Counted from the stretch's first letter, positions 1 through 64,000 are shown. The stretch is 64,000 nt of DNA from Candidatus Berkelbacteria bacterium (GCA_029865605.1 JAOUGE010000001.1:19840-83839), one strand, 5' to 3'. The notes: generated from the letters alone by a model not told the origin. Program-made: numbers and translations.

Positions 1-11
1 AAGCGGAAATC

Positions 12-413
12 GTGACGGTGAACGGTCTGAAGGACATGACCGACGCCGTCAACGCCGCCAACAGGAAGGCAACGCGGGTCTTCTGGGTGGCTATCGGCGC
101 AGGCGCGGTTGCCCTGATCGCGCTTTTCCTGGCGATCTGGGCACTTCTCCACTCGCGCGGCACCCGCCGCGGAGTGGTGCGGGTGGCGGCCGGGCGCTAC
201 GCCCCGCCGGCAGAGGGGGAGCCGGAAGCGCCGATCGAGGGCGTAGAGGAGGACTGGCTGTTTAGCGGCCTCCCGCGTGCCCACGACGAGCCGGAACCCG
301 CCGAGGACGAGGGCGCGCCGCCCGCCGTGGCGGAGCCGGTTTTCGAGGATCCGGATTTCGTGGCTCCCCCGCCCCCGCCGGCTGAGCCGCCCGCCGACCC
401 TGACGCAGTTTGA
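12..413 (+). CDS. hypothetical membrane protein, C-terminal part; the frame is open to the window edge. One TM helix followed by a Pro/Glu-rich acidic tail
   Basis: ORF track. No stop between position 3 and the GTG at 12. Hydrophobic segment FWVAIGAGAVALIALFLAIWALL. About 65% GC, unlike the DNA after ~470. Confidence 0.35.
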   Translation: MTVNGLKDMTDAVNAANRKATRVFWVAIGAGAVALIALFLAIWALLHSRGTRRGVVRVAAGRYAPPAEGEPEAPIEGVEEDWLFSGLPRAHDEPEPAEDEGAPPAVAEPVFEDPDFVAPPPPPAEPPADPDAV

Positions 414-502
414 TGATGAACTCCGGCCCTGACTCCGCCAACCCGCTTCGACTCGAATCGAGGCGAGCTAGCGGATGTCGGGGCCTTGACCCCAAGATCA
501 AG

Positions 503-539
503 GGGGACAGCAACGTTGCTGTCCCCCTTTTGCGTTTTA
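503..539 (+). terminator. rho-independent terminator-like hairpin (gggggacagcaacgttgctgtccccc) followed by a T-rich tract
   Basis: Perfect 10-bp GC-rich stem plus ttttgcgtttt. It lies 90 nt after the stop at 411-413 and coincides with a sharp GC drop. Confidence 0.55.
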
Positions 540-636
540 TGATATTTGATGGAATAATTAAAGGCAAACGACTTGATTAGCAAGCTTTGTTTTGAGTAAG
601 TTAAGTATTTAGTTTTAGAAATGTAAGGGGGAAAAA

Positions 637-3210
637 TTGAGCACCGAAGGAGAACAAGGGCGAACTCAAGAGGAGCCTGAATCACAGGCTGTGCCTGATG
701 CTTTAAGTCCCGATAAAGCAGGAACAGGCTGGGATCTTGAGCCTGGGGCTGCCGAGCCTCTTCCTCTAGAGCCATCGCCCCGGTCAGAATCTGCCGAACC
801 CCCCGAGCCAGCTCCGCCGCCAGTACCCCCATCATCTGAAGAAGATGAGGATATAGATATCCCGGCATTTTTGCGCAGACCTGCTGAATCACCGGCCGCC
901 CTCCCCGAGTCCGACGAGGCCGTTCAGCCGTCTTTGTCATCTACCGGTCCTCCCACCCCACCGGCACTACCCAGTCCGCCGTCAAGGGAGCTAACACCAG
1001 ATGAAGCGGGGGAGCTAGATGAAATAATTGCTCGGGAGCTTGAAAGGGTGGAAAAAGATTTCGGCCGCGATTTGACGGTTGCGGAAGTGGAGGTAATTGT
1101 TGCCAATGTTATTAGATCCAAGCCCGAGTTCGGCCAGGCGCTTTCCGCCGTTGACCAGACGACGGCAGATATTTATTCCCATTATGAGAGGATTACCAAA
1201 TCAACAAAACTGAAAAGATTTTTAAGGGGTGTCGCTTCATTTTTTGGCTATACGGCGGTTGGCGCCGCGGCGGGAATGGCGGTGCGCACCGGGGTAAGGG
1301 CAGCGATTGCCCACGCCTTTCATCTTTCGGCAACGGCTTTTAACCCGGGAGGAATGGCAGCAGGAGGGCTAGTCGGTGCGGCAATCGGTGGGTTCAGAGG
1401 AGCGCAGGCCGAGAAGAGGCGACTCCACGGCGCGGCAGCGGCGCTTAACGAGTTTAAACGGATTAAACAAGAAACTGGCCGGGACCATGCTTTGAGCTTT
1501 TTGGCTAGTGTTCTCCAGGGAGGAAGGTTTCAAGGTACCCACGAGGAACTTCTGGGGATGATCGGGGTTTTGAGAAGAGAATCGCTTTGGGGGGCAAGTG
1601 AGGCAGGCCAGCTTTGTGAGGTGCAAGATACGGTTAGAGTGGACGGGCAAGAAATGGTAGTTGACGATGCCTTGGTCGCCGGTTACCTCCAAGGGCTGGG
1701 TCCTGCCGGCGAGACGCTTTATCAGAGCTACCGCAGTAGCCCCGAAGCGAAGGCGTCGATTCGGAGAGCAATCAAGAGAGGAGCGATCAGGGGTGCGGTA
1801 ATTGGTGTCGGAGCGGGACTGGTAAGCGATTTGGTGGGTTGGTGGCTGGCAAATGTCAGGGCCGAGCAAGCCCAGGCGGCAATTGATGCGGCGGCAGCCA
1901 AGAAGCAGGCGGCTCTCCAGGGCGGCTCTGAGGAGTATTTAAAGGCTCATCATGCCGGAGAATCTTATGAATATGTTAACCGGATGGCAACCCCTACTGC
2001 TCAAGAAGCGATTTTACCGGCCGATGTCGGGCCGGACTGGCTGACAAGCCACGGCTTGTCAGCGGAACCGACTGATTTTGGCAATGCCCTAAAGCACGCT
2101 ATTTATTCAAATAACATTCAGCCGCCAGAAGGGGTAACACCGGAGCAGTTTCAGGGTTTTTTGCAGCTTTTAAACTATGTTAAGCCGGAAGTCGCCGAAC
2201 ATATGAATATTCCGCTTGAGGACGTTTCCCGCGGAGTTGAAGGGGGCGTTTATCATTTTGACCGAAGCTCGCTTGGGGCGCTGGTTGATTCGGTTTTTAA
2301 ATCCGGCGGGCAATTGGAACAGTTGAACTACGAGACGATTGCTGATGCTGACAAATTGTTAACAAATGTTTTTCCTCAAATGTTGGAACAGGGCGCCAGA
2401 CAGGCTGGCGAGGAAGCGGTTCGCCAAGCCGGTGCGGAGCAAGCGGTTCAGGCGGCTGGAGCTGCGGCCAAAACCGCCGGTGTGGAAGGCCTAAAAGAAG
2501 GAGCTCTGCACGCGGCCGGGATTGGAACCGGTGCCGCTTTGGGGGGCGCATGGGCGGCGCGCCGCGACCGTGAAGAAGGTGTTGCGGCAATTGAAGAAGC
2601 AGAGCAGGCTACCGGAGTCGCTGCGCGTAGTTCAGACGAAACCCAGCCGGAAGCTGAAACTGGTGGCTCTGGAACGGGTGAGGCTCCAGGCGAGGGCCAA
2701 CCGCCGGCGGAAGCGGCTGGTCCGACCCAGAGTGAAGAAGGCGCTGAAGCGGCTGGAGGGGAAGGGCCAACCGCACCAGAGCCAGCTCAAGAGCCAGGTG
2801 CCCCAGCGGAGCGCCCGGAGCAGCCACAGGTACAGCTTTCACCAGAAGATCAGGCCAGATTAGATGAACTTTGGACTGAGGCCGAAGAGGCGGAGAGAGA
2901 GTTTAGGGTTGTGTATGGGGGCAAAGAGGTACTGGATGCGAGGAGCGCGGTTGATTTAGTCAAAGAGGCAGAGCGTAAAGCGAAAGAGACGGGGGGAGAT
3001 AGATGGGAAGAGGAGTTCCAAGTCGTACTGGCCCAAAAGATTTTTGAGGAGAGAGTGCAAAAAAGTATCGGACCTCTTGAGGGTGAGGAGAGCGCCTCGA
3101 CTGATCGCGTCCTGGCGGAAGATTTAATTTTACTTTGGAACCGCGACAAAGATAAGATAAATAAGATAAGAGGAGAAATTTCTAAAATAACAAAAGGCAC
3201 TTTGCTTTGA
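637..3210 (+). CDS. large hypothetical protein (857 aa). Acidic Pro/Ala/Glu-rich low-complexity N- and C-terminal regions; central Gly/Ala-rich hydrophobic segments
   Basis: Long ORF with a TTG start preceded by an aagggggaaaaa RBS. Compositionally biased translation with glycine-zipper-like AxxxG/GxxxA runs. No recognisable catalytic motif. Confidence 0.5.
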   Translation: MSTEGEQGRTQEEPESQAVPDALSPDKAGTGWDLEPGAAEPLPLEPSPRSESAEPPEPAPPPVPPSSEEDEDIDIPAFLRRPAESPAALPESDEAVQPSLSSTGPPTPPALPSPPSRELTPDEAGELDEIIARELERVEKDFGRDLTVAEVEVIVANVIRSKPEFGQALSAVDQTTADIYSHYERITKSTKLKRFLRGVASFFGYTAVGAAAGMAVRTGVRAAIAHAFHLSATAFNPGGMAAGGLVGAAIGGFRGAQAEKRRLHGAAAALNEFKRIKQETGRDHALSFLASVLQGGRFQGTHEELLGMIGVLRRESLWGASEAGQLCEVQDTVRVDGQEMVVDDALVAGYLQGLGPAGETLYQSYRSSPEAKASIRRAIKRGAIRGAVIGVGAGLVSDLVGWWLANVRAEQAQAAIDAAAAKKQAALQGGSEEYLKAHHAGESYEYVNRMATPTAQEAILPADVGPDWLTSHGLSAEPTDFGNALKHAIYSNNIQPPEGVTPEQFQGFLQLLNYVKPEVAEHMNIPLEDVSRGVEGGVYHFDRSSLGALVDSVFKSGGQLEQLNYETIADADKLLTNVFPQMLEQGARQAGEEAVRQAGAEQAVQAAGAAAKTAGVEGLKEGALHAAGIGTGAALGGAWAARRDREEGVAAIEEAEQATGVAARSSDETQPEAETGGSGTGEAPGEGQPPAEAAGPTQSEEGAEAAGGEGPTAPEPAQEPGAPAERPEQPQVQLSPEDQARLDELWTEAEEAEREFRVVYGGKEVLDARSAVDLVKEAERKAKETGGDRWEEEFQVVLAQKIFEERVQKSIGPLEGEESASTDRVLAEDLILLWNRDKDKINKIRGEISKITKGTLL

Positions 3211-3225
3211 GCGAAAGGAGACAAG

Positions 3226-4023
3226 ATGGCTATCGGTGAATTGGAGAAAAGGATAATTGATGAACTTGGGCTAGGCAGCCTCGGGCCGCAGGAGCAGGAA
3301 GCGGCCTTGAAAATGGTTGATGAACGGCTTGAGAAAAGGTTCGTCGCCAATCTGCTCTTCGACCTGCCAGAGGATAAGAAGCGGGAACTTGAGCAAAAAG
3401 TTGAAGTGATGGAAAATCCCACCCCAGAGAGTGTTTTTGATGCTGCGATTGGCCTTCATCCCAACGCCCAAGGGGTACTTGAAAAGTCAGCTAAAGACAT
3501 AATAGATGAGATGAAAGCTTCGATGAGCAAAACCGCTCCGGCGCCGGAGGCGCCAAAGAACGAAGCTGAAACTTCTGGACAAGAACCTGGTACTTCGTCT
3601 ACCCAGCCCCAGATGTCGCCCACCGCTCAGTCGGGAGAAGGCCAAACCCAGAGCGACGGGGAGAGTTTTCCGCCAACGCCACCAACACCCACGCCGCCTT
3701 CGCCGCCAGCCGAGCCAGAGCCTGCTAAACCAAAGGATGAAACACCGCCGGTTAGTCCGCCAGAAGATGAAGGCCCTAAAGTTGGCACCCAAAGCAGTTT
3801 CGGCGCGGGCGGCTTAGCCGAGACACCGGATTACTATCAACCGGCCAGTCAAGAAATTATGCCACAGAAAGATACCAATTCTTCTGGTGATAAAGCGCCC
3901 TCTGGTGCTGCGCCAGCACCTGAAGCCCCCGAACAGCCAAGCGACGCTGCTCCCACCGCTCCCTTTAATCCTCCTCCTGCCGAAGACCCCAATGCACCCT
4001 CTACCGGAGGAGCAGCCCTCTAG
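3226..4023 (+). CDS. hypothetical acidic proline-rich protein (265 aa)
   Basis: ORF 11 nt after the previous stop with RBS aaaggaga. Structured N-terminal ~100 aa, then a PTPPSPP low-complexity tail. Confidence 0.45.
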   Translation: MAIGELEKRIIDELGLGSLGPQEQEAALKMVDERLEKRFVANLLFDLPEDKKRELEQKVEVMENPTPESVFDAAIGLHPNAQGVLEKSAKDIIDEMKASMSKTAPAPEAPKNEAETSGQEPGTSSTQPQMSPTAQSGEGQTQSDGESFPPTPPTPTPPSPPAEPEPAKPKDETPPVSPPEDEGPKVGTQSSFGAGGLAETPDYYQPASQEIMPQKDTNSSGDKAPSGAAPAPEAPEQPSDAAPTAPFNPPPAEDPNAPSTGGAAL

Positions 4024-4228
4024 ATTTTGCTGGGCGAGAAGCGCTCGGATAGTGCCGAAAGCGTATTTTTGCTATAATTAATTCAGACAGGAGGTGGCGT
4101 ACTGAGAGATTCGGAAGGAGCCAGAATGTTGTTTGGTTTGGCGCGATATGCGTCGAGCTTTAGGGTACAGATAAAGTTAAAAGCTCTGCCTGCCGGCGGG
4201 CAGGGTAAAAAATAAGAGCGAAAAGGGC

Positions 4229-4894
4229 ATGCAATATAAAGTACCACAGAACATAGACCTCGAAGACAAGATTGTCGGGCCGTTTACGATGAAGCAGTTT
4301 ATTTATGTCATCGTCGCCGGCGGGATTATTTACGCTTGGTGGAGTTATTTGAGCAATAATTACGTGGATTTTATGCCTGCTTTTCTGATTTTCGCCGTGC
4401 CGGTTGGTTTCTTGGGCTTTTGCCTGGCTTTAGTAAAGGTAAACGAACGGCCGTTTGAGTTTTTTCTTTTAAATTTATTGCGTTTTATTTTTTCGCCCAA
4501 GCGGCGGGTTTGGCAGGAAGGTTATAAAACGGAAGATGTAATCGTTGTAGACAAAACGGAGGCAGCTCAGCCAAGAGAGACTTCTCGAGACACAAGAAGT
4601 CTCGACGATCTTTCTGTAAGTCTAGAAAAACAGGCAGGAATTTTAAGGCAGCAGGAATTGACTCAAAAACCGGCGGCTGAAAAGCCCGGCTTTCTCGCTG
4701 GCGTCTTCGGTAAAAAGGGCGAGAAGAGCGAATCAACTCTAAATCTCTCGGTCAAGGATGTCAAAGAGGCGGCTCAAAAACAAAGCCAAGCCCAAACGGC
4801 ACCAAAAGTCGAAAAAACGCCGCCAGCAGCAGTTGGCCAGAGTGCTGCCCCCAAGCGAAAGTCAGGTGGCTTATTTGGATTTATGAAAAAATAG
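4229..4894 (+). CDS. PrgI/VirB3-like small membrane protein of Gram-positive-type T4SS, with an extended Lys/Ala-rich C-terminal tail
   Basis: N-terminus MQYKVPQNIDLEDKIVGPFTMKQFIYVIVAGGIIYAWW followed by a second TM helix. This pattern is typical of the PrgI family. It sits immediately upstream of a VirB4-family ATPase. Confidence 0.55.
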   Translation: MQYKVPQNIDLEDKIVGPFTMKQFIYVIVAGGIIYAWWSYLSNNYVDFMPAFLIFAVPVGFLGFCLALVKVNERPFEFFLLNLLRFIFSPKRRVWQEGYKTEDVIVVDKTEAAQPRETSRDTRSLDDLSVSLEKQAGILRQQELTQKPAAEKPGFLAGVFGKKGEKSESTLNLSVKDVKEAAQKQSQAQTAPKVEKTPPAAVGQSAAPKRKSGGLFGFMKK

Positions 4895-4909
4895 ACTTTA
4901 ATTTAAACT

Positions 4910-5641
4910 ATGCCTAAACCTAAAAATCCCACCCAACAGCACCTGCCCTTTTCCGCTATTTATGATGATGTCGTGGTGACAAAGCGCGGTCAGTTTTGTC
5001 AGGTGGTAATGGTTAACTCGGTTAACTTTGGTTTAAAAAGCGAGGAAGAGCAAAATGCAATCATTGCTCAATATCAGGGCTTTTTGAATTCTCTTTCCTT
5101 CTCGGTTGAGATTATTGTTCATTCCAAAAGGCTTGATTTGACCAATTATGTTAAGGACCTTGAGGGCAGAATTGCCCAAGAGCCAAACGAGCTTATCCGT
5201 TATCAAATCCAAGAATATGTTGATTTTATCCAAAAGCTGATCTCGGTTGCCAATATAATGGACAAGAAGTTTTTTATTGTTGTGCCCCATCTTTTGAACC
5301 CTGGCGAGCTCTCGCGCGGCGGGTTTTTCTCGTCTGTTTTCGGCTCATCTCACGTTCATCTCCAAGTTCCTCTCAAAAGATTCAAGGCGGTTAAAGATGC
5401 CTTAGGTGAAAAAACAAATACTGTTGTTTCGTCTTTAGCCTCGATGGGCATTTCCGCTCAAGTCCTTTCTACCAAACAGCTGATAGAACTGTTTTACCGC
5501 ACTTATAATCCGTCTGAGGCGATGCAGGCGAAAATGCAAGGCGAGGTGGAGGCAATCGGCGTTCAGGCGGAAAAACCAAAACAGGAGCTGCAGGCCGCCG
5601 AGCCGAAAACAACCAATGTTTCGATAAAACAAAATAAATAA
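4910..5641 (+). CDS. T4SS-associated protein resembling the N-terminal domain of VirB4/TrbE (possible split VirB4)
   Basis: LPFSAIYDDVVVTKRGQFCQVVMVNSVNFGLKSEEEQNAIIAQYQGFLNSL resembles the CagE/TrbE/VirB4 N-terminal region. Stop at 5639-5641, then 29 nt to the VirB4 ATPase ORF. Confidence 0.4.
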   Translation: MPKPKNPTQQHLPFSAIYDDVVVTKRGQFCQVVMVNSVNFGLKSEEEQNAIIAQYQGFLNSLSFSVEIIVHSKRLDLTNYVKDLEGRIAQEPNELIRYQIQEYVDFIQKLISVANIMDKKFFIVVPHLLNPGELSRGGFFSSVFGSSHVHLQVPLKRFKAVKDALGEKTNTVVSSLASMGISAQVLSTKQLIELFYRTYNPSEAMQAKMQGEVEAIGVQAEKPKQELQAAEPKTTNVSIKQNK

Positions 5642-5670
5642 TTTTTAGTTTTACATTTTAAATTTTAACT

Positions 5671-7788
5671 TTGACCGAAGGGAATATGCCTATTTTCCAA
5701 AACATCCAAAACAGAAAAGTGATCAAGCGCGCCGAGCAGGAGATTGAAAAATCGTCGGCGAATATGTTGGATTTCATCGCCCCGGCCAGCTTTCAGGTTA
5801 CCCCCAATAATCTGCAAATTAACGATCTTTTTGTTAAAACCCTCTTCGTTTATTCTTACCCCTCTTTTCTTAATTCAAACTGGCTTTCCCCAGTCATTAA
5901 CTATGATATTACAATGGATGTTGCTCTTCACATCGCCCCGCTTGAATCAAATCTTTTTCTGGAAAGGATGAGAAAGCAAGCGGGCAGACTCGAGTCGAGC
6001 CGTCAGATTGAACAGGAAAAAGGGTTGGTCAGAAATCCCCAGCTTGATCGGGCCATTGCCGATATTGACCAGCTTCGCGAGGATTTGGTTTCGGGACAAC
6101 AAAGGATATTTAGAGCCGCCCTCTATTTCACCCTTTATGCCAAAACCTTGCAGGAATTAAACGAGACTGCCGACCAGTTGACTTCGATGCTTGGCGGGCT
6201 TTTGGTTTATACCAAACAAAGCATATTTCAGATGGAGCAAGGCTTTCACACTAGTCTGCCTCTAGCTGAGGACGAGCTTTTGATTGCCAAGAACCTGGAC
6301 ACCAACTCGCTATCGACTACCTTTCCTTTCGTCTCGGCCGAGCTGACCTCGAGTAAAGGGGTTTTGTATGGCATCAACAGGCATAATAATTCGTTGATTA
6401 TTTTTGACCGCTTTAATCTCGAGAACGCTAATCAGGTAGTCTTTGCCAAATCCGGCGCCGGCAAGTCCTATGCCGTCAAGCTCGAGGCATTGCGCTCGCT
6501 TATGTTTGGCACCGATGTTTTGGTGGTTGATCCCGAAAACGAATATCAAGCCCTTTGCGAGTCAGTCGGGGGAAGCTTTCTTGACTTTTCTTTGAATTCG
6601 GAGAAGAGAGTTAACCCCTTTGATTTACCCAAAGCGATGGAGGGAGAAGATGGAGCTTCTGTCTTACGCTCGGCCGTAACCGACATCAAGGGTCTTTTGG
6701 CCTTGATGGTTGGAGGCGTTACGCCCGAGGAAGACGCGATTTTAGATAAAGCCGTCTATGATACCTATGCTTTGCGCGATATCACCGAAAATGCCGCTAC
6801 GCATACTAATACGCCGCCGCTTTTGACTGATCTGCAGGGAGTTTTGCAAAATACGACTGGGGCAGAAAGTTTGACAAGAAGACTTGCTAAATATACCGAG
6901 GGGACTTTTGCCGGTCTTTTTAACCAGCCGACTAATTTTGAGCTTGACCGCGGCTTCGTTGTTTTCTCAATCAGAAATCTGGAAGAGGCTTTGAGGCCTT
7001 TGGGGATGTATATGATCTTAAACTATATTTGGTCGCAGATTCGCCACAATATGAGAAAAAGGCTCTTGATTGTTGACGAGGCCTGGATTTTGATGCAGTA
7101 CCCGGATTCGGCTAGATATCTTTATTCATTGGCTAAGAGGGCCCGCAAGTATTTCTTGGGGCTAACCATTATTTCCCAGGATGTTGAGGACTTTTTAAAC
7201 AGCGAGCAGGGCCGGGCGGTTTTGAATAACTCCTCGATGCAGATTCTGCTTAAGCAGTCCCCGACAGCGGTTGAAAAGCTGGCCGAAGTTTTTCATCTGA
7301 CTGAAGGCGAAAAATTTTTGCTCTTGGAATCTGATGTCGGCGAGGGGCTGTTTTTCGCCGGCTCATCGCATGTGGCAATAAAGATTGTTGCTTCTTACGC
7401 CGAAGATCAGATAATTACGACTGACCCGCGTCAACTTTTGGCTCAAAAAGAAGCTAAGGAAAAAGAGGAGGCGATGGAGGGGCCGGAAATAAGCTCTGAC
7501 GCCATACTTGAACAAGCCCCGCCCCGAGCGGTTCCAGCCGCTCCTGCACCGGCGGCCCAGGCGATTGCGCCCCCGAAACCGGTGGCGCCAACTAGGCAAA
7601 CTGCGCCAGCAGCTCCGACCGCACCGCCCGTTCAAACCTCTAAAGCCGCTCCCCCTACCGCGGTCCCGCCGGCGCCCAAAGCCTCACCGGCTCCCCAAGC
7701 TAAGGTTACCGGCGCTCAGAATACTGCCCCTGCTCAAGGCGCAGGGGTAAGGATTCCGGTTCAGAATAAGACCGCCCTGAGAACTTAG
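5671..7788 (+). CDS. VirB4-family conjugative-transfer ATPase (TraE/PrgJ/TcpF-like), 705 aa, with a Pro/Ala-rich C-terminal tail
   Basis: Walker A FAKSGAGKSYAVK, Walker B-like LLIVDEAW, TISQDVEDF and general VirB4 architecture. Confidence 0.8.
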   Translation: MTEGNMPIFQNIQNRKVIKRAEQEIEKSSANMLDFIAPASFQVTPNNLQINDLFVKTLFVYSYPSFLNSNWLSPVINYDITMDVALHIAPLESNLFLERMRKQAGRLESSRQIEQEKGLVRNPQLDRAIADIDQLREDLVSGQQRIFRAALYFTLYAKTLQELNETADQLTSMLGGLLVYTKQSIFQMEQGFHTSLPLAEDELLIAKNLDTNSLSTTFPFVSAELTSSKGVLYGINRHNNSLIIFDRFNLENANQVVFAKSGAGKSYAVKLEALRSLMFGTDVLVVDPENEYQALCESVGGSFLDFSLNSEKRVNPFDLPKAMEGEDGASVLRSAVTDIKGLLALMVGGVTPEEDAILDKAVYDTYALRDITENAATHTNTPPLLTDLQGVLQNTTGAESLTRRLAKYTEGTFAGLFNQPTNFELDRGFVVFSIRNLEEALRPLGMYMILNYIWSQIRHNMRKRLLIVDEAWILMQYPDSARYLYSLAKRARKYFLGLTIISQDVEDFLNSEQGRAVLNNSSMQILLKQSPTAVEKLAEVFHLTEGEKFLLLESDVGEGLFFAGSSHVAIKIVASYAEDQIITTDPRQLLAQKEAKEKEEAMEGPEISSDAILEQAPPRAVPAAPAPAAQAIAPPKPVAPTRQTAPAAPTAPPVQTSKAAPPTAVPPAPKASPAPQAKVTGAQNTAPAQGAGVRIPVQNKTALRT

Positions 7789-7798
7789 ATAAAACCAG

Positions 7799-9280
7799 AT
7801 GGAAGAGACCAAGAAGAATAATGCTCAAGATTTGACTCCGGTTGGCGAGATTAAAACCGGTGCTAAAATTCCTGTTGAATCGAAGCCGCAAGCTCCTTCT
7901 GCAGCGGCTCCGCCGGCGGCAAATGCCACCGGCGCCAAAGCGAGAATCGGCTCTTCTCAGATGCCGCCTGCGCCGGCAAAGGTGACGCCCACGGTTTTAG
8001 GCAGACCAGCTCCCCAAGGCCCGCCTGCTCAAGTCCCACCGCCTCCGCCCGGAGGAAAGGCGGTAATCGGCCGCCCCGGGACCGGGCCGAAGATATTTAA
8101 AATAATTGGTATCGTGGCACTGATTTTAGCCGCTGCCGCTGCCGTTTTCTTTTTCTTCTTTTATCGGGCGGTAGTTGACATTAATCCCACCCCCGCTCCC
8201 GACAAAATCCTTTTGGACGGCAAGGAAATAAAGGCAGGGATATATCGGCTCTGGCCGGGCAAGCACAAGATATCAATAGAAAAGCAAGGCTATGTTTCAT
8301 ATGAGCTTGAGAAAGATTTTTCAATTGCCGAAAAGCAAGAATTGAATTTTAAGCTCGAGGGCGAAAAGGAAACATCTCTGATTGCTTCCGGCGCGAAAAA
8401 AATCAGATCAACCAAGGATGAAAAGATATTTTATTTTCTAAGCTCCGAGGGGAGAATTTCTGCCTTTATCAAAACGGCTCCGGACAAAGCGATTATTGAA
8501 GAGCGCTCCAACGCTTCTTATCAGGGAGTCAAAGAGTATCTCGTGTCGGATAACGGAAACTTCGCCTTGATTTTGGACGCTCAGGCCCTGCGGGTTTTAG
8601 ACTTTACCAGGGTTGATTTTGTTAACCAGGTCGAAGCGGTTTTGCCGCCTCTGGCAACATCTGTCGGTTCAATTTCCTGGAATTCGGGCAGCTCAAGATA
8701 TTTTACTGAAGCAAACTCACGAATTGTTTATGATCTCAAGACAACCAGCGGTTGGGATTTAATTACCGCTGATATACGCCACTCTAAGGCTAATATCGTC
8801 ATGCAGTTTAAGGAGGGTGATTTCAGCTCTCTAAACTTAGATTGGTCGGAAAGCCAGAAAAATATTTTGCTGGTTGGGGGGCGTCTTTGTGTTTTGGACA
8901 TCGTTACTCGCCCCGAATGTTCAAAGCCGTCTGATAAGACCGATTTTATCTGGGGTAAATGGGGCCCCGCGGGTAAGTACGCCATCTTGGTTGATAAAAA
9001 TCAAAACGCTTACGCTCTTAAAGGAGATAAAGTCGAGGACCTGAAAGTCAAAACAGCTGCTAATCTCGCTTTTTGGGAAAGTGAAAGCAAGGTGATTTTG
9101 TTAAGTTCGTCTAAGCCGGTCAGGATCGATTTTGACACGGGTGAGGTGATCAACTATGCTGAAATAAAGGGTACCAAAGGTGCCAATTCTTTTGCGGTAT
9201 TGGACGGCAAGGCTTATTTTACTGATAATGAAGGATTAAAAGAAGCAATCCTGGTTAGTTCGGGAGAAGTTTATCAATAA
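7799..9280 (+). CDS. single-pass membrane protein (Pro-rich N-terminus, TM helix, beta-rich extracytoplasmic domain); possible VirB8/TcpC-like T4SS component
   Basis: TM segment IIGIVALILAAAAAVFFFFFY. Position directly after VirB4 matches PrgL/TcpC placement in Gram-positive T4SS. No diagnostic motif. Confidence 0.35.
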   Translation: MEETKKNNAQDLTPVGEIKTGAKIPVESKPQAPSAAAPPAANATGAKARIGSSQMPPAPAKVTPTVLGRPAPQGPPAQVPPPPPGGKAVIGRPGTGPKIFKIIGIVALILAAAAAVFFFFFYRAVVDINPTPAPDKILLDGKEIKAGIYRLWPGKHKISIEKQGYVSYELEKDFSIAEKQELNFKLEGEKETSLIASGAKKIRSTKDEKIFYFLSSEGRISAFIKTAPDKAIIEERSNASYQGVKEYLVSDNGNFALILDAQALRVLDFTRVDFVNQVEAVLPPLATSVGSISWNSGSSRYFTEANSRIVYDLKTTSGWDLITADIRHSKANIVMQFKEGDFSSLNLDWSESQKNILLVGGRLCVLDIVTRPECSKPSDKTDFIWGKWGPAGKYAILVDKNQNAYALKGDKVEDLKVKTAANLAFWESESKVILLSSSKPVRIDFDTGEVINYAEIKGTKGANSFAVLDGKAYFTDNEGLKEAILVSSGEVYQ

Positions 9281-9297
9281 TAGATCAACGGAGGGGA

Positions 9298-10818
9298 ATG
9301 AAAAAAGCTCTTAGTAGGTTTCTGGGATTATTTCTCATTCTAGGCTTAGCCATAGGTCTAACCGGTTGTTCCGGGTCAAATCAGCAATCCGGCGAAAAAA
9401 TAACTCTTTATTGGTGGCGCAGCCGCGAAGATGCCAACGAGGATGTTTTACAGGAAGTCATCAAGGGCTTTGAGAGCGAAAATAAGACCGTCAAAATAGA
9501 ACTTGTCCTAAAAGATCCGAGAACTTACGAGCAGGAACTGACCGAAGCTTTAGCCGCTCATCAGACAGTTCAGGACGCTCCGGATATTATTTCGATTAAG
9601 GGCGAGGATCTGCCCAAATATGTTCCCCTGCTCACACCAGCGCCGGGCAATCTTTTTGATGCTGAAGTGAGCAAAAGTAAAAAAACCGGCGAGACAACAA
9701 CTCAATATGTTCAAGGGCTGTTTGAGGATGTTGTTATAAAGAGCGTCATTTTCAACGATGACGGCAAGCAGTTGGTTTATGGTTTGCCAATGGCGATTGA
9801 TAATTTAGCGGTCTATAAGAACAAGAAGCTTTTTTCTCAAGCCGTCGAAAGGTTAACTACAGCCAATAAAGCTGAAAAAAATCTTTCAACGACTCAAATC
9901 AAGGAAATCAAAACTTTAATTGAGGGTGATATCGACACTTGGCAGAAGCTGGTTGAAGTGGTGCCGTATTTGAAGGTTGCTGACGGGGTAAATATCAGCC
10001 AGGCGGCGATCGCCCTCGGCACATCTTTAAACGTCGAGCGCTCCTATGACATCTTACAAACAATAATGATGCAAAATGGAACTGCTATGACGAATGAAGG
10101 ATTGGATACGGCAACTTTTAACCTAAGCCAAACCGGCACCGTCGCCACCAAAACACCCGGTGAAGAGGCTTTGAAATTTTATTTAAGATTTTCAAACCCC
10201 AACGATCCTAAGGCTTATACTTGGAATGATAAAATGCCTAATTCTGTCGATGCCTTTATGCAGGGGCAAACAGCAATGATGATTCATTACGCCAGCACTT
10301 ACCGGCATATTATTAACGAAACGCCGACGATTAAGTCCTCGCTTGATGTTGTGCCGATGTTTCAACTGGCCGATCCGAAAGTGCCGACCTCTCAAGATAG
10401 GCTCAAGACCTTTGCCAGGATGTGGGTCGAGGCCGTCCCCTCGGCTAAGGGGGATCAGAAACTTCAAAACGCGGCCTGGAGCTTTGTTCACCATATTACC
10501 AGCAAAACAGGCAGCAGGCCCTACCTTCAAGCAATGAAACTTCCCTCCGCTCTGCGGGATGCCTCATCGACTGCGAAGTTTGACGTCTTTGATGATCAAA
10601 AGAAATTTTCTGATACATGGTATAAGGGCCACCGAGCATTAGAAATTGACAAGCTTTTTATTGGGATGATTGACGAGGCCTACACCGCACGCAAATCCTT
10701 AAAGGATGCTCTTGACGGAGCGGCTGCTCAAACGACGGCGGTTTTGCAAGCCAGTCGGGCTAAGTGGGCAACGGCAGCGCCTTCGGCCGCTGAAGAGGAG
10801 GCGGGAAGTGGACCCTGA
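9298..10818 (+). CDS. lipoprotein of the extracellular solute-binding protein family 1 (ABC-type SBP fold), with no permease or ATPase partner nearby
   Basis: Lipobox LAIGLTGCSG, then ITLYWWRS...KTVKIELVLKDP...APDIISIK typical of SBP_bac_1. Embedded inside the T4SS-like locus. Confidence 0.5.
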   Translation: MKKALSRFLGLFLILGLAIGLTGCSGSNQQSGEKITLYWWRSREDANEDVLQEVIKGFESENKTVKIELVLKDPRTYEQELTEALAAHQTVQDAPDIISIKGEDLPKYVPLLTPAPGNLFDAEVSKSKKTGETTTQYVQGLFEDVVIKSVIFNDDGKQLVYGLPMAIDNLAVYKNKKLFSQAVERLTTANKAEKNLSTTQIKEIKTLIEGDIDTWQKLVEVVPYLKVADGVNISQAAIALGTSLNVERSYDILQTIMMQNGTAMTNEGLDTATFNLSQTGTVATKTPGEEALKFYLRFSNPNDPKAYTWNDKMPNSVDAFMQGQTAMMIHYASTYRHIINETPTIKSSLDVVPMFQLADPKVPTSQDRLKTFARMWVEAVPSAKGDQKLQNAAWSFVHHITSKTGSRPYLQAMKLPSALRDASSTAKFDVFDDQKKFSDTWYKGHRALEIDKLFIGMIDEAYTARKSLKDALDGAAAQTTAVLQASRAKWATAAPSAAEEEAGSGP

Positions 10819-11044
10819 TGTTCAACAATTAATTGGTTTGGTTGCCCGCTGGTACTGGCAGTTGATTTTGCCGGCGGGGACGATTTTAGCCGGAGTTATG
10901 ATTGCCTACGGCGGGATAATTTATTCAACCTCCGCCGGGGAACCAACCAAGGTTGGAAAAGGTAAGGAGTTCATCTTTGGAGCAATTACAGGATTGATCC
11001 TTTTGCTCACAGCGGCCTTAATTATAAGAGCGATTATAACCTGA
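10808..11044 (+). CDS. T4SS pilin-like small membrane protein, paralog 1 (start uncertain; GTG overlapping the SBP stop)
   Basis: Two hydrophobic helices flanking IAYGGIIYSTSAGEPTKVGKGKEFIFGAITGLILL, the motif shared by the five paralogs. Confidence 0.5.
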   Translation: MDPDVQQLIGLVARWYWQLILPAGTILAGVMIAYGGIIYSTSAGEPTKVGKGKEFIFGAITGLILLLTAALIIRAIIT

Positions 11045-11388
11045 TGGAAAACCTAATTAAATTGATTTCTCAAAGAGCTTACGCTCAAGTTGGAGAGGAA
11101 ATCGACCGGCAGTTGAACCCGACGCCCTGGGTAGGGGGGGATGCCGGCGATATGATCTGGGCTCTTTTAAGCAATGTTTTAAGCCGTTTTCCTTATTTTC
11201 TGGGGGGGTTAGCTTTTGTCGCTCTTCTTTACGCCGGCGCGCTTTACATCTTCTCGACGGGAGACCCTCAAAAAATGGAAATGGCCAAAAAAAATATTGT
11301 CTGGGTTATCATCGGAGTTCTGGCGGTAGCAATGATTTATGCCGCTTTAGCGGCAGTCGCCTTTTTGGTTAGACCGAGGATAGGATAA
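11044..11388 (+). CDS. T4SS pilin-like small membrane protein, paralog 2
   Basis: LLYAGALYIFSTGDPQKMEMAKKNIVWVIIGVLAV motif; two TM helices; VirB2/TrbC-like size. Confidence 0.6.
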   Translation: MENLIKLISQRAYAQVGEEIDRQLNPTPWVGGDAGDMIWALLSNVLSRFPYFLGGLAFVALLYAGALYIFSTGDPQKMEMAKKNIVWVIIGVLAVAMIYAALAAVAFLVRPRIG

Positions 11389-11397
11389 AGGGGAAAT

Positions 11398-11790
11398 ATG
11401 TTTGGACTTGAGGGTTTTTCAGGTGCAGTCAACAGCGCGGTGGCCGGCTCTACTTCTGGTGATGATTTACCAGGGAGGTTGTACGGCGCGGTCGCTGATT
11501 GGTTCTCGGGTAATATTTTACCTCTTATCATCGGCATAGGAGTATTTGTAGCAGTTATTTTTGTTTTTTATGGTGCTTTTTTATATTTTACTGCCTACGG
11601 CGACGAGAATCGGGCGATGCTGGCTAAAAAGACGATTACCTATGCTTTTGTCGGGCTTATCATCGTCGGGCTTGCTTTTGCCATCGCCTCTTTCGTTCAA
11701 AGAGCTCTGATAAGAAACGAGGGGGGCGGGATAGAAGTTCCGACCGGTCCGCATACGGAAGATGATATAAGAAAAGAAAAGCTTTTTTAA
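11398..11790 (+). CDS. T4SS pilin-like small membrane protein, paralog 3
   Basis: VFYGAFLYFTAYGDENRAMLAKKTITYAFVGLIIV motif; two TM helices. Confidence 0.6.
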   Translation: MFGLEGFSGAVNSAVAGSTSGDDLPGRLYGAVADWFSGNILPLIIGIGVFVAVIFVFYGAFLYFTAYGDENRAMLAKKTITYAFVGLIIVGLAFAIASFVQRALIRNEGGGIEVPTGPHTEDDIRKEKLF

Positions 11791-11812
11791 CTAATATTAA
11801 TATTCATAACAT

Positions 11813-12190
11813 ATGCCGGAAATTGATTTAAAAGGAGTGATTGACAGGTTCCAGGGTTTAAGCGGGATGACCACACCGATTGTCAACCCGACCCCCCCTC
11901 CTGTTCGTGGAGGGGAAATGGAAAGCATCGGAATTAACTGGCAGAGCGTTATCAATCCGTCCGACTTCTACTACAGGCTGGTTTTGTCTTTCCTTTACGT
12001 TCTGGGGTCGATTACGGTGATTGTTTTGATATATGGCGGAATTCTTTACCTTTCTTCAGGAGGGGATGTTGAGAAAGCCGAGAGGGGAAAAAAGACGATC
12101 ATCGGAGCGATAATTGGTTTGATTGTGATTGCCGCTGCCTATGCTGGCTATAATTTTATGATTGGCGCGCTGACCGGGGGATTAACTTAG
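11813..12190 (+). CDS. T4SS pilin-like small membrane protein, paralog 4
   Basis: LIYGGILYLSSGGDVEKAERGKKTIIGAIIGLIVI motif; two TM helices. Confidence 0.6.
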   Translation: MPEIDLKGVIDRFQGLSGMTTPIVNPTPPPVRGGEMESIGINWQSVINPSDFYYRLVLSFLYVLGSITVIVLIYGGILYLSSGGDVEKAERGKKTIIGAIIGLIVIAAAYAGYNFMIGALTGGLT

Positions 12191-12195
12191 AATTT

Positions 12196-13908
12196 ATGGC
12201 AAATAACAACGAGTCGAACAGCAATAGCGAGTCGAACAGCCCGGAAACAAAACCTGGCGTTGAAACAAGAAGGGGGGAGGGTCTTGTTAAAGAGCTGCCG
12301 ATTTTGGCAACCTCGATTTTGGGGACGGCTCTTATCGCTTTGGGGATCGGCTTTTCCCAGCCCGTGGGCGAGCAGTCAAAGCTTCAATATACCGGCGATC
12401 TCTGGTGTGTCTCAAACTGGGTTGAAGAGAGGCCCTACCGTCAGCTTCCTGACGGCCGGCCGGCTAAAGATCCGAGACTGGTGGGTAAAGAAGACTGGAT
12501 TGTCCGCGAGCAGGTAGCGGCCAAAACCAAAGATGAAGCGGAAGCTAAAGCGCGAGAAAATAGCCACGGCTCTTTCGAACCCTCTGACGCTGACGCCCTG
12601 CGCGGCTATTTGGACCAAAATAATAAAGACGCTTTTACGTCGTATTTTAACACTGGCGCGACGGCTCCCGGGCCATGCATGGGGACCGGGGACACGAGTG
12701 TCCAAACCGGCAAGTGGTTGAGCGACATAATAAGAGAGATTTGCTTTGGCATAACTGGTGTGTCGGGAGAGAGAAAAGACCCTTATAACCCAACTGCTTT
12801 CACGGCCGATCAAATCAACCAATATTTGGCTCAAAAATATCCCAAGAGTCCCCTAGCGGGTCTTGGCGCCGCGTTTGTTGAAGCGGCCCAAAAAAATAAT
12901 GTGAACCCGGGCTTCTTGCTTGGTATGGCCAATGCGGAAACATCACTTGGCTCTGGACCAGCGGTTGGCAGTTATAGTCTTTTTAATATCGGCGATGTTC
13001 GCAACGCCCGCAATTATTCTAGTTTTGAAGAGTCAATATCAGACGGGGCCAAACTTTTGGGTAGCGATTCATATCGGAAATTGCAAGGTGCTCATGAAAT
13101 ACGACTCAAGTGGTGCGGGTATGAAGGGGAGTCCGAAAGTAGCGGCGCTACTATCTCTGACGGCTCGGTTATTCATTACCTTTGTGCTAACGGGAATTCG
13201 AAATGGGAAGATGAAGTCAACATAGTTCTTGATGAGATGATCGCGATGTTCCCTGACTCTGGCGCTGCTACCGATGCAACCCCTGAGCTTTTGCCAAATG
13301 CCCCAGAGTGGTGTCCGACGACACCGCCCGCGGTTGGCCCCTCTTCGGGCGAGGATTACCGGCAACAGATTGCCCAGAAGTTTGCTGAGGAGATGAATAA
13401 GAGAGGTCGCGGCGGCGCAACTTCTGGAGAAGCGCTCGGGTTTTTTGACCGGCTCTTGGCAGCGATGCCCGGTACTTTACCGCCGGCGGCAAATAATATT
13501 GTTAAAGTTGCCCAGGGGGAAATTGGCTATGCCGCCAATGACAATTGCGCCAAGTATAATGCTTATGAAATTAACGGTACGCGTTGCTGGGCCTGGTGCG
13601 CTGCTTTTGTGACTTGGGTTTATAACAAAGCGGGTTTAAACATTGAGAGATCTGGTGGAACTGTTAGGCTAATGGAGCTTTTCCAAAACGGCCACAGTTT
13701 TATTAAAACTGCCGGCGGAACAGGATACAAGCCAATGGCCGGGGACGTTTTCTGGATGAAGGCCAATAATTCCAGCGGCTATCATGTCGGGATCGTAGAG
13801 ACAGTTATTGGCAACACCGTCTTCACAATTGAGGGCAATGTAACCGGTGATGTAGTAGCGAGGAGAAGGCACGGCTTAGGTGAATTTTATGCTTTTGGGA
13901 GGTGGTAA
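12196..13908 (+). CDS. secreted cell-wall hydrolase with C-terminal CHAP domain (VirB1/PrgK/TcpG-like peptidoglycan hydrolase)
   Basis: C-terminal CWAWCAAFVTWVYNKAG ... GDVFWMKANNSSGYHVGIVETV gives the CHAP Cys and His. Central NPGFLLGMANAETSLGSG is glycosidase-like. N-terminal TM anchor. Confidence 0.7.
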   Translation: MANNNESNSNSESNSPETKPGVETRRGEGLVKELPILATSILGTALIALGIGFSQPVGEQSKLQYTGDLWCVSNWVEERPYRQLPDGRPAKDPRLVGKEDWIVREQVAAKTKDEAEAKARENSHGSFEPSDADALRGYLDQNNKDAFTSYFNTGATAPGPCMGTGDTSVQTGKWLSDIIREICFGITGVSGERKDPYNPTAFTADQINQYLAQKYPKSPLAGLGAAFVEAAQKNNVNPGFLLGMANAETSLGSGPAVGSYSLFNIGDVRNARNYSSFEESISDGAKLLGSDSYRKLQGAHEIRLKWCGYEGESESSGATISDGSVIHYLCANGNSKWEDEVNIVLDEMIAMFPDSGAATDATPELLPNAPEWCPTTPPAVGPSSGEDYRQQIAQKFAEEMNKRGRGGATSGEALGFFDRLLAAMPGTLPPAANNIVKVAQGEIGYAANDNCAKYNAYEINGTRCWAWCAAFVTWVYNKAGLNIERSGGTVRLMELFQNGHSFIKTAGGTGYKPMAGDVFWMKANNSSGYHVGIVETVIGNTVFTIEGNVTGDVVARRRHGLGEFYAFGRW

Positions 13909-14957
13909 TGGCAAATATTGGTAAAACCTTGTTTAAATTCAGATATCTGCTGATTATTTTTGCTGTTTTAATCATATTAATTGCGGTTTTGGTTTTAAAA
14001 AATAAGGGCGATCTTTCCCAGAGTACTCTTTCTAATAAAGAAGTTTCTGCACCGGTGGAAAGTTTTGCCAGAAGCAGCCTTCATTATTATTCAAGCAGTG
14101 ACGACCAAAACTTTTTTTACGGCTTTGATTCTGGTAATAAAAAGCTGGTTCAATTTAAAAGAAGCGACTTTAAACAAAATGGCCGTCAAATTTCCTTTGA
14201 GACTGTAGAGCAGGTTTACTCAAACAGCGCCTATGAAAATGTTATTATTAAGGGCTCAAGGCCAAAGGAAGAATTTCCCCGATTCTATTTTTGTGATTTT
14301 GAGCTTGGCAGCTGTCAGTCTTCGGCTTTACCTATCGGAGCGCTTTCTCTCTTACCGGCTAGCAACAAGGCGATAGCCCAGATCATTAATGAGGAAAAAG
14401 CGACCTTTGAACTCGTGGACTTGAAGTCGGAGGAATTTAAAGAACTTGCCTCAACGGATTCTTTTGAGTATAAGTTGGAATTCATTGACGATAAGACCGG
14501 CATGTTTTTTGCTGAGCCGACCGAGCCCGGGATTAATAACCCGATCTCGACCATATCTCTTGAGAACGGTCAAATAAAGACGGTTTTACGCGAGGCCAGC
14601 TCCTATCGGCTTTCGCCGCAAAGAAAATACCTGATTTTTTCCAAAGAAGCGAAAGACAAAACCCTTGTTTATTTATACGATATCGCCAAAAGCAGAGAAA
14701 CAATTCTTGAAACCAACAGTATTCACCAAGCGTTCTTTTCTCAAGATGAGAGCAAAATTTATATCGTCGAAATTTTACCTGATGAACAAAAAGCAAAACT
14801 CCTTTTTTATTCCATGGGGAATGTCTCGGCCGAACCGACACTTATCAAAGAATATGCCTTTGGCAAAGATGACGAACTGACAGATGTGATTTGGCTTCGC
14901 GGTAGCGAATATCTTCTTTTAACTAAAGACGGTCTGGAGATGAGAATCGCTCTTTAA
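13902..14957 (+). CDS. N-terminally anchored hypothetical protein (351 aa)
   Basis: ORF overlaps the previous stop by 7 nt. TM helix LLIIFAVLIILIAVLVL. No recognisable motif. Confidence 0.4.
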   Translation: MVMANIGKTLFKFRYLLIIFAVLIILIAVLVLKNKGDLSQSTLSNKEVSAPVESFARSSLHYYSSSDDQNFFYGFDSGNKKLVQFKRSDFKQNGRQISFETVEQVYSNSAYENVIIKGSRPKEEFPRFYFCDFELGSCQSSALPIGALSLLPASNKAIAQIINEEKATFELVDLKSEEFKELASTDSFEYKLEFIDDKTGMFFAEPTEPGINNPISTISLENGQIKTVLREASSYRLSPQRKYLIFSKEAKDKTLVYLYDIAKSRETILETNSIHQAFFSQDESKIYIVEILPDEQKAKLLFYSMGNVSAEPTLIKEYAFGKDDELTDVIWLRGSEYLLLTKDGLEMRIAL

Positions 14958-15059
14958 CATATGTATTTGACTGGTTTTAAAAATACGGCTATTGTATAGA
15001 CAAGCGAAAAATAGTATTTTAGTAAGTAGTTATTTATATTAATATTAGGGAGGGAGAAA

Positions 15060-15428
15060 ATGAAAGCTCTAGATAAAGTTCTATCGGTAGGCGGAAAAAT
15101 TGCTGGCGTGGTTGCTCTGTCATCAATTTATGGTCCGGTGGCGCATGCGCAAATAACGCAAGGCCCGATTGAAGGGATTAGCCTTTATGGGGGGTCGCTG
15201 GGCGAATTGATCGATATTATTATCCAGGTCGTACTATGGGGCGCTGGGGCTATTGCTTTTGCTTATCTTATTTATGGCGGTATCTCGTATATCACCGCCG
15301 GCGGCGATGCGGAAAAAGCGGGTAAAGGCCGAACGGCAATCCTTAACGCGGTGATTGGTATAATCGTTGTTTCGGCTGCATTAGCTATTTACAAATTTGT
15401 TTTACAGGGCGTAGCCGGCGACCTCTAG
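15060..15428 (+). CDS. T4SS pilin-like small membrane protein, paralog 5
   Basis: LIYGGISYITAGGDAEKAGKGRTAILNAVIGIIVV motif. Strong RBS gggagggagaaaATG and a TTGACT/TATTGT promoter-like upstream region. Confidence 0.6.
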   Translation: MKALDKVLSVGGKIAGVVALSSIYGPVAHAQITQGPIEGISLYGGSLGELIDIIIQVVLWGAGAIAFAYLIYGGISYITAGGDAEKAGKGRTAILNAVIGIIVVSAALAIYKFVLQGVAGDL

Positions 15429-15449
15429 TCCAGTTGTTTTAAGAAGCTG

Positions 15450-16994
15450 TCATTCACTGGTGACTCGCCTTACCTCTTTTTCGGTAGTGATGCCAAGGCG
15501 GACTTTTTCTATTCCGTCTTGAAACATTGTCACCATTCCGTCGGCTCTGGCGGCTTGTTCAAACTCGACAATCGTGCCCTTTTTCTGGATCAACTCCTCG
15601 ATTTTGGGGGTAATTTTCATTGTCTCGATAATGGCAATCCTGCCTTTATAGCCAGTGCCTTTGCAAGTTGAGCACGGGGTTTGGCCCTGAGAGCCAGTCC
15701 CTCTGCAGGTTTTGCAGATCATTCTAACTAGTCTTTGGGCGATGATTAAGTTGATTGAACCGGACAGAAGAAACGGCTTAACTCCTATGTCCAAAAGCCG
15801 CGGGATAGATGAAGGAGCGGAATTGGTGTGGAGAGTCGTCAAAACCAAATGGCCGGTCAAAGAAGCTTGAAGGGCTGTTTCGGCCGTTTCTTTATCTCTG
15901 ATTTCGCCGACCATAATGATATCCGGGTCTTGGCGCAAGGCGTGCTTTAAACCGATGGCAAAGTCATAGCCTTTGCTTGGATTGACTTGGCTTTGATCGA
16001 TTCCCTCGATTCGGTATTCAATTGGATCTTCAAGGGTGATTATTTTGACTTCCGATTTATTTAGCTTTTGCAAAATAGCATATAAAGTAGTCGTTTTTCC
16101 CGAACCGGTCGGGCCAGTGTTGAAGATAGCGCCGTTTGGCTTTGAAATCGCCTCCTCGATCGCTTGCATGGCGTCTTCGCGGAAACCTAGCTTCTCGAGT
16201 GTTATTAAAGCCCCTGAAGGATTTAAAAGCCGGCAAACGATTACCTCGCCCCAAGCTCCGGGGATAAGCGAAACCCTAACATCTATATTTTGGGCGGCGA
16301 TTTGAATTTCAAAGCGGCCGTCTTGGGGGATTTCAGTTACATTGAGCTTCAATTTTGAAAGATATTTGATGCGATTTCTGATTGCTTTGTAGGTTTCCGG
16401 CGGCAGTTTGGCGACATCTTGAAGCATCCCGTCGAGGCGGTAGCGCAGCCTTGCGCCGTCTTCAGCTGGTTCGATATGAATGTCTGAGGCGTCAAGATGA
16501 ACCGCTCCGGCAAAAACAATATCAAGAATTTCTGTTGTTTCGGTTTGGGTAATCTTGTTGCCGATTGATTTGAGGTCCTGTGCTCCGCCAAATTTAGCCT
16601 TGATGTATTCATCGGAGACGATATGTCTCTCAAGCGTTCGGGGCTTCTCCTTGACGAACTCAAGCTGGGCCAGGCCGTATCTCAATGAACTTTCCGAGCA
16701 GAGATAGAGGTGAAATTTGTAATTGGTGGATACGGAGAGCTCCCTCAAAAACGGCACCAGACGAGGGTCTTCCGGCTTTGAAGCCGCTACCTTGACTTGG
16801 TCGTTTAAGCGATAAAAAGGAATAACGCCATGCTCTCTGGCCTGCTCTTTGGGGATGATAGAGAGTACTTCTGGAGTGAAAGGATAGCCGACCAAATTAA
16901 CATAAGGTACGCCGACCTTGGCTGACTTTTCGCGAGTCGCTTTCTCCTCCCCTTCGCGAGAGAATATTTTGAGGGCTTTGTCGATATCGGGCAT
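15450..16994 (-). CDS. GspE/PilB/VirB11-superfamily secretion ATPase (514 aa) with N-terminal GspE_N-like domain and C-terminal tetracysteine motif
   Basis: Walker A GPTGSGKTTTLYA, Walker B DPDIIMVGEIRD, His box TLHTNSA, CKTCRGTG...CSTCKGTG zinc motif. Confidence 0.8.
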   Translation of the reverse strand: MPDIDKALKIFSREGEEKATREKSAKVGVPYVNLVGYPFTPEVLSIIPKEQAREHGVIPFYRLNDQVKVAASKPEDPRLVPFLRELSVSTNYKFHLYLCSESSLRYGLAQLEFVKEKPRTLERHIVSDEYIKAKFGGAQDLKSIGNKITQTETTEILDIVFAGAVHLDASDIHIEPAEDGARLRYRLDGMLQDVAKLPPETYKAIRNRIKYLSKLKLNVTEIPQDGRFEIQIAAQNIDVRVSLIPGAWGEVIVCRLLNPSGALITLEKLGFREDAMQAIEEAISKPNGAIFNTGPTGSGKTTTLYAILQKLNKSEVKIITLEDPIEYRIEGIDQSQVNPSKGYDFAIGLKHALRQDPDIIMVGEIRDKETAETALQASLTGHLVLTTLHTNSAPSSIPRLLDIGVKPFLLSGSINLIIAQRLVRMICKTCRGTGSQGQTPCSTCKGTGYKGRIAIIETMKITPKIEELIQKKGTIVEFEQAARADGMVTMFQDGIEKVRLGITTEKEVRRVTSE

Positions 16995-16998
16995 AGCA

Positions 16999-17024
16999 GT
17001 TAAAAGCTAAAAGTTAAAAGCTTA
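16999..17024. repeat. direct repeat gttaaaagct x2 in the promoter region of the secretion ATPase gene
   Basis: Seen at 16999-17008 and 17014-17023. Confidence 0.5.
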
Positions 17025-17051
17025 TACATTATTATGCAATTTATTTGTATC

Positions 17052-17083
17052 CACTTTACCCTTTTCACTTTACCCTTTTCACT
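17052..17083. repeat. tandem repeat cactttaccctttt x2.3
   Basis: Two perfect 14-nt units plus a partial third, between the ATPase gene start and the high-GC island. Confidence 0.6.
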
Positions 17084-17107
17084 GACTCTTTGCGAGTTTT
17101 GAGGGCT

Positions 17108-17153
17108 AAAAAACAGCAGGGCCCCGATCTCGCGTGGAGGCGAGGGGGCCCTG
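17108..17153 (-). terminator. GC-rich hairpin (cagggcccc...ggggccctg) followed on the minus strand by a T-run; terminator for the minus-strand island ORF
   Basis: About 14-bp imperfect stem. aaaaaa on the plus strand at 17108-17113 is a T-run in minus sense. Confidence 0.45.
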
Positions 17154-17201
17154 GTACGTGGGGACCTCGGGAAGCTCCCGAGGCTTACAGGCGGGGTGCG
17201 A

Positions 17202-17570
17202 TCAGGTGGATGTGAGTGCTCGGCTACTGGTTGTGCAGTGGCCTACACACGCATCCAGGAAGTCCTGGAACCAACCAGGTAGGTCTTCCCATTGCGCAGT
17301 GTACTGGGCGATCAGCCCTTCGTAGCTGTTCTCGCCTCTCCCTGGATGCAGGCGGGCAGAGGCAAGGACAAAGGCACCGAGCTGGTCCCAGCCGTGCTCG
17401 GCCGCGATGCCGATGGCCTCGCGGTAGAGACGTCGGCGGGCAAAGTCGATCGCTCTGTTGACTGTGCGGAGTCGCCTCTCAGACTTGACGGCTCTGAGAA
17501 ACACTGCAATCTGCATCAAGATGTCCTCTGGACGACAACGTCCTCCCTTGAACCGTGGCTTCTTAGGCAC
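17202..17570 (-). CDS. hypothetical protein in a 65% GC island (122 aa); possible mobile-element remnant
   Basis: Only non-degenerate frame in the island; the plus-strand frames are Arg/Ser-rich as expected for wrong frames in high-GC DNA. Own terminator. No family recognised. Confidence 0.25.
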   Translation of the reverse strand: MPKKPRFKGGRCRPEDILMQIAVFLRAVKSERRLRTVNRAIDFARRRLYREAIGIAAEHGWDQLGAFVLASARLHPGRGENSYEGLIAQYTAQWEDLPGWFQDFLDACVGHCTTSSRALTST

Positions 17571-17735
17571 GTCTGTCCCTCCCGTAGGTACGGCGCGATT
17601 TGTACTGCAACGACTTACGGCAGCTGCAAACCCTGATACGTTTAGGCATCCCCCCCTTTGAACGTGTCAAGGAACAACACTTACCCTCACATCTGCATCG
17701 ATGCGGCGGTTAGGTAGTCCCCCGTTAATTTGAAT

Positions 17736-18326
17736 TTATACCATAATAGGAGTACTTTTGTCAATCTCGTTCTTTTCTTTTTCAAAAAATTCTTTGACTT
17801 TTCCTCTGGCGAGTTTAGATTTGAGTTTCGGCATTCTTCTTTTTTTAAAGCTCTGTAAAAAGTCGCCGACGCTTTCCTTGGCCAATGATCCGACACCTGC
17901 CTTCTCCCGATCGATCATCCCCAAGCAATCCGCCTCAAAAACCATTTGTTCGTTAAAAGATTCGATTTTAGGGATATCGTCGTGTATCCGGACAAGATGA
18001 GTTATCTCTTTAACTTCCTTTTCTGAAAGGGGGAGGTCGTTAAGGATTTGCCGAGCCAGTTTTTCCCCCTTAATCATATGTTTCGGCTTGATTTGCCGAA
18101 GCTGTTGGTAGGTATATCCGGGTCCGATGAGGTCATAGTAGCCGATATCGTGAAGATAAATGGCCGGGATTAAGATTCTCTCGTCCCCGCCCTCGTGCTC
18201 TATCAACTGCTTCATCCAATAAACAGCCGCTTGGGTGTGGGGCAAATCCCAATTCGGACGGCATTTTATTAAAACCTCTTCCGCCTTCTGCTTAATTTTC
18301 TCTTCAAGTGCTCGGTCGAGTTTCAT
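17736..18326 (-). CDS. HD-domain phosphohydrolase
   Basis: ILIPAIYLHDIGYYDL (H...HD) and a second HLVRIHDDIPK motif. Confidence 0.6.
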   Translation of the reverse strand: MKLDRALEEKIKQKAEEVLIKCRPNWDLPHTQAAVYWMKQLIEHEGGDERILIPAIYLHDIGYYDLIGPGYTYQQLRQIKPKHMIKGEKLARQILNDLPLSEKEVKEITHLVRIHDDIPKIESFNEQMVFEADCLGMIDREKAGVGSLAKESVGDFLQSFKKRRMPKLKSKLARGKVKEFFEKEKNEIDKSTPIMV

Positions 18327-18507
18327 GTAAATACTTAATCAATTCTGGCGGTGGGGGGGTAGATCCCGGGATTCGCCCGTTCAGTAAATTTCTGCTGAAA
18401 TTTCTTCAGGGCGGGCCTCGGCGCCAGTCGCGCCTGCGGCCTTCGAATCCCACGTTCTCCATTTTCCAGCCAGAACAGAACTGCCAAGGCAAGCTTGGCA
18501 AACCTGT

Positions 18508-18599
<92 letters not shown>

Positions 18600-18606
18600 A
18601 GGGGGG

Positions 18607-19434
18607 TTAATCGTTTCTCTCTTTTTTCCTGACCGTCACTTCAACATCACCTTTTTTAAAAGTCTGATCGGGGGTGCAGCCGGGCGGGCAGGCGACGGCT
18701 GCTACTTTGGGCTTATAGCGCTTTATTATATAGATTTGCTGCAAAATCATCAAGATGGTCTGGGTTGCCCAATAAATCGAGAGGGCAGAGACCAGAGTGT
18801 AAGAAATGTAAGCGGTCATAACCGGGAAAAGATAGGTCATCTGTGAAGAGAGCATTTTTTGGAATGAATCCTCTTTGCTACCGGGTGTAGGCTTGGGTTG
18901 AGTCGCTCTCATTTGGATTGACTGGTAGAGCTGGGTTCCTCCTGTCACCAGTGGGAAAAGAAGAGCCAGATAACCCTTCGTCCCGCCTAATTTGAAAAGT
19001 TCGGCGACTGTTTTAGATAAGTCGTAACCAAAAAATGAGCTGTTAATTGTTTCCGGCCGGGGGAGCCAGGAGTAAAGAAATTCAGGTTTGAGCTCGCTGA
19101 TGCCGATTTTAATAAATACTCGATAAAAGAAGATTAGGACAACAATCTGAACCAGCATCGGCAGGCAGCTTGAAAGCGGGTTAACTCCCTCGCGCTTGTA
19201 AAGCTCCAGAGTCGCTTTTTGCTCGGCCTGCTTGTCGCCCTTGTGGTCGTTTTTGATTTTCTCAAGATGGGGCTGAAGTTCCTTTTGCTTATGCTGCATT
19301 AGCGTCATCTTGATCGTAGGCTTGAGGAAAATCAGTCTCAAGATAATCGTTATAATGATAATCGCCACCCAAACATAATGCCCCGGAGTTAACCAGGTGA
19401 AGAAAATAAGAAGGTTGTAGAAAAAATCGGTCAT
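18607..19434 (-). CDS. yidC: membrane protein insertase YidC/Oxa1 family (short Gram-positive type)
   Basis: Polytopic membrane protein in the conserved rpmH-rnpA-yidD-yidC arrangement. Basic C-terminal tail. Confidence 0.7.
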   Translation of the reverse strand: MTDFFYNLLIFFTWLTPGHYVWVAIIIITIILRLIFLKPTIKMTLMQHKQKELQPHLEKIKNDHKGDKQAEQKATLELYKREGVNPLSSCLPMLVQIVVLIFFYRVFIKIGISELKPEFLYSWLPRPETINSSFFGYDLSKTVAELFKLGGTKGYLALLFPLVTGGTQLYQSIQMRATQPKPTPGSKEDSFQKMLSSQMTYLFPVMTAYISYTLVSALSIYWATQTILMILQQIYIIKRYKPKVAAVACPPGCTPDQTFKKGDVEVTVRKKERND

Positions 19435-19448
19435 TTTTGTTTTTTGCT

Positions 19449-19712
19449 TTACGTTTTACGTTCCCCGCGCCAGAGTTTCGGCGCGGGGTCGTATCCTCCA
19501 TGACTCCAGGGGTTGCAGCGCAAAATCCGCCATCCGCCAAGAGCGATCCCGACAATTATACCATTCTTTTCAATCGCTTTAGCCGCGTACTCACTGCAGC
19601 TTGGATAAAATCGGCAAAAACCGTCCGGGTACATTCCCTTAAATACACCGTGATCCGGACTCAAGGTTTTCTGGTAGGCCCTGATTGTTTTGATTGCAAG
19701 AAACTTGAACAC
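19449..19712 (-). CDS. yidD: membrane protein insertion efficiency factor YidD
   Basis: CRFYPSCSEYA signature; about 87 aa; overlaps the rnpA 3' end. Confidence 0.8.
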   Translation of the reverse strand: MFKFLAIKTIRAYQKTLSPDHGVFKGMYPDGFCRFYPSCSEYAAKAIEKNGIIVGIALGGWRILRCNPWSHGGYDPAPKLWRGERKT

Positions 19713-20029
19713 TTTTCCGCCTCGGCTTGAATTTTGGCAAAATCGGCTGTCTGGACATTACCTTGGGATAAAACAACTATGTCCCAGCCGGATAATTTTT
19801 CAAGGTGATCTCTAAAGGCGGCTTTGAGCCGTCTGCGGATTAGGTTTCGGTTAACTGCCTTGCTTGAAACCTTTTTGAAGGCGACGACGGCCAGCCGTGC
19901 CGGATTGTCGCTAAAGTCTCTGCGCCGGTAGGCTTTAACTTTAAAAAAGGCGCCCTGCCAGGCAATTCCCTTTTCAAACGCTCTTTTAATATGGCGGGAT
20001 AGCCTTAGCCGGTTTTGCCCTTTAATCAT
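19661..20029 (-). CDS. rnpA: ribonuclease P protein component
   Basis: Basic ~120-aa protein ([15 protein letters not shown]..., [17 protein letters not shown]) immediately downstream of rpmH. Confidence 0.8.
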
Positions 20030-20172
20030 CTCGTTTTGGTTGGTGCCAGGCGTTTTCTACCTTTGGCACGCCTTCTTTTTAAAACTCTAATTCCGCCCGT
20101 CGAATTCATCCTGGCTCTAAAACCGTGAGTCTTAACCCTTTTCCTCTTTTTCGGTTGGTAGGTTCTTTTCAT
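20026..20172 (-). CDS. rpmH: 50S ribosomal protein L34
   Basis: Manual translation [48 protein letters not shown] (47 aa). Stop TGA overlaps the rnpA ATG (ATGA). Absent from the ORF track because it is under 60 aa. Confidence 0.85.
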
Positions 20173-20214
20173 AACAGAAAGATTATACTTGAAAGGCCGG
20201 TTTTTGGCAAGGAA

Positions 20215-20242
20215 TTGTGTAGGCGGGAGCTTCTAGTATAAT
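20215..20242 (+). promoter_or_regulatory. sigma70-like promoter (TTGTGT -16 nt- TATAAT) upstream of the giant surface-protein gene
   Basis: Consensus -10 at 20237-20242; gene starts at 20265. Confidence 0.35.
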
Positions 20243-20264
20243 TAGGTTATATAAAAGGAGGGAA

Positions 20265-23200
20265 TTGAAGCGAGGTATTTATCACCCTTTAGCTGTTTTG
20301 GTTTTAGGCGCATACCTTGGTTTTTCCCTGATTTTTCCTGATGGCTTTTCCCATCCCCCCAAGGCTTTGGGGGGATCAGAGGCTAAGAGCTGGACGGTTA
20401 GGCCAAAGGATCATCTTGATGAAGCGATAGTTGATCAGGTTCAACAGGACGAAACCGGCCAAAAAATCGAACTCGAAAGATATTTCAACAAGAACTTAAT
20501 TGATAAGCGACTTGCAAGCGATCGTACGAACTATAACCAAATGGACCCATCTGTAGTTGCCGACGGTGACGGCAATATCTATATTGCCTTCACCATGGAC
20601 CCCGGAAAAATAATGATGCAGAAACTTAACTCCTCTGGGGAGGTGCAATGGGAGCAGGATAAGCAGGTTTTTGTTTCAGGCTGTGTTGCTGCGGGCGGAC
20701 AGCATGGCAACCATTTAGCAACCGCCCTTCACCCGAACGGGATCGTGGTTGTCGCTAACTGTTATGTCGGTGTTTCACAAAATGATATCTGGGCCCAGCT
20801 TGTGAACACTTCTGGAGTTACCCAGTGGGCTGCTGAAACCAGAGTTCATGACAATACAGTCAATAATAAATTCAATCAGGAAGTACAAGTGTTGGGATCG
20901 GATATTTATGTCGCTTGGGCAGACGACAGGACAGTAGCCAATACCTACGAGATGTATGCCCAGAAACTTGACTCTAGTGGAAATAGGACGATAGCTGGCG
21001 ATCAGGCATTAGTTACGCCCGGTGTCAATTTGCTCGGCCCACGTCTTAAAAAGAACTCTTCGGGAAAGCTTTTGCTAAGCTATATTAATTCGTCAAATAA
21101 TCAAATTTGGGTACGCCAGTATAACTCGAGTTTTACCCAGGATTGGGGGCCGAATGCGGCTGGGACAACAACAAGTCCAGGCAGTAAGTCTGCATTTGCA
21201 ACAACCGTTATTGGCGACAACAGCTATTATTTCTTTAGAAAGTGGAGCACTAGTCCTCCCAATTATCAAATTTACGGCCAGTCACTTAATAGTGCGGGTG
21301 GTACGAGGTGGAACGGTGGCCTTGACTTGAGAGTTGGCCGGAGAGTCGTGCCGGGCGCAATTTTGGCTTGGAATGACGGAACGAACCCTTATTTCGGAGC
21401 GACAGAATTTAGCGGCGCTACTTATCCATGCGGGAAAAAAGTGGACGCGGCAACCGGTGCTGTCTTGTGGGGCGGAATTTTTGACAATGAGCCGCAGCTT
21501 ATTGTCAGCTCGTATGTCCCTCCTCATCAACCCGCTGTTAACATTGTCTTTTCCGGGAGCGTTAATCACGTGGTTTATAGCAATCTGAATGGGGCCTACC
21601 AGGCAGATGTTTACTACAATTCGTTTAATACATCAGGAACGATTACTCATGCCTCCGACATAATGATAAACAGGGATTTTGGGGTGCTCGACCAGCAACA
21701 GATGGCGATAGCCAAGGACTCAAACGGGGATATTGCAGGTGCGTGGAGAGACAGCCGGGTCGGGGTATATTCTTACGATGTTTATGTTCAGAAGTTTAAT
21801 TCTTCAGGCACGAGCCAGTGGACAGATGACACCAAGGCGAACTCGACCACAACGGGCTGTTCTAGCATCGAGACACTTGCAATTGGAACCGATTTTTATA
21901 TTGTTTGGTCTTCAGTGGGCAATGTTTATTTGAATAAAATCAACAGTTCCGGTGTAAGACAATGGGCTGATTTACGGGTTAATGTTGGCGCGGCAAGCCA
22001 AACTTCGAACCCGTCGTTAAGCTACGATGGAACAAATATTATCGTTGCATGGGAAGACAACCGCGGTGGCGCCGGTAATTTGCAGATTTATTTTAATGCG
22101 GTTAGCACTGCCGGGGTTGTTCAGCTGGGATCTGACGTAAGAGTGACGGTTGAGTCTGCAACAAAAAAGCTTGGTCCGGAAATTCGTTCAGATGGAACTA
22201 ACACTTTTGTTGTTTGGGAGGACAGCCGAAATGGCTCAAGCGAAGATATTTACATGCAAAAGATAAACGGCTCCGGTGTGCCCCAATATGCAGGCGATGT
22301 GAAGATTGATAATATGTCAGGAATCTATGCCTCTTCAAATAACCCCAATTTCGTGGTAGATAGCGGCAGTATTTATGTGGTCTGGGAAGACGACAGAAAT
22401 CCGGGTGATTTATACTCGGATATTTATATGGCAGGCTTTAATGGTCAGACTAGGCTTTTTGATGATGTTTTGGTTAACGATGACAGCACCGGAGACAAAG
22501 TTGACTCGGTAATCGGTTTCTCAAGCGGCGCACTTTATATCGCCTGGAAAGATAAGCGCGACAGCTCAACCTACACCGACATCTATATGGCGAAATTCAA
22601 CACGAACGGAATCAAGCGTTATGCCAATGACGCCCAAGTCAATATCAATAATACAACCGTAATTCACGCTAACCCGACCATGACCTTAAATGATTCATTC
22701 GTGGGCTGGGATGATGATCGAAACGGTGTGACTAACAAGGATATTTATCTTGCTAAGGGGATCGACAAGGTTAAGAGCAATGGTAAGATCCACGGCGACG
22801 GTCTTGTGCTCGACGCGCAAACCCAAAACGTCCGTTACGGGACTTTGAGCTGGACAGCCGACAAACCGGCCAATACGGAGGTTAAGTTCAGGACAAGATC
22901 GGCTGATACGGAAGCCGGCCTTTCTGGAGCCGCTTGGAGTGACTACTACCTTGCTCTAAGTGCGGCTAAGATTTTCGGCACGGGGATTGCCAAAGCCACC
23001 GCCGATATTGAATCGGACGACAAGAGATACTTAGAAGTTGAGGTGAGCCTGGTTACCTCTGACCTTATAAGTTCTCCCGCTGTTGAGGACTTTACCGTTT
23101 CATATCTAACCAATGAAGCGCCGGAAATTAACTCGATTGTTATCGGCTCAACGTCCGGCGGTTCAGTTGAGTTTTATTATTCGGTCGTTGATCCTGATAA

Positions 23201-24554
23201 TTCTACTGCTCTAGTCAGCTTTGAATATTGGGATGGCTCGGCCTGGAAGAGCTCGACCAATGCCTCAGGAATTGGCGCTTTAAGCACGAACCAGACAGTC
23301 AAAGGGGTATGGTCAGCGGGGACTGATCTGCCCAATACCCAAATCACGTCAAAAATTCGCCTTACCGCCGATGACAGTGCGCCGTTCAACAATATCGGCA
23401 CGGGAACTTCACCTGAGTTTATGCTCGATACCACAGAGACATCTGCTTCGGCTACTCCATCTGCCTCGGGGACTCCGGGCCCAAGGGTCAGCCCGACAGT
23501 AAGCTCCACAGCCACGATTTCTGCTTCACCGACTATTACTCCGGGAGGCGGAGATGACGAAGAAGAACCTCCGGTTATTAAAGAGATTAAGGATGTTGTC
23601 AAGGAGCTGTCCGATATTATTATCATGGGGATGCAGACACCGGGCGGTCAGGCGGCGGCGGTTGCTGTTGCCGTTCTGCTGTCTGCGCCGGTTTTATTTT
23701 CATCTATTAACTTCATTTCTCGGCTGCTTTCCCTCTTTAGATTGACCATAAGGTTTGGCGGAGCGGCGATTGCAGTAAAAAAGAGGCGAGGTTATGTATT
23801 TGACAATGTCAGCAAAAGACCAATCCCGCTGGCTTTGATTAAGATTTTTGATTACGAGACGTCTAGTTTGGTCTATCAAACTTACACCAACACCCAAGGC
23901 GAGTTTGTTCTGAAGCTAGGAAGCAGGAAATATTCCCTTGATGTTTATAAGACGGGATATACAGTGCTTGAGGTTAAAGACGAAGGAAAAGAATTCAATA
24001 GTCTTAGAACTGATGGCTACTATGATCATATTTATTATTCCGGTGAGATAATTAACGCTCAAAATGAAGTGGTCGATCTGTCAATTCCGATGAACCCCGT
24101 AGAGAAACCTGGTATTTGGGCGGTTATTTTAAGGGGATCACTCGGCTTTCTAAGGAGAACATCTTATCTTTTTCTAGTCGTCGGGACGGCATTCGCGATT
24201 TTGTTCTTTGCTCTTGCGCCAAATATTCCGGTTAATATTGCCATTCTTATTTACTATCTTTTGATTTGGTCAGTTCTTGCTTATCTGGTTTTCACCCACC
24301 CGAAACGTGCTGGCGATGTTCTGGATTTGGGCAAGGTAAAACTGCCTCAAGCTCTAGTCAGAATTTTTGACCAAAATAATAGACTGATCCAAACCGCAGT
24401 TTCTGACAATGAGGGCGAATTCATTTTAAATATTTCGAAGGGAAGCTATCAAGTGGAGGCCAGAAAAGCCGGCTTTAAGCCCAAAAAAGATATTCTTGAA
24501 GTTAAAACTCTAAGGGATGTAGGTAGAAAAGAGATCCGTTTGGAAAGGCCCTAG
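20265..24554 (+). CDS. giant secreted/surface protein (1429 aa). N-terminal signal, at least 7 tandem ~45-aa repeats with a W-x-D-D-R-N-G ... D-I-Y core, two carboxypeptidase-regulatory-like (CarboxypepD_reg) domains, several C-terminal TM helices
   Basis: Repeats IYVAWADDR, IVAWEDNRGG, VVWEDSRNG, YVVWEDDRNPG, YIAWKDKRD, VGWDDDRNG. VFDNVSKRPIPLALIKIFDYETSS...GEFVL and VRIFDQNNRLIQTAVSDNEGEFIL modules. Confidence 0.55.
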   Translation: MKRGIYHPLAVLVLGAYLGFSLIFPDGFSHPPKALGGSEAKSWTVRPKDHLDEAIVDQVQQDETGQKIELERYFNKNLIDKRLASDRTNYNQMDPSVVADGDGNIYIAFTMDPGKIMMQKLNSSGEVQWEQDKQVFVSGCVAAGGQHGNHLATALHPNGIVVVANCYVGVSQNDIWAQLVNTSGVTQWAAETRVHDNTVNNKFNQEVQVLGSDIYVAWADDRTVANTYEMYAQKLDSSGNRTIAGDQALVTPGVNLLGPRLKKNSSGKLLLSYINSSNNQIWVRQYNSSFTQDWGPNAAGTTTSPGSKSAFATTVIGDNSYYFFRKWSTSPPNYQIYGQSLNSAGGTRWNGGLDLRVGRRVVPGAILAWNDGTNPYFGATEFSGATYPCGKKVDAATGAVLWGGIFDNEPQLIVSSYVPPHQPAVNIVFSGSVNHVVYSNLNGAYQADVYYNSFNTSGTITHASDIMINRDFGVLDQQQMAIAKDSNGDIAGAWRDSRVGVYSYDVYVQKFNSSGTSQWTDDTKANSTTTGCSSIETLAIGTDFYIVWSSVGNVYLNKINSSGVRQWADLRVNVGAASQTSNPSLSYDGTNIIVAWEDNRGGAGNLQIYFNAVSTAGVVQLGSDVRVTVESATKKLGPEIRSDGTNTFVVWEDSRNGSSEDIYMQKINGSGVPQYAGDVKIDNMSGIYASSNNPNFVVDSGSIYVVWEDDRNPGDLYSDIYMAGFNGQTRLFDDVLVNDDSTGDKVDSVIGFSSGALYIAWKDKRDSSTYTDIYMAKFNTNGIKRYANDAQVNINNTTVIHANPTMTLNDSFVGWDDDRNGVTNKDIYLAKGIDKVKSNGKIHGDGLVLDAQTQNVRYGTLSWTADKPANTEVKFRTRSADTEAGLSGAAWSDYYLALSAAKIFGTGIAKATADIESDDKRYLEVEVSLVTSDLISSPAVEDFTVSYLTNEAPEINSIVIGSTSGGSVEFYYSVVDPDNSTALVSFEYWDGSAWKSSTNASGIGALSTNQTVKGVWSAGTDLPNTQITSKIRLTADDSAPFNNIGTGTSPEFMLDTTETSASATPSASGTPGPRVSPTVSSTATISASPTITPGGGDDEEEPPVIKEIKDVVKELSDIIIMGMQTPGGQAAAVAVAVLLSAPVLFSSINFISRLLSLFRLTIRFGGAAIAVKKRRGYVFDNVSKRPIPLALIKIFDYETSSLVYQTYTNTQGEFVLKLGSRKYSLDVYKTGYTVLEVKDEGKEFNSLRTDGYYDHIYYSGEIINAQNEVVDLSIPMNPVEKPGIWAVILRGSLGFLRRTSYLFLVVGTAFAILFFALAPNIPVNIAILIYYLLIWSVLAYLVFTHPKRAGDVLDLGKVKLPQALVRIFDQNNRLIQTAVSDNEGEFILNISKGSYQVEARKAGFKPKKDILEVKTLRDVGRKEIRLERP

Positions 24555-25541
24555 CTATTTGAGCGCGATTTTTACCAGGTGAGCAATGAGACGGTTGAAC
24601 TCAAATCCGGCGGCATTGGCTGATTTTGGGAAAAGACTTTCTGGGGTCAGCCCAGGAATGGTATTGATTTCTAAAATCCATACTTTGTTGGCCTTGTCTA
24701 CAATCATATCCACCCTTGAAAAATGACGGCAGTCATGAACGAGATGGGTTTTAAGGGCTAACTCTTGAGCTTTTTGGGTCAGTTCTTTTGATATTCTAGC
24801 CGGAACTATTTCTTGGGTTTCGCCGCTGTATTTTGCCTCGTAGCTGAAGAATTTTTGCTTGGGGATAATTTCAATCACGGGGAGAGCTTGCGGCTGGCCA
24901 GGCTCTTTCTCTAAGATCGGCACGGAAATCTCGCGGTTGCCGAGATATTTTTCGATGATTATGCTTTCAGAGTATTTAAAAGCTTCTCTTTTGCCGAGTT
25001 CAAAGTCGGCATTATTTTCGCAGATTGAGACGCCGATCGATGACCCCTGGTCAGCCGGCTTTACCACAACAGGGAAATGCATTTTCGTCTTTTCATTTTC
25101 CGCTTTCAATACTTCCCACTCCGGGGTGGGGATTTGGGCTTTTTCCATGATTTGTTTGGAAAACTTTTTATTAAGCGCCACGGCGCTTGAAACTGGTCTT
25201 GAGCCGACGTACTTTATGCCGATCTCCTCAAAAAGGCCCTGCAGCAGACCGTCTTCGCCGAACTTACCGTGCATAGCGATGAAGACTACCTCAAAGTGGC
25301 GGACAATGTCAACGAGGGGATAATTGACGGCCCGGGGTAATTTATTTGAGTCTTTTTCGATATTGTCGAGCTCGGGAAGCTGCAAAAACCGGCCTGTTCC
25401 GAAATCAATCAGGTCAACTGAATAACCCTGTCTTTCCAGTGCCGTTGCCACTTTGCGCCCCGAGGCAATTGAAACTTCACGCTCGGAGGATTTTCCGCCT
25501 AAAGCGACTAAGACACGGTTTTTTTGGGGGTTTAGCGGCAT
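24555..25541 (-). CDS. ddl: D-alanine--D-alanine ligase
   Basis: VLVALGGKSSEREVSIASG N-terminal motif; ATP-grasp architecture; 328 aa. Confidence 0.8.
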   Translation of the reverse strand: MPLNPQKNRVLVALGGKSSEREVSIASGRKVATALERQGYSVDLIDFGTGRFLQLPELDNIEKDSNKLPRAVNYPLVDIVRHFEVVFIAMHGKFGEDGLLQGLFEEIGIKYVGSRPVSSAVALNKKFSKQIMEKAQIPTPEWEVLKAENEKTKMHFPVVVKPADQGSSIGVSICENNADFELGKREAFKYSESIIIEKYLGNREISVPILEKEPGQPQALPVIEIIPKQKFFSYEAKYSGETQEIVPARISKELTQKAQELALKTHLVHDCRHFSRVDMIVDKANKVWILEINTIPGLTPESLFPKSANAAGFEFNRLIAHLVKIALK

Positions 25542-25574
25542 GGGTTTAGTTTAAAGTTAAAAGAAAGGGGTGCG

Positions 25575-26090
25575 CTATGAAATCAGGATTTTTTCTTTGA
25601 TCGAATCGAGGTCGGTGAATCCTTCGGCCTCCTCAATCAAACGGCTCGAGGCAGTCTTCTTGAAAGCAATCACTTCGGCTCGGCAACCGAGGGATTTGAC
25701 GTGTTCGATTAAATCTTTGAAGTCGCCATCGCCTGAAACTAGGACGATTACATCAAGCTTTCCGGCCGCGCGCATTACATCCATAGCGATTCCGACATCC
25801 CAGTCGCCTTTTTTGGCCCCGCCGAAGAAAACTTGCAGGTCTTTGGCTTTGACATCATAGCCCTGATGATGAAGGGCCTCAAAAAAGTTAGCTTCTGGCT
25901 CGACATCGGCTTTTATCACATAAGCAGTCGCCTTGATCAGGCTTCTGTCCCCGATCGCTCTTTTTAAAATTTCCCCGAAATTGACCTTTTTCTTGTAGAG
26001 GTTTTTTGCCGAGTAATACATATTTTGAACATCGACGAAAACCCCGACTCGCTGGGCTGAATTCTTATTTCCAACCATATTTTGTTGCAT
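25575..26090 (-). CDS. NYN-domain (LabA/DUF88-like) protein
   Basis: VGVFVDVQNMYYSAKN ... DVIVLVSGDGDF. Confidence 0.6.
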   Translation of the reverse strand: MQQNMVGNKNSAQRVGVFVDVQNMYYSAKNLYKKKVNFGEILKRAIGDRSLIKATAYVIKADVEPEANFFEALHHQGYDVKAKDLQVFFGGAKKGDWDVGIAMDVMRAAGKLDVIVLVSGDGDFKDLIEHVKSLGCRAEVIAFKKTASSRLIEEAEGFTDLDSIKEKILIS

Positions 26091-26199
26091 AATTACCCCT
26101 AAATTAAATATTAAAAATTAAAAATCAGAATTATAGGTTAGAATTCAAAAATTTTGTATTTTGCATTATCATTTTCTATTTTCGTTTTTACTTTTTAAT

Positions 26200-26652
26200 T
26201 TATCTTACTACAACTTCTCCTCTAATTGAAGGGTTAGCTTCAAGGTGAAAGCCCCAGCGCCCCGGGTTTTTGAAAGTGTAGGAATATTTTTCTTTTGGAT
26301 AAATCGGCGTGGTGTAAAGATCGGGAAGATAGTTGTGGTTGGGGTGGGGATCGGAAGCAATTATTTGGGAGTTGCGGCCGATATTTTCAAATTGAACTGC
26401 CGTGCCTAAATCGACTTCGGCGAGCTCGGGCGAAAAACCGGTTTCGGAAAAGGTAATTAGAGAGGTTGGAACCGGGATTTCTTCAGCTGTCTCATCTGGG
26501 GTTGGCTCAACCTCCCGAATAGAACGGATTAACGGTGTTTGGCAACCGGAGAGCGTAAGACCACAGACTAGAGTTGCAAAAACTAGAACGGCCCTATTCT
26601 TTGATTTTTTCAATGTCATAAGTTTCAATCTCCAGGTCATTCTCCCATTCAT
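26200..26652 (-). CDS. small lipoprotein, possibly cupredoxin-like beta-sandwich (start likely at internal MTLKK)
   Basis: Signal/lipobox LVCGLTLSGCQ; C-terminal GRWGFHLEANPSIRGEVVV. Confidence 0.4.
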   Translation of the reverse strand: MNGRMTWRLKLMTLKKSKNRAVLVFATLVCGLTLSGCQTPLIRSIREVEPTPDETAEEIPVPTSLITFSETGFSPELAEVDLGTAVQFENIGRNSQIIASDPHPNHNYLPDLYTTPIYPKEKYSYTFKNPGRWGFHLEANPSIRGEVVVR

Positions 26653-27148
26653 CTCTAGGTAATCCCGCTTTCTGGCAGAGTTGGGCTAAAAAATCAGCCG
26701 GATTGGGCAGTCCATCCCAAACTTGGGGCAAAAAAGTCGCTTGGCGAGGACCCTTTTTGATAATTACACCGGGCTTATTTTCTTTAAAATATTCAAGGAT
26801 TGCATCTTGGCCAGATAGATCGAGTTTTTTTAGTAAACTGAGAATCGAAACCTCAATTTTGATTTTATCAAGCCCGCCCTTTTGGAGTGGGGCAAATCTG
26901 GGATCGCCAAAGGCGGCTGCTCGGGCGCAATCGATAACGTCCTTGTAAAGCTCTTGGGTCGGCGCGAGATGGCCGATGCAGCCACGAAGCCGTCCCTCTT
27001 GAGTCAAAGTGACAAAACAAGCCCGTTTTTCAAGGCAATTTGCGGGAATATCTTGAACCGGCAAAGGGCTTTTGGTAAATGAGCTTGCAATCGCATCTCG
27101 AGCAAGCTTGAGTAGATATTCGGATTCTTTTTTTGAATAAGTCATCAT
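26594..27148 (-). CDS. AMMECR1-domain protein
   Basis: CFVTLTQEGRLRGCIGHLAPTQELYKDVIDCARAAAFGDPRF. Confidence 0.7.
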   Translation of the reverse strand: MMTYSKKESEYLLKLARDAIASSFTKSPLPVQDIPANCLEKRACFVTLTQEGRLRGCIGHLAPTQELYKDVIDCARAAAFGDPRFAPLQKGGLDKIKIEVSILSLLKKLDLSGQDAILEYFKENKPGVIIKKGPRQATFLPQVWDGLPNPADFLAQLCQKAGLPRDEWENDLEIETYDIEKIKE

Positions 27149-27175
27149 TATAAAAATTACATTTCAAGGCCTATA

Positions 27176-27808
27176 ATGTCAAAGCTGGAAGCTGGACTTT
27201 TTTGCTTCTTGGGGTATAATAGGTTTGTGAGAATTCTAGATTTAGACCAAAATGTTTTGGCCTTCTTTAATGGATTGTTGATTGGAAGGTCTAATTTTTT
27301 AGATGAGCTAGTCAAAACGGTGGCAGTCTATTTTATTTATGCCCTGCCGGTAATTCTTCTTATTCTTTGGTTTGCCTTTGCTAAAAAGAGAGAAGCGCTT
27401 TGGCTTTCATTTATGGCCTGCCTCTTCTCATGGCTAGCCATTGCCAAGGCGATTGTTCCGAATATTTGGTTTCGACCTCGTCCGGATTTGGGTTTAGTTG
27501 GGGCTACTGAACTCCTGTTTCGCCGCCCGGATTATTCTTTCCCCTCCGATCACGCGGCGGCGCTTTTTGCTATAACATTCGGCCTTTATGCTTTCGGTTG
27601 GAAGCGAGCTGGACATTGGTTTTTGGTCTATGCTCTGATTGTTTCGATTACCAGAGTAGCTGTTGGAGTTCATTTTCCGTTGGATATCCTTGCCGGCGCC
27701 GCTGCCGCAGCGATTGGCGTGGGCGTCGCGGCTCTTTTGAAACGGCCCCTTGTTAAATATTTGATGGATCCGATTGTGAGCTTAATGCACAAGGTTGGTA
27801 TAAAGTGA
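27176..27808 (+). CDS. PAP2-family phosphatase (undecaprenyl-diphosphatase-like)
   Basis: KxxxxxxRP..PSDH..SRVxxGVHFPLD motifs (RPRPDLG, PSDHAAALFA, TRVAVGVHFPLDILAGA). Confidence 0.65.
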   Translation: MSKLEAGLFCFLGYNRFVRILDLDQNVLAFFNGLLIGRSNFLDELVKTVAVYFIYALPVILLILWFAFAKKREALWLSFMACLFSWLAIAKAIVPNIWFRPRPDLGLVGATELLFRRPDYSFPSDHAAALFAITFGLYAFGWKRAGHWFLVYALIVSITRVAVGVHFPLDILAGAAAAAIGVGVAALLKRPLVKYLMDPIVSLMHKVGIK

Positions 27809-28419
27809 ATCCCCGCCCGATTAACCGCAATCTTTTGGCCGAAGTTATCTCTTGGCTTTTCTTCCCGCCGCTTGTGGCAACGGTCTTTTTTATGTTTTTG
27901 ATTTTTTGGTATTCAAATGATCTTGGGCAAGGATTGCGCTGGCTTGTGGCAATCGCCCCTTTCTTGGTTTTTATTCCGCTTATATTTTTTGTCGTTAGCT
28001 ATAAGCTAAAATGGGTGTCTGACATTGACCTTTCCCATCGGGAAGAGCGGCCGGTCTTTTTGGGAGTTTTTATCGCTTCTTTGGCTATCGCTTCGTTTTT
28101 ACTCTATCTACTTAAAGTTCCATTGAAATTTTTTGTTTTCACCTTTGCGGGTTTGGTAATGGTTTTTATCGCTTCAGCTATAACTTTGTATTGGAAGATA
28201 AGTTTTCACACTGCCGTTACGACTTCGGTCATTACGGCGATTGTGATTTTAGGCGGGTGGGTTTTTGCCCCGATGTATCTGCTAGTATTGGTGATAGCTT
28301 GGGCGAGGGTAAGACTTAAAAAACATACTCTTTGGCAGGTTATAGGCGGGACGCTTTTGGCCTTTGCCATAACTGTCATAATATTTTATCTTTTTGGCTT
28401 TGGCATTTTGGAGGCTTGA
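27805..28419 (+). CDS. polytopic membrane protein, unknown function
   Basis: Six predicted TM helices; stop overlaps the next start (TGATG). Confidence 0.4.
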   Translation: MNPRPINRNLLAEVISWLFFPPLVATVFFMFLIFWYSNDLGQGLRWLVAIAPFLVFIPLIFFVVSYKLKWVSDIDLSHREERPVFLGVFIASLAIASFLLYLLKVPLKFFVFTFAGLVMVFIASAITLYWKISFHTAVTTSVITAIVILGGWVFAPMYLLVLVIAWARVRLKKHTLWQVIGGTLLAFAITVIIFYLFGFGILEA

Positions 28420-29039
28420 TGGTTGGCGGGATTTTGTCGGCGGTGAGTCATTTTATTGTCAATGTTATTTCCGGTTTGGGCTATGGCGGGGTGGTTTTGC
28501 TGATGGGAATCGAGTCGGCTAATATTCCCCTGCCCTCCGAAGTGATAATGCCTTTTTCGGGCTATCTGGTTTTTACTGGGCGGTTTAATTTGTTTTGGGT
28601 GGCGATTGCCGGCGGTTTGGGGTGTCTGTGGGGGTCGCTTTTAAGTTATTGGATTGGGGCAAAGGGCGGGCGGCCGCTGATTGAAAAATACGGCAAGTAC
28701 GTTTTGATTTCGCATCATGATTTGGACCGGGCCGACAGATGGTTTTTAAAGTGGGGGATAGCGACGGTTTTTATCGGCCGGCTTTTGCCGATTATTAGAA
28801 CTTTCATTTCTTTTCCGGCCGGTATTGCTCGGGTTAACATTTGGAAATTTTCGGTTTATACTTTTGTCGGCTCGGTCATTTGGAGTTATCTTTTAGCCTG
28901 GGTAGGGATGAAGCTCGGCGAGAATTGGGATTCGATCAAGGTCTATTTCCATGATTTTGACGTGGTGATCGGGGTTTTGATAGTGCTTGGGATTGGGTGG
29001 TGGATATATAGACACGTGAAGCATGCTAGAACTACTTGA
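28419..29039 (+). CDS. DedA/VTT-family membrane protein (start at internal ATG overlapping the upstream stop)
   Basis: GYGGVVLLMGIESANIPLPSEVIMPFSGYLVF. The ORF-track start at 28332 lies inside the upstream gene. Confidence 0.6.
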   Translation: MVGGILSAVSHFIVNVISGLGYGGVVLLMGIESANIPLPSEVIMPFSGYLVFTGRFNLFWVAIAGGLGCLWGSLLSYWIGAKGGRPLIEKYGKYVLISHHDLDRADRWFLKWGIATVFIGRLLPIIRTFISFPAGIARVNIWKFSVYTFVGSVIWSYLLAWVGMKLGENWDSIKVYFHDFDVVIGVLIVLGIGWWIYRHVKHARTT

Positions 29040-29575
29040 TCTGGTATAATCGAGCTATGTTGATTGAGTTGAGCAAACTCGAAAATATGCCTGTAGGGGC
29101 GCTGGACGAGGTGGCCTATGTCGGCAAGGTGCGCCGGGCGGTTGTTAACCCGAACGAGATAAAACTCATTGGCTTGACGGTGTGGGTGGGCACGCTTTTC
29201 CCCAGAATGTATGCGGTGTCTTTGCACGATATTGTTGATATTGATAAAGGGGGAGTGGTAGTTAACTCCCGCGAGAACCTACTGGGGGTTGGTGAAGTTG
29301 TTCGAATTGCCGAAATTGTCAAACATAGATTTTCTTTAATCGGACTTAAGGCGAGATCGAGAAAAGGGCAGGGTTTTGGCCGAGTTCAAGATGCAGTGGC
29401 GGATACGACAACGGGGGAAATTTTAAGAATTTATGTTAAAAAATTACTGGGAGATAGCCGGGTTTTTGAAAGATCGCAAATAGAGAAAATCACCTGGCGG
29501 GAAACCGTTCTAAAATGTGAGCCGGAGGAAAAAACTAAGGAAAAAGTGGTTGTTCCGGAAGCGGAATTGGCTTGA
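29036..29575 (+). CDS. PRC-barrel-like domain protein
   Basis: Two PRC-like modules (LENMPVGALDEVAYVGKVRRAVVNPNEIKLIGL); 179 aa. Confidence 0.45.
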   Translation: MIWYNRAMLIELSKLENMPVGALDEVAYVGKVRRAVVNPNEIKLIGLTVWVGTLFPRMYAVSLHDIVDIDKGGVVVNSRENLLGVGEVVRIAEIVKHRFSLIGLKARSRKGQGFGRVQDAVADTTTGEILRIYVKKLLGDSRVFERSQIEKITWRETVLKCEPEEKTKEKVVVPEAELA

Positions 29576-29597
29576 TTCATTTTTATTAAATGAAGAT

Positions 29598-29624
29598 AGG
29601 GCGGCTTAAAACCCGCCCATTTTG
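29598..29624 (+). terminator. hairpin gggcgg-cttaaaac-ccgccc followed by attttgg; first of three consecutive hairpins in a convergent intergenic region
   Basis: Seen in sequence. Further hairpins at 29624-29641 and a 13-bp stem at 29649-29694. Confidence 0.45.
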
Positions 29625-29865
29625 GCAGGCTAAAGCCTGCCGACCCACGTTAGGATAAGGGGACCTACTTGCGAAGCGTTCCCCCTATCCTAACAACCAA
29701 CCCCCTAGCTCGCTCAAAAGTTCAACCTTGCTTTCTGAAAGACACTCTGGACATTCATCCTGTTTATAAATAAAGCAGATATTCAATCCAGCTTCTTTCG
29801 AAGCGCAAGGTTGACTCTTGGGGAAGGAGCTGATTTTGGCTGAAGCAAAATCAGAATCTGTAGTG

Positions 29866-31209
29866 CTAGATCTTGAAATCAGCGATTTTTTTAGATCCAT
29901 TTATTGAGAGATAGTTGTCAGAAACTACTAAGCTGATTTTTTTGATCGTGAATTTGATTGGATTTTTTTCGAGGGATTTGTTGGCTTCTTCTATTCTCGT
30001 TTTTAACAACGGCTCGATATTCTCTGGATCTTCGAAAAATCTGATGACATTAACAGGAAATCTATACCTGCCGTAGTACTTTAATTTACCTGAGCTAGTT
30101 TCTTTTTCTAGCTCTTTTGCCCATATGAGTAATTTATCCGATAGAGTTGCCTGAAAAGCGATCGATGGAACCGGATCTTTTACATCATATTTATTTGATG
30201 GATAGATGCCTGATATTTCAACTTGTTTATCAGTTATTTTTTTGGTGAAACCCCTTACGCAACTTTTAGTTGAAGCAATAAGTGCAGTATTTTCTTTTTC
30301 GAACCTATTGATTTCTTCTTTTGTTGGGGAAACCGCTTTTTTTACTTGTTCGAAGTCAATTAGTGAGAAATGGATAGTTGAGTCGGGATATACATAGATA
30401 GGCCTTTCTCTAAGGACAGTAGAAGAGCTTAACCAGTCGAGCATAGAGGCTGTTAAATTATTGATCCTACCTAAAGCGCCTTTATCTTGCAGCCCAATAA
30501 TTACTGATATCGTCAAATGAAGTTTGTCTGGATGTGTTTCTTGTATGAACACCCGATTTGGGATGGATTTTATTTTGCTTGCTAAGAACTTTTCTAGTTT
30601 ATTAGCATCATTGTATTTAATAAACCTTCTCTGAATTGCTTTTAGCTCGTTGGAAGCTACCGTCAGATGTCTGTAGAAAAATATTATTAAAGATATCCAA
30701 ATAACAAAAAAATAGATAAATCTATCTTGGTGGTAAGCTGCATGTGTTTGTACTAAATATACTATTAGTCCAAAAAATCCTATAGAGAGCGAAACAATTG
30801 CGAGGGATGATGTCATTGCAGATGTCGACCTTCGTCTTGAATAATCAAGGATGCCTTTAGTGTCAACGCCTTTGTTTATTTCTCTCCAAAGGCAGCCATG
30901 CCAGAACGTATCGTGCAGGTTTTGCCTTTTTGTTGGCTGACAAAAGTGTTCCCACCAAGCCTTCAACCGCTTATTACTATAGAGATCTCTTGATGCGTCA
31001 ATACTTTTGAAACCAAAGAATATTCTCCATACTGCAATTACGATCTGCGAGATAAATGGTCCAAATAAGATAGCTGCTGCTCCTAGTCCAACATATAGAT
31101 TATGATATTTTAGAACCTCTTCTTTATTGAGTACATACAATGAACCAATTACCATAAATGCCAGTATCGAAGCTGGTAAGCTAATTATTGGTATAGGTTC
31201 TTTTTCCAT
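29866..31209 (-). CDS. membrane-anchored protein with C-terminal 2H-phosphoesterase-like domain (two H-x-[TS]-x motifs)
   Basis: N-terminal 4-5 TM helices. C-terminal KLHLTISVI and STIHFSLIDF about 50 aa apart match the LigT/2H superfamily signature. No close family recognised. Confidence 0.4.
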   Translation of the reverse strand: MEKEPIPIISLPASILAFMVIGSLYVLNKEEVLKYHNLYVGLGAAAILFGPFISQIVIAVWRIFFGFKSIDASRDLYSNKRLKAWWEHFCQPTKRQNLHDTFWHGCLWREINKGVDTKGILDYSRRRSTSAMTSSLAIVSLSIGFFGLIVYLVQTHAAYHQDRFIYFFVIWISLIIFFYRHLTVASNELKAIQRRFIKYNDANKLEKFLASKIKSIPNRVFIQETHPDKLHLTISVIIGLQDKGALGRINNLTASMLDWLSSSTVLRERPIYVYPDSTIHFSLIDFEQVKKAVSPTKEEINRFEKENTALIASTKSCVRGFTKKITDKQVEISGIYPSNKYDVKDPVPSIAFQATLSDKLLIWAKELEKETSSGKLKYYGRYRFPVNVIRFFEDPENIEPLLKTRIEEANKSLEKNPIKFTIKKISLVVSDNYLSINGSKKIADFKI

Positions 31210-31255
31210 ACCTAAAAAGTGCCATCAATTCGAAAAATGTCAAATTTCTAGAGTG

Positions 31256-31304
31256 GACTAAAAAATAAAACCAAAAGGCCCCAGACCGGTTAGGGTTTGG
31301 GGCC
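31256..31304 (-). terminator. rho-independent terminator (ggcccca...tggggcc plus T-run in minus sense) downstream of the high-GC two-gene cassette
   Basis: 7-bp GC stem with a 14-nt loop, then ttttggttttatttttt on the minus strand. Confidence 0.55.
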
Positions 31305-31342
31305 ATGGGCATCCCTCCTTTGGGACAACAGGCGAACGGGTA

Positions 31343-31681
31343 CTACTTGGCGCGCCGGGGACGGCACTTGGCGCGTTGTGGCGGGTGTTTGTGGCGGGGC
31401 CACTTTACTGCTGGGTTGGCGGTGTCGAAAATGTCTGCGACGCTCGTGAAGAGTGCAAGAGCATTGCGCTCTTCGGTAATCAGACCAATTAGGTCCGATT
31501 TCGCAGGGCATTCCGCAAGCACTTTTACATGCTCTACTGCAATCCCTTTCAGGGCTTGTCCGATGGCCTCTGCCACTATCGATCGATGCTCAGGAGGAAT
31601 GTTTTTCAGCACTCCTCCCACGATCGTCTGCTCGCGCAGCCATTCCGCTTGGATCTCGCGGAACTCCGTCACGGATTTCAC
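31343..31681 (-). CDS. hypothetical protein (112 aa), second gene of a high-GC translationally coupled pair
   Basis: ATGA overlap with the upstream gene; basic C-terminus; about 58% GC flanked by AT-rich DNA; no family recognised. Confidence 0.4.
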   Translation of the reverse strand: MKSVTEFREIQAEWLREQTIVGGVLKNIPPEHRSIVAEAIGQALKGIAVEHVKVLAECPAKSDLIGLITEERNALALFTSVADIFDTANPAVKWPRHKHPPQRAKCRPRRAK

Positions 31682-32136
31682 CTCCTTCCTTTCCTGCGTT
31701 TCACGGCGGTCTTCTCCTTATCGCATTTCCCGCACGGGCACTTCCCTAGCCGCCAACCGTTTTCTGCCAGTAGGGCAGAGAAGCGCTCTGTTCCTAGATG
31801 GCGCTGGATACTTCGAAAGACGGTAGGGGGAAGATATCCGATCTGTTGTACATCGATATCTTCCAGGCAGGTCGTAGCGGCTTTCGCGACGAGCTCGACA
31901 TCTTGAGGGTCGGAAGGAGTATTGCTGTTCTCGTTTAGAGCGAGCACGGCGATTAGCCCCTTTAACGCCTCCCGCCGGGGTTCATTTCCCACAAGGGCTT
32001 CGAAGATCGCGCCGCAGATATCGGCGGCGAATACGTAACCGGTGATAGCCCTTCCTAACCCTTCTATCCAGGTGCATTTCACTGATTTTCCCCCTTCCGT
32101 TGTGTCAAACAGCGCCTCATATTGAGGTCGCGTCAT
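31678..32136 (-). CDS. hypothetical protein (~152 aa from internal ATG MTRPQYE), first gene of the high-GC pair; C-terminal CPCGKC plus basic tail
   Basis: The ORF-track N-terminal extension runs into AT-rich promoter DNA. The ATG at 32134-32136 is preferred. Confidence 0.35.
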   Translation of the reverse strand: MTRPQYEALFDTTEGGKSVKCTWIEGLGRAITGYVFAADICGAIFEALVGNEPRREALKGLIAVLALNENSNTPSDPQDVELVAKAATTCLEDIDVQQIGYLPPTVFRSIQRHLGTERFSALLAENGWRLGKCPCGKCDKEKTAVKRRKGRR

Positions 32137-32212
32137 TATGGCATAAGAGGCATAAAATGTCAAGTATAGCATACATATAAAAGCATATGATAAACCCGTA
32201 AAATGATAAATA

Positions 32213-32241
32213 TTGACAAATTGTCGTAAATAAGATACAAT
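32213..32241 (+). promoter_or_regulatory. consensus sigma70 promoter TTGACA -17 nt- TACAAT upstream of the first TrmB-family regulator
   Basis: Seen at 32213-32218 and 32236-32241; also contains the partial palindrome TTGACAAATTGTCG. Confidence 0.5.
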
Positions 32242-32261
32242 ATTAAGCAAATGAAAAGCAA

Positions 32262-33026
32262 ATGAAAAACAAAGAAAAATATATTGATTCTTTTATTAGC
32301 CTAGGCCTCAAAAAACAGGAGGCAGAGGTTTATTTTGCCCTTCTTCAGCTTGGACGATCTACAGTGGGAAAAATTAGCCGACTTTCAGGTGTACAGCGAA
32401 CTTTTATTTATGATATTTTGGACGATTTATCCATTAAAGGATTAGTTACTTCGATAGAATCGGAAGGAATTAAAAGATTTTCTCCTATTCCGATAGAACA
32501 GTTTAGAAAAAGACAACTTGCGAAATTGGAGAATTTTGAGGAAATTTTACCCGAATTGAAAGCTCTGATTAAGACGACTGGAGAACGTCCCAAAGTACAA
32601 TTTTTTGAAGGCATCGAAGGTTTTATTATTGCTCAAGACGACACTCTGAATATGCCTAGAGGCAGTGAGATTTGCGCTTACTATACAGGTGAAGGGCTCT
32701 ACGAGGAACATCCAGAAATTCCCACGCGCTATGTGGGGGAGAGAGTAAAAAGGAGAATAAGCGTCCGAGCTATTTCTACAGATACACCCGCTACTCTTAA
32801 ATGGACCCAGCAGGATAAAGAGCAACTGCGGGAGAGCCGGATTGTATCTGCGGACAAATTTCCCTTTGCTAACGAGATCAACATTTATGGTAATAAAATT
32901 AGTATCTTATCGCTTCAAGGAGAAATTTTGGCTGTTGTAATTGAATCAGAAAGCATTGCTAAGACCCAAAAGGCGATTTTTGAGCTGGCGTGGGAAGGCG
33001 CGGAAAAATACAGGACTAAAAAATAA
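32262..33026 (+). CDS. TrmB-family transcriptional regulator (N-terminal winged HTH plus C-terminal sensor-like domain)
   Basis: EAEVYFALLQLGRSTVGKISRLSGVQRTFIYDILDDLSIKGLV. Confidence 0.6.
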   Translation: MKNKEKYIDSFISLGLKKQEAEVYFALLQLGRSTVGKISRLSGVQRTFIYDILDDLSIKGLVTSIESEGIKRFSPIPIEQFRKRQLAKLENFEEILPELKALIKTTGERPKVQFFEGIEGFIIAQDDTLNMPRGSEICAYYTGEGLYEEHPEIPTRYVGERVKRRISVRAISTDTPATLKWTQQDKEQLRESRIVSADKFPFANEINIYGNKISILSLQGEILAVVIESESIAKTQKAIFELAWEGAEKYRTKK

Positions 33027-33047
33027 AAACAAAAGGGACCAGACCGG

Positions 33048-34760
33048 TTAAATCACACTTTTCTGATAGCAGGTTTCGCAGTACACTTTTTCGGTTCTAT
33101 CGGGGGCGTAGGTGGTTTCGAACTCGTTTTTGCATGGGCCGGAGTGGTCGTGGTCTGTCTCTTCGCACATACACTGCCTGTGCCACAGTTTGCGCGGGTT
33201 GCGCAGCGAGAATAGGCCTTTGAATCTTTCTTCCCAGTGTTTTTTCGGTATCGGGATAGAATTTGCCATATAAAAGGCTAATTCCTGCGGCATAATCTTA
33301 AAGGGTTTGCCCGTTGTCTCGCACTTTAATATTCCCTTGAGGAGCTTCTCTCTTTCCTCCTCGTTTTCAACATAATTTTTAATATCTTTCGGCTCATAAA
33401 AAGGCCCATCGTATTTGATGTCGTAGTCATTATCTTGCCATTTGCTGCCGAGCTTTTTTGCTTCGTCTTTCTCGAGCGGGTAATAATTCATTGCCACCGT
33501 TTCGTTGTAGCCGAAAGGGCTCATTGAAATCGGAAAAAATTCTCCCCACTCCCCACGCTCGATCATCTTCTCGATTATTTGAGGCACTAGCTTTTCGTAT
33601 CCTTCTTTTGTGTATTGCTTATTCAAGATGCAATATTCTTTATGGTTTCGAAGATCGATGCAGCCGAAACAGTTTGAGACGCTATTAAGACACTCAAAGG
33701 AATAATAAACGTTTTTAATGTCGAGACACGAAACTATAAAGGCACTATTATAATGCTCCTCTCCGCAAACCGATTGGTAGGTGAGCTCGTTAGTGGCAGA
33801 AATATTAATGTCTTGGCTGTCGCGCACTTTTATATCGTCGAAAACATACTTAGCATTTTCGGCGTCTTCTAAACTGAAAACGTACTTACAGTTTTTGCAA
33901 AATTTTATCTTATCGCCGAGCGAATTTTCGCAATTGTGCTGTTCGGTTGGTTTGACTGGTAAGGCAATCATCTTTTGCCTGATCTCGAGCAGTTTCCCCA
34001 AATTCCAATCTTTGAATTCTTTGACAAATTTTTCGAATTCTTCTTTTGTTTTCTGCTCGTTGAGGATGCAGTAACTCTTATTGCGCAGGTTTTTGCATCC
34101 AAAACAGTTGTTGCAGCCGATTAGGTTCTCGGAAAAATAGCACTCCGAGGTGTTGACGCAGTTGATTAAGAATTTTGAACGGTTTGATTTTCGGCAGTCG
34201 AGGCATCCATAGAGATACTCGCAGTCAATAACAAATAGGGAGTCAACGCAATCTTTCGCGCGATAAGCCCAATTGCAGTAATAACAGTTCTCGCAGTATC
34301 TTGAGGCAAAGCACATATAAGAGTTTTTGCTGTTGCCAAAATAGTTGCCGTATTCGGAGTTCTCGTTCTCTACCTGCACGGCGGCCATGCGAGGAACTTT
34401 TTTGAGAATTTCATTGACCTGTTCTAAAAACGGCCTTGTCGGGTTATAGTCCTGGCCGTAATCAGTCGCGTCCCATTTGTCAGACCACCAGCAATCATAG
34501 CAATAGACGTTATATTCCTTGTCCGGCGAGTAGATGCTGATAATGTCTTTCTGGCAGGAGTTGCATTTTCTCTTATAGAGCTTCTGCTCGTTTCTGAAGG
34601 CGAGCCGATTTTGCTCGCGGCAATGGGGACACAAATTGGGCGGGGGAATGTCAAAAGTTTTTCCACCAAAAACAGGGGAGATTTTTTTGTAAAAGGCCAG
34701 ATCAGTGTCTGTTATCTCGAATTTAGCGCTGCAAACTTTGCAGGTTTTTGTAATTGCCAT
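33048..34760 (-). CDS. cysteine-rich protein (570 aa, >50 Cys). N-terminal paired CxxC zinc-ribbon-like motifs, repeated C-x2-C-x2-C-x8-C modules, internally duplicated ~50-aa unit
   Basis: CKVC...CPHC, CNSC...CYDC, CENCYYCNWAYRAKDC, CNNCFGCKNLRNKSYC. Duplicated NCFGC..LRN...YCILN.Q.TKE.EK.V units. Confidence 0.6.
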   Translation of the reverse strand: MAITKTCKVCSAKFEITDTDLAFYKKISPVFGGKTFDIPPPNLCPHCREQNRLAFRNEQKLYKRKCNSCQKDIISIYSPDKEYNVYCYDCWWSDKWDATDYGQDYNPTRPFLEQVNEILKKVPRMAAVQVENENSEYGNYFGNSKNSYMCFASRYCENCYYCNWAYRAKDCVDSLFVIDCEYLYGCLDCRKSNRSKFLINCVNTSECYFSENLIGCNNCFGCKNLRNKSYCILNEQKTKEEFEKFVKEFKDWNLGKLLEIRQKMIALPVKPTEQHNCENSLGDKIKFCKNCKYVFSLEDAENAKYVFDDIKVRDSQDINISATNELTYQSVCGEEHYNSAFIVSCLDIKNVYYSFECLNSVSNCFGCIDLRNHKEYCILNKQYTKEGYEKLVPQIIEKMIERGEWGEFFPISMSPFGYNETVAMNYYPLEKDEAKKLGSKWQDNDYDIKYDGPFYEPKDIKNYVENEEEREKLLKGILKCETTGKPFKIMPQELAFYMANSIPIPKKHWEERFKGLFSLRNPRKLWHRQCMCEETDHDHSGPCKNEFETTYAPDRTEKVYCETCYQKSVI

Positions 34761-34853
34761 AATAATTTTGTTTAAATATTAATCCATATAATAACCTAAA
34801 TCAATCATATGTCAAAGTGTTGACACAGTTCGACAACAATATAGAATAGAAAC

Positions 34854-35591
34854 ATGGAAATTTTGAGCGAGAAAGAAAAGAAGGTTTTGAGCGGGTTATA
34901 TGAGCTCTCAAGAGCGACGGTTTGGGATTTAAGTAAAGAGGTTGGGATAAATCGAACTACGCTCTACCCTATTTTGGAGAAACTGCTCGAGCGGGGTTTA
35001 GTTTCGAAATTGTCGGTTGAGGGACACACGGTTTATGAGCCGATTTTATACAAAGATTTTAAGCGATGGATTAGCCGCGAGAGAAAAAAAGCAAAAGATG
35101 CGGCGAATGATCTTCTCAGGTGGGTTGATGCACAAGAAAAAAATAGCGCGCCGGCGCTTTTATCTGATTTTAAATATTTTGAGGGGCACGGCGGGGTTGA
35201 GGCGCTTTATGCTGATAGCTGGCGAGAAAATAAGGGCAAAATTATCTATTGCATAACAGATTATAAAGCGGCCCTCACGACGATGGGAGATTTTTTTAAC
35301 AACGAATATTTTCCTGATCGGGTTTCTCGCGGCGTGTGCGTCAAAAACCTAGTGCCGGAGTCGGCTCTCGGCCGCAGCGAGCTAAAACGCAAAAAAGAAC
35401 TTCTGCGCGAGGTGAAATTTATTGATATTTTTGAGGATTTGGGGATCGAAGTAAATATCTATGACGATAAGATCTCCATCGTTGCTTATGATAAAAAGTT
35501 GCCCTCGGGCGTTTTAATTAAAAATGCGAAGATAGCAGAGGCATTGAGGAAAATATTCGAGTATTTGTGGAGAGAGAATAAGCGGAGTTAA
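34854..35591 (+). CDS. TrmB-family transcriptional regulator, second paralog
   Basis: KKVLSGLYELSRATVWDLSKEVGINRTTLYPILEKLLERGLV. Confidence 0.6.
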   Translation: MEILSEKEKKVLSGLYELSRATVWDLSKEVGINRTTLYPILEKLLERGLVSKLSVEGHTVYEPILYKDFKRWISRERKKAKDAANDLLRWVDAQEKNSAPALLSDFKYFEGHGGVEALYADSWRENKGKIIYCITDYKAALTTMGDFFNNEYFPDRVSRGVCVKNLVPESALGRSELKRKKELLREVKFIDIFEDLGIEVNIYDDKISIVAYDKKLPSGVLIKNAKIAEALRKIFEYLWRENKRS

Positions 35592-35863
35592 TCTAGAACA
35601 ATTTTTATCGCTTTGCCTTCAATGATTGCTCTGGAAATTTTACGGTAGGCAGAATGTAAGATGCGCTGAAAAGTGCTTTGGGAAATTTTCATTTTTTTTG
35701 CCGCTTCGATCTGATCCAGATTTTCAATGTTTTTCAACCTTATTGCTTCAGCTTCGTCGGCTGAAATTTCAATAATATCCAAAAAACGCAAAGGGATACC
35801 TTGCGGCTTAAAAAAATAAGCATTGTGCTTAAATCTGATAAATCGGCATTTTCTTGGTCTCAT
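35588..35863 (-). CDS. DUF134/UPF0251-family predicted DNA-binding protein
   Basis: MRPRKCRFI...FKPQGIP...EISADEAEAIRLKNIENLDQIEAAKKMKISQSTFQRILHSAYRKISRAI matches the family consensus. Confidence 0.7.
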   Translation of the reverse strand: MRPRKCRFIRFKHNAYFFKPQGIPLRFLDIIEISADEAEAIRLKNIENLDQIEAAKKMKISQSTFQRILHSAYRKISRAIIEGKAIKIVLD

Positions 35864-35931
35864 TTTTTGTTATAATCTTAGTGCGGGGTGCCCCGACTTC
35901 CGACGTAACAGTCGGAATGTCGGGGCGCCTT

Positions 35932-36183
35932 TTAGTTGCTTTTCAGCTCGTCAACTCTCTCGCGGACAGCCTTGAGATCCGCCTCAAGATCTTTTGCTTC
36001 ATCTTTAAGGCTTTCTAGCTCCTCGGATCGAGTCAAGTACATCCTTGGGCTATTTCCCGCTTGGCCCCAAATCCAGGGACAGGAGCGACCAAAGCCACGC
36101 CTGAATCCCGCGCCGCAGGGGCCGAGGCCTCGGCCAGTCCCCGCGCCCATTCCCATAGGGCCAGTTCCATCAAATCTTGGCAT
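35932..36183 (-). CDS. DUF5320-family small protein (from internal ATG: MPRFDGTGPMGMGAGTGRGLGPCGAG... with C-terminal coiled coil)
   Basis: MPRxDGTGPMGMG signature. The ORF-track N-terminal extension is AT-rich junk. Typical DUF134 neighbour. Confidence 0.6.
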   Translation of the reverse strand: MPRFDGTGPMGMGAGTGRGLGPCGAGFRRGFGRSCPWIWGQAGNSPRMYLTRSEELESLKDEAKDLEADLKAVRERVDELKSN

Positions 36184-36330
36184 TTCGTTCACCCCCGATC
36201 TTAATTTAGCTTGTATTATGAATATATATGCAAAATGGGGATTTGTCAAGAGGGTACTTCTCGCAGACGTTAGAAATGACATATTGGAGAAATTGTTTGA
36301 GAAATTGCTCAAACCTGTTAGGATTACCTT

Positions 36331-36906
36331 GTGCAACAGGCTTTTATTATTTTAAGTAGTGTTTCGATCTTGGCGGCTTATTTTATTTATGAGTGGTCAA
36401 TTGTAACAGGGAGAACGCGCCCTCATCGGACGACTAGATTTGTTATTTTTATCGTTGCGGCGCTTGGCGCAACGTCGCTTTTTGCCGGACAGGATCGGGT
36501 GGCAGTTTGGCTTTTGGGAATTTGCGCCATCCAATCGCTAGTTGTCTTTCTCATGTCGTTTAAATGGGGGATGGGCGGTTGGGCCAAGACGGATATTTTG
36601 TGTCTGGCGATTGCTCTTTTGGGGATTATTGTATGGCAGCTGACGGACAATCCCGCCCTTGGCCTTTATGCTGCGATCACGGCTGATTTTGCCGGGATGG
36701 TACCGGCGTTGATTAAGACTTATCGCCTGCCTCACACCGAGTATTGGCTTTCTTACATCTTTGATGTTGTAGCGGCTGGATTTACGCTTCTGGCGATCCA
36801 AAAGTGGGAGCTGCAGGGTTTTTCTTACCCGCTTTATATCCTAGTTATTAATATTGTGATGTTGATTTTGATTTTTCGTCCCAAACTTCTTCCCAAACCC
36901 GCCTGA
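36331..36906 (+). CDS. small polytopic membrane protein (6 TM), unknown transporter-like
   Basis: Hydropathy; Trp-rich helices. Confidence 0.4.
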   Translation: MQQAFIILSSVSILAAYFIYEWSIVTGRTRPHRTTRFVIFIVAALGATSLFAGQDRVAVWLLGICAIQSLVVFLMSFKWGMGGWAKTDILCLAIALLGIIVWQLTDNPALGLYAAITADFAGMVPALIKTYRLPHTEYWLSYIFDVVAAGFTLLAIQKWELQGFSYPLYILVINIVMLILIFRPKLLPKPA

Positions 36907-36918
36907 ACCTGATATTAT

Positions 36919-37626
36919 TTGCCTGTCGTAGAACCCTACAGGAAGGAGGCCGGCGAGATGCGGCCTTACATCAACGACTTGCTTTGCTCGCTGAAAGGTA
37001 GCTGGGTGGGTAAGATCGTTGCGTGCGTGTTGTATCCGCTGATGTATTGGCCGTTATTCGTCGGCCAGTATGTCAATGCGCTGATCTGTGAGCGTTTGGT
37101 GAACGCGTGGCCGCGGATCGGCGGGGTTGGGCTGTACAAGACCGCAGCAGAGTTGACGCGCGAGTTGGTCGCAAATGGACGTTTCACGACAGTCGTTCTC
37201 GGCGGCAACGAGGCCGAGCAGAAGCAGTTCCTAGCTGAATACCGGCCGGAATGGCTCACGAGTCTTGATGTATCGGATGGGACGTACCCCCAGGTGAGAG
37301 GGGTCGTCGATTACGCCGAGCAGTATGGCTTGCCTGCGATCTGTATTATCACGCACGAATCGCTTCTAACCAGAGCGGCTCTGACCGTGGTGAAACAGCT
37401 CAAAGAACGCGAGATGCGTCTGCCGGTATACTGCGAGGCGTACCTCGATCTATCTCGGCTTGAGCTGAAGTGGTATGAGGTAACGCTGGCCTCGGCGAAT
37501 GAAGCCTTGAGCCTCTTGCGCTATCAGAGGAGAGGCCACGTTGCCACGCATCGAGAAACGCTGGAGTATCTCCGGGACGTCTCCTGGGAGGAACGGCCGG
37601 GAGGAGTCCTGTTTGTCATCGTGTAG
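36919..37626 (+). CDS. hypothetical protein in a high-GC islet; weak resemblance to DUF218/YdcF-like
   Basis: TTVVLGGNEAEQ ... ICIITHESLLTRAAL. About 60% GC. Followed by a GC-rich terminator hairpin at 37642-37675. Confidence 0.3.
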   Translation: MPVVEPYRKEAGEMRPYINDLLCSLKGSWVGKIVACVLYPLMYWPLFVGQYVNALICERLVNAWPRIGGVGLYKTAAELTRELVANGRFTTVVLGGNEAEQKQFLAEYRPEWLTSLDVSDGTYPQVRGVVDYAEQYGLPAICIITHESLLTRAALTVVKQLKEREMRLPVYCEAYLDLSRLELKWYEVTLASANEALSLLRYQRRGHVATHRETLEYLRDVSWEERPGGVLFVIV

Positions 37627-37687
37627 AGTCAGCGATACCCACGGGCGGGAAAGGGGGCCGCCCGATGTATTTATAAAAAGGATTGAA

Positions 37688-38779
37688 ATGTCATTGTCAA
37701 TCGGTATTGTTGGGCTTCCGAACGTTGGAAAATCAACGCTTTTTAATGCACTTTTGAAGTCACCTCTGGCGCGGGTGGCGAATTTTGCTTTTACAACGGT
37801 TGAACCGAATATCGGGGTGGTCGAGGTGCCGGATGAGCGGGTAGAAAAATTGGCCGAAGTGGAAGGAAGCGCTAAAGTCACACCGGCGACAGTGAGGTTT
37901 GTTGACATTGCGGGATTAATTGCCGGAGCGCATAGAGGCGAGGGATTGGGGAACAAGTTTTTGGCCCATATCCGTGAGGTTGATGCGATCGCGATGGTGG
38001 TGAGGACTTTTGAGCATAAGGATGTTGCTCATGTTTCGGGCAAGATCTCGCCTAAAGATGATATCGAGACGATTTTGACCGAGCTCGTGTTGGCCGATAT
38101 GGAAACTTTGCAAAAGAGACTAGGCGTGGCCGAAAAAGATGCTAAATCGGGTGACAAGACCGCTCGAAAACAAGCTGAAATTTACAAAAGAATTGCTGCA
38201 ATGTTTGACAAGAATAAACCGGCGATTGAGGCAAAGCTTGATGACAAGGAGAGAGAATTGATCGGCGAGTCCGGTTTTCTAACTTTAAAACCATTTTTAT
38301 ATGTTTTTAACGTCGGCGAGGAGGGGGCAACACAGGCGCCGGAGGATTTAGTGGAGGAGTATGAGCTTGAGGTAAAATCAGAGCAGGTGGTGGTGATTTC
38401 GGCGAAAATCGAGTCGGAGCTCTCTGACTTGTGCGAGGGGGACCGCTGCGAATATTTAAAAGAATTGGGGCTTGATGAGCCGTCTTTAAACAAACTAATT
38501 CGCTCTGCCTATAAAACCCTCGGGCTAGTTTCATTTTTCGTCGTCAATCAAAATGAGGCGCGAGCCGAAACGGTAAGAGATGGTGCCACGACACCCGTGG
38601 CGGCGGGCAAGATTCACAGCGATTTTGAGGACAAATTTATTAAAGCGGAAGTGACGCGAGCGGATGATTTTATAAAATATGGCGGCTGGAAAGGGGCACA
38701 TGAAGCTGGCCGAACTCGTTTTGAGGGCAAGGACTCTGTGGTACAAGAAGGGGACGTGATGTTTTTCCACCATAGGTAG
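37688..38779 (+). CDS. ychF: ribosome-binding ATPase YchF (Obg-family GTPase)
   Basis: MSLSIGIVGLPNVGKSTLFNAL at the internal ATG 37688; TGS-like C-terminus. Confidence 0.85.
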   Translation: MSLSIGIVGLPNVGKSTLFNALLKSPLARVANFAFTTVEPNIGVVEVPDERVEKLAEVEGSAKVTPATVRFVDIAGLIAGAHRGEGLGNKFLAHIREVDAIAMVVRTFEHKDVAHVSGKISPKDDIETILTELVLADMETLQKRLGVAEKDAKSGDKTARKQAEIYKRIAAMFDKNKPAIEAKLDDKERELIGESGFLTLKPFLYVFNVGEEGATQAPEDLVEEYELEVKSEQVVVISAKIESELSDLCEGDRCEYLKELGLDEPSLNKLIRSAYKTLGLVSFFVVNQNEARAETVRDGATTPVAAGKIHSDFEDKFIKAEVTRADDFIKYGGWKGAHEAGRTRFEGKDSVVQEGDVMFFHHR

Positions 38780-38824
38780 CTTATAAATTGGTTACGGGCG
38801 CCCCCTGTGGGGCGCCCGCGTGAG

Positions 38825-39178
38825 CTATCGCTGTCTTCGGGAAGGAGCATCGTTAGGGGCACCTTTGTAGCGGTGGGCCCGGACGAACTCCCGAAACTGG
38901 ACAGGGCGGAAGTGGCCGGTGAAGGCCACAACCGCTTCGACGGCGGCGAGGGCGAGGCACCAAGCCGCGACGATCCACATCCGGCCACCTTCTGTTGCCA
39001 TCGCGATGCCCAGTGGCACCGAGACGAGGAGGCCGATTGTCGCGAGCCAGGCGAGGTTTACTCGCCAGCACTCTAGCTGGTAGCCGACCGTGTTAACGTG
39101 CATGTCGCTCATCCTCTGCAGTGATACCCTGGTCTTGCCGGGGTCCGTCTGTAAAAGAACAACGGTTAAATATACCAT
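38825..39178 (-). CDS. small hypothetical membrane protein in a 65% GC island
   Basis: Two hydrophobic helices; start uncertain; weak call. Confidence 0.25.
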   Translation of the reverse strand: MVYLTVVLLQTDPGKTRVSLQRMSDMHVNTVGYQLECWRVNLAWLATIGLLVSVPLGIAMATEGGRMWIVAAWCLALAAVEAVVAFTGHFRPVQFREFVRAHRYKGAPNDAPSRRQR

Positions 39179-39299
39179 ATCTGAACCTGATTGTCAATGC
39201 GTTGACACCTGTTTTTTCAGGCAGTATGATTAAACTATGAGTCTAGGAGTATGGTTGACTGCTCCTAGGCCAGCTCCTTTCTGGAAGGGGGATGGTCGT

Positions 39300-39890
39300 A
39301 TGCGCACGATGTGTCGCGGACCTTCGTTGATGCTGGTGGCGTTGCTCGTTCTGGCGTTGGCAGCGTTCGCAGTGGGAGCGGCTGGCTGCTCGACCGCGAA
39401 GGCCGACAAGATGACGGCGACAGCGGCTCCAACGATCTTCACGGCAACAGTGGGCATCGACGACGACATCGGTGGGCAGTCCATCTTCACGCAGACGGTA
39501 GCCGCGCGCGGCCCAACCCGAGACGCGGCCGCGGCGCAGACCCTCACCGGCATGATCGCCCAGAAGACGGCCACCACTGACCGCGTGGCGAACGTGGCGA
39601 TCAAGACGATGGACCCGAAGATCGGTGACATCAGTGTCGGGCAGTACCGCCTCCTGGCGGCGGCGTACAACGGTAGCATCGTGGACAACAAAGTGGCGAC
39701 GGCCATGCGCGGCAGCCCAGGCATCGTGGCTTCCCCGACGGCAACCGCCAACGACATCACCGGCAACCGCACGAACGCGGACACGGTGGCACAGACGCTC
39801 TCTCCCCAAGGAGGTCGGCAGGTCCACAAAGTCCTTGTGGCCAACTACCTCGGCACCGGGGGCGCCGGTTGCCAGAAGACCCGCTGCTAA
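39300..39890 (+). CDS. lipoprotein (signal peptide with AAGC lipobox), Ala/Thr-rich, in a 65% GC island
   Basis: ATG at 39300 with RBS ggaaggggga. MRTMCRGPSLMLVALLVLALAAFAVGAAGCS. Terminator hairpin at 39977-40030. Confidence 0.4.
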   Translation: MRTMCRGPSLMLVALLVLALAAFAVGAAGCSTAKADKMTATAAPTIFTATVGIDDDIGGQSIFTQTVAARGPTRDAAAAQTLTGMIAQKTATTDRVANVAIKTMDPKIGDISVGQYRLLAAAYNGSIVDNKVATAMRGSPGIVASPTATANDITGNRTNADTVAQTLSPQGGRQVHKVLVANYLGTGGAGCQKTRC

Positions 39891-39976
39891 CGACGAAGCG
39901 GCGGGGGGGCAACGGCCCCCAAGACATCCTGGTCGAGTTGGGCCCCTCTGGCCAGCTCGGCCTCGCACTCATACCC

Positions 39977-40030
39977 GGGCGCGGACCCCTTTGTGGGACC
40001 GCGCCCGTTCGCGTTTAATTAGCTTTAATT
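39977..40030 (+). terminator. GC-rich hairpin (gggcgcggaccc/gggaccgcgccc) plus T-rich tract
   Basis: Seen in sequence; marks the 3' end of the high-GC island. Confidence 0.5.
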
Positions 40031-40083
40031 TTGTGCTAAAATTAAAAAAGAGAAATCCTAATTTGAGTTGAAGGAGGTTTTAG

Positions 40084-40869
40084 GTGATTGTTACTCCCCA
40101 AGCTGGACAGGGTGCTCCGCCAGGGCCCGAAAGCGCTGTCTCACCAGCTCCTGCTGAAGCACCTCCTGCCCCTGCCGTGCCTCCCGTTCCGGAGGCAATA
40201 CCTCCGGCTCCACCGGTTGTGGGGCAAGCTCCACCGGTGGCTGAAGTGGCGCCTGACCTGTCAGCTATTCTAGAAGCTCCTCAAGTGACTGCTCCGGCGG
40301 CAGCGCCGGCGGGCGAAGCGGCTCCTCCACCTCCTGTTGCTCCGCCGCCGACAGAAGAATTGATTGAAAACCCTTCGCAGCCTGGAGCTCTTGAGGGGTT
40401 AGAAACGGCAGTTGCTGCTCCTCCCATTCCGGCTGATCAAGGCAATATCGGTGAAACCGCGGCGGCTGATGTTGTGGCAGCCGCAGAGCCAACTGCTCCC
40501 TCAATTCCTACACCCGATCAAGCTCCGGTGATTGACGCAGCGGGGGTCGCTCCGGCAGCTCAAACCGAAACCGCTCCATCAGCCCCGGCTGGCCTCTCGG
40601 AAATGCCTGCAACGACACCTCCCCCCGAAGCCGTTGCTCCCCCCGTATCTGAACCTGCCGCTCCAGTCGCGCCAGAACCGATTGTTACACCCCCCGCGTC
40701 TGAACCCGTTATAGGTTCAATTAGTCCAGAAGTAGCCAGACCCGTTGAGCAATTGACTGATGAGGAATTGCAGGGACAAGCTGTAGGTGGTCATTTAGCG
40801 CTTGATGAACTGGCGAGGAGAAGAGCTGAAAGGGGCGCAGAACAAAATATAACCCGGGAGGCGGCATAA
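40084..40869 (+). CDS. proline/alanine-rich low-complexity protein (261 aa)
   Basis: GTG start with RBS gaaggagg; PAPAEAPPAPAVPPVP composition. Confidence 0.4.
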   Translation: MIVTPQAGQGAPPGPESAVSPAPAEAPPAPAVPPVPEAIPPAPPVVGQAPPVAEVAPDLSAILEAPQVTAPAAAPAGEAAPPPPVAPPPTEELIENPSQPGALEGLETAVAAPPIPADQGNIGETAAADVVAAAEPTAPSIPTPDQAPVIDAAGVAPAAQTETAPSAPAGLSEMPATTPPPEAVAPPVSEPAAPVAPEPIVTPPASEPVIGSISPEVARPVEQLTDEELQGQAVGGHLALDELARRRAERGAEQNITREAA

Positions 40870-41519
40870 TGGCATCACTTGACGTTTTATATCTAATCTT
40901 GGGGGTTTGCGTTGTTGTTATCACCGTAACGATTGTTTGGCTTGCCAGCGAAACAAGACAGCTAGTGCGCTCACTTAAACGCTCGGCTCAGGATACCGAA
41001 GTTGTAACCAAGGAAATAAAGGAGAAGGTTCTGCTGGTCGGCGAGGCGCTTGATCGGGCTGGAACGGCTGCTACGACCGTCATTGGTCTGATTGAGGATG
41101 CGATTGAGCAAATCGAAGAAAAGCGCGACCAGATTGTCGGCTCAATTGGTCTTCTGACCGGTGCTGGAAAGTACGTAAAACAGCGTCGCGAAGGGGCAAA
41201 AAAGGAAAAAGCAGAAGCAGGAAAAGAGAAAAAAGAAGTTCCGAGAGCGGAGGTTAAAGAGAAGCCTAAGGAATTGGAGAAGAAAGAAATTAAAAACGAA
41301 GAAGTAGAAACCCCCGAGCCGATTAGCGAGAAGAAGAATATGGGTTCATTTGTCCTTGGTCAGAAAAAAGTGGAAACATCCCCGCCTATGCAAGCTCGTG
41401 ATGATGAAGAGTCAAAGAAAACCAAGACAGAGAATAAGCCGGACGCATCTCGACTCTCGCCTCGGTTCGAGTCGAAGCGGGTCGGTAAAGACGAGGCAGA
41501 AGAGTTAGATAAGAAATAA
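40869..41519 (+). CDS. N-terminally anchored coiled-coil protein with Lys/Glu-rich tail
   Basis: TM helix LYLILGVCVVVITVTIVWLA; the C-terminus carries one copy of a 30-nt repeat also present at 439-468. Confidence 0.45.
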   Translation: MASLDVLYLILGVCVVVITVTIVWLASETRQLVRSLKRSAQDTEVVTKEIKEKVLLVGEALDRAGTAATTVIGLIEDAIEQIEEKRDQIVGSIGLLTGAGKYVKQRREGAKKEKAEAGKEKKEVPRAEVKEKPKELEKKEIKNEEVETPEPISEKKNMGSFVLGQKKVETSPPMQARDDEESKKTKTENKPDASRLSPRFESKRVGKDEAEELDKK

Positions 41520-41526
41520 ACCAACC

Positions 41527-42306
41527 ATGAAGCGAAAACTTAGCGCAAGGAGATGGCTGGTTTTTTTGTTGGTTTTACTCGCTCTTTTGGCGGTAGCATT
41601 TTTTATTACGAAATATTATCTCTCACAAGATGCGGTGACCGAGAGAGAGAAGGCAAAGCTGCCGACTCTGTCGGCAGGTCAGTCTCCGGTCTCTAGCGTC
41701 CAGTCTCCAACCGCCAACCCATCTCCATCAATAAATTCCATACCAGAGGAATTGAATTTAGATGTACCGTTTACTCCACAGGCACCGCACGCTAATTGGG
41801 ATTATACCCACGAGGAGGCCTGCGAGGAGGCGGCAGTTTTGATGGCCGGGAGATATTTCAGGGGGCAAGGAATTTCTGGGGCCGATGACGCGGAAAAGGG
41901 ATTGCAGGAAATTATCGGCTGGGAAAAAGAGAACTTGGGATTTTTCGAGTCGACTACAGCCGAAGAAACAGTCAGGGTTATAAAAGGAATTTATGGCTTG
42001 AATGCGCAGGTCATTGAAAATCCGACAGTTGGGCAGACGAAGGTGGCATTGGCGCAGGGAAAATTGGTATTGAGTCCATCAGCCGGCCGGGAAATCGGCA
42101 ACCCATTTTATAAAAGTCCGGGGCCCCTATATCATATACTTTTAATCAAGGGCTATACGAAGGACAAATTTATCACCAACGATGCTGGGACGAAAAGAGG
42201 AGAGAACTATCCTTATGTTTTTAAAACGGTGCTTGACGCCAACCACGACTGGAATGGTGGGAATGTGGGAGACGGTCGCAAACTGATGATTGTTGTTTCG
42301 CGCTAG
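41527..42306 (+). CDS. N-terminally anchored papain-like peptidase, C39-like (Peptidase_C39_2/BtrH-like) domain
   Basis: YTHEEACEEAAVLMAGRYF (Cys) and PLYHILLIKGYT (His) spaced as in C39-like peptidases. Confidence 0.5.
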   Translation: MKRKLSARRWLVFLLVLLALLAVAFFITKYYLSQDAVTEREKAKLPTLSAGQSPVSSVQSPTANPSPSINSIPEELNLDVPFTPQAPHANWDYTHEEACEEAAVLMAGRYFRGQGISGADDAEKGLQEIIGWEKENLGFFESTTAEETVRVIKGIYGLNAQVIENPTVGQTKVALAQGKLVLSPSAGREIGNPFYKSPGPLYHILLIKGYTKDKFITNDAGTKRGENYPYVFKTVLDANHDWNGGNVGDGRKLMIVVSR

Positions 42307-42437
42307 CCTACTCAAATCCGAGACGGTTCGCACTTAGTACAGATTGACAAAGAGGGCTCTTTATGGTTCAATTTAGGCATCTCGTTGCCACGGATGAAGC
42401 ATAAACTACACTACCCGTAAGGGAGGGAGGGACTGCC

Positions 42438-42647
42438 GTGGGAGAAAGCTGTATGTGCAGCGTCGCAGAAGGCCCTACTGGGGTTGTCATTAGGTCGCTT
42501 GCCAGACAGGGTCGCCAGCAGCACTGCAAGACCGGAGACCGGAACGGCCACGAGCCCGAGCACTTTGGCAACCCCTACTCGGCGAAGGAGTGTGCCGAGG
42601 TAGGTTGCCCGAACAGGGCAGAGTGTGGAGGTAACGGCTCCGGATAA
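42438..42647 (+). CDS. small cysteine-rich ORF (69 aa) with GTG start and a strong RBS; coding status uncertain
   Basis: ggagggagg 7 nt upstream of GTG. TTGACA at 42344-42349 is promoter-like. Six Cys; C-terminal CGGNGSG. Confidence 0.25.
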   Translation: MGESCMCSVAEGPTGVVIRSLARQGRQQHCKTGDRNGHEPEHFGNPYSAKECAEVGCPNRAECGGNGSG

Positions 42648-42823
42648 CGCACCAACGACAAGCTAACACGGGCAGCGAGATGCCAGGGGGACGCTCCCGC
42701 TCTGGGAGGGTAGCGGGTGCATTGTCCCGTCTTACCTATCGAGGGCGCCCCCCAACTTTTTGTAGAATCCCCCGCGAGGTGGATTTTTTTGTCCGCTTTT
42801 GGTAGGATTTCTTCGGTTAGCAA

Positions 42824-42855
42824 GGCCCTGTCGTCTAGTGGTTAGGACGCGAGGT
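42824..42855 (+). pseudogene. tRNA 5'-half fragment (acceptor, D-arm and 5' anticodon stem), 23 nt upstream of tRNA-Glu
   Basis: GGCCCTGTCGTCTAGTGGTTAGGACGCGAGGT aligns with tRNA-Glu positions 1-32 at 24 of 32 identities. No 3' half. Confidence 0.5.
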
Positions 42856-42878
42856 ACATTATAATAAATTCAATTGGG

Positions 42879-42953
42879 GGTCCCATCGTCTAGTGGTCAG
42901 GACGCAAGGTTCTCATCCTTGTAACGGGAGTTCGACTCTCCCTGGGATCACCA
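42879..42953 (+). tRNA. tRNA-Glu (anticodon CTC), CCA encoded
   Basis: Manual fold: acceptor GGTCCCA/TGGGATC, D-stem GTCT/GGAC, anticodon stem CAAGG/CCTTG with loop TTCTCAT, T-arm GGGAG-TTCGACT-CTCCC. Confidence 0.85.
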
Positions 42954-43087
42954 TAGTGGATTTATCAAAAGAATTAGCTTTTTGTTTTGAACACTTTGAT
43001 ATTGACTTTTTAAGATAAAAAGGGAAAATACAAGGCGATTTTCGCACCTCGATAGAGAGCAAGACTACTAGGGAGGAGGATGGAGCG

Positions 43088-43738
43088 ATGTTGCAGCTCA
43101 TAGCTGTGTTTGTCGTAGCAGCTCTGGCTGGACCCTCGCTATCCGTTCCCCGCTTGCCAGAGACATCCGGCAAGCCCTGCGCATGCACTAGTAGCGCTCC
43201 CCTTGCCGCGACTGCGGCGCGAATCCCAGCTATTTCTCCGGGCAAAGAACCTCAACTGGTTCTCGCCCGACCTGCCGCAGAATTGGCAGAACCCCTGCCG
43301 CTCTCGCTCCAGGCGCTTGTGGAGAGGATTGAGGGAGATCCGAATGCGCCGGAGTGGAAGAGGACTGTCACCCAGCGGATTCGCGCTCGCCGGATAGGAC
43401 GCTTTGACGCGTATCTAACGGCGTACTGCACGGACTCCTCCGCCGACTCGACGGGTGGAGGGCCGTGCGCCGCTTGGGACGGTATCCCACTTCGCTGGGG
43501 GCACGCCGCCAGCGACTGGCGGCATGTCCCAAAAGGCACAGTCCTCTTCGTCGGGCCGCCCGTTGACGCGATCTTGATCGTTGTCGACAACGGCCCGGGC
43601 GTTAAGGGCCCAGGCCGGCTTGATATATGCACGACAGACGGAAGCGTTTACAGGCTGCTGAGCCGGCAGATTAGTGCTGGTCAGCCCGCGGCCTGTTGGC
43701 GCCTTGGACGAAAAACGACATCAGCGGAAGCGCGCTAG
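43088..43738 (+). CDS. secreted 3D-domain protein (MltA/RlpA-like double-psi beta-barrel), ~62% GC
   Basis: YLTAYCTDSSADSTGGGPCAAWDGIPLRWGHAASDWRHVPKGTVLFVGP ... GRLDICT matches the 3D domain pattern. Confidence 0.5.
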   Translation: MLQLIAVFVVAALAGPSLSVPRLPETSGKPCACTSSAPLAATAARIPAISPGKEPQLVLARPAAELAEPLPLSLQALVERIEGDPNAPEWKRTVTQRIRARRIGRFDAYLTAYCTDSSADSTGGGPCAAWDGIPLRWGHAASDWRHVPKGTVLFVGPPVDAILIVVDNGPGVKGPGRLDICTTDGSVYRLLSRQISAGQPAACWRLGRKTTSAEAR

Positions 43739-43848
43739 CGCTTCCGCGATCGAGGTGTGATGACCTGTGGCCGCCCTTGATTTCGCCCACGGGCGGAATC
43801 GGGGCGGCCACTATGACGTTAAATTGCTTTGATTTATAACCTCAAGAC

Positions 43849-44547
43849 GTGATAAGATTTCGACGTATGGCAAAAAAAGAAATTGTTATTAAAGCAAAAG
43901 ATTTGCAAAAAACCTACCGTCTCGGTAGGCGAAATTATGTTAATGCCTTAAATGGCGTTGATTTTGAGCTGGAAAAGAGTGATTTTGTTGCTCTAGTTGG
44001 TCCTTCGGGATCGGGTAAATCAACTTTTATGCACCTTGTTGGCCTTTTGCAGGCACCATCGGCTGGGAAAATTTGGATTAAAGGCGAGGAAATGACCAAG
44101 GTATCAAAAAGATCTTATCCGCGTTTTCGGGCCGAACATATCGGTTTTGTTTTTCAGGGTTTTAACTTAATCCCGACTTTAACTGCTAAAGAAAATGTAA
44201 TGCTTTCCGGCCGCTACGCCGGCATGAGCCATCGCTTAGCCAGAGATCATGCTGAAGAGCTTTTGGCTAAGTTTGGCCTTCAAGATAGAATGAATCACAA
44301 ACCGGATGAACTTTCCGGCGGTCAGCAGCAACGAGTTGCCATTGCTCGGGCCTTGATCAACAGTCCGGCGATAATCCTTGCCGATGAGCCGACAGGGGAA
44401 CTTGACAGTAAAACTTCAAGGGAGGTTGTGGAGATGTTGAAAGAGCTTAATAGCTCAGGCCAGACGATTTTGATTGTTACCCACAATACCGAGGTGGCAA
44501 AAATGGCAAAAAAGATTGTAGAAATGAAGGATGGCAGGATCGTATGA
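43849..44547 (+). CDS. ABC transporter ATP-binding protein (MacB/LolD-type)
   Basis: GPSGSGKST, LSGGQQQRVAIARAL, ILADEPTGELD. Confidence 0.85.
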   Translation: MIRFRRMAKKEIVIKAKDLQKTYRLGRRNYVNALNGVDFELEKSDFVALVGPSGSGKSTFMHLVGLLQAPSAGKIWIKGEEMTKVSKRSYPRFRAEHIGFVFQGFNLIPTLTAKENVMLSGRYAGMSHRLARDHAEELLAKFGLQDRMNHKPDELSGGQQQRVAIARALINSPAIILADEPTGELDSKTSREVVEMLKELNSSGQTILIVTHNTEVAKMAKKIVEMKDGRIV

Positions 44548-45776
44548 TTTTTATCTGGCTAATTAAAGAAGCTTTTGTTTCGCTCTGGCGGCATAAACTG
44601 CGCTCCTTTTTCGCTGTGGTAGGGGTGATGGTGGGAATCGCGGCGGTGATCGCTTTAGTTTCAATCGGCAAAGGGGTCGAGAAAGACGTCAAAAAGACCG
44701 TTGAGGGTGTGGGAACGAATTTGATCGTTGTTTTATCCGGCAAGATTGATACCTCGCAAAGTAATTTTAATCAGAGTGCAATGGGCAATCCGGCCAACTT
44801 TATTTCTGGCGATATATTAAAACGCCAGGATGCCGACGAGATCGCAAAAGTTGAAGGGGTAAAGGCGGTTGCACCGATTGCTCTGGCTTCGGGCAGCATA
44901 AGACGCGACGGCCAAACTTCGACCTCGATGATTATGGGAACTTATCCTCAGATAAAAGATGTTATGACTGGTTTTAGTATCAGGTACGGAAGGTTTTTGG
45001 ATGATTCTGATAGCAATAAACAAAATATTGTCGTTGGTGATTTTGTAAAAGAACAGCTTTTTGGAGATAAGGATAATATCGTTGGCGAGAAAGTAATGGT
45101 GGGCAAAGACGAATTTGAAATTATCGGCCAGCTTGAAAAACCCAAAGACGCTGGAGCGCTTTTTTCGTCAGACTACGAGTCAATTGCCATTATATCGATG
45201 GGCGAGGCAAAGCGTTTAAACGGCGGCGCAGACAAGATATTGAGGATCGCGGTATCGGCTAAAGACTCGACGGATGTTAGTGCAACGGTCGAGAGGATTA
45301 AGCAGAATATGCTTCTACGCCATAAGGACGACGAATTTTCGGTTTTAACGCAGGAAGATCTTTTGGATATGATTTCATCAATAATTAGTCTTTTGACAAC
45401 AGCAGTAACGGCAATCGCGGCGATATCTCTAATTGTTGGCGGAATCGGTATTTCCTCGGTAATGTTTATGTCTGTGGCTGATAGAACTAGGGAAATTGGC
45501 ATTAGGAAAGCGCTTGGCGCTACCAGCGTATTGATTATGTTTCAGTTTTTAGTTGAGTCGGTAGTTTTGGCGGTTTTGGGTGGTGCTTTGGGGCTGGTGC
45601 TGGCTTTGGCTGTCAACGAAGTTGTTGATGCCAAGACGGTTATTGAGCCAAGCGTTACGGTTTCGGTTGTAATTTTGGCTCTTGCTTTTTGTATGGGTGT
45701 GGGAGTTCTCTTTGGGCTTCTTCCCGCCGCGCGGGCGGCGATGAAAGATCCGGTCGAAGCTTTGCGTCAGGGTTAA
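44544..45776 (+). CDS. ABC transporter permease, FtsX/MacB-like with extracytoplasmic MacB_PCD-type domain
   Basis: N-terminal TM, large periplasmic domain, three C-terminal TM helices with the GIRKALGAT motif. Confidence 0.75.
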   Translation: MIFIWLIKEAFVSLWRHKLRSFFAVVGVMVGIAAVIALVSIGKGVEKDVKKTVEGVGTNLIVVLSGKIDTSQSNFNQSAMGNPANFISGDILKRQDADEIAKVEGVKAVAPIALASGSIRRDGQTSTSMIMGTYPQIKDVMTGFSIRYGRFLDDSDSNKQNIVVGDFVKEQLFGDKDNIVGEKVMVGKDEFEIIGQLEKPKDAGALFSSDYESIAIISMGEAKRLNGGADKILRIAVSAKDSTDVSATVERIKQNMLLRHKDDEFSVLTQEDLLDMISSIISLLTTAVTAIAAISLIVGGIGISSVMFMSVADRTREIGIRKALGATSVLIMFQFLVESVVLAVLGGALGLVLALAVNEVVDAKTVIEPSVTVSVVILALAFCMGVGVLFGLLPAARAAMKDPVEALRQG

Positions 45777-45824
45777 AGCGAAGATCCCGCTTTGCGGGGT
45801 CGAAGCCCTAAGACAGGGATAATA

Positions 45825-46364
45825 ATGAAATTAGGTAGAGCTTTTTTCGAGAGATTTACTTTAGATGTGGCAAGAGAGCTTTTGGGGAAGGTAATTGTCC
45901 GCAAAATAGGTAAAAAATTGATTAGAGCACGGATTGTTGAGACGGAGGCCTATTGCGGAGAGGAAGATCAGGCTTGCCATGCGCGCATAGGCCGTACCAA
46001 GAGAAACGAAGTGATGTACGGACCCGCCGGCCATGCCTATATTTATTTGTGTTATGGAATTCATGAGCTTTTGAATATTGTAACGCAAGAAAAGGGTTGC
46101 CCCGAGGCGGTGTTAATTAGAAAGGTCGAGCCGTTGACAAGAAGTAATTTAAAATCATACGGCCCAGGTAACTTAACCAGATACTTACAGATTACAAGAG
46201 CACTAAACAGTGAAGATTTGACCAAAAGTAAGGTTTTTTGGATTGAAGACGACGGTTTTATTGTAGAAAAATCTCAAATTAAGTCGGCCGAGCGGATTGG
46301 CGTTTCTTACGCCGGAAAATGGGCGAAGAAAAAGTGGCGGTTTTTGAATGGAGCAAAAACCTAA
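45825..46364 (+). CDS. mpg: DNA-3-methyladenine glycosylase (Mpg/AAG family)
   Basis: RIVETEAYCGEEDQACHA, GPAGHAYIYLCYGIHELLNIV. Confidence 0.75.
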   Translation: MKLGRAFFERFTLDVARELLGKVIVRKIGKKLIRARIVETEAYCGEEDQACHARIGRTKRNEVMYGPAGHAYIYLCYGIHELLNIVTQEKGCPEAVLIRKVEPLTRSNLKSYGPGNLTRYLQITRALNSEDLTKSKVFWIEDDGFIVEKSQIKSAERIGVSYAGKWAKKKWRFLNGAKT

Positions 46365-46406
46365 TCCGTAGTTGAACGAGACGGTTTCTTCTGATAAATT
46401 TGTTAT

Positions 46407-47687
46407 ATGAAGCTTTCCGAACTTTTCACTAAAACCAGCAAGCAAATGCCTTCTGATGAGCAGTCGGTCTCGGCTCAACTTTTAGAACGCGCCGGATATA
46501 TTAATAAGGAAGCAGCTGGCGTTTATTCGCTCTTGCCGCTCGGGCTTAGGGTCATAAATAATATTACGAACATTATTCGTCAAGAGATGGATGCGGTTGG
46601 TGGTCAGGAAATATTGATGTCTGGCTTAATTCCAAAATCAAATTTGGAACAGACCGGTCGCTGGGAAAGCTTTGAGGCATTGTACCGACTCAAGGGTGCA
46701 GATGACAAGGAATATGGCTTGGGGGCTACGCACGAGGAGATTATTTCTCCGCTAGTCAAAAAATACGTTCAATCCTATAGGGATCTGCCGGTCGCCATTT
46801 ATCAAATTCAAGACAAGTTTAGAAACGAAATCAGAGCTAAGTCAGGCGTTTTGCGCACTAGAGAATTTTTAATGAAAGATCTTTACTCGTTCCACGCGGA
46901 CCAGGAGGGTTTGGATAAATATTACGAGCAGGTTAAAGAAGCGTACTGGAAAATATTCGAGCGCTGCGTAATTAAAGATAAAACTTATTTGACCTTGGCT
47001 TCTGGCGGGACGTTCTCTAAGTATTCGCATGAGTTTCAAACTGAAACAGAGGCGGGCGAAGACGAAATTTATGTTTGTAAAAGCTGTCGGATTGGTTTGA
47101 ATAAAGAGATTTTAGAAGGGGAATATGAATGTCCGGAGTGCAAAAATCGCGAACATGAAGTTAAGAAAACCATTGAAGTTGGCAATATTTTCAAACTCGG
47201 AACAAAGTATTCTAAGCCGTTTGAGCTAAATTTTGTCGATCAATCGGGCAAGCCACAGCCGGTTATAATGGGCTGTTACGGTATAGGTCTGCAAAGATTG
47301 ATGGGAGCGATTGTTGAGGTTTATCACGATGAAAAGGGTATAGTCTGGCCAAACAATGAGATTGCGCCTTTTGTGGCGCATCTCATTGAGTTAAAAGTTG
47401 AAAGTGGTAGGCCAGCGGAGCTGGGGATGGAAGGGCCAAAGGGGAAGGGACAGAACACAGCAGATGAGATATATAATCAATTGCTAGAGGCAGGAATTGA
47501 GGTTTTATACGATGACCGTGAAGATATTTCCGCCGGCGAGAAATTTGCCGATGCTGATTTACTTGGTATTCCTTGCCGGCTAGTTATAAGTGAAAAAACA
47601 GGGGATAAAGTAGAAATAAAAAATAGAAGCAAAGACCAGACAGAGCTCGTTCCGAAAGAAGAATTGATTAGCAAACTTAGAACTTAG
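46407..47687 (+). CDS. proS: proline--tRNA ligase (short form without insertion/editing domain)
   Basis: Class II aaRS motifs; N-terminal SAQLLERAGYI...GVYSLLPLGLRV typical of ProRS; C-terminal anticodon-binding domain. Confidence 0.75.
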   Translation: MKLSELFTKTSKQMPSDEQSVSAQLLERAGYINKEAAGVYSLLPLGLRVINNITNIIRQEMDAVGGQEILMSGLIPKSNLEQTGRWESFEALYRLKGADDKEYGLGATHEEIISPLVKKYVQSYRDLPVAIYQIQDKFRNEIRAKSGVLRTREFLMKDLYSFHADQEGLDKYYEQVKEAYWKIFERCVIKDKTYLTLASGGTFSKYSHEFQTETEAGEDEIYVCKSCRIGLNKEILEGEYECPECKNREHEVKKTIEVGNIFKLGTKYSKPFELNFVDQSGKPQPVIMGCYGIGLQRLMGAIVEVYHDEKGIVWPNNEIAPFVAHLIELKVESGRPAELGMEGPKGKGQNTADEIYNQLLEAGIEVLYDDREDISAGEKFADADLLGIPCRLVISEKTGDKVEIKNRSKDQTELVPKEELISKLRT

Positions 47688-47703
47688 TGCTATTAACTCG
47701 AGG

Positions 47704-49218
47704 CTAGGCAGCGATCTTTTTTTCTTGTGGTTGCGCCTTGCCGGTTGAGCCAATGATATTCGTTGGTGCTGCGGGGGACAGACCGGCTTTTTTCCCTGTT
47801 AAAAAGTCCCAGATCGCTACGATTGGGTTCTCCGGCTTTGCCGCCGGCGCCGTATCCTCTTTGCCGGCGGGGAAACCTGCCGCCGGCGCGGGTGGATATT
47901 CGTAGTCATCTTCAAAATAATATTCATCAATATAGATCTCTTCAACCCCTTGCGGGATGCCGCTAGCAATATTTTTGCCTCTTTCGGCGAAGCGCTCCTG
48001 GAGATGCTTAAACCAGAGATTATTGGCCCGCAGGAGCGCTGAGAACTCTTCTTTATCAGAAATAGCAGCGAGAATTTCTTGGGGAGTGGCGGTGTCGGGC
48101 AAACCGTATTTGGCGCAAAATTCTTCTCTTGTGCTGCAGCCGGCGCGCGTTTTTAGGTAATCGACAACCGCCCCTGGCTCGGCAAATTGAAGGCGGCGGG
48201 CAAGATAAGTTTGTTCGCTTTTGCCGTATTCTAAAAAGTAAGAGGTCATTTCCGCAACTAGCTCTCGAGCGACCTGGATTTTTTCTCGGCCTTGTTTGTC
48301 TGGGTCCAGGTCTTTAATTGCTTCTAACCGGCTGCGGATATATCTGCTCCAAATAGTTGAATGTTCATTGGGATCGCGCAAAACTTTTAAGATTTCTGCC
48401 AGCGCCGGGGCTACTCGAGCCATCGCATCGATATTTTCTTGAGTTGGGTATTGTGCCGCTTCTAAAAACTGAAAATAAGCTTCCTGCGGCCAAATATCAC
48501 CTGATTCGCAGAGGATATGGGAGATTTCGTGGCGGACATGATGGGCTTTGGCATCTGGTCCTTCGTTTTCGAAAAATACACCGTAGAAGTAAATCGTTGC
48601 CTGCCCGCCTTCAATGGTGTAGTAAGCAGCCGCCTTGGCCGGATCAAAGCTTTGTTCTTGAAATTCTTGCCCCGGGGTTTTCTTAATCTCAATCGCGCTT
48701 ATCTTTGAAAGAAGCTTTTCAGCTGTCATATGACCGGAGAATATAATACTGTATAAACCCTCCCGAACGCCGATTATCGCCTCTTCAATTTTTTCCGGTT
48801 TGGCATCAGGAAACTCTGTCGAGATTCTTTCTTTGAGAGGAGCGACTATTCTTTGTTCAATAAGGATAATGTCATCGGCTAGCTCTTGAGCTTCGGCGGA
48901 TTCGAACCGTCCCTCGGCTTTCTTCTTCTCAAAGTAGCCAGCGAGCGCTCCATCAAGACCTTCTTGTGAGAACTGATCGATGCTTTTTGCCAACTCTCTC
49001 GGCTCGCTCTGTCCCGCCTCGTAGCAGCTGCTGTCTATTATTTCCTCGTCAACTGCCGCTCCCGGCTCCGCAGGCTCTGGCGGGGCTTCTGTTTCCCTAA
49101 AAGCCTCCTCCCGCTTCCTGGCAAGCTCTTCTTGGGGCGTTATGTCGCGAGGTTCTTGTTCTTCGGGTGGTTTCATATTACCCTTACTTCGTTGCCGCTT
49201 GGGTGATTGTTTGCTCAA
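47704..49218 (-). CDS. hypothetical protein with HExxH zinc-metallopeptidase-like motif
   Basis: HHVRHEISHIL; acidic N-terminal region; 504 aa. Confidence 0.4.
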   Translation of the reverse strand: MSKQSPKRQRSKGNMKPPEEQEPRDITPQEELARKREEAFRETEAPPEPAEPGAAVDEEIIDSSCYEAGQSEPRELAKSIDQFSQEGLDGALAGYFEKKKAEGRFESAEAQELADDIILIEQRIVAPLKERISTEFPDAKPEKIEEAIIGVREGLYSIIFSGHMTAEKLLSKISAIEIKKTPGQEFQEQSFDPAKAAAYYTIEGGQATIYFYGVFFENEGPDAKAHHVRHEISHILCESGDIWPQEAYFQFLEAAQYPTQENIDAMARVAPALAEILKVLRDPNEHSTIWSRYIRSRLEAIKDLDPDKQGREKIQVARELVAEMTSYFLEYGKSEQTYLARRLQFAEPGAVVDYLKTRAGCSTREEFCAKYGLPDTATPQEILAAISDKEEFSALLRANNLWFKHLQERFAERGKNIASGIPQGVEEIYIDEYYFEDDYEYPPAPAAGFPAGKEDTAPAAKPENPIVAIWDFLTGKKAGLSPAAPTNIIGSTGKAQPQEKKIAA

Positions 49219-52102
49219 CTGAAGGACTTTCTACTTTTGGCGCTTCGTCTGATTTTTGGCCAGCTGTTTTGTCTGGGCTTGCAGGCGCAGCCTTTTCTTC
49301 TTCTAGACCAACCGAAGCTTTGGCGATTTTTTCTTTGACTTTATCTTCGACCGACTTTAGAGCGTCAGCGGGATTTTGAACCAAACTGTCTTTATTTACT
49401 TTTGCCTCGATTAGATAATCAACTGATTCCAACGCTCCCTTAACTTTTTCTTTTAGCTTTTCGATGTCGCCCTCTTGGGGGGTAACTCCAAGCTTAACTG
49501 TGGCAACGGGATGATATTTATCAACAGTTTTGGATATTTCTTGGACTTGCTGGGGGGAGATGGGTTTTGAGAGTCGGTTTAACGACTGCTCAAGGGTGTT
49601 TTTAATTTGGCTTAGATCTAGACTGGGATTTGATTTTAAGTCCTGGGTCACTTTTTGCGTTACTCCTCGGGCAAGAGAGAGCTTTTCTTCGCTAACAAGA
49701 TTTGAAATTTCTGAATTGAGCGAACCGGCTAGATCTCGGGTGACAAAACCTTCGCGCAAGTTCCCAATGGTTGTTGGGGTCTGGTTGGGTTTGGGGATAT
49801 ACGATATGGCTTGGAGATGGGTAATTTGAGGGTTTTGGGATACGGCGGTGGAAATCTGTTTGTTAACCCCGGAACGCTGTAGGGCGGAGGCAATGTCGGT
49901 TTGGCTGGCTTTTTGGATTTGAGAGAGACGTCTTAAGAAATAATCACCGTGTTTTTCGATTCCCTCAGCGGATATATTTTTAATTTGGTCTGTAATCATT
50001 CTGACTAAGGGTGGAGAGGGGGGGGAGCTGACCTGGGGTGACAAAGAAGCTCTTTCGATTAATCCAGCAATATCTTTAAATCCGGTTGAATAATCAAGAT
50101 GATCTTGGGTGATTTGGTTATTTACCTCTCGCTGGCTTGAAAACCTGAGATTTCTCGTTTCGATGGTTTGAAGCTGTTGGAAGACCCTTTCTGTCTGATT
50201 CTTGAAGGTTGGGGCGAGGTCAGGTTTTGTTAAGATTCCGTCTTGGAGAGCTTTTTTGATGACAGGATAGGAAACGTTGCCCAAAGCGCCCTTTTGGGCG
50301 AGTAGTTTTAAGGCATCAGGATTTTTAATCGTGCCGTTTTCGACTGCTTCGGATAGTCTGACTAATTTTCGGGCCGAATCGGCTCTAATTGCTGCTCCCT
50401 GATCATCAAGAATCTGGCCATTTTGGTTTTTGAGCTGTTCGACGAGGCGCGTGTCTCGCCAGAGTTGAAGATCGCTTTTGTCGACAACTGCTTTGAAAAC
50501 TTCGGGGGACAGGTCGGCGACAGAACGAGCCAAGAGATTAGTTGGGCGGGAGAGGTTGGTTTGGTTAGCGCGCGACAGGACGTTTGCCAGCTCCGGCAAA
50601 GCGGTGCGAGCGATAAACTGCTCGGTTTTTATCCCCTCAACCTGCCTCTGGCGCTCACGTGTTGTTATCCGGGCGAATCTAGTCGAGGTGTCAGCGACGA
50701 TTTTCTTGGTCAGCTGAGAGCTGAAAATCCTGTCTGTGGCGGCTGCGGGCTGAGAAATCGGTTTTTTAGGCTCAAGCGCCGCGGCTAGTCGGCCAATGCC
50801 AAGCGATGCGCCGAAGCTGGTTCTGGAAAGAGCAACGGTTAGGCGTCTCAAATCGCTTTCGACTGTAAAGGGCAAGCGCACGAGAATAGCGATGACGGCG
50901 ATTTTGAAGACCCATAAGGCAAGGAAGGAAACCGCATTACCATCTTCCCAGTGGGCGGCAGGAAAGGCATTCAAAATGAAAAAGGCGAAATTGACGATAG
51001 GGGCGTAAAAAAGAGCAATTAATAGGTATGAGAGCCACTTTCGAAAGATGACTTGGGTTTGGGGTAAGATTAGGCAGGCAAAAGCGATTGGGGCAGTTAC
51101 AGTTAAAAATCCAACTGCGAAGGCTCTTAGAGCTAGAACATATTCAAACATAATTACTATAAGTGATGGGATGACGAGAAGAATTGTGCCAAAAAGACCA
51201 GTGATAAACGAGGCAGTTTGGGCGGAAGCAGCACTGATACCCAAGAGTTTTCCGCCGACATTAAAAACTAGACTAAGAGAATCCTGCAGACTGCTAGATG
51301 CGGTGAGTGGTCCGCCAAATATGTTTAGCATCGGATGAAATGCCTGCTGGGGGGCGAAGGGAGAAATTGTGTACATAAAGTCTATCAGTCTCGAGATAAT
51401 GAAAATGGCGTAAATTGAAAGCCAAGCACCGATGACCGCCAAAACGACCGTCGGCAGCATTTTTTTGATCGAATATGAGCTTACCTCGATATGCAGGATT
51501 TTGGCGAACGCGAGAATAATAATGGCGATAAAAACTAAGACTGAAACGATATTTCTGATTAAAGCAAAAGCGGAGGGAACTTGGGTGGGTTCGGTAGCGG
51601 AGGTCGTAGTTGGGGTTGGAGCGATAAGCCCGCCAGTACCCGTTTCGGGGTTAAGGGTCAAGCTATTGGTTAGTTGAGAGGTTTCAGTTATTGAAAACGC
51701 CCTACTTTCGGGAGTGCATCCTCCTCTACTTCTTGTAAAATGGATGTCTCGCCAATAGTTGCCTGCATTGCCGACGGTCTGGATGCTGCAGGTTATTTCA
51801 GTAGCTAAGTTCGAAACGGAGAGGGCGATTACTTTGGTCAGATCGCAAATGGTAGTGCGATAAATATTGGTTGGATCGCCATGAAAAAGGTTTTCGCAGA
51901 TTGTTTCGGGATCAGTGGAAGCAAGGGTCCCCCCCAGAGCAGCCTCGCCGCCACCCGTACCCGTGGTTGTGCCTCCTCCAGGATTATTCCAGTTTTTCGC
52001 ACTCGAAGTTCCGGGCAGAAAAATGAGCGTGCTGATGAAAACTAAATAAAAAGCGCCTTTGATGAGTTTTGATTTTATTTGAGAAATTTTGTGCCGTTTC
52101 AT
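49184..52102 (-). CDS. giant membrane protein (972 aa): N-terminal signal, ~7 TM helices, long C-terminal domain; VirB6/TrbL/TcpH-like
   Basis: Architecture as in Gram-positive VirB6 analogs. Motif CLILPQTQVIFRKWLSYLLIALFYAPIV is shared with the paralog at 53439-56171. Confidence 0.45.
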   Translation of the reverse strand: MKRHKISQIKSKLIKGAFYLVFISTLIFLPGTSSAKNWNNPGGGTTTGTGGGEAALGGTLASTDPETICENLFHGDPTNIYRTTICDLTKVIALSVSNLATEITCSIQTVGNAGNYWRDIHFTRSRGGCTPESRAFSITETSQLTNSLTLNPETGTGGLIAPTPTTTSATEPTQVPSAFALIRNIVSVLVFIAIIILAFAKILHIEVSSYSIKKMLPTVVLAVIGAWLSIYAIFIISRLIDFMYTISPFAPQQAFHPMLNIFGGPLTASSSLQDSLSLVFNVGGKLLGISAASAQTASFITGLFGTILLVIPSLIVIMFEYVLALRAFAVGFLTVTAPIAFACLILPQTQVIFRKWLSYLLIALFYAPIVNFAFFILNAFPAAHWEDGNAVSFLALWVFKIAVIAILVRLPFTVESDLRRLTVALSRTSFGASLGIGRLAAALEPKKPISQPAAATDRIFSSQLTKKIVADTSTRFARITTRERQRQVEGIKTEQFIARTALPELANVLSRANQTNLSRPTNLLARSVADLSPEVFKAVVDKSDLQLWRDTRLVEQLKNQNGQILDDQGAAIRADSARKLVRLSEAVENGTIKNPDALKLLAQKGALGNVSYPVIKKALQDGILTKPDLAPTFKNQTERVFQQLQTIETRNLRFSSQREVNNQITQDHLDYSTGFKDIAGLIERASLSPQVSSPPSPPLVRMITDQIKNISAEGIEKHGDYFLRRLSQIQKASQTDIASALQRSGVNKQISTAVSQNPQITHLQAISYIPKPNQTPTTIGNLREGFVTRDLAGSLNSEISNLVSEEKLSLARGVTQKVTQDLKSNPSLDLSQIKNTLEQSLNRLSKPISPQQVQEISKTVDKYHPVATVKLGVTPQEGDIEKLKEKVKGALESVDYLIEAKVNKDSLVQNPADALKSVEDKVKEKIAKASVGLEEEKAAPASPDKTAGQKSDEAPKVESPSVEQTITQAATK

Positions 52103-52148
52103 TTGGAAAAATAAGTTTGGAATAAGCTGCTAAGGAATGAAAAACTTA

Positions 52149-53030
52149 CTAGCTGGAAAAATCAGTACCCGCTCCTGGGGCGATAAAGTAATAAACGAAA
52201 GCTAAGGCAGCAACTACTAATGAGACAAAAATAAGCAAGAGTAATTTCCAATGCCTTGCTGCCCAACCGGCGGCGGCTGTTGCCGCTGTGACAGCAGCTG
52301 CTATTAGTAACGAAATGCCGGCTGACTCTGGTGCAGCTGCTGCGCCAGCCGCCGCCGCCGTGCCCTCAACTGCTCCTTCGGCTGCGACTTCACCGCCCGT
52401 CATGGCTGCGGTGGCAGCGGCGCTGGTGGCCACGTCTGTAGCTACGCCGGTGCCTGCTTTTTCCGCGGTTTTTTCTCCTACCTGAGCTCCAGTGCGAACT
52501 CCGGTTTGAGCAAGGTTTGTTGCCGGGCTCACAGGAGTTACGGGTGGTTCAGCCGGTGATGGGGCAGGGCCTCCTGCTGGCGCTTCTGGGGCTGTCGGCT
52601 CCGGTGCTGCGGGTTCTGGCGCGGCCGGCTCGGCGGTTCCTCCTTCGGGAGGTCCACCGGCTTCAGGAGCGGGCGCTTCGGCCGGCTCCGGTCCTATGCC
52701 TTCAGTTGGCTCCGGTTGGACTGGGGGAGTTTCCGGTACCACCTCTCCTTCGGGTGCTTCGGCCTGCCCCTCTGCTGGGGGTGGTTGTCCTTCGGCAGTT
52801 TCCGGCGGAGCTTCAGCACCTTCAGTTGGCTCTTTTTCGGCCCCTTCGGCTTCACCCTCTCCTGTTTTCTCTTCTTCCTTGCCAGTAAATTTTTCTTTTA
52901 GCTTTTCGTAGTCCTCTTTGCCCTGTCGAATTTTCTCAATCGGCGACTCTTGGTCGCGTTGTTCTTGAGGCACCTCTTCTTCCTGTGAAGGGGCGGTTTG
53001 TATCTTGCTTGGGTCTTCTAGAATTGCCAT
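52149..53030 (-). CDS. acidic Pro/Glu/Ala-rich protein with C-terminal TM anchor
   Basis: Low-complexity EAPPETAEGQPPPAEG repeats; C-terminal LLLLIFVSLVVAALAFVYYFIA. Confidence 0.4.
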   Translation of the reverse strand: MAILEDPSKIQTAPSQEEEVPQEQRDQESPIEKIRQGKEDYEKLKEKFTGKEEEKTGEGEAEGAEKEPTEGAEAPPETAEGQPPPAEGQAEAPEGEVVPETPPVQPEPTEGIGPEPAEAPAPEAGGPPEGGTAEPAAPEPAAPEPTAPEAPAGGPAPSPAEPPVTPVSPATNLAQTGVRTGAQVGEKTAEKAGTGVATDVATSAAATAAMTGGEVAAEGAVEGTAAAAGAAAAPESAGISLLIAAAVTAATAAAGWAARHWKLLLLIFVSLVVAALAFVYYFIAPGAGTDFSS

Positions 53031-53031
53031 T

Positions 53032-53436
53032 TTATTGTTTAGGTTGGATCTCTCTTTGGGCTTGTTGGAAATAAAACTCGATTACCATTGGTGCATAGTA
53101 TTGAATAGGGGTGAGAACATTTTCTTCGGATAGCTGGATAAGGGCAATGATTTCGTCAGCAGTAGCGTTGACTACTCTATCTTGAATAGCAACGCCTGAC
53201 CTTCTCCACCAAGGGCCATATTGCAGCTCAAGGTGGGGGCGGGCAACCGCGAAAATTTTGACTTTAAGTTCGTTTGTCTCTTGGGGAGTCAGCGGTTTTT
53301 CTTTGCGGCTGGTGCGGTTCTTAGCTTTTACTCTTAAATCCTCGCAAAAGACAGCAAGTTCTTGAGTTTCGGTATCTCTCTCAACCTGAAGGGAAGCGCG
53401 ATAAGCTATTTGTTTTGGATCTTTGATAATTTCCAT
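53032..53436 (-). CDS. hypothetical protein (134 aa)
   Basis: ORF only; 2-nt gap to the neighbours, operon-like spacing. Confidence 0.4.
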   Translation of the reverse strand: MEIIKDPKQIAYRASLQVERDTETQELAVFCEDLRVKAKNRTSRKEKPLTPQETNELKVKIFAVARPHLELQYGPWWRRSGVAIQDRVVNATADEIIALIQLSEENVLTPIQYYAPMVIEFYFQQAQREIQPKQ

Positions 53437-53438
53437 TT

Positions 53439-56171
53439 TTAGGTTGGATTAATGGGGTTGCGCTGAGCCATTAATTCTAATCCTTGGGCGACTCTGGCAG
53501 CCATTTCCGGTGTGATAGTTTCTCCTTCAATGCCGGCATGGCTGCCGATTAAAACTTTGGCTTTCTTTAACTGGTCGGGAGAGACGCCGGCTGGTTGAGC
53601 AACCGTTCTGCAGGCCTCAACTGTTTGTTGAACCATTTCGACTGAAATGTCGGGTCGAGCAGCAATCTTTTCGGCGATTCTGGCAGAAAGTTGGGCGCCT
53701 TCTTCGGATCCGAAAAGGGTCAATTGTTGTTTTCGAGAATCAGTGAATTGTCTGACAATTTGAGCCACGTTTTCGCTTCCACCGAACTCAGCTGTAACTC
53801 GTCCCAACAACCTGTCTCTGTCGGAATCCGAGCCGTCGGTTTGGTGGATATCTCTAATTAAAGTTTCCACCTGCTGGGGATCTTGCGAAGCTAGCTCTGC
53901 TCTGATTTGACCGAGCATGCCTACTCTTCTTGTAGAAAGGTTTAGGAGCTCTATAATTTTCCTTTCGGCGGGGGTGAATGGTTGGGCATAGCCGGTTGGT
54001 CTGCCAACTCCTCCGGCACCGGTCGTCCCAACGGCCCCGGATGGACCCCTGCTGAGCCCGAGGATAACACGCTCATTGTTTCTCTCTGCCTCCTCTCTTA
54101 GGGTTCTGCGTTCCTCGGCGCTCCGGTAGCCTCTGGCCTCTGAAGCGGCTAAACTTCTCTGGCGGTCAAACCCTTCGACAACTGCTGCAAAATGTGACGG
54201 TATCACTCCTCCCTTCTTCGCTGCACCGCCAAGGTTGTTTAGATATTCTGATGCTGACGCTTGCTCCTGATATAATCTCTGAAGATCAGCGTGCAGCATC
54301 TGCATTGCTGCCTCTAGACTGCTTAGGCCCTTTTCTTTCATGTAGCCTTTTGCTAGTTTTTCGAAGCCTAGGCCGTAATTGCTACCCCTTAAGGCCTCGA
54401 GAGTGTAGATGTGGCTTAAATCCTCTCTTTGAATTGCCTGCTGGTGTTTAAAATAAGTTTCTTGACCGGCCAGAAATCTGGTTACCTCGGATGTTTTCCA
54501 AGGAGCTTTATCCATATTTTTACTATAGACGTCAGCCCTTTCGCGAAGGGCGGCAACCGCCCCGTAAGGGTTGAATTTTTGAGCCGTGAATAATGCTTTG
54601 TGAAGTTTGCCTCTCCAGCCACCCTCTCCTCTTACTGTGGCTATAGCAGCTTCTCCGCCAAGTTCAGTGGCCGTTTTAGCGTTAACTTGGGCTTCGTGTC
54701 GTTCTTCAAACCTGGCATTAAATCTTCTCCTATAATCTCGCCTATTGGCTGGATTCTTAAGGTAGTTTGCCAATTCATCTCTACTGTCGAAACCGAGCCG
54801 GTCCATTTCCTCTTTCTGGAAATCATCTATATTTGCTTTTTTAAACCTCTTTTTTGCTTCTTCCTTCTCTCTGTCCATTTCCCTCATCATTCTTGCTTGG
54901 TGGGCTGGATCAGTTTCGATTATTCTGGACTCGTTCTCTCGCGCGCTTGGGTTCGCTTTTTCGTATTCTTCTACTGTTTGGCCGGCTGCTTGAGCATCGT
55001 GAGCGATTCTAGCGTCTACAACCCGACCAACATAACTTTTTTTAAAGAGCTCTACCCTTTTAGCTGCTTTGCCTGAGGGATCAAGTTTTTGGAAAGCCGC
55101 AACGGCTTTCTTTCCAGCCCCGGTTGCCAGCATTTTATTCCAAGCATATGGACCCGCTCCCATTGCGAACCCGGCTCCTTTCCAGCCGGCGCTGCCGGCC
55201 ATCCTCCCGACCGCGGCAGTTATTCCACCAATATCCTTCTCCCACATAAATGGGGCTCTGATCGCCATTATAAGTATCCAGATTTTAACGGCGAGGGGGA
55301 TAATGAAGCCAATAATTTTTGACGTTATTCCGGCCCCGGCTACTCCACCTAGCGATGGGATCATCAGCGCAAGGTGGACCAATCCCCAGACAATTAGAGG
55401 ATAAAAAAGCCAAAAAAGGACTATTTTAAGCCATCTCCTGAAGAGGCCTTCGGTCTGGGGAAGAATGTAGCAACCAAGGGCAAGGGGTGCGATTGCCGCG
55501 CCAAGAATAACAACCCATCCCCTAAGAGCTAGTAAAAAGTTAAGGATGAAAAACAAGAGAATGGGAAATCCCACAAAAAGAGCAACGCAACAACCAACGA
55601 AGATATTGAGACCCGGGACCGCTAGACCGGAAAAAAGCATTGCTGCGAGAGAGGCAACTCCCCAGCTTGCAAACCCAGCTGCAGCCCCACCGCCTGCTGC
55701 ACCCAAAAGGATTGAAGGCGAAGCCAAACTAATTGGCTTAAAAATGTTTAACGAACCAAGCTGATCGACGACTGCCGAGAGAATTGCAAAAATAGGCATG
55801 GCAAGATGAGCAACAAGTAACGCAATGAGCACTTTGGGTAGCACGGCTTTAATCTGATATGTGTTGATGTTCCAATGTAAAATGTTGGCCAGCGCGATCA
55901 GGATTAAAACTATAAAAACAAAAATATCGACAAAGCCCAGACAGAGTTTGTAGATTGTGTTGATTTTAGGACTGATGGTGTTTCTATTTGATAATGTCTG
56001 GGTCACATAACTCGGAGAGCCGGATGAGTAAGCGTAGGTTTTTGAGACAAGGGAAATTGTAGCAGAAGAGTCAACCGATGATGATTCGCCCAAGGTGTTT
56101 ATAGATATATTAAAGGTAAATAGAACGAGGACTATTACTATAAGCCATTTAATCACTGAAATTTTTTTCAT
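53439..56171 (-). CDS. giant membrane protein (910 aa), VirB6/TrbL/TcpH-like paralog
   Basis: Signal, extracytoplasmic domain, ~7 TM helices with CYILPQTEGLFRRWLKIVLFWLFYPLIV, long charged C-terminal domain. Confidence 0.45.
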   Translation of the reverse strand: MKKISVIKWLIVIVLVLFTFNISINTLGESSSVDSSATISLVSKTYAYSSGSPSYVTQTLSNRNTISPKINTIYKLCLGFVDIFVFIVLILIALANILHWNINTYQIKAVLPKVLIALLVAHLAMPIFAILSAVVDQLGSLNIFKPISLASPSILLGAAGGGAAAGFASWGVASLAAMLFSGLAVPGLNIFVGCCVALFVGFPILLFFILNFLLALRGWVVILGAAIAPLALGCYILPQTEGLFRRWLKIVLFWLFYPLIVWGLVHLALMIPSLGGVAGAGITSKIIGFIIPLAVKIWILIMAIRAPFMWEKDIGGITAAVGRMAGSAGWKGAGFAMGAGPYAWNKMLATGAGKKAVAAFQKLDPSGKAAKRVELFKKSYVGRVVDARIAHDAQAAGQTVEEYEKANPSARENESRIIETDPAHQARMMREMDREKEEAKKRFKKANIDDFQKEEMDRLGFDSRDELANYLKNPANRRDYRRRFNARFEERHEAQVNAKTATELGGEAAIATVRGEGGWRGKLHKALFTAQKFNPYGAVAALRERADVYSKNMDKAPWKTSEVTRFLAGQETYFKHQQAIQREDLSHIYTLEALRGSNYGLGFEKLAKGYMKEKGLSSLEAAMQMLHADLQRLYQEQASASEYLNNLGGAAKKGGVIPSHFAAVVEGFDRQRSLAASEARGYRSAEERRTLREEAERNNERVILGLSRGPSGAVGTTGAGGVGRPTGYAQPFTPAERKIIELLNLSTRRVGMLGQIRAELASQDPQQVETLIRDIHQTDGSDSDRDRLLGRVTAEFGGSENVAQIVRQFTDSRKQQLTLFGSEEGAQLSARIAEKIAARPDISVEMVQQTVEACRTVAQPAGVSPDQLKKAKVLIGSHAGIEGETITPEMAARVAQGLELMAQRNPINPT

Positions 56172-56746
56172 TTTCTATCTGTTATTATGCATTCGCCATT
56201 TTTATACTCGACTTTTATATCAGGGGAATAATTAGCTTGGAGGGCCGAGGAGGCAAAGAGGCAGTTAAGATAATTTAGGGGGCCGATAATCTGATTGTTA
56301 AAGAAATCAAAAGCATTGCAAACCATTTTTTCTAGCGGATTATCCCAGCTGTCCTTAAGGCCTGACAGCTGGCAGAGGGTTTTGCCGGCAATCTGCCGGC
56401 GGACATTTTCGTCAAGTGAAACTGTGGCAATGGGAGAAGGTCTGATTTTTGTCCAGTCCAAATCGCCGATGGACATTGCTGCGGCGGGTGATGGAATCGG
56501 CTGGAGGATGACGCCAGAGATCGTTGGCGAAGGCGATAAAGTAGCGCCAGCAGCCCCACCGCCGCCGCTAGGTTGAGGCAATTGCTCATAAGTTAAGGGC
56601 TCGTCGGTCTGGATCGGCTCGTCTTGAGAAGCCGCTTCTTCTTGGGTTCTCCTGCCTTGAATTACGGCAAATACAATAACGATTATGATCACTGAGATAA
56701 CACCAACAACTATCAGGACTACTTTGCTATTTAATCTAGCAAACAA
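56168..56746 (-). CDS. single-pass membrane protein, unknown
   Basis: TM helix VVLIVVGVISVIIIVIVFAVI; overlaps the downstream gene by 4 nt. Confidence 0.4.
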   Translation of the reverse strand: MFARLNSKVVLIVVGVISVIIIVIVFAVIQGRRTQEEAASQDEPIQTDEPLTYEQLPQPSGGGGAAGATLSPSPTISGVILQPIPSPAAAMSIGDLDWTKIRPSPIATVSLDENVRRQIAGKTLCQLSGLKDSWDNPLEKMVCNAFDFFNNQIIGPLNYLNCLFASSALQANYSPDIKVEYKNGECIITDRK

Positions 56747-56859
56747 AATCCCTCCTTTGCTGCTTCTATTATATCAAAGGGAATTTTAAAAAGATATTCT
56801 TGAGAAAAGGAGAGAAAGCGGGTATTATTAGCAAGAAATTTTCAGTTGGAAAATGATTT

Positions 56860-58329
56860 ATGAATTATACCCGCAAAGTTGCGTTTAATACTGCCGCCCA
56901 GATGCTGGGCAAGGTTTTGGGCACAGCTATCTCGATCGCGACGGTTGCTGCTTTGTTTCGCTATTTCGGCGTTGAGGGGATGGGCAAATATACAACCGTC
57001 TTTGCCTTTGTCGCTTTTTTCTCTGTATTCGCCGACTTTGGCCTTCAATGGACTTTAATTCGCGAACTGGCCATTAATCCTGATCACGATAAGGTCTTTA
57101 AGAATATTTTTACTTTCAGGTTATTTTTGGCGATTTTTATCCACTCGATCTCTTTTGCCGCAGTTTGGTTTTTTAACTATCCCCTTGAGGTCAAACTGGG
57201 CGTTGGGGTAATTAATCTCGCCTGGTTCTTCATTACGATGAATACAACCCTCGTTGGGGTATTTTTGAACAATTACCGGATGGATATCTCGGTGGCCAAC
57301 GAGATTTTAGGGAGGGTTTTTATTCTGATTTTGGTTATTGTGACTACCAAGCTAAAGTTGCCATTCGTTTATGTTATTTCTGCCTATCTTATTGGTGATG
57401 TGATTAATTTTGTTTCCAATTTTATTTTCGCCAGGCGCTATGTCCGTCCCGGTTTCAGGGTAGAGTTTCCTTATTGGAGGAGAGTGGTTGGCCAGGCTCT
57501 CCCAATTGGCATAGCTTTGGTTTTTCATTTTATCTATTTTAAGATTGACTCCTTGATGTTGTCGGTCATGAAGCCGATGGTTGATGTCGGGATTTATGGG
57601 ACAGCCTATAAACTCTTAGAAGTTTTGGAGACTGTCCCGGCGATGTTCTTGGGGGCGGCATTTCCGCTAGTAACAAGGTATGCTATTACAAAGGATAGAC
57701 GACTAAACGAAGCCTTCCAGAAGCAGTTTGATTTTCTCGTTTTGCTGGCGGTGCCAATCGTTACGGGAACGTTTGTTTTGGCAGAGCCGATCATTAGGTT
57801 TATTGGTGGATCGAGGGGGGGGGAGTTCGTCAGCGCCTCGACCGTTTCTTTATTTTCTCATCCGATAACTTCGGTAACCTGTCTTAAAGTTCTAATTTTT
57901 GCCGTCGGTATTAGTTTTATTTCCCAACTATATTCTTATATGATTGTTTCGCTTGGCCGCCAAAGAGCAATGATAATCCCAACGATTTCTTTTGCCCTTT
58001 TTAATATTGTTTTAAACTTGATACTTATCCCCAAAATAAGCTATATTGGGACTTCGATCGCGACTATTATAACTGAAGTGATTGTCGCCATAGTCGTCTA
58101 TATGATTTTCAAAAAATTTATTCATCTGCCGATAAAGCTGGCAAGATCGTTTAGGGTTTTACTGGCAGGAGTTTTGATGGGATTGGTCGTTTGGTGGCTA
58201 AATAGTCTCAGTTTGAATTTATTTGTTAATCTTACGATTGCAGTCTTGCTCTATGTCGGGTTGGTTTTTGCTCTGCGGGCGGTAACAAAGGAAATGGTTA
58301 CGGAAATTATCAGACGGAAGGAAGTTTAG
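56860..58329 (+). CDS. polysaccharide biosynthesis/oligosaccharide flippase (Wzx/PST family)
   Basis: 12-14 TM helices; N-terminal AAQMLGKVLGTAISIATVAALFRYFGVEGMGKY typical of the PST family. Confidence 0.7.
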   Translation: MNYTRKVAFNTAAQMLGKVLGTAISIATVAALFRYFGVEGMGKYTTVFAFVAFFSVFADFGLQWTLIRELAINPDHDKVFKNIFTFRLFLAIFIHSISFAAVWFFNYPLEVKLGVGVINLAWFFITMNTTLVGVFLNNYRMDISVANEILGRVFILILVIVTTKLKLPFVYVISAYLIGDVINFVSNFIFARRYVRPGFRVEFPYWRRVVGQALPIGIALVFHFIYFKIDSLMLSVMKPMVDVGIYGTAYKLLEVLETVPAMFLGAAFPLVTRYAITKDRRLNEAFQKQFDFLVLLAVPIVTGTFVLAEPIIRFIGGSRGGEFVSASTVSLFSHPITSVTCLKVLIFAVGISFISQLYSYMIVSLGRQRAMIIPTISFALFNIVLNLILIPKISYIGTSIATIITEVIVAIVVYMIFKKFIHLPIKLARSFRVLLAGVLMGLVVWWLNSLSLNLFVNLTIAVLLYVGLVFALRAVTKEMVTEIIRRKEV

Positions 58330-59436
58330 GTGAAGGTAGCGATAGATATTCAAACAACCCTTGGCCAGCCGACCGGCTTTGGTTTTTATGTTTCAAACTT
58401 AGTCAGGGAATTGGAAAAGATAAAAAGCGAGTTCGAATTTTCCCTTATAAGACCAACGTCTGAAGTCGATTTTTCAACCCCCCAGCGATTTATTTGGGAC
58501 CAATTTACCTTGCCTCGTCGAGCAAAAAGTGAGGGTGTAGCTCTCATTCATCAGCCCTGTTTCTCGCCGCCTTTTTTCTTTGCGGGTCCTGTGGTTGTGA
58601 CAATTCATGACATTATCAGTATTTTATTTCCCGAAAATATCCCCTTTGCTTCAAGAATGTTCTATTCAAAATGGATGCCTTTTTCTTACCGCAAAGCGGC
58701 TCAAATCATTACAATTTCTCAGTCAACCCGGAAAGACATCACCCGGGTTCTAAAAATTCCTGAAGAAAAAATTACCGTGATTGAGCTAGCAGTTGACGAG
58801 AGGTTTAAGGAGGCTCCTCGAAAAAGTGAAGTTGAGAGAGTTGCCCGCAAGTACGGCTTAAAAAAGGACTACATTTTGCATCTCGGCACGCTTGAGCCGA
58901 GAAAAAACCTGGGATTTTTAATTGACGTCTTTTTCTCGCTCATTAAAAATAAAAACTGTGCTGAAACGAACTTAGTTGTTACCGGCAAAAAAGGTTGGTA
59001 TTACGAAGGACTTTTTGAAAAGGTTAAAGATTTAGGTCTTGAAAAGAGAGTCATCTTCACTGGCTATGTTGAAGATTGCGATAAGCCGGCTCTTTATAAG
59101 GGAGCAAAGGTTTTTGCCTTTCCTTCTCTTTATGAGGGATTCGGCCTTCCGCCTCTTGAGGCAATGGCCTCAGGAATTCCTGTTATTTCCTCGGATACTT
59201 CTTCGATGCCGGAGGTTGTAGATGAGGCAGGGATTTTGCTTTCGCCGGAAGATAAGGCAAGTTGGGTAAAATCTTTATTAAGAGTCTTTTCAGAAGATGC
59301 CCTGATTCGCAGGATGCAGGAGCAAAGCAAAAAACAAGCTGATAAGTTTTCTTGGCAAACGACCGCTCAGAAGACAATCGAAGTTTATCGCAAAGCTCTA
59401 AGGGGGGGCTCAGAAACAAATTCAAATGAGCAGTAA
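58330..59436 (+). CDS. glycosyltransferase family 4
   Basis: EGFGLPPLEAMASGIPVISS. Confidence 0.75.
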   Translation: MKVAIDIQTTLGQPTGFGFYVSNLVRELEKIKSEFEFSLIRPTSEVDFSTPQRFIWDQFTLPRRAKSEGVALIHQPCFSPPFFFAGPVVVTIHDIISILFPENIPFASRMFYSKWMPFSYRKAAQIITISQSTRKDITRVLKIPEEKITVIELAVDERFKEAPRKSEVERVARKYGLKKDYILHLGTLEPRKNLGFLIDVFFSLIKNKNCAETNLVVTGKKGWYYEGLFEKVKDLGLEKRVIFTGYVEDCDKPALYKGAKVFAFPSLYEGFGLPPLEAMASGIPVISSDTSSMPEVVDEAGILLSPEDKASWVKSLLRVFSEDALIRRMQEQSKKQADKFSWQTTAQKTIEVYRKALRGGSETNSNEQ

Positions 59437-60520
59437 TAAACCAAAAATAGTTTTTGTTTCAGAGTCAATCAGACGTGACTCTCATGCTCCCTTGAGATAT
59501 CTGAGAGGCTTCAAAGTTGTTCATTTTTATCTTAAAGCACCCTATAAAGATATGACAAAGGAAGATTTCAAGGGTTCGTGGCAAGTAAGCGGGCAGGAGC
59601 TTTTTGAGAAGATAATCAATGAAAAACCGGTAATTATTCAAGGGGTTGAACCCTTTGGCTCAAGGGTTGCCTTCTATCTTGCCTATATTTGCTATAAAGC
59701 AGCCAGGGCAACCCGGGCAAAATTAGTCGTCCCTGTTTTGGAAAACCGACCGGTTGCTGAACGTTTCAATCTTTGGCAGAGGTTTTTTCTGCGGCTCTTT
59801 TGCCCCATTCTCTTTAAGCAAGCTGCGGCAGTGGTTACGTTAAACAACGGCGCGGTAAGAAATGTCAAGTCTTATTATAAAGACGCTAAGATCAAGCGCG
59901 GCATTATTTGGGGAGTTTGGGGAGTAGACCTTGATCTGTTTCGTCCGGTTGGCCCCCGTGAACATGGAAAAATTATTTTTGTTGGCAGGCTGATCGAGGA
60001 TAAGGGGCTAAGGTATTTAGTAGAGGGTTTTAAAATGGCGAGCCGTAAGCTTCCATATTTGCACCTTCAGCTGGTCGGTCAAGGACCGTACGAAAAAGAA
60101 TTAAGGGATTACGTTAAAAAGGAAGGCCTCGAGCGGCAGGTTGATTTTGCCGGCGCCGTCCCAAATACCGAGTTACCAAGGTATTTTTCCTCGGCCGAGA
60201 TCGCCGCCTATCTCTCGATTACAATGAAAAGATGGGAAGAACAGGTTGGAACGGTTAATTTCCAGGCTTTGGCCTGTGGCACCGTGGTCTTAACCGCTAA
60301 AAGCGGGGCGATTCCGGAGTATATTAAAGAGGGGGAAGGCGCGATTTTAGTTCGTGAGAGAAGCTCGAGCGCAATAGAGAAGGCAATCCTAAAATTTTAT
60401 AATAATCGTACTTTTCGGCGCAGACTCTTTGCCTCGACTCTGCCCGCCTCAAAAAACTTTGATATTAAAGGTGAAATTTCAAAAGCCGAAAAACTCTTTG
60501 AGGAGATTCTATTGAAATGA
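59426..60520 (+). CDS. glycosyltransferase family 4-like
   Basis: GT-B C-terminal domain EQVGTVNFQALACGTVVL...IPEYIKEG. Confidence 0.55.
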   Translation: MSSNKPKIVFVSESIRRDSHAPLRYLRGFKVVHFYLKAPYKDMTKEDFKGSWQVSGQELFEKIINEKPVIIQGVEPFGSRVAFYLAYICYKAARATRAKLVVPVLENRPVAERFNLWQRFFLRLFCPILFKQAAAVVTLNNGAVRNVKSYYKDAKIKRGIIWGVWGVDLDLFRPVGPREHGKIIFVGRLIEDKGLRYLVEGFKMASRKLPYLHLQLVGQGPYEKELRDYVKKEGLERQVDFAGAVPNTELPRYFSSAEIAAYLSITMKRWEEQVGTVNFQALACGTVVLTAKSGAIPEYIKEGEGAILVRERSSSAIEKAILKFYNNRTFRRRLFASTLPASKNFDIKGEISKAEKLFEEILLK

Positions 60521-61974
60521 AGTTAGATTTTTTCAAGAAATTGCTTTTGGGGATTTTCGCACTTATCGTTATCGTCTTTTTAAGCTTGGTTATGAATTTT
60601 TTTGAGCCTCCTGTCGGGCAGGCGATTGTGGTGTTTTTTGGCTTAGCCGTCTTATTATTACCCTTATTTTTAAAAAAGCCGGAGGTCGGCCTTGCTCTGA
60701 TGGGCTTCTTCCTTCCCTTCGAAAGAATTCCGTCGGTGGAAATTGCCGGAGCGTCAGTAAAAATAAATCACGTCTTAGCTCTTGTCTTGCTAGTAAGCTT
60801 TCTCATCTCTAAGCTTGCTCAAAAAAAGCTTATTATCCCCCGTGATCCGGTCAGGACCATAATTATTTTGTTTCTTTTCACCTTGACTCTTTCTATGTCA
60901 ATTGCGCCAAATATCACTCGCTCGGTTCAGGTTTTTGCCTTTTTGGTTTTGATGTTTTTAATTTATTTAACGGTAACCCTTATTGCCCAAGATAAAAAAG
61001 CGGTTATTTGGGCTGTTTCGGGTATTCTGTGGGGAGCGGTTGCCGCCTCGCTGGTTGGTTTTTGGCAGTTTTTTGGCGACATGGCTGGCTTGCCTAATAC
61101 TATCACTCTCCTGAAGGAAGGTTATGACAAGACCACCTTCGGATTTGCCCGAGTTCAGGGGTTGTCAGCCGAGCCCTTGTATTTTTCTAACTATATTTTT
61201 ATTCCGCTTTTTGTCAGTATCATTCTTGTTATAAGAGGAAAGGTAGGGGTCTTATTTCCGAAATTCTTGACTGTTCCCTTGGTTTGCGCACTCTTAATTA
61301 ATTTGGTTTTAGCTATTGCCAGGGGAGCTTATTTGGCCGCCGGAGTCAGTTTTATTCTTTTGATAATCACTCAAATTAAAACGTTGCTTAAGGCAAGGAT
61401 AATTGTTCCTACTCTCGCCGCGATCTTTGTTGTGCTGATTGGCTCGTATATTGCTCTTATGAAAAGCGAACCCAGAGCGTTGGATGAATTTATTTCTCAC
61501 GTCAGAGTTGAAGATCGGGAAGAGGGAGAATCAGTAGTTTCAAGAGTTAATGCCTCGAAGCAAGCCCAAGAGATATTCGAAGACAATGTGATTTTCGGTA
61601 CCGGGCTTGGCAATTTTGGGCCTATTGTTCAAGGGAACCCTTATGAAAAACCGGAAGAGGGGTGGTTTATTGTTAACAATGAGTACCTTGAAATCCTGGC
61701 CGAGAACGGAATCATCGGCTTTACCGCCTTTGTCGCTTTATTGGCTGTTGTTTTTATAAGGGCTTTAGTGGCGTACTTCAAGGCCCGCGATGCCTTACTG
61801 AAAGCGCTGGTTTTAGGGCTTATCTTTGCATTTATTGCGATTTTGGCTCAGTATGCTACTTTTTCAACCCTCTATATCATTCACTTTTGGTTTTTGCTAG
61901 GGCTCATGTCGGCAGTTTCCACTTTGATACTCAATAATCAAGAACGAGGTGTTAAAAGTGAAAAGAGTATTTAA
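60517..61974 (+). CDS. O-antigen ligase/polymerase-like (Wzy_C) polytopic membrane protein
   Basis: About 12 TM helices plus periplasmic loop IFGTGLGNFGPIV. Confidence 0.55.
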   Translation: MKLDFFKKLLLGIFALIVIVFLSLVMNFFEPPVGQAIVVFFGLAVLLLPLFLKKPEVGLALMGFFLPFERIPSVEIAGASVKINHVLALVLLVSFLISKLAQKKLIIPRDPVRTIIILFLFTLTLSMSIAPNITRSVQVFAFLVLMFLIYLTVTLIAQDKKAVIWAVSGILWGAVAASLVGFWQFFGDMAGLPNTITLLKEGYDKTTFGFARVQGLSAEPLYFSNYIFIPLFVSIILVIRGKVGVLFPKFLTVPLVCALLINLVLAIARGAYLAAGVSFILLIITQIKTLLKARIIVPTLAAIFVVLIGSYIALMKSEPRALDEFISHVRVEDREEGESVVSRVNASKQAQEIFEDNVIFGTGLGNFGPIVQGNPYEKPEEGWFIVNNEYLEILAENGIIGFTAFVALLAVVFIRALVAYFKARDALLKALVLGLIFAFIAILAQYATFSTLYIIHFWFLLGLMSAVSTLILNNQERGVKSEKSI

Positions 61975-63139
61975 AGTCTTGCTTTCCCTCACCGTCATTT
62001 CTTTGCCCTTTTATATTCTCCGTTTTAGAATTGGTCCAATTCCTTCGACGGCGCTCGAGGTGTTGATTTATTTGACTTTTATCGCCGCCATATTTTCGGG
62101 AGCTTTTCGCGAAATTAAAAACAAACGGGCGATTTCATATGGTTTCCTTTTTATTTTTGTCGGGCTTTTGGGCGTGTTTTTTGATCCCGACCAGTCGCGA
62201 GCTCTGGGACTCTGGAAGGCCTACTTTTTCGATGGATACCTCATTTTTTTGTCCGTTCTGTCTGTTAAAGATGAAAGCCGCGATTTGGTCAGAAACCTGT
62301 TGGTCTTCTCCGGTGCGCTGACGGCAGTTTTGGCAATCGCTCTTTTCCTTTCGGGTGTAAAAACAGTTGATGGGCGGCTCTATGATCTCGATCGTTTAAG
62401 CCCGAATTATTTAGCAATGTATTTAGCCCCGATCCTTATTTTGTCCGGCGTCGTTTTAGTTAATAATATTAAAGCCCATAAAAACCGTATTTTTCCTGCT
62501 CTAAGCGCCTTTTTAATGGTAGCGGCTCTGATCTTAACCCAGTCGAGAGGCGCTTTGATTGCTGTCGGAGGGGTGGTTTTGGTCGCTGCCTACTATCTTT
62601 TCTCTCGCCGGAAGGGTTCTCGTCCTGCCTATCAAGCAATCTTCTGGGCAGCTCTTATTTTGTTTTTTACTTTGACTTTTTATCTTTTTAGGCCTGATTT
62701 TGCCGATCACGAGCGCAAGGCAACCTCCTCGAATATCCGCTATTATATTTGGTCAACGAGCCTGGAAATCGCCCGGCACGAACCGTTCTTTGGCGTAGGC
62801 CTCGGAAATTATCAGGATTACTTTACAAATCTGACAAAAGACAGAGTAAATTACCCGGAATACATCTCCCCCCAAGCTTTGACGGCTCACAATCTCTACC
62901 TTCACTTTTATCTTGCCGTGGGTGTCTTGGGGCTGGCTTCTTTTATCCTGCTCGTTATCAGCTCAAGGTTTTGGCGCACATATGATATTGCCGCTTCGGC
63001 TGCTCTCATAACCATTCTTTTTTATGGTTTGGTTGACACGCCGTTTTTTAGAAACGATCTTTCGGCCCTCTTTTGGATAATTCTGGCTTTATGCTACGGC
63101 TATAAAAGAAAAAATCGCTCACTTGATTTATCTTCATAA
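61949..63139 (+). CDS. O-antigen ligase/polymerase-like membrane protein, second paralog
   Basis: FFGVGLGNYQDYF loop; polytopic. Confidence 0.55.
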   Translation: MLKVKRVFKVLLSLTVISLPFYILRFRIGPIPSTALEVLIYLTFIAAIFSGAFREIKNKRAISYGFLFIFVGLLGVFFDPDQSRALGLWKAYFFDGYLIFLSVLSVKDESRDLVRNLLVFSGALTAVLAIALFLSGVKTVDGRLYDLDRLSPNYLAMYLAPILILSGVVLVNNIKAHKNRIFPALSAFLMVAALILTQSRGALIAVGGVVLVAAYYLFSRRKGSRPAYQAIFWAALILFFTLTFYLFRPDFADHERKATSSNIRYYIWSTSLEIARHEPFFGVGLGNYQDYFTNLTKDRVNYPEYISPQALTAHNLYLHFYLAVGVLGLASFILLVISSRFWRTYDIAASAALITILFYGLVDTPFFRNDLSALFWIILALCYGYKRKNRSLDLSS

Positions 63140-63163
63140 TTTAAAAGCATACTCGCAGTAAAA

Positions 63164-63868
63164 ATGAAATCTTTGTCTGTTGTTATTCCGACTTATAACG
63201 AGAGGAAGAGGCTTCCGAAAACGATTGCCGAAGTTGAAAAATACCTGCTTGACAATTGTCCGGACAGCGAAGTTATTATTTCCGAAGCAGGCTCGACCGA
63301 TGGAACGGTCAATTACATCAAAAATTTAAAGTTGCGTGTCCCTCTGAGGTTGGTTATTGCCCCTGAGCGGGAAGGCAAGGGAATGGGGGTAAAGAGAGGG
63401 ATTCTTGAATCGAAAAAGGATTGGGTTCTCTTTATGGACGCAGATAATTCAACCCGGCTTTCGGAGATTGAAAAATTTGTTTCCCTGCAAGATGAGTTTG
63501 ATGTTATTATCGGCTCGCGCTATGCCGGAATCGTTCAAAAAGTAAAACAGAATTTAGTCCGTAGGACGGTTTCAAGGCTCGGCGCTTTTTCGGTCAGGGT
63601 GATTACTGGCCTTGGCTACAAAGATACGCAATGCGGTTTTAAGATGTTCTCTAAAGAGGCGGCAAAAAAAATATTTTCGAATTTATCGACGGAAGGATGG
63701 GGTTTTGATGTTGAAGTTTTGCTTTTAGCTAAAAAATTTAGTTTTAAGGTGGCGGAAGTAGGTGTCTCCTGGAGCGACGCTGAAGGCTCGCATCTTCGCT
63801 CCGGCCAAGATTCCTGGCGAACATTTCTTGAAGTTTTAAAAATAAAGCGCAACGTGAAGAAAGTTTAA
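63164..63868 (+). CDS. glycosyltransferase family 2 (Dpm1-like polyprenyl-phosphate glycosyltransferase)
   Basis: VVIPTYNE, FMDADNS, QCGFKMF. Confidence 0.75.
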   Translation: MKSLSVVIPTYNERKRLPKTIAEVEKYLLDNCPDSEVIISEAGSTDGTVNYIKNLKLRVPLRLVIAPEREGKGMGVKRGILESKKDWVLFMDADNSTRLSEIEKFVSLQDEFDVIIGSRYAGIVQKVKQNLVRRTVSRLGAFSVRVITGLGYKDTQCGFKMFSKEAAKKIFSNLSTEGWGFDVEVLLLAKKFSFKVAEVGVSWSDAEGSHLRSGQDSWRTFLEVLKIKRNVKKV

Positions 63869-63898
63869 GTAGCTGAAGTGGATTGACTGAAGTAAAAA

Positions 63899-64000
63899 AT
63901 GAAAATCGCGATTGATGTGACTAGAGCAGTAGTTGAAACAGCGGGTATAGGCCGTTATATAAGGGATCTGACCCATCATCTTCTTGACCTTGACCGCGAA
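63899..64000 (+). CDS. glycosyltransferase (GT4-like) N-terminus, truncated by the window end
   Basis: MKIAIDVTRAVVETAGIGRYIRDL. Confidence 0.4.
   Translation, partial: MKIAIDVTRAVVETAGIGRYIRDLTHHLLDLDRE

Follow-up and report, generated by a model that had tools for sequence, protein, structure and literature searches.

Cysteine-rich repeat proteins flanked by predicted zinc fingers form a large unnamed family in Patescibacteria

The gene at positions 33048..34760, on the minus strand of a 64,000-nucleotide stretch of Candidatus Berkelbacteria DNA (the window), encodes a 570-residue, cysteine-rich protein from one of the larger unnamed protein families of the Patescibacteria. Its predicted architecture is pseudo-symmetric and consists of a pair of treble-clef zinc fingers (A-B), two repeat modules (S1 and S2), an acidic middle domain, and a further, homologous pair of fingers (A'-B'), which together would form a rigid scaffold with the finger pairs flanking S1, S2, and the middle domain. 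The best guess for the function of the family is that its members are diversified client or adaptor binding proteins that may work with a VirD4/TraG-type ATPase, an assignment that we make tentatively and hold at somewhat below even likelihood. The coding sequence has an ATG start and a stop codon at 33048-33050, and the encoded protein is identical to OEV37_00285, a hypothetical protein from a Candidatus Berkelbacteria MAG. A preliminary description had placed the open reading frame (ORF) at the same positions and had read the product as a novel, cysteine-rich cytoplasmic protein with a zinc-ribbon-like N-terminus and an internal duplication. Both the ORF and this general reading, with zinc-ribbon/treble-clef modules, are borne out. 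The protein has no signal peptide or transmembrane (TM) segment, as had been noted (the highest 19-residue Kyte-Doolittle mean is 1.02). The cysteine content was overestimated at more than 50; the actual count is 37 (6.5%) in 570 residues, and the members of the family have 28-45 cysteines, with a median of 36.

Patescibacteria (CPR) account for a large share of bacterial diversity and are epibionts with genomes of ~1 Mb. The family comprises at least 7,233 clusters at 90% identity, all of about 570 residues and all annotated as 'hypothetical', and 3,726 representatives at 50% identity, 1,471 of which have E-values of 1e-30 or lower. Searches of GTDB species genomes gave 578 matches, and the best 78 loci are all from Berkelbacteria, Peribacteria/Peregrinibacteria, Gracilibacteria, Kerfeldbacteria, or WS2. 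By these searches the family appears restricted to Patescibacteria and to be without a curated name or annotation, and no description of it was found in the searchable literature. The same MAG features at least seven paralogs, one set of which is a three-gene overlapping operon. The protein is no orphan: it is a member of this family, whose gene neighbourhood is conserved.

No curated family covers the protein, which agrees with the earlier remark that no family could be recognised, but the terminal modules do weakly match the treble-clef zinc-finger models PF23477, PF13451, and TIGR04272. A clear family assignment was found in none of Pfam, NCBIfam, PHROGs, the PDB profile search, or PADLOC. 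Whole-protein matches are absent from Pfam, NCBIfam, PADLOC, PDB, and BFVD, and residues ~100-475 match no curated model. The PDB sequence search, done with the single protein and with a 120-sequence profile, returned nothing below E=0.06. Foldseek searches of PDB and BFVD gave nothing at E<=0.001, and the best matches cover finger modules only or are loose beta-helix look-alikes; the best remote matches of the finger pairs are the LIM and Stc1 tandem fingers. In PHROGs, residues 146-371 match phrog_15341, a family whose function is not known, with E=3e-5. This lead was not borne out: tblastn with the central module gave no match in 50,697 phage genomes. IMG/VR holds a single fragment, which is located at a contig end.

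The internal duplication is real and is shared by the whole family. The two modules that had been described as near-identical copies of ~50 residues (197-246 and 341-392) have 27 of 52 residues in common (52%) and are 58% identical in DNA, and the duplication extends far beyond ~50 residues. HHalign aligns residues 129-249 with 274-395 (99.9%, E=3e-33) and residues 6-93 with 479-567 (98.9%, E=1e-17), and the sole DNA repeat within the gene is 44 nt long with 77% identity. Since the HHalign result is family-wide, the duplication is ancient and is not an assembly artefact. An artefact, either a false ORF or a repeat made by mis-assembly, has a negligible probability: thousands of full-length homologues in independent assemblies rule out a spurious ORF, the duplicates have diverged in both amino acid and DNA sequence, and no point in favour of this reading was found.

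The finger modules are located at the two ends of the protein; these and the other parts of the gene are all encoded on the minus strand. Module A (34587..34760, residues 1-58) is a treble-clef/zinc-ribbon module with the ligands Cys7, Cys10, Cys44, and Cys47, which are 92-99% conserved and are modelled with a pLDDT of 94-96. It is followed by a conserved helix that features a ladder of arginines (R48, R52, R56) and N57. In a survey of 48 family members, PF13451 (zf_Tbcl) matches 12, with a best E-value of 1.1e-5 in module A, and one relative has a precomputed PF13451 annotation; the Pfam search gave no PF13451 match on the query protein itself. Module B (34461..34586, residues 59-100) is a CxxC-x17-CxxC finger with C66, C69, C87, and C90, a spacing of the PF23477/TIGR04272 type, and residues 60-92 match both models weakly. 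The query scores are below the curated cut-offs (13.8 vs 27 bits for PF23477 and 12.1 vs 36 bits for TIGR04272), and PF23477 matches 19 of the 48 relatives at E<=0.1, the strongest of these matches having E=4.8e-6. The four N-terminal CxxC pairs of the preliminary description (C7/C10, C44/C47, C66/C69, and C87/C90) are all present, and the two ribbons that they were taken to form are both found in this copy, but the second is facultative in the family, with 32% of members having it.

The C-terminal pair is a diverged duplicate of the N-terminal pair. Module A' (33183..33335, residues 476-526) is a degenerate and basic copy of module A (HHalign 96%, E=3e-9), with a net charge of about +5.5 to +6 and an arginine ladder of R512, R520, and R523. 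The predicted zinc ligands of A' are lost in this copy, where C480 is the sole remaining ligand of the four and T483, H508, and E511 are found at the other positions. Module B' (33051..33182, residues 527-570) is a finger of the CxxC-x17-CxxC type that matches module B in HHalign (96%) and has C530, C543, C561, and C564, all 99-100% conserved. The spacing from C543 to C561xxC564 is 17 residues, and a 10-residue insert (532-541) interrupts the first knuckle; it occurs in ~37% of 452 members, with C532, H537, and H539 conserved within it. The ~60% of the family without the insert feature the canonical CxxC-x17-CxxC spacing. The C-terminal cluster of C530, C532, H537, H539, C543, C561, and C564 had been seen correctly, and the insert is a possible candidate for an additional Cys/His2 site.

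Cysteine covariation across 452 homologues appears to identify the real Zn(Cys)4 sites of the fingers. C69, C87, and C90 co-vary with a phi of 0.99 and are present in 32% of the 452 members, and complete tetrads at site B were observed 143 times vs 11.9 expected. C483, C508, and C511 of module A' co-vary with a phi of 0.70-0.96, and ~20% of members have them. Complete tetrads at the B and A' finger sites are 12-14x enriched over expectation, which suggests that both sites are gained and lost as units across the family. Three predicted Zn(Cys)4 sites, A, B, and B', are expected in this copy. The CxxC-x17-CxxC module has been found to bind zinc by ICP-MS in small proteins of M. mazei (PMC12704099). 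The PF23477 (zf_Tbcl_2), PF13451, and TIGR04272 families resemble the fingers described here in the spacing of B and B' and in the two CxxC knuckles followed by a helix in A, however, they are small stand-alone domains of ~37-50 residues, whereas the fingers of this family make up less than one-third of a 570-residue protein, form two duplicated pairs, and include two facultative sites among the four. Makarova et al. reportedly described in 2001 a C+/C- dimorphism of zinc-ribbon ribosomal proteins, in which the fold is kept with or without the four cysteine ligands, which come and go together. Sites B (32%) and A' (20%) show a similar pattern, although the ribosomal proteins are an unrelated family and the dimorphism here is between paralogs and between the halves of one protein. 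Zinc sites with this behaviour are of structural interest, and the covariation analysis indicates that sequence data alone can separate real metal sites from incidental CxxC motifs.

The central part of the protein begins with a helical linker (34377..34460, residues 101-128) that features invariant F111 and Q114. The linker leads into repeat module S1 (34053..34376, residues 129-236), which consists of 12-residue coils recognised by their register and autocorrelation and has 14 cysteines in this copy. Every third residue of the S1 coils is small or aliphatic, and these positions hold all of the S1 cysteines; the register position is 88-89% small/aliphatic and 39% Cys. At a lag of 12 residues, Cys, N/D, and entropy have autocorrelations of 0.76, 0.53, and 0.67, respectively. 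The helical hairpin H1 (33957..34052, residues 237-268), with helices at 239-249 and 254-265 in the model, is the most variable segment with a mean column entropy of 2.55 bits. Repeat module S2 (33621..33956, residues 269-380) is the ancient duplicate of S1 and ends in the conserved motif NCFGC...YCILNKQY, in which C367 and C377 are 93-97% conserved. Column entropies are 2.1-2.55 bits in S1, H1, and S2 and 1.2-1.7 bits elsewhere. Helix H2 and a conserved acidic middle domain (33336..33620, residues 381-475) follow with a pLDDT of 94-97. The middle domain has a net charge of ~-8 and the motif GEWGEFFP..SPFGYNET, with W405 and G406 invariant and Y418, N419, and E420 near-invariant, and it has no match in Pfam, PDB, or BFVD.

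The AF2 model is confident overall (pLDDT 87.9, pTM 0.89), with the lowest values in S1 and S2 (pLDDT 62-84), and it shows short beta bridges every ~6 residues in S1. From the sequence periodicity and the DSSP assignments we infer that S1 and S2 are the core of a tight, solenoid-like repeat. The remaining ~23 cysteines of the protein would occupy inward, every-third positions of the 12-residue coils, which they share with Ser, Thr, Ala, Val, Ile, and Leu, rather than discrete metal sites. Of the three C-x2-C-x2-C-x8-C units in the preliminary description, two are exact (156-171 and 216-231), and the third (364-377) is CFGC-x9-C without the first cysteine. The top Foldseek matches in PDB are the left-handed beta-helix acyltransferases LpxA, VioB, and PerB, which suggests a coil-like centre. 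However, these matches are not significant (E=0.5-8, TM-score <=0.21), the acyltransferase coil has 18 residues instead of 12, and the family protein has no hexapeptide Pfam match and no acyltransferase residues. A cytoplasmic 12-residue coil with a cysteine-lined core is of structural interest.

Family genes are often found in arrays. The best 78 loci contain 267 family ORFs, with 1-8 per 13 kb, and some genomes have up to six full-length copies (eight profile-matching ORFs) within 13 kb. The arrays appear to consist of 2-8 ancient paralogs, which are usually co-directional: the median identity within an array is 41.5%, and the best match is in another genome for 183 of 194 genes. Recent tandem duplication and gene conversion were rejected, as the paralogs share ~40% identity and most of them have their nearest relatives in other genomes. 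No paralog was found elsewhere in the 64-kb window, and the other 570-residue ORF (12196-13908) is a CHAP/glucosaminidase hydrolase. DUF134 and DUF5320 were dismissed as conserved partners, being absent from all 78 loci. Parts of a type IV secretion system (T4SS) are also encoded in the window: a CHAP hydrolase and proteins resembling VirB4/TraC and TrbL/VirB6. Rfam finds two tRNAs only in the window and nothing credible in its GC-rich island. An array of the same MAG is near ferritin/rubrerythrin and Nramp genes.

Two TrmB-family HTH regulators border the family gene in this window. One is divergent from it (34854..35591, plus strand; PF01978, 2.8e-10) and the other is convergent with its 3' end (32262..33026, plus strand; PF01978, 3.2e-16). 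They are paralogs with 28% identity, and in PADLOC both match only the wHTH parts of CasR/Csa3. TrmB-like genes in other genomes adjoin family genes in 28 of 28 cases, 24 of which are divergent, and homologues of the second regulator adjoin arrays in 28 of 78 loci. Near-consensus promoters face divergently between the family gene and the TrmB-like gene. The site on the minus strand (34788..34815) is promoter-like by consensus match, with TTGACA, a 16-nt spacer, and TATTAT (11 of 12 positions). The two divergent -35 boxes form a perfect palindrome, TGTCAA-N4-TTGACA (34810..34825), which we infer to be a candidate operator of the TrmB-like regulator.

The ATPase of the family loci is a soluble P-loop protein of the VirD4/TraG type (PF02534, PF10412, PF12696) with an N-terminal domain of ~330 residues. 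It has none of the TM helices found at the N-terminus of classical coupling proteins; PADLOC matches it to generic mad8/HerA P-loop models only. In the family loci, 15 of 18 ATPase genes adjoin family genes and are co-directional with them, and a reciprocal scan showed that 9 of 10 close ATPase orthologues have family genes alongside. No ATPase is found within +-6 kb in 60 of the 78 family loci, and none is beside the copy in this window or beside the three-gene array of the same MAG. Family genes are not seen close to the more distant homologues of the ATPase, so the ATPase does not need the family and was rejected as a universal partner. The neighbours of these distant homologues encode a Sigma70_r4/HARE-HTH protein, TopA, DprA, and FtsQ, and the ATPase may serve DNA transactions instead of export. 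The link appears to be restricted to certain clades, with one ATPase subclade involved, and the co-location could be an insertion hot spot.

Since the arrays adjoin one ATPase subclade in the family-bearing lineages, we propose that the family proteins act as its clients or adaptors. The conserved termini and middle domain, including the Arg-ladder helices after A and A', would provide a constant docking or polyanion-binding surface, and binding specificity would differ from paralog to paralog through the more variable surface of S1, H1, and S2. The divergent TrmB-like regulator probably controls the arrays, and in this window it would do so at the palindrome TGTCAA-N4-TTGACA, which covers the two -35 boxes. 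One option is that the proteins are cargo of the motor and are exported through the type IV secretion apparatus of Patescibacteria; the other is that they confer specificity by passing a bound ligand, which may be nucleic acid, to the motor. A bolder version, which we consider rather unlikely, is that they are the missing clients of 'orphan' VirD4-type coupling ATPases and serve as zinc-stapled solenoid effectors or DNA-escort proteins that Gracilibacteria, Peribacteria, and Berkelbacteria deliver to their hosts via a relaxase-less T4SS. The X-Tfe effectors of Xanthomonas reportedly share a conserved VirD4-interacting domain. Such effector sets resemble the family in comprising many divergent proteins with a shared part and a linkage to a VirD4/TraG-family ATPase, with T4SS genes in the genome. 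In contrast, the homology in this family spans the whole protein and not only a C-terminal tag, and there is neither a TM anchor on the ATPase nor an immunity-gene partner. Two further points weigh against export: the C-terminus forms a structured and conserved zinc finger, whereas many T4SS signals are typically disordered tails, and folds stapled by zinc are difficult to secrete.

An unlikely but plausible alternative is that the proteins bind nucleic acid autonomously, with Arg-rich fingers gripping DNA or RNA, the solenoid serving as a spacer or recognition surface, and no obligatory ATPase; they would then be regulators, accessory factors of the nucleoid or of DNA uptake, or sensors of foreign nucleic acid. 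Binding to nucleic acids is common among treble-clef and zinc-ribbon modules, and the Arg ladders (R48/R52/R56 and R512/R520/R523/R528), the positive charge of A', the HTH regulators adjacent to the family genes, the TopA and DprA genes beside members of the ATPase family, and the lack of the ATPase near most family loci are all consistent with this reading. However, the whole protein is acidic, with a family mean net charge of -11.8 and negative S1, S2, and middle domain, no DNA- or RNA-binding domain model matched, and the LIM and Stc1 fingers that best match the finger pairs are protein-protein contact fingers. PADLOC-DB gave no defence-component match for the family protein, and 2-8 divergent paralogs per array would be unusual for a housekeeping DNA-binding factor.

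Other readings place the function in the central cysteines. A metalloprotein or redox protein, with Fe-S clusters, multiple Zn, Cu, or Fe ions, or a thiol buffer or switch, and with a role in electron transfer, metal storage, or oxidative-stress sensing, is close to what the preliminary description implied and is improbable. The 37 cysteines, two CxxCxxC motifs, and CxC...HxH insert argue for it, as do a coil of four inward cysteines (213/216/219/222) in many members, a weak Foldseek match to the Hsp33 redox-switch domain (E=8.9), and the ferritin/rubrerythrin and Nramp genes near the other array. C216, C219, C222, C367, and C377, the five best-conserved central cysteines (80-97%), could converge on one site, although they occur together in only 60-65% of members. 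Taken one by one, the central cysteines reach a conservation of only 10-90% among the 452 homologues, with Ser, Val, Ile, or Leu in their place, and they follow a strict every-third register, which does not fit the implied view of the Cx2Cx2C...C units as dedicated metal-cluster motifs. The only well-conserved CxxCxxC is 216-222 (80-93%), and Val, Ile, and Ser swaps occur even there. Runs of three or four register cysteines (CxxCxxC and CxxCxxCxxC) are at or below expectation (z=-0.5 in S1 and -3 to -3.7 in S2), whereas the real finger sites are strongly enriched. Because CxxCxxC runs are no commoner than the column frequencies predict, neither ferredoxin-like clusters nor a ferredoxin-type [4Fe-4S] site (CxxCxxCxxxC) are supported; Fer4, radical-SAM, and metallothionein models of Pfam and NCBIfam have no match on the protein. 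Divergence to ~40% identity with a conserved architecture is also ill-suited to a simple buffer. It is quite improbable that the proteins are ATPase-independent, exported host-interaction solenoids, displayed or released to bind the surface of host cells and held together outside the cell by disulfide ladders like those of insect antifreeze beta-helices. In reduced symbiont genomes, proteins that interact with the host typically come in large, diversified sets of paralogs, and the 12-residue, Cys-rich coil has the inward register of the Tenebrio antifreeze protein (TmAFP, consensus TCTxSxxCxxAx), with a small inward residue at every third position and a faint profile match to PDB 1EZG (E=7.5). 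TmAFP is, however, secreted and pinned by i/i+6 disulfides across its core, whereas the family proteins have no signal peptide or TM segment, and their cysteines correlate negatively between i and i+6 (phi -0.3 to -0.46) and positively between i and i+12. The TCT ice-binding face is missing, 1EZG is absent from the Foldseek list, and the invariant zinc fingers would suggest that the proteins fold in a cytoplasm that is reducing.

The family has no name and no Pfam model, and no structural analogue was found among solved or predicted structures. To our knowledge, almost nothing is known about the proteins behind the epibiont lifestyle of Patescibacteria. Six copies in 13 kb correspond to more than 1% of a ~1-Mb genome, which is a heavy genomic investment. 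A survey of T4SSs, based on 2,918 genomes with 5,713 t4cp genes, explicitly leaves the role of the Patescibacteria T4CPs open (PMC12102498), and the family provides concrete candidate partners for them, by which that role could be put to the test. If the family proteins were indeed the missing clients of these ATPases, the diversity of the paralogs would track the targets in the host.

The open reading frame at 33048-34760, placed correctly in the preliminary description, lies on the minus strand and has an ATG start. Its 570-aa product matches without any difference OEV37_00285, which is annotated as a 'hypothetical protein' in a Candidatus Berkelbacteria MAG. The cysteine-rich character of the protein is genuine, and several of the details first reported for it are wrong. 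Its 37 Cys (6.5%), next to 8 His, fall short of the more than 50 first claimed. All four N-terminal CxxC pairs (C7/10, C44/47, C66/69, C87/90) and the C-terminal cluster (C530, C532, H537, H539, C543, C561, C564) are present as described. Two of the three proposed Cx2Cx2Cx8C units are exact (156-171 and 216-231), however, the third (364-377) lacks its first Cys. The two ~50-aa modules are clearly related but are not near-identical, with 27 of 52 residues shared and 58% identity in their DNA, and the sole intragenic DNA repeat is 44 nt long with 77% identity. This divergence rules out an assembly duplication artefact.

The protein belongs to a very large family that is specific to Patescibacteria and has no name. 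A word-indexed search found at least 7,233 significant clusters, nearly all of which are unnamed proteins of 550-600 aa that match over their full length with 43-52% identity. An exhaustive HMMER search of 1.84 billion representatives returned 3,726 clusters (50% identity), of which 1,471 reach E ≤ 1e-30. One peptide pattern of the family matches 578 places in the GTDB species genomes, and the best 78 of these 578 loci belong in every case to Patescibacteria, namely Berkelbacteria, Peribacteria/Peregrinibacteria, Gracilibacteria, Kerfeldbacteria, WS2, and some MAGs labelled Saccharibacteria. It is all but missing from the viral contigs and phage genomes searched. At three loci (L020, L046, and L065) the family genes break up into several short ORFs each when read with genetic code 11. 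UGA is probably a sense codon in these genomes (code 25 of Gracilibacteria), which would make the fragmentation a result of translation with the wrong code.

The architecture features zinc-finger pairs at both ends of a duplicated 12-residue repeat core lined by Cys and small residues. The fingers A (1-58) and B (59-100) are followed by a linker, the repeat module S1 (129-236), the helical hairpin H1, the repeat module S2 (269-380), the helix H2, a conserved acidic middle domain (404-475), and the fingers A' (476-526) and B' (527-570). Profile-profile comparison of sub-alignments matched 6-93 with 479-567 (98.9%, E = 1e-17) and 129-249 with 274-395 (99.9%, E = 3e-33), which shows two internal duplications, both ancient. 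The AlphaFold2 model, built from a 120-sequence alignment, is confident (pLDDT 87.9, pTM 0.89), with pLDDT above 90 in the termini and middle domain and of 62-84 in S1 and S2. Column entropy peaks in S1, H1, and S2 (2.1-2.55 bits) and is at its minimum in B', H2, A, and A' (1.2-1.45). At each end the modules are fingers of the treble-clef/zinc-ribbon type, with 19 of 48 members hit by PF23477 and 12 of 48 by PF13451. The query's own matches fall below the curated cut-offs, and no curated model covers residues ~100-475. A Foldseek search of 350,542 PDB chains gave a best E of 0.5, with matches to left-handed beta-helix acyltransferases, a tandem zinc finger, and the Hsp33 switch domain. Matches in BFVD were limited to phage 'zinc-ribbon domain' proteins over the fingers alone (E = 0.055), PDB sequence searches gave LIM-domain matches over B' at E = 0.06, PADLOC gave no match to the protein, and no description of the family was found in the literature searched. 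In the resources searched, the family lacks a name, a model, and a structural analogue.

Metal ligands were distinguished by examining which Cys columns are gained or lost together in a 452-sequence alignment. Site A (C7, C10, C44, C47) and site B' (C530, C543, C561, C564) are 92-100% conserved. In site B, C69, C87, and C90 co-vary (phi = 0.99) and are carried by 32% of members, and the complete tetrad occurs 143 times, where column frequencies predict 11.9. In site A', C483, C508, and C511 co-vary (phi 0.70-0.96) and are carried by ~20% of members, with 89 complete tetrads against 6.3 expected. This all-or-none behavior is expected of true Zn(Cys)4 sites, and B and A' are read as such. In Methanosarcina small proteins a CxxC-x17-CxxC motif binds zinc by ICP-MS (PMC12704099). 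The query has T483, H508, and E511 at the A' ligand positions, so that the A' site is lost in the window copy, which is predicted from its ligands to hold three canonical zinc sites. A 10-residue insert in B' (532-541), found in ~37% of members with conserved C532, H537, and H539, is a candidate additional site.

In S1 (132-233) and S2 (288-359), 88-89% of every third residue is small or aliphatic (C, S, T, A, V, I, L, G). Cys occupies 39% of these register positions in S1 and 26% in S2, compared with 0-1% in the other two registers, and essentially all S1/S2 cysteines fall in the register, which N or D frequently precedes. In S1, Cys shows a lag-12 autocorrelation of 0.76, N/D one of 0.53, and column entropy one of 0.67. 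The central cysteines would accordingly be core residues of a 12-residue coil. Individual central positions are just 10-90% Cys, and the correlations in their presence are weak, positive at i/i+3 and i/i+12 and negative at i/i+6. The best conserved are C216, C219, C222, C367, and C377, all five of which occur together in no more than 60-65% of members and are otherwise replaced by Ser, Val, or Ile; conserved Cys at the ends of S1 and S2 may form a single metal site. The 12-residue beta-helix of the Tenebrio antifreeze protein has the same register as the S1/S2 coil, however, it has no significant homology to the family (E = 7.5), and its disulfide pattern is hard to reconcile with the negative i/i+6 correlation.

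The window gene is flanked by two TrmB-family regulators (32262-33026 and 34854-35591). The 93-bp gap between it and the right-hand TrmB gene holds two back-to-back sigma70-like promoter sites (34788-34847; 11/12 consensus positions matched in each), whose -35 boxes form a perfect palindrome, TGTCAA-N4-TTGACA (34810-34825). With 6 nt separating the plus-strand -10 box from the TrmB start codon, the TrmB mRNA may be nearly leaderless. Genes for DUF134 (35588-35863, minus strand, predicted DNA-binding, 7e-19) and DUF5320 (35932-36336, minus strand, 1e-13), both beside the right-hand TrmB, were rejected as conserved neighbors of the family (0 of 78 loci). Immediately left of the first TrmB gene is a ~900-bp GC-rich island (31200-32100; 52-56% GC vs 35-38% in the flanks) with ORFs overlapping on both strands and no Pfam or credible Rfam match; it may be of foreign origin or hold an RNA or gene that has escaped recognition. 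For a single contig, GC content in 2-kb steps is very uneven (41% to 58%; e.g. 1-4000 and 36000-44000 vs 30000-36000), as though native and acquired segments had been pieced together. A 1,429-aa protein at 20265-24554 (plus strand), with C-terminal CarboxypepD_reg-like domains as its sole recognisable parts, is probably a large surface protein.

Across the 78 loci there are 267 family ORFs, 1-8 per ~13 kb and mostly co-directional, and two recurrent neighbors only, a TrmB-like regulator and a P-loop ATPase. All 28 TrmB-like genes adjoin a family gene, 24 of them divergently. The remaining neighbors are housekeeping genes (e.g. ClpB/C, LigA, aminoacyl-tRNA synthetases), indicating that the arrays are chromosomal. 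In Berkelbacteria-like loci (L001, 3684-5951 region; L003; L008; L023, 2719-3075), genes for DUF5674 (~115 aa) and an unnamed ~110-aa protein recur, in 5 loci each, between the ATPase or ClpB/C gene and the array. Family genes of one array are 29-56% identical (median 41.5%), and for 183 of 194 the top match lies in a different genome. This marks the paralogs as old and retained, and excludes recent amplification or homogenisation. The MAG that yielded the window has at least seven paralogs; three of them (575, 576, and 565 aa) lie at 9001-14149 of locus L080 (contig k141_1197078), where 4-nt stop/start overlaps imply translational coupling. This array is flanked by genes for a YkuD L,D-transpeptidase and an HTH-HSP20 fusion, with Nramp and ferritin/rubrerythrin genes a few kb off.

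The neighboring ATPase (~750 aa) is of the VirD4/TraG type, with T4SS-DNA_transf, TrwB_AAD_bind, and TraG-D_C domains, no N-terminal TM helices, and a mean column identity of 64%. Fifteen of the 18 ATPase genes in the 78 loci are adjacent to and co-directional with family genes. The common layout in Peribacteria and Gracilibacteria is a TrmB gene reading away from an array that ends in the ATPase gene, and in Berkelbacteria-like genomes the ATPase gene precedes the array. In a reciprocal metagenome scan with the ATPase, family genes lie alongside 9 of 10 close homologues (full-length, ≥40% identity), four in a row at one locus, but beside 1 of ~45 more distant ones. The link is strong and reciprocal, yet specific to one ATPase subclade, and some family genes fall outside it: no ATPase is found at the window copy or at the three-gene operon of the same MAG. 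The distant homologues adjoin a Sigma70_r4/HARE-HTH protein (46 of 80), TopA (23), DprA (12), and FtsQ (11), none of which occurs in the family loci. Among the metagenome loci centred on the ATPase (L091-L161), those from lineages lacking the family usually have the Sigma70_r4+HARE-HTH protein (351 aa) ahead of the soluble ATPase, which sometimes occurs as two tandem copies. Possibly undescribed in its own right, this conserved neighborhood hints that Patescibacteria 'T4CPs' have a role in DNA transactions. The window carries T4SS-type parts distant from the family gene. Its scattered type IV secretion and pilus genes encode a VirB4/TraC-like ATPase (5671-7788, plus strand; P-loop_TraG 1.6e-26), a 972-aa TrbL/VirB6-like protein (49184-52102, minus), a 570-aa CHAP+glucosaminidase wall hydrolase with a VirB1-like role (12196-13908, plus), and a PilB-type T2SSE ATPase (15450-16994, minus).

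Tandem arrays of ancient paralogs, conserved in their linkage to TrmB-like regulators and to one ATPase subclade, are consistent with a model, put forward tentatively from gene neighborhood and sequence statistics, in which the family proteins would be binding scaffolds that dock through a constant part and vary in their surface. Their genes would be under TrmB-like control, and the proteins would be partners of the ATPase, serving as its cargo or as adaptors that bring it a ligand, possibly nucleic acid. The specific version involving export or effectors is doubtful. That the proteins instead bind nucleic acids autonomously is unlikely; the strong positive charge of A' (+5.5) and the Arg-ladder helices that come after A and A' would fit it, while the family net charge is -11.8 overall.

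A metal or redox protein, as the cysteine content might suggest, is improbable. Runs of CxxCxxC and CxxCxxCxxC in S1 are at column-frequency expectation (z about -0.5) and runs of three or four register Cys in S2 are depleted (z = -3.0 to -3.7), so that these motifs, singled out in the preliminary description, are by-products of the Cys-rich inward register and not ferredoxin-like motifs under selection. The family has no conserved His/Ser/Cys constellation outside the fingers suggestive of catalysis. Export independent of the ATPase is improbable too; the reported absence of a signal peptide or TM helix is upheld (top 19-residue hydropathy mean of 1.02). For the ATPase-partner model, the relevant background is a survey of Patescibacteria T4SS, which found ~2 VirD4-type genes per genome, most far from virB4 and almost none beside a relaxase, and left their role open (PMC12102498). 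The family provides concrete candidate partners for the VirD4-type ATPases left without a role in that survey.

Follow-up and report, generated by a model that had tools for sequence, protein, structure and literature searches.

Among described systems, morons and single-gene islands, which are recognized by unusual GC and codon usage, come closest to the locus analyzed here. Shared features are an atypical composition, a patchy distribution among relatives, a promoter and terminator for each unit, and a location beside a tRNA gene and in the intervals that separate core genes. The locus departs from them in having no integrase, transposase or flanking repeats, in the very small size of its units (0.4 to 1.2 kb), in that these are mostly old yet unameliorated, and in its recipient, a CPR bacterium with a tiny genome. 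Transfer of genes from host to epibiont has been reported for Saccharibacteria (PMC7427843); both cases concern a CPR lineage with genes of apparently foreign, higher-GC origin, but the pool visible at our locus resembles phages and not a host chromosome. For one of the gene products described below, the relevant families are the YuiC/Sps proteins and MltA, which are 3D-domain lytic transglycosylases (PMC4499186, PMC1084345). Bdellovibrio, which lives on other bacteria, uses a secreted MltA-like lytic transglycosylase during prey invasion (PMC10127604).

The window is a stretch of 64,000 nucleotides from a Candidatus Berkelbacteria MAG contig with 47% GC. Four GC-rich islets had been predicted in it, including islet 1 (36919-37680) and islet 2 (38795-40030), and all four were recovered at their predicted positions in 200-nt windows (GC 0.56 to 0.69, compared with about 0.40 to 0.50 around them). 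The GC excess of the islet open reading frames (ORFs) lies in the third codon positions, with GC3 values of 0.64 to 0.78 versus 0.40 to 0.55 in native genes:

36919-37626: islet 1 ORF, GC3 0.71
38825-39178, minus strand: islet 2a ORF, GC3 0.72
39237-39890: islet 2b ORF, GC3 0.78
43088-43738: islet 4 ORF, GC3 0.64

Codon-usage profiling, which the original prediction had proposed, likewise places these ORFs as outliers (z of −2.5 to −5.6, with 34 native genes as the reference). The amino acid makeup of the four proteins is of the high-GC type, with a FYMINK fraction of 0.12 to 0.21 versus 0.30 in native proteins and a K/(K+R) ratio of 0.10 to 0.44 versus 0.61. A Pro/Ala-rich gene of 60% GC between the islets (40084-40869) serves as a composition control; with a GC1 of 0.80 and a GC3 of 0.38, it is native and not atypical. 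Further GC3-rich islets lie elsewhere in the window, at 12-413, about 17050-17720 and about 31245-32100.

The presence or absence of the islets in relatives, another check proposed at the outset, separates close from distant genomes. A relative with 67 to 74% identical core proteins carries islets 1, 3 and 4 and the lipoprotein gene at the same sites and with the same high GC, whereas five more distant Berkelbacteria loci keep the order YchF, Pro/Ala-rich gene, coiled-coil gene and C39-like peptidase gene but are missing islets 1, 2 and 4. Because the core order is conserved in these distant relatives without the islets, we regard the islets as separate insertions. The more distant relatives have unrelated GC-rich genes in other gaps. 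The distribution of the islet families is restricted: among 5.8 billion proteins, those of islets 1 and 4 form 4 and 6 clusters, respectively, and the native C39-like neighbor gene falls into at least 491.

Islet 4 lies downstream of tRNA-Glu and is the islet whose relatives can be followed furthest. Its features are as follows:

42824-42855, plus strand: 5' half of a second tRNA-Glu (gene fragment)
42879-42953, plus strand: complete tRNA-Glu(CUC)
43002-43087, plus strand: islet 4 leader (5') with its promoter-like site (TTGACT, 16 nt, GAAAAT)
43088-43738, plus strand: islet 4 gene, predicted secreted protein of 216 amino acids with a divergent 3D (MltA/YuiC-type) domain
43724-43811, plus strand: two stem-loops 3' of islet 4

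The assignment of this protein to the 3D-domain family was correct. By itself it has no match in Pfam, but a profile built from 57 relatives matches YuiC (4wjt, E value 4e-12) and MltA (E value 4e-4), and 36 of the 57 match PF06725 (best E value 7.5e-12). In the alignment with YuiC, T111 corresponds to T91, D143 to D129, D167 to D151 and D179 to the catalytic D162; D167 and D179 are invariant in the 57 family sequences and T111 is conserved in at least 90%, while conservation of D143 extends to close family members only and not to the full set of 57. Islet 4 has the three conserved Asp residues, the catalytic one among them, and the orienting Thr. It resembles the SpsC group in combining a signal peptide with a minimal catalytic domain, and it differs from YuiC and MltA in falling below Pfam detection on its own, in an additional N-terminal segment of two helices that carries a conserved P-x-W-K-R motif, and in the distribution of its subfamily, which occurs in metagenomes only and there partly in phage contexts. 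The order of strands and helices in the AF2 model is compatible with a double-psi beta-barrel, although at a mean pLDDT of 56 the model could not support a search by fold. By analogy with YuiC and MltA, we infer that the enzyme cuts peptidoglycan glycan strands; the Bdellovibrio enzyme, of the same MltA/3D family and likewise secreted, offers no more than a lead toward a possible role at the wall of a putative host cell.

The islet 4 orthologue in the compared locus L003 is 80% identical (dN/dS 0.23, dS 0.52), and the leader is highly conserved in L003 and L006. One of the 3' stem-loops (43724-43747) spans the stop codon and the other (43769-43811) reads GTGGCCGCCC...GGGCGGCCAC; in L003, L004 and L005, their structure is conserved but their sequence is not. 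The next relatives (37 to 52% identity, GC3 of 0.76 to 0.88) come from seven loci of uniformly 61 to 69% GC. One of these loci, a viral contig of 42 kb from IMG/VR, has genes for a RuvC-like resolvase, an M23 peptidase, a Cas4-like exonuclease, a Sak4-like protein and SSB, and another carries a phage-type DNA methyltransferase. Best matches of the same lineage and composition had been named as evidence against transfer, and the closest matches are literally of this kind; they do not refute it, however, because the next-closest matches lie in high-GC DNA. The actinobacterial source that had been suggested is unproven; the related phage contig reaches only 24 to 28% identity with phages whose hosts include Pseudomonas, Mycobacterium and Gordonia.

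Islet 1 comprises a single gene with its own signals:

36888-36957, plus strand: promoter-like site and 5' leader, from a promoter scan
36958-37626, plus strand: islet 1 gene, 222 amino acids, predicted N-terminal hydrophobic helices and Rossmann-like alpha/beta domain
37637-37665, plus strand: 3' stem-loop (CGGGCGG, 9-nt loop, CCGCCCG), just upstream of YchF

The promoter-like site itself occupies 36890-36918 (TTCCCA, 17 nt, TATTAT), and GGAGG precedes the ATG at 36958. The orthologue in L003 is 72% identical with a dN/dS of 0.10; given this value and that of 0.23 for islet 4, we take the islet genes to be real. The ∼70 nt preceding the ATG have hardly diverged from L003, despite synonymous sites in the gene that are close to saturation (pS 0.69), and the 3' stem-loop is kept in L003 and L001. 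The protein had been called DUF218-like, a call that gains no backing from Pfam, PDB sequences or Foldseek: DUF218 (YdcF/SanA-like) had no Pfam match at E values up to 0.1, the profile search against PDB returned only Pelota and noise and no DUF218, and Foldseek gave nothing with an E value of ≤0.001 for an AF2 model with a pLDDT of 61. Residues 73 to 112 match baeRF_family10, a bacterial eRF1/Pelota-like domain family, weakly (E value 0.017, 15.8 bits against a cutoff of 27.1), and the independent, likewise weak match to Pelota (residues 68 to 152, E value 0.36) overlaps this region.

Islet 2 holds two divergent genes:

38795-38818, no strand assigned: 10-bp all-GC hairpin between the convergent YchF and 117-amino-acid genes
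38825-39178, minus strand: islet 2a, small membrane protein with two predicted transmembrane helices
39169-39230, no strand assigned: AT-rich spacer with two divergent promoter-like sites, each with 11 of 12 consensus positions
39300-39890, plus strand: islet 2b, Ala/Thr-rich lipoprotein with signal peptide and lipobox AAGC
39898-40007, plus strand: two GC-rich stem-loops (39898-39925 and 39974-40007) 3' of the lipoprotein gene

The hairpin is a predicted bidirectional terminator, and the spacer sites read TTGACA, 17 nt, TATATT on the minus strand and TTGACA, 17 nt, TATGAT on the plus strand. The islet 2a protein, 117 amino acids as an ORF but probably 93 from the ATG at 39106, had no match in family searches, forms a singleton cluster and among the compared genomes is seen only here, being absent from L001 and L003. 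For the lipoprotein, a lipobox can be read from the sequence both in the window (AVGAAGC) and in L001 (VALAGC), while the Cys is missing from this position in the L003 homologue, which does have a signal peptide. Its dN/dS relative to L003 is 0.85. Similarity to L001 is confined to the N-terminal ∼70 amino acids and that to L003 to the C-terminal ∼80; in L001, the gene itself is replaced between flanks that are 96.5% identical, and its 3' region is 93% conserved. By this pattern, the lipoprotein is hypervariable, with mosaic alleles.

Taken together, we think it probable that the islets represent accessory genes that this CPR genome acquired one by one, drawn from a high-GC pool that for islet 4 includes phages; ordinary horizontal gene transfer, piecemeal and mostly old, is the best reading. 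The original prediction of piecemeal high-GC acquisition thus holds with respect to separate insertions and to the high-GC surroundings of the islet 4 relatives, though not with respect to an actinobacterial origin. On this reading, each islet would be a small transcription unit placed where two conserved core genes leave a gap. It would start from a sigma-70-type promoter within an AT-rich leader, continue as a GC-rich body, either coding or RNA, and close with a GC stem-loop as terminator. Most would have been acquired before the split from the L003 lineage, the 117-amino-acid membrane gene more recently, from a high-GC gene pool that in the one visible case, islet 4, includes high-GC phages. 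The site of action of the products would be the cell envelope. They comprise a 3D-domain enzyme that is secreted, a lipoprotein that is hypervariable and mosaic, a small two-transmembrane-helix protein, a membrane-anchored alpha/beta protein and a short peptide with Cys, whose RNA is strongly folded. Several observations weigh on the other side. The donor pool is visible for one islet only, and no relatives of the others were found outside the clade; the islet promoters are of native type; searches at the islets for an integrase, for direct repeats and for other scars of insertion came up empty; and transfer could in principle have run the other way, toward the high-GC relatives.

The best reading also leaves the low dS of islet 4 and the undecayed GC3 of islet 1 unaccounted for. 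In the two genomes compared, islet 1 has a GC3 of 0.71 and 0.73 even though its synonymous sites have nearly reached saturation. Old transfer with neutral amelioration does not predict this, and it speaks for accessory genes that are old, specific to the lineage and kept at high GC inside the Berkelbacteria genome. Either selection acting on mRNA or codons or GC-biased gene conversion at often-recombining loci would then be responsible. Also in favor, the loci are recombination prone (mosaic lipoprotein alleles, and strain-level indels adjoining islets 1 and 2), and every Berkelbacteria locus examined has GC-rich genes in variable gaps. We nevertheless consider such enrichment in place rather unlikely: a GC3 shift of up to +0.30 with a changed amino acid makeup is larger than we would expect from biased gene conversion, the outgroup relatives of islet 4 sit in uniformly high-GC DNA (contigs of 63 to 69% GC), and native variable genes such as 36331-36906 have no GC enrichment. 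Less probable still is one prophage or integrative element that inserted at tRNA-Glu and has since fragmented. The phage-related islet 4 directly downstream of tRNA-Glu and beside the tRNA gene fragment would fit, as would the genes of islet 2, given that small membrane proteins and lipoproteins are typical phage lysis or exclusion genes. At least three insertion sites would be needed, however, the islets differ in age and only islet 4 has a PHROG match, a weak one. This candidate is largely refuted by the conserved core order in relatives without islets, since core genes of that order separate the islets. As in tRNA-linked islands, composition is atypical and distribution patchy, but no integrase or recombinase ORF was found in 36000-44500 and no direct repeat of the tRNA 3' part (att-like) in 42700-43950 of the window or 7700-9000 of L003.

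The ends of the islets had been described as similar hairpins, from which a family of small mobile cassettes bounded by them could be proposed. Every islet does close with a GC-rich stem-loop, and two hairpins have the exact 11-mer CCCACGGGCGG in common (2 exact occurrences), but the likeness goes no further. With one mismatch allowed, the 11-mer has 3 matches against 1.03 expected, a count equaled in 9 of 100 shuffles and thus within chance expectation, and it was not found at the orthologous islet 4 ends of L003, L004 and L005. Equally GC-rich hairpins also occur at native genes (e.g., 19463-19488 and 47863-47887), and comparison of the islets among themselves revealed no homology of ORFs or ends, within or between genomes. 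The hairpins are gene-specific terminators rather than a shared repeat, and at the sensitivity of these comparisons we reject the cassette family as highly improbable. A chimeric assembly or binning, with high-GC reads mixed into the contig, is extremely unlikely: abrupt composition changes are a typical warning sign, but nothing was found in its support, and the same sequence is present in two contigs, one of 123.5 kb (NCBI/JGI) and one of 113.4 kb (ENA, megahit), the second assembly being identical over 19 kb. Data from another run agree, with a Logan contig that covers the junctions of islet 1 and YchF and a sister strain that has the same islet 1 arrangement. A third run yielded a diverged syntenic genome in which all four islets occupy matching positions.

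Islet 3, in single copy, had been described as mostly noncoding, which captures its structured RNA but not the 64-codon ORF inside it:

42344-42372, plus strand: promoter-like site (TTGACA, 17 nt, TTCAAT), read from the sequence
42376-42795, plus strand: islet 3, predicted structured transcript of ∼420 nt
42453-42647, plus strand: inner ORF of 64 codons for a hydrophilic Cys-containing peptide

An equivalent site (TTGACT, 17 nt, TTAAAT) precedes the element in L003. In the predicted fold, 42376-42389 pairs with 42672-42685, followed by a 3' hairpin domain at about 42686-42760 with an inner GGGAGGG loop and by the terminator at 42768-42795. No Rfam 15 family matched the window copy at the gathering score or at E values up to 10, or the L003 and L017 copies at E values up to 5, and ARAGORN found no tmRNA. 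The hok-type type I toxin mRNAs are fold-back mRNAs of small-protein genes, which islet 3 may resemble in its long 5'-3' closing helix around a short ORF and its strong terminator; the likeness is structural only; the 64-amino-acid product is hydrophilic rather than a hydrophobic membrane toxin, and islet 3 has no identified antisense RNA. A Shine-Dalgarno sequence precedes the ORF in all three lineages. Between the window and L017, pS is 0.78 and pN 0.38, with the third codon position least conserved, and the differences between L003 and L006 follow no coding pattern (3 of 17 at position 3). MFE and centroid folding alike predict the closing helix (12 to 14 bp) in all four copies (window, L003, L006 and L017), with one compensatory change from G-C to A-U and one paired insertion across three lineages, too few for a statistical test. 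The L003 and L006 copies of islet 3 are 95% identical, compared with 85 to 86% for the flanking genes.

The excess GC of the four islets, which lie where the original prediction placed them (36919-37680, 38795-40030, 42370-42800, and 43088-43810) in a window with an overall GC content of 47%, sits at synonymous positions. We found three more islets rich in third-position GC (GC3) elsewhere in the window, so the four-islet cluster belongs to a contig-wide pattern.

GC3-rich features of the window
36919-37626, + strand: islet 1, ORF for a 222-aa protein, GC3 0.71
38825-39178, - strand: islet 2, ORF for a 117-aa membrane protein, GC3 0.72
39237-39890, + strand: islet 2, lipoprotein ORF, GC3 0.78
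42370-42800: islet 3, putative structured RNA
43088-43738, + strand: islet 4, ORF for a 3D-domain protein, GC3 0.64
12-413: extra islet, truncated membrane protein with a Pro-rich tail
~17050-17720, - strand: extra islet, 122-aa ORF
~31245-32100, - strand: extra islet, two-gene operon with promoter TTGACA-17 nt-CATAAT and terminator
Native window genes, for comparison: GC3 0.40-0.55

A codon-usage score trained on 34 native genes also set the islet ORFs apart (z of -2.5 to -5.6 relative to the native set), while two control genes, encoding a Pro/Ala-rich protein (40084-40869; z of -1.1) and a membrane protein (36331-36906; z of +1.2), were within the native range. At the protein level, the four islet products have an F+Y+M+I+N+K fraction of 0.12 to 0.21, versus 0.30 in native proteins, and favor Arg over Lys, with K/(K+R) of 0.10 to 0.44 versus 0.61. 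The gene at 40084-40869 is native despite its 60% GC, with codon positions 1 and 2 at 0.80 and 0.62 and a GC3 of 0.38. The GC of the genes at 637-3210, 3226-4023, and 52149-53030 likewise comes from codon positions 1 and 2, and all four of these genes encode long, low-complexity Pro/Ala/Glu-rich proteins with native codon usage. GC-rich stretches of such genes could pass for foreign DNA; GC3 cleanly separates them from the foreign envelope-type genes.

Exact look-up matched the window proteins to NCBI entries MDH43583xx (locus tags OEV37_003xx) on a 123.5-kb Candidatus Berkelbacteria contig; they were also found on a 113.4-kb ENA megahit contig that is 100% identical to window positions 29751-48779. 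A sister strain (Logan contig from run SRR22388041, 96.5% identity) spans the same islet 1/YchF junctions, and a diverged relative, L003 (run SRR22387764), has all four islets in place. This agreement on the islet arrangement makes mis-assembly, one of the alternatives raised in the original prediction, very unlikely.

The presence or absence of the islets in sister genomes had been proposed as a check on horizontal acquisition. L003, whose YchF, ProRS, and purine DNA glycosylase are 67%, 74%, and 61% identical to those of the window, carries orthologues of islet 1 (72% identity, GC3 of 0.73), the lipoprotein (∼50%, 0.84), and islet 4 (80%, 0.64) at the same sites and with the same high GC, and the islet-3 element is also in place; the exception is the 117-aa minus-strand gene, which is missing in both the sister strain and L003. 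Five more distant Berkelbacteria loci (L015, L017, L019, L021, and L022), whose C39-like protein is 57 to 64% identical to the window's, all keep the order YchF, Pro/Ala-rich protein, coiled-coil protein, and C39-like peptidase. In each of them, the Pro/Ala-rich-type protein directly follows YchF with no gene called between, other genes lie upstream of YchF, and no 3D gene occurs within the 20 kb examined. The distant loci have unrelated GC-rich genes of their own in other gaps. Such genes (L015 14750-16773, L017 10865-11863, and L022 5914-6282; GC3 of 0.67 to 0.82) occupy variable gaps in the same neighborhood, and several, oriented opposite to the core genes, encode small membrane proteins. 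Among 5.8 billion proteins, the islet-1 and islet-4 families comprise 4 and 6 clusters, respectively, and the C39-like neighbor at least 491.

Two further observations concern the surroundings of islet 1. Between flanks of 96.5% identity, the sister strain lacks the gene at 36254-36887, which has native GC and encodes a 191-aa membrane protein; this is a strain-level indel adjoining the islet. The gap upstream of YchF in L019 (835-7391) holds a DNA methylase, an HNH endonuclease, an HTH protein, and a large serine recombinase, which marks the islet-1 site as an insertion hot spot.

None of the islet proteins, including those of the three extra islets, had a significant match in Pfam, PHROGs, PADLOC, or NCBIfam, and islet proteins had no match among INPHARED phages or PLSDB plasmids. 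The islet-4 protein by itself lacks a Pfam match, and its six close homologues gave no PDB match. Searching 1.84 billion representatives with a profile nevertheless retrieved 54 relatives, and the predicted assignment of the protein to the 3D-domain family proved right: 36 of 57 aligned sequences match Pfam 3D, and the joint family profile matches Bacillus subtilis YuiC (E value of 4e-12) and MltA (4e-4). Residues D143, D167, D179, and T111 align with YuiC D129, D151, D162, and T91, of which D162 is catalytic (PMC4499186). The N terminus resembles a signal peptide and is followed by a variable Pro-rich linker; the AF2 model is weak (pLDDT of 56). The predicted product is a secreted enzyme resembling lytic transglycosylases.

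The next relatives of islet 4 (37 to 52% identity) are on seven JGI loci, all uniformly of 61 to 69% GC, where the homologues have GC3 values of 0.76 to 0.88. One of these genes is on a 42-kb contig listed in IMG/VR (L008), beside a RuvC-like resolvase, an M23 peptidase, a Cas4-like PD-(D/E)XK exonuclease, a Sak4-like protein, and an SSB; two further contigs with relatives encode a phage-type DNA methyltransferase (L009) and a repressor-like regulator (L013). The visible gene pool of islet 4 is therefore high in GC and at least partly viral, and this islet gene, at least, derives from a high-GC, phage-associated branch of 3D-domain proteins. GTDB species genomes yielded no relative in two pattern scans for this 3D subfamily, and cluster look-ups of 20 distant 3D relatives gave no organism names. 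The proteins of the related phage contig are only 24 to 28% identical to those of Pseudomonas, Mycobacterium, Gordonia, and other phages; with matches this distant to phages of several unrelated hosts, the predicted actinobacterial origin is unproven.

The islet-1 gene is real, as shown by its dN/dS of 0.10 relative to L003, where the promoter, leader, and terminator hairpin are ∼90 to 95% identical. Its annotation as DUF218 found no backing from Pfam, PDB profiles, or Foldseek. Weak matches on overlapping regions to baeRF_family10 (E value of 0.017; residues 73-112) and Pelota (E value of 0.36; residues 68-152) offer a possible lead only. The AF2 model (pLDDT of 61) has N-terminal hydrophobic helices and a Rossmann-like α/β core, for which Foldseek returned generic α/β folds only, and scans of viral contigs yielded no relatives of this protein or of the 117-aa protein. 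Transcription of the two islet-2 genes, for the 117-aa small membrane protein and for the lipoprotein, is divergent, and the AT-rich 60-nt spacer between them holds two promoter-like sites that each agree with the consensus at 11 of 12 positions. The lipoprotein (dN/dS of 0.85; no match of its profile to PDB) is a mosaic, with similarity to the sister-strain allele confined to the N-terminal ∼70 residues and similarity to the L003 allele confined to the C-terminal ∼80, as would be expected from recombination between divergent surface-protein alleles.

Horizontal acquisition is the best-supported reading of the islets, given their foreign composition, their patchy distribution, and the high-GC relatives of islet 4, with three corrections: the link that can be demonstrated is to phages and not to Actinobacteria, most of the acquisitions are old, and no cassette family is involved. 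A family of small hairpin-bounded cassettes had been put forward as an alternative, and a GC stem-loop does close every islet. However, native transcription units end in such stem-loops as well (e.g., 19463-19488 and 47863-47887), the 11-mer common to two islet hairpins is within chance expectation, and in an all-against-all comparison of the GC-rich ORFs of nine loci (the window and eight related ones) only orthologues matched. At the ends of orthologous islet-4 copies, the hairpin structure is conserved and the sequence is not, the 11-mer being missing. The islet hairpins are terminators or stabilizers rather than cassette ends.

Acquisition as such is a known kind of event, of which this is a new instance; of modest interest are the undecayed GC, the undescribed structured small-ORF RNA, and the odd tRNA-Glu locus. 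Between the window and L003, synonymous sites are saturated in core genes (pS of 0.72 to 0.85) and nearly so in islet 1 (pS of 0.69; third-position identity of 0.49), and yet the GC3 of islet 1 is 0.71 and 0.73, respectively, with no amelioration toward 0.48; for the standard view of amelioration, this is a small yet genuine puzzle. Islet 4 (dS of 0.52) and the lipoprotein (dS of 0.60) are far less diverged than their flanks, so that either the two lineages exchanged these genes later or the synonymous sites are under constraint. A model of one ancient import and subsequent neutral decay therefore falls short. Selection in place, or biased conversion where the loci recombine, may maintain the GC; alternatively, it may stay high because a high-GC pool is sampled repeatedly. 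CPR bacteria have tiny genomes and mostly unknown hosts, and foreign envelope-active genes are the likeliest place for traces of their partners or of surrounding phages. We regard it as unlikely that Berkelbacteria share a pool of envelope-directed accessory genes whose GC stays persistently high, with the wall-cutting enzyme, mosaic lipoproteins, small membrane proteins, and the structured small-ORF RNA as members. On that reading, the genes would pass between lineages, and repeated draw from, or selection to match, the DNA of a high-GC host or its phages would keep them from reaching compositional equilibrium; the islets would then offer a sequence-based approach to the host of an uncultivated CPR lineage.

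Islet 3 represents a putative structured small-ORF transcript of no described family, conserved in three Berkelbacteria lineages. It has a promoter-like TTGACA-17 nt-TTCAAT sequence and an intrinsic terminator, and a 14-bp helix pairs its first nucleotides (42376-42389) with 42672-42685. For the L003, L006 (a further relative), and L017 copies, MFE and centroid folding both recover this closing helix, which shows one G-C to A-U double change and one insertion on both strands. The copies also have in common a 3′ hairpin domain closed by GGGG...CCCC, with a GGGAGGG loop on the inner hairpin. RNAalifold on MAFFT alignments of the three lineages gave poor consensus structures, owing to the small number of lineages and an alignment that is not structure aware, and the covariation therefore carries no statistical claim. 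The 64-codon ORF within the element has a Shine-Dalgarno sequence in all three lineages. The evidence on its coding status is mixed: the comparison of the window with L017 is coding-like (pS of 0.78, pN of 0.38), although the alignment, made at the protein level in that frame, biases it toward this outcome; between L003 and L006, however, where islet 3 is 95% identical versus 85 to 86% in flanking genes, codon position 3 takes only 3 of 17 differences, which points to RNA constraint. The element is single copy in all sequence compared, and its window, L003, and L017 copies had no Rfam match at gathering or permissive thresholds. RNase P, tmRNA, SRP, and 6S RNA were considered as identities and rejected, the features noted by eye being unconvincing and the covariance models unsupportive. 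Genes for RNase P RNA, tmRNA, and SRP RNA were not detected in the 64-kb window; an ORF at 19661-20029 (- strand) is, by eye, putatively RNase P protein-like.

Between islets 3 and 4 is an unusual tRNA-Glu locus. L006 has a single intact tRNA-Glu(CUC) (2283-2357). In the window (42824-42953), the 5′ half of this tRNA is followed by a 23-nt AT-rich spacer and a different, complete tRNA-Glu(CUC); in L003 (7791-8040), the 5′ half is followed by a complete second tRNA-Glu, bounded by the 10-nt inverted repeats TAAATTCAAT and ATTGAATTTA, and then by the 3′ half of the first tRNA, broken by 24 nt. No att-like repeats turned up around tRNA-Glu and islet 4. The arrangement looks as if one tRNA gene had inserted into the anticodon loop of another with the same identity, an insertion that is polymorphic in close relatives. 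In L022 (6793-7464), and likewise in L023, a GIY-YIG endonuclease gene runs right up to a tRNA-Glu 5′ fragment, after which come a spacer of the TAAATTC type and a complete tRNA-Glu; this layout, shared with the window, suggests an endonuclease-driven mobile element that targets the tRNA-Glu gene.
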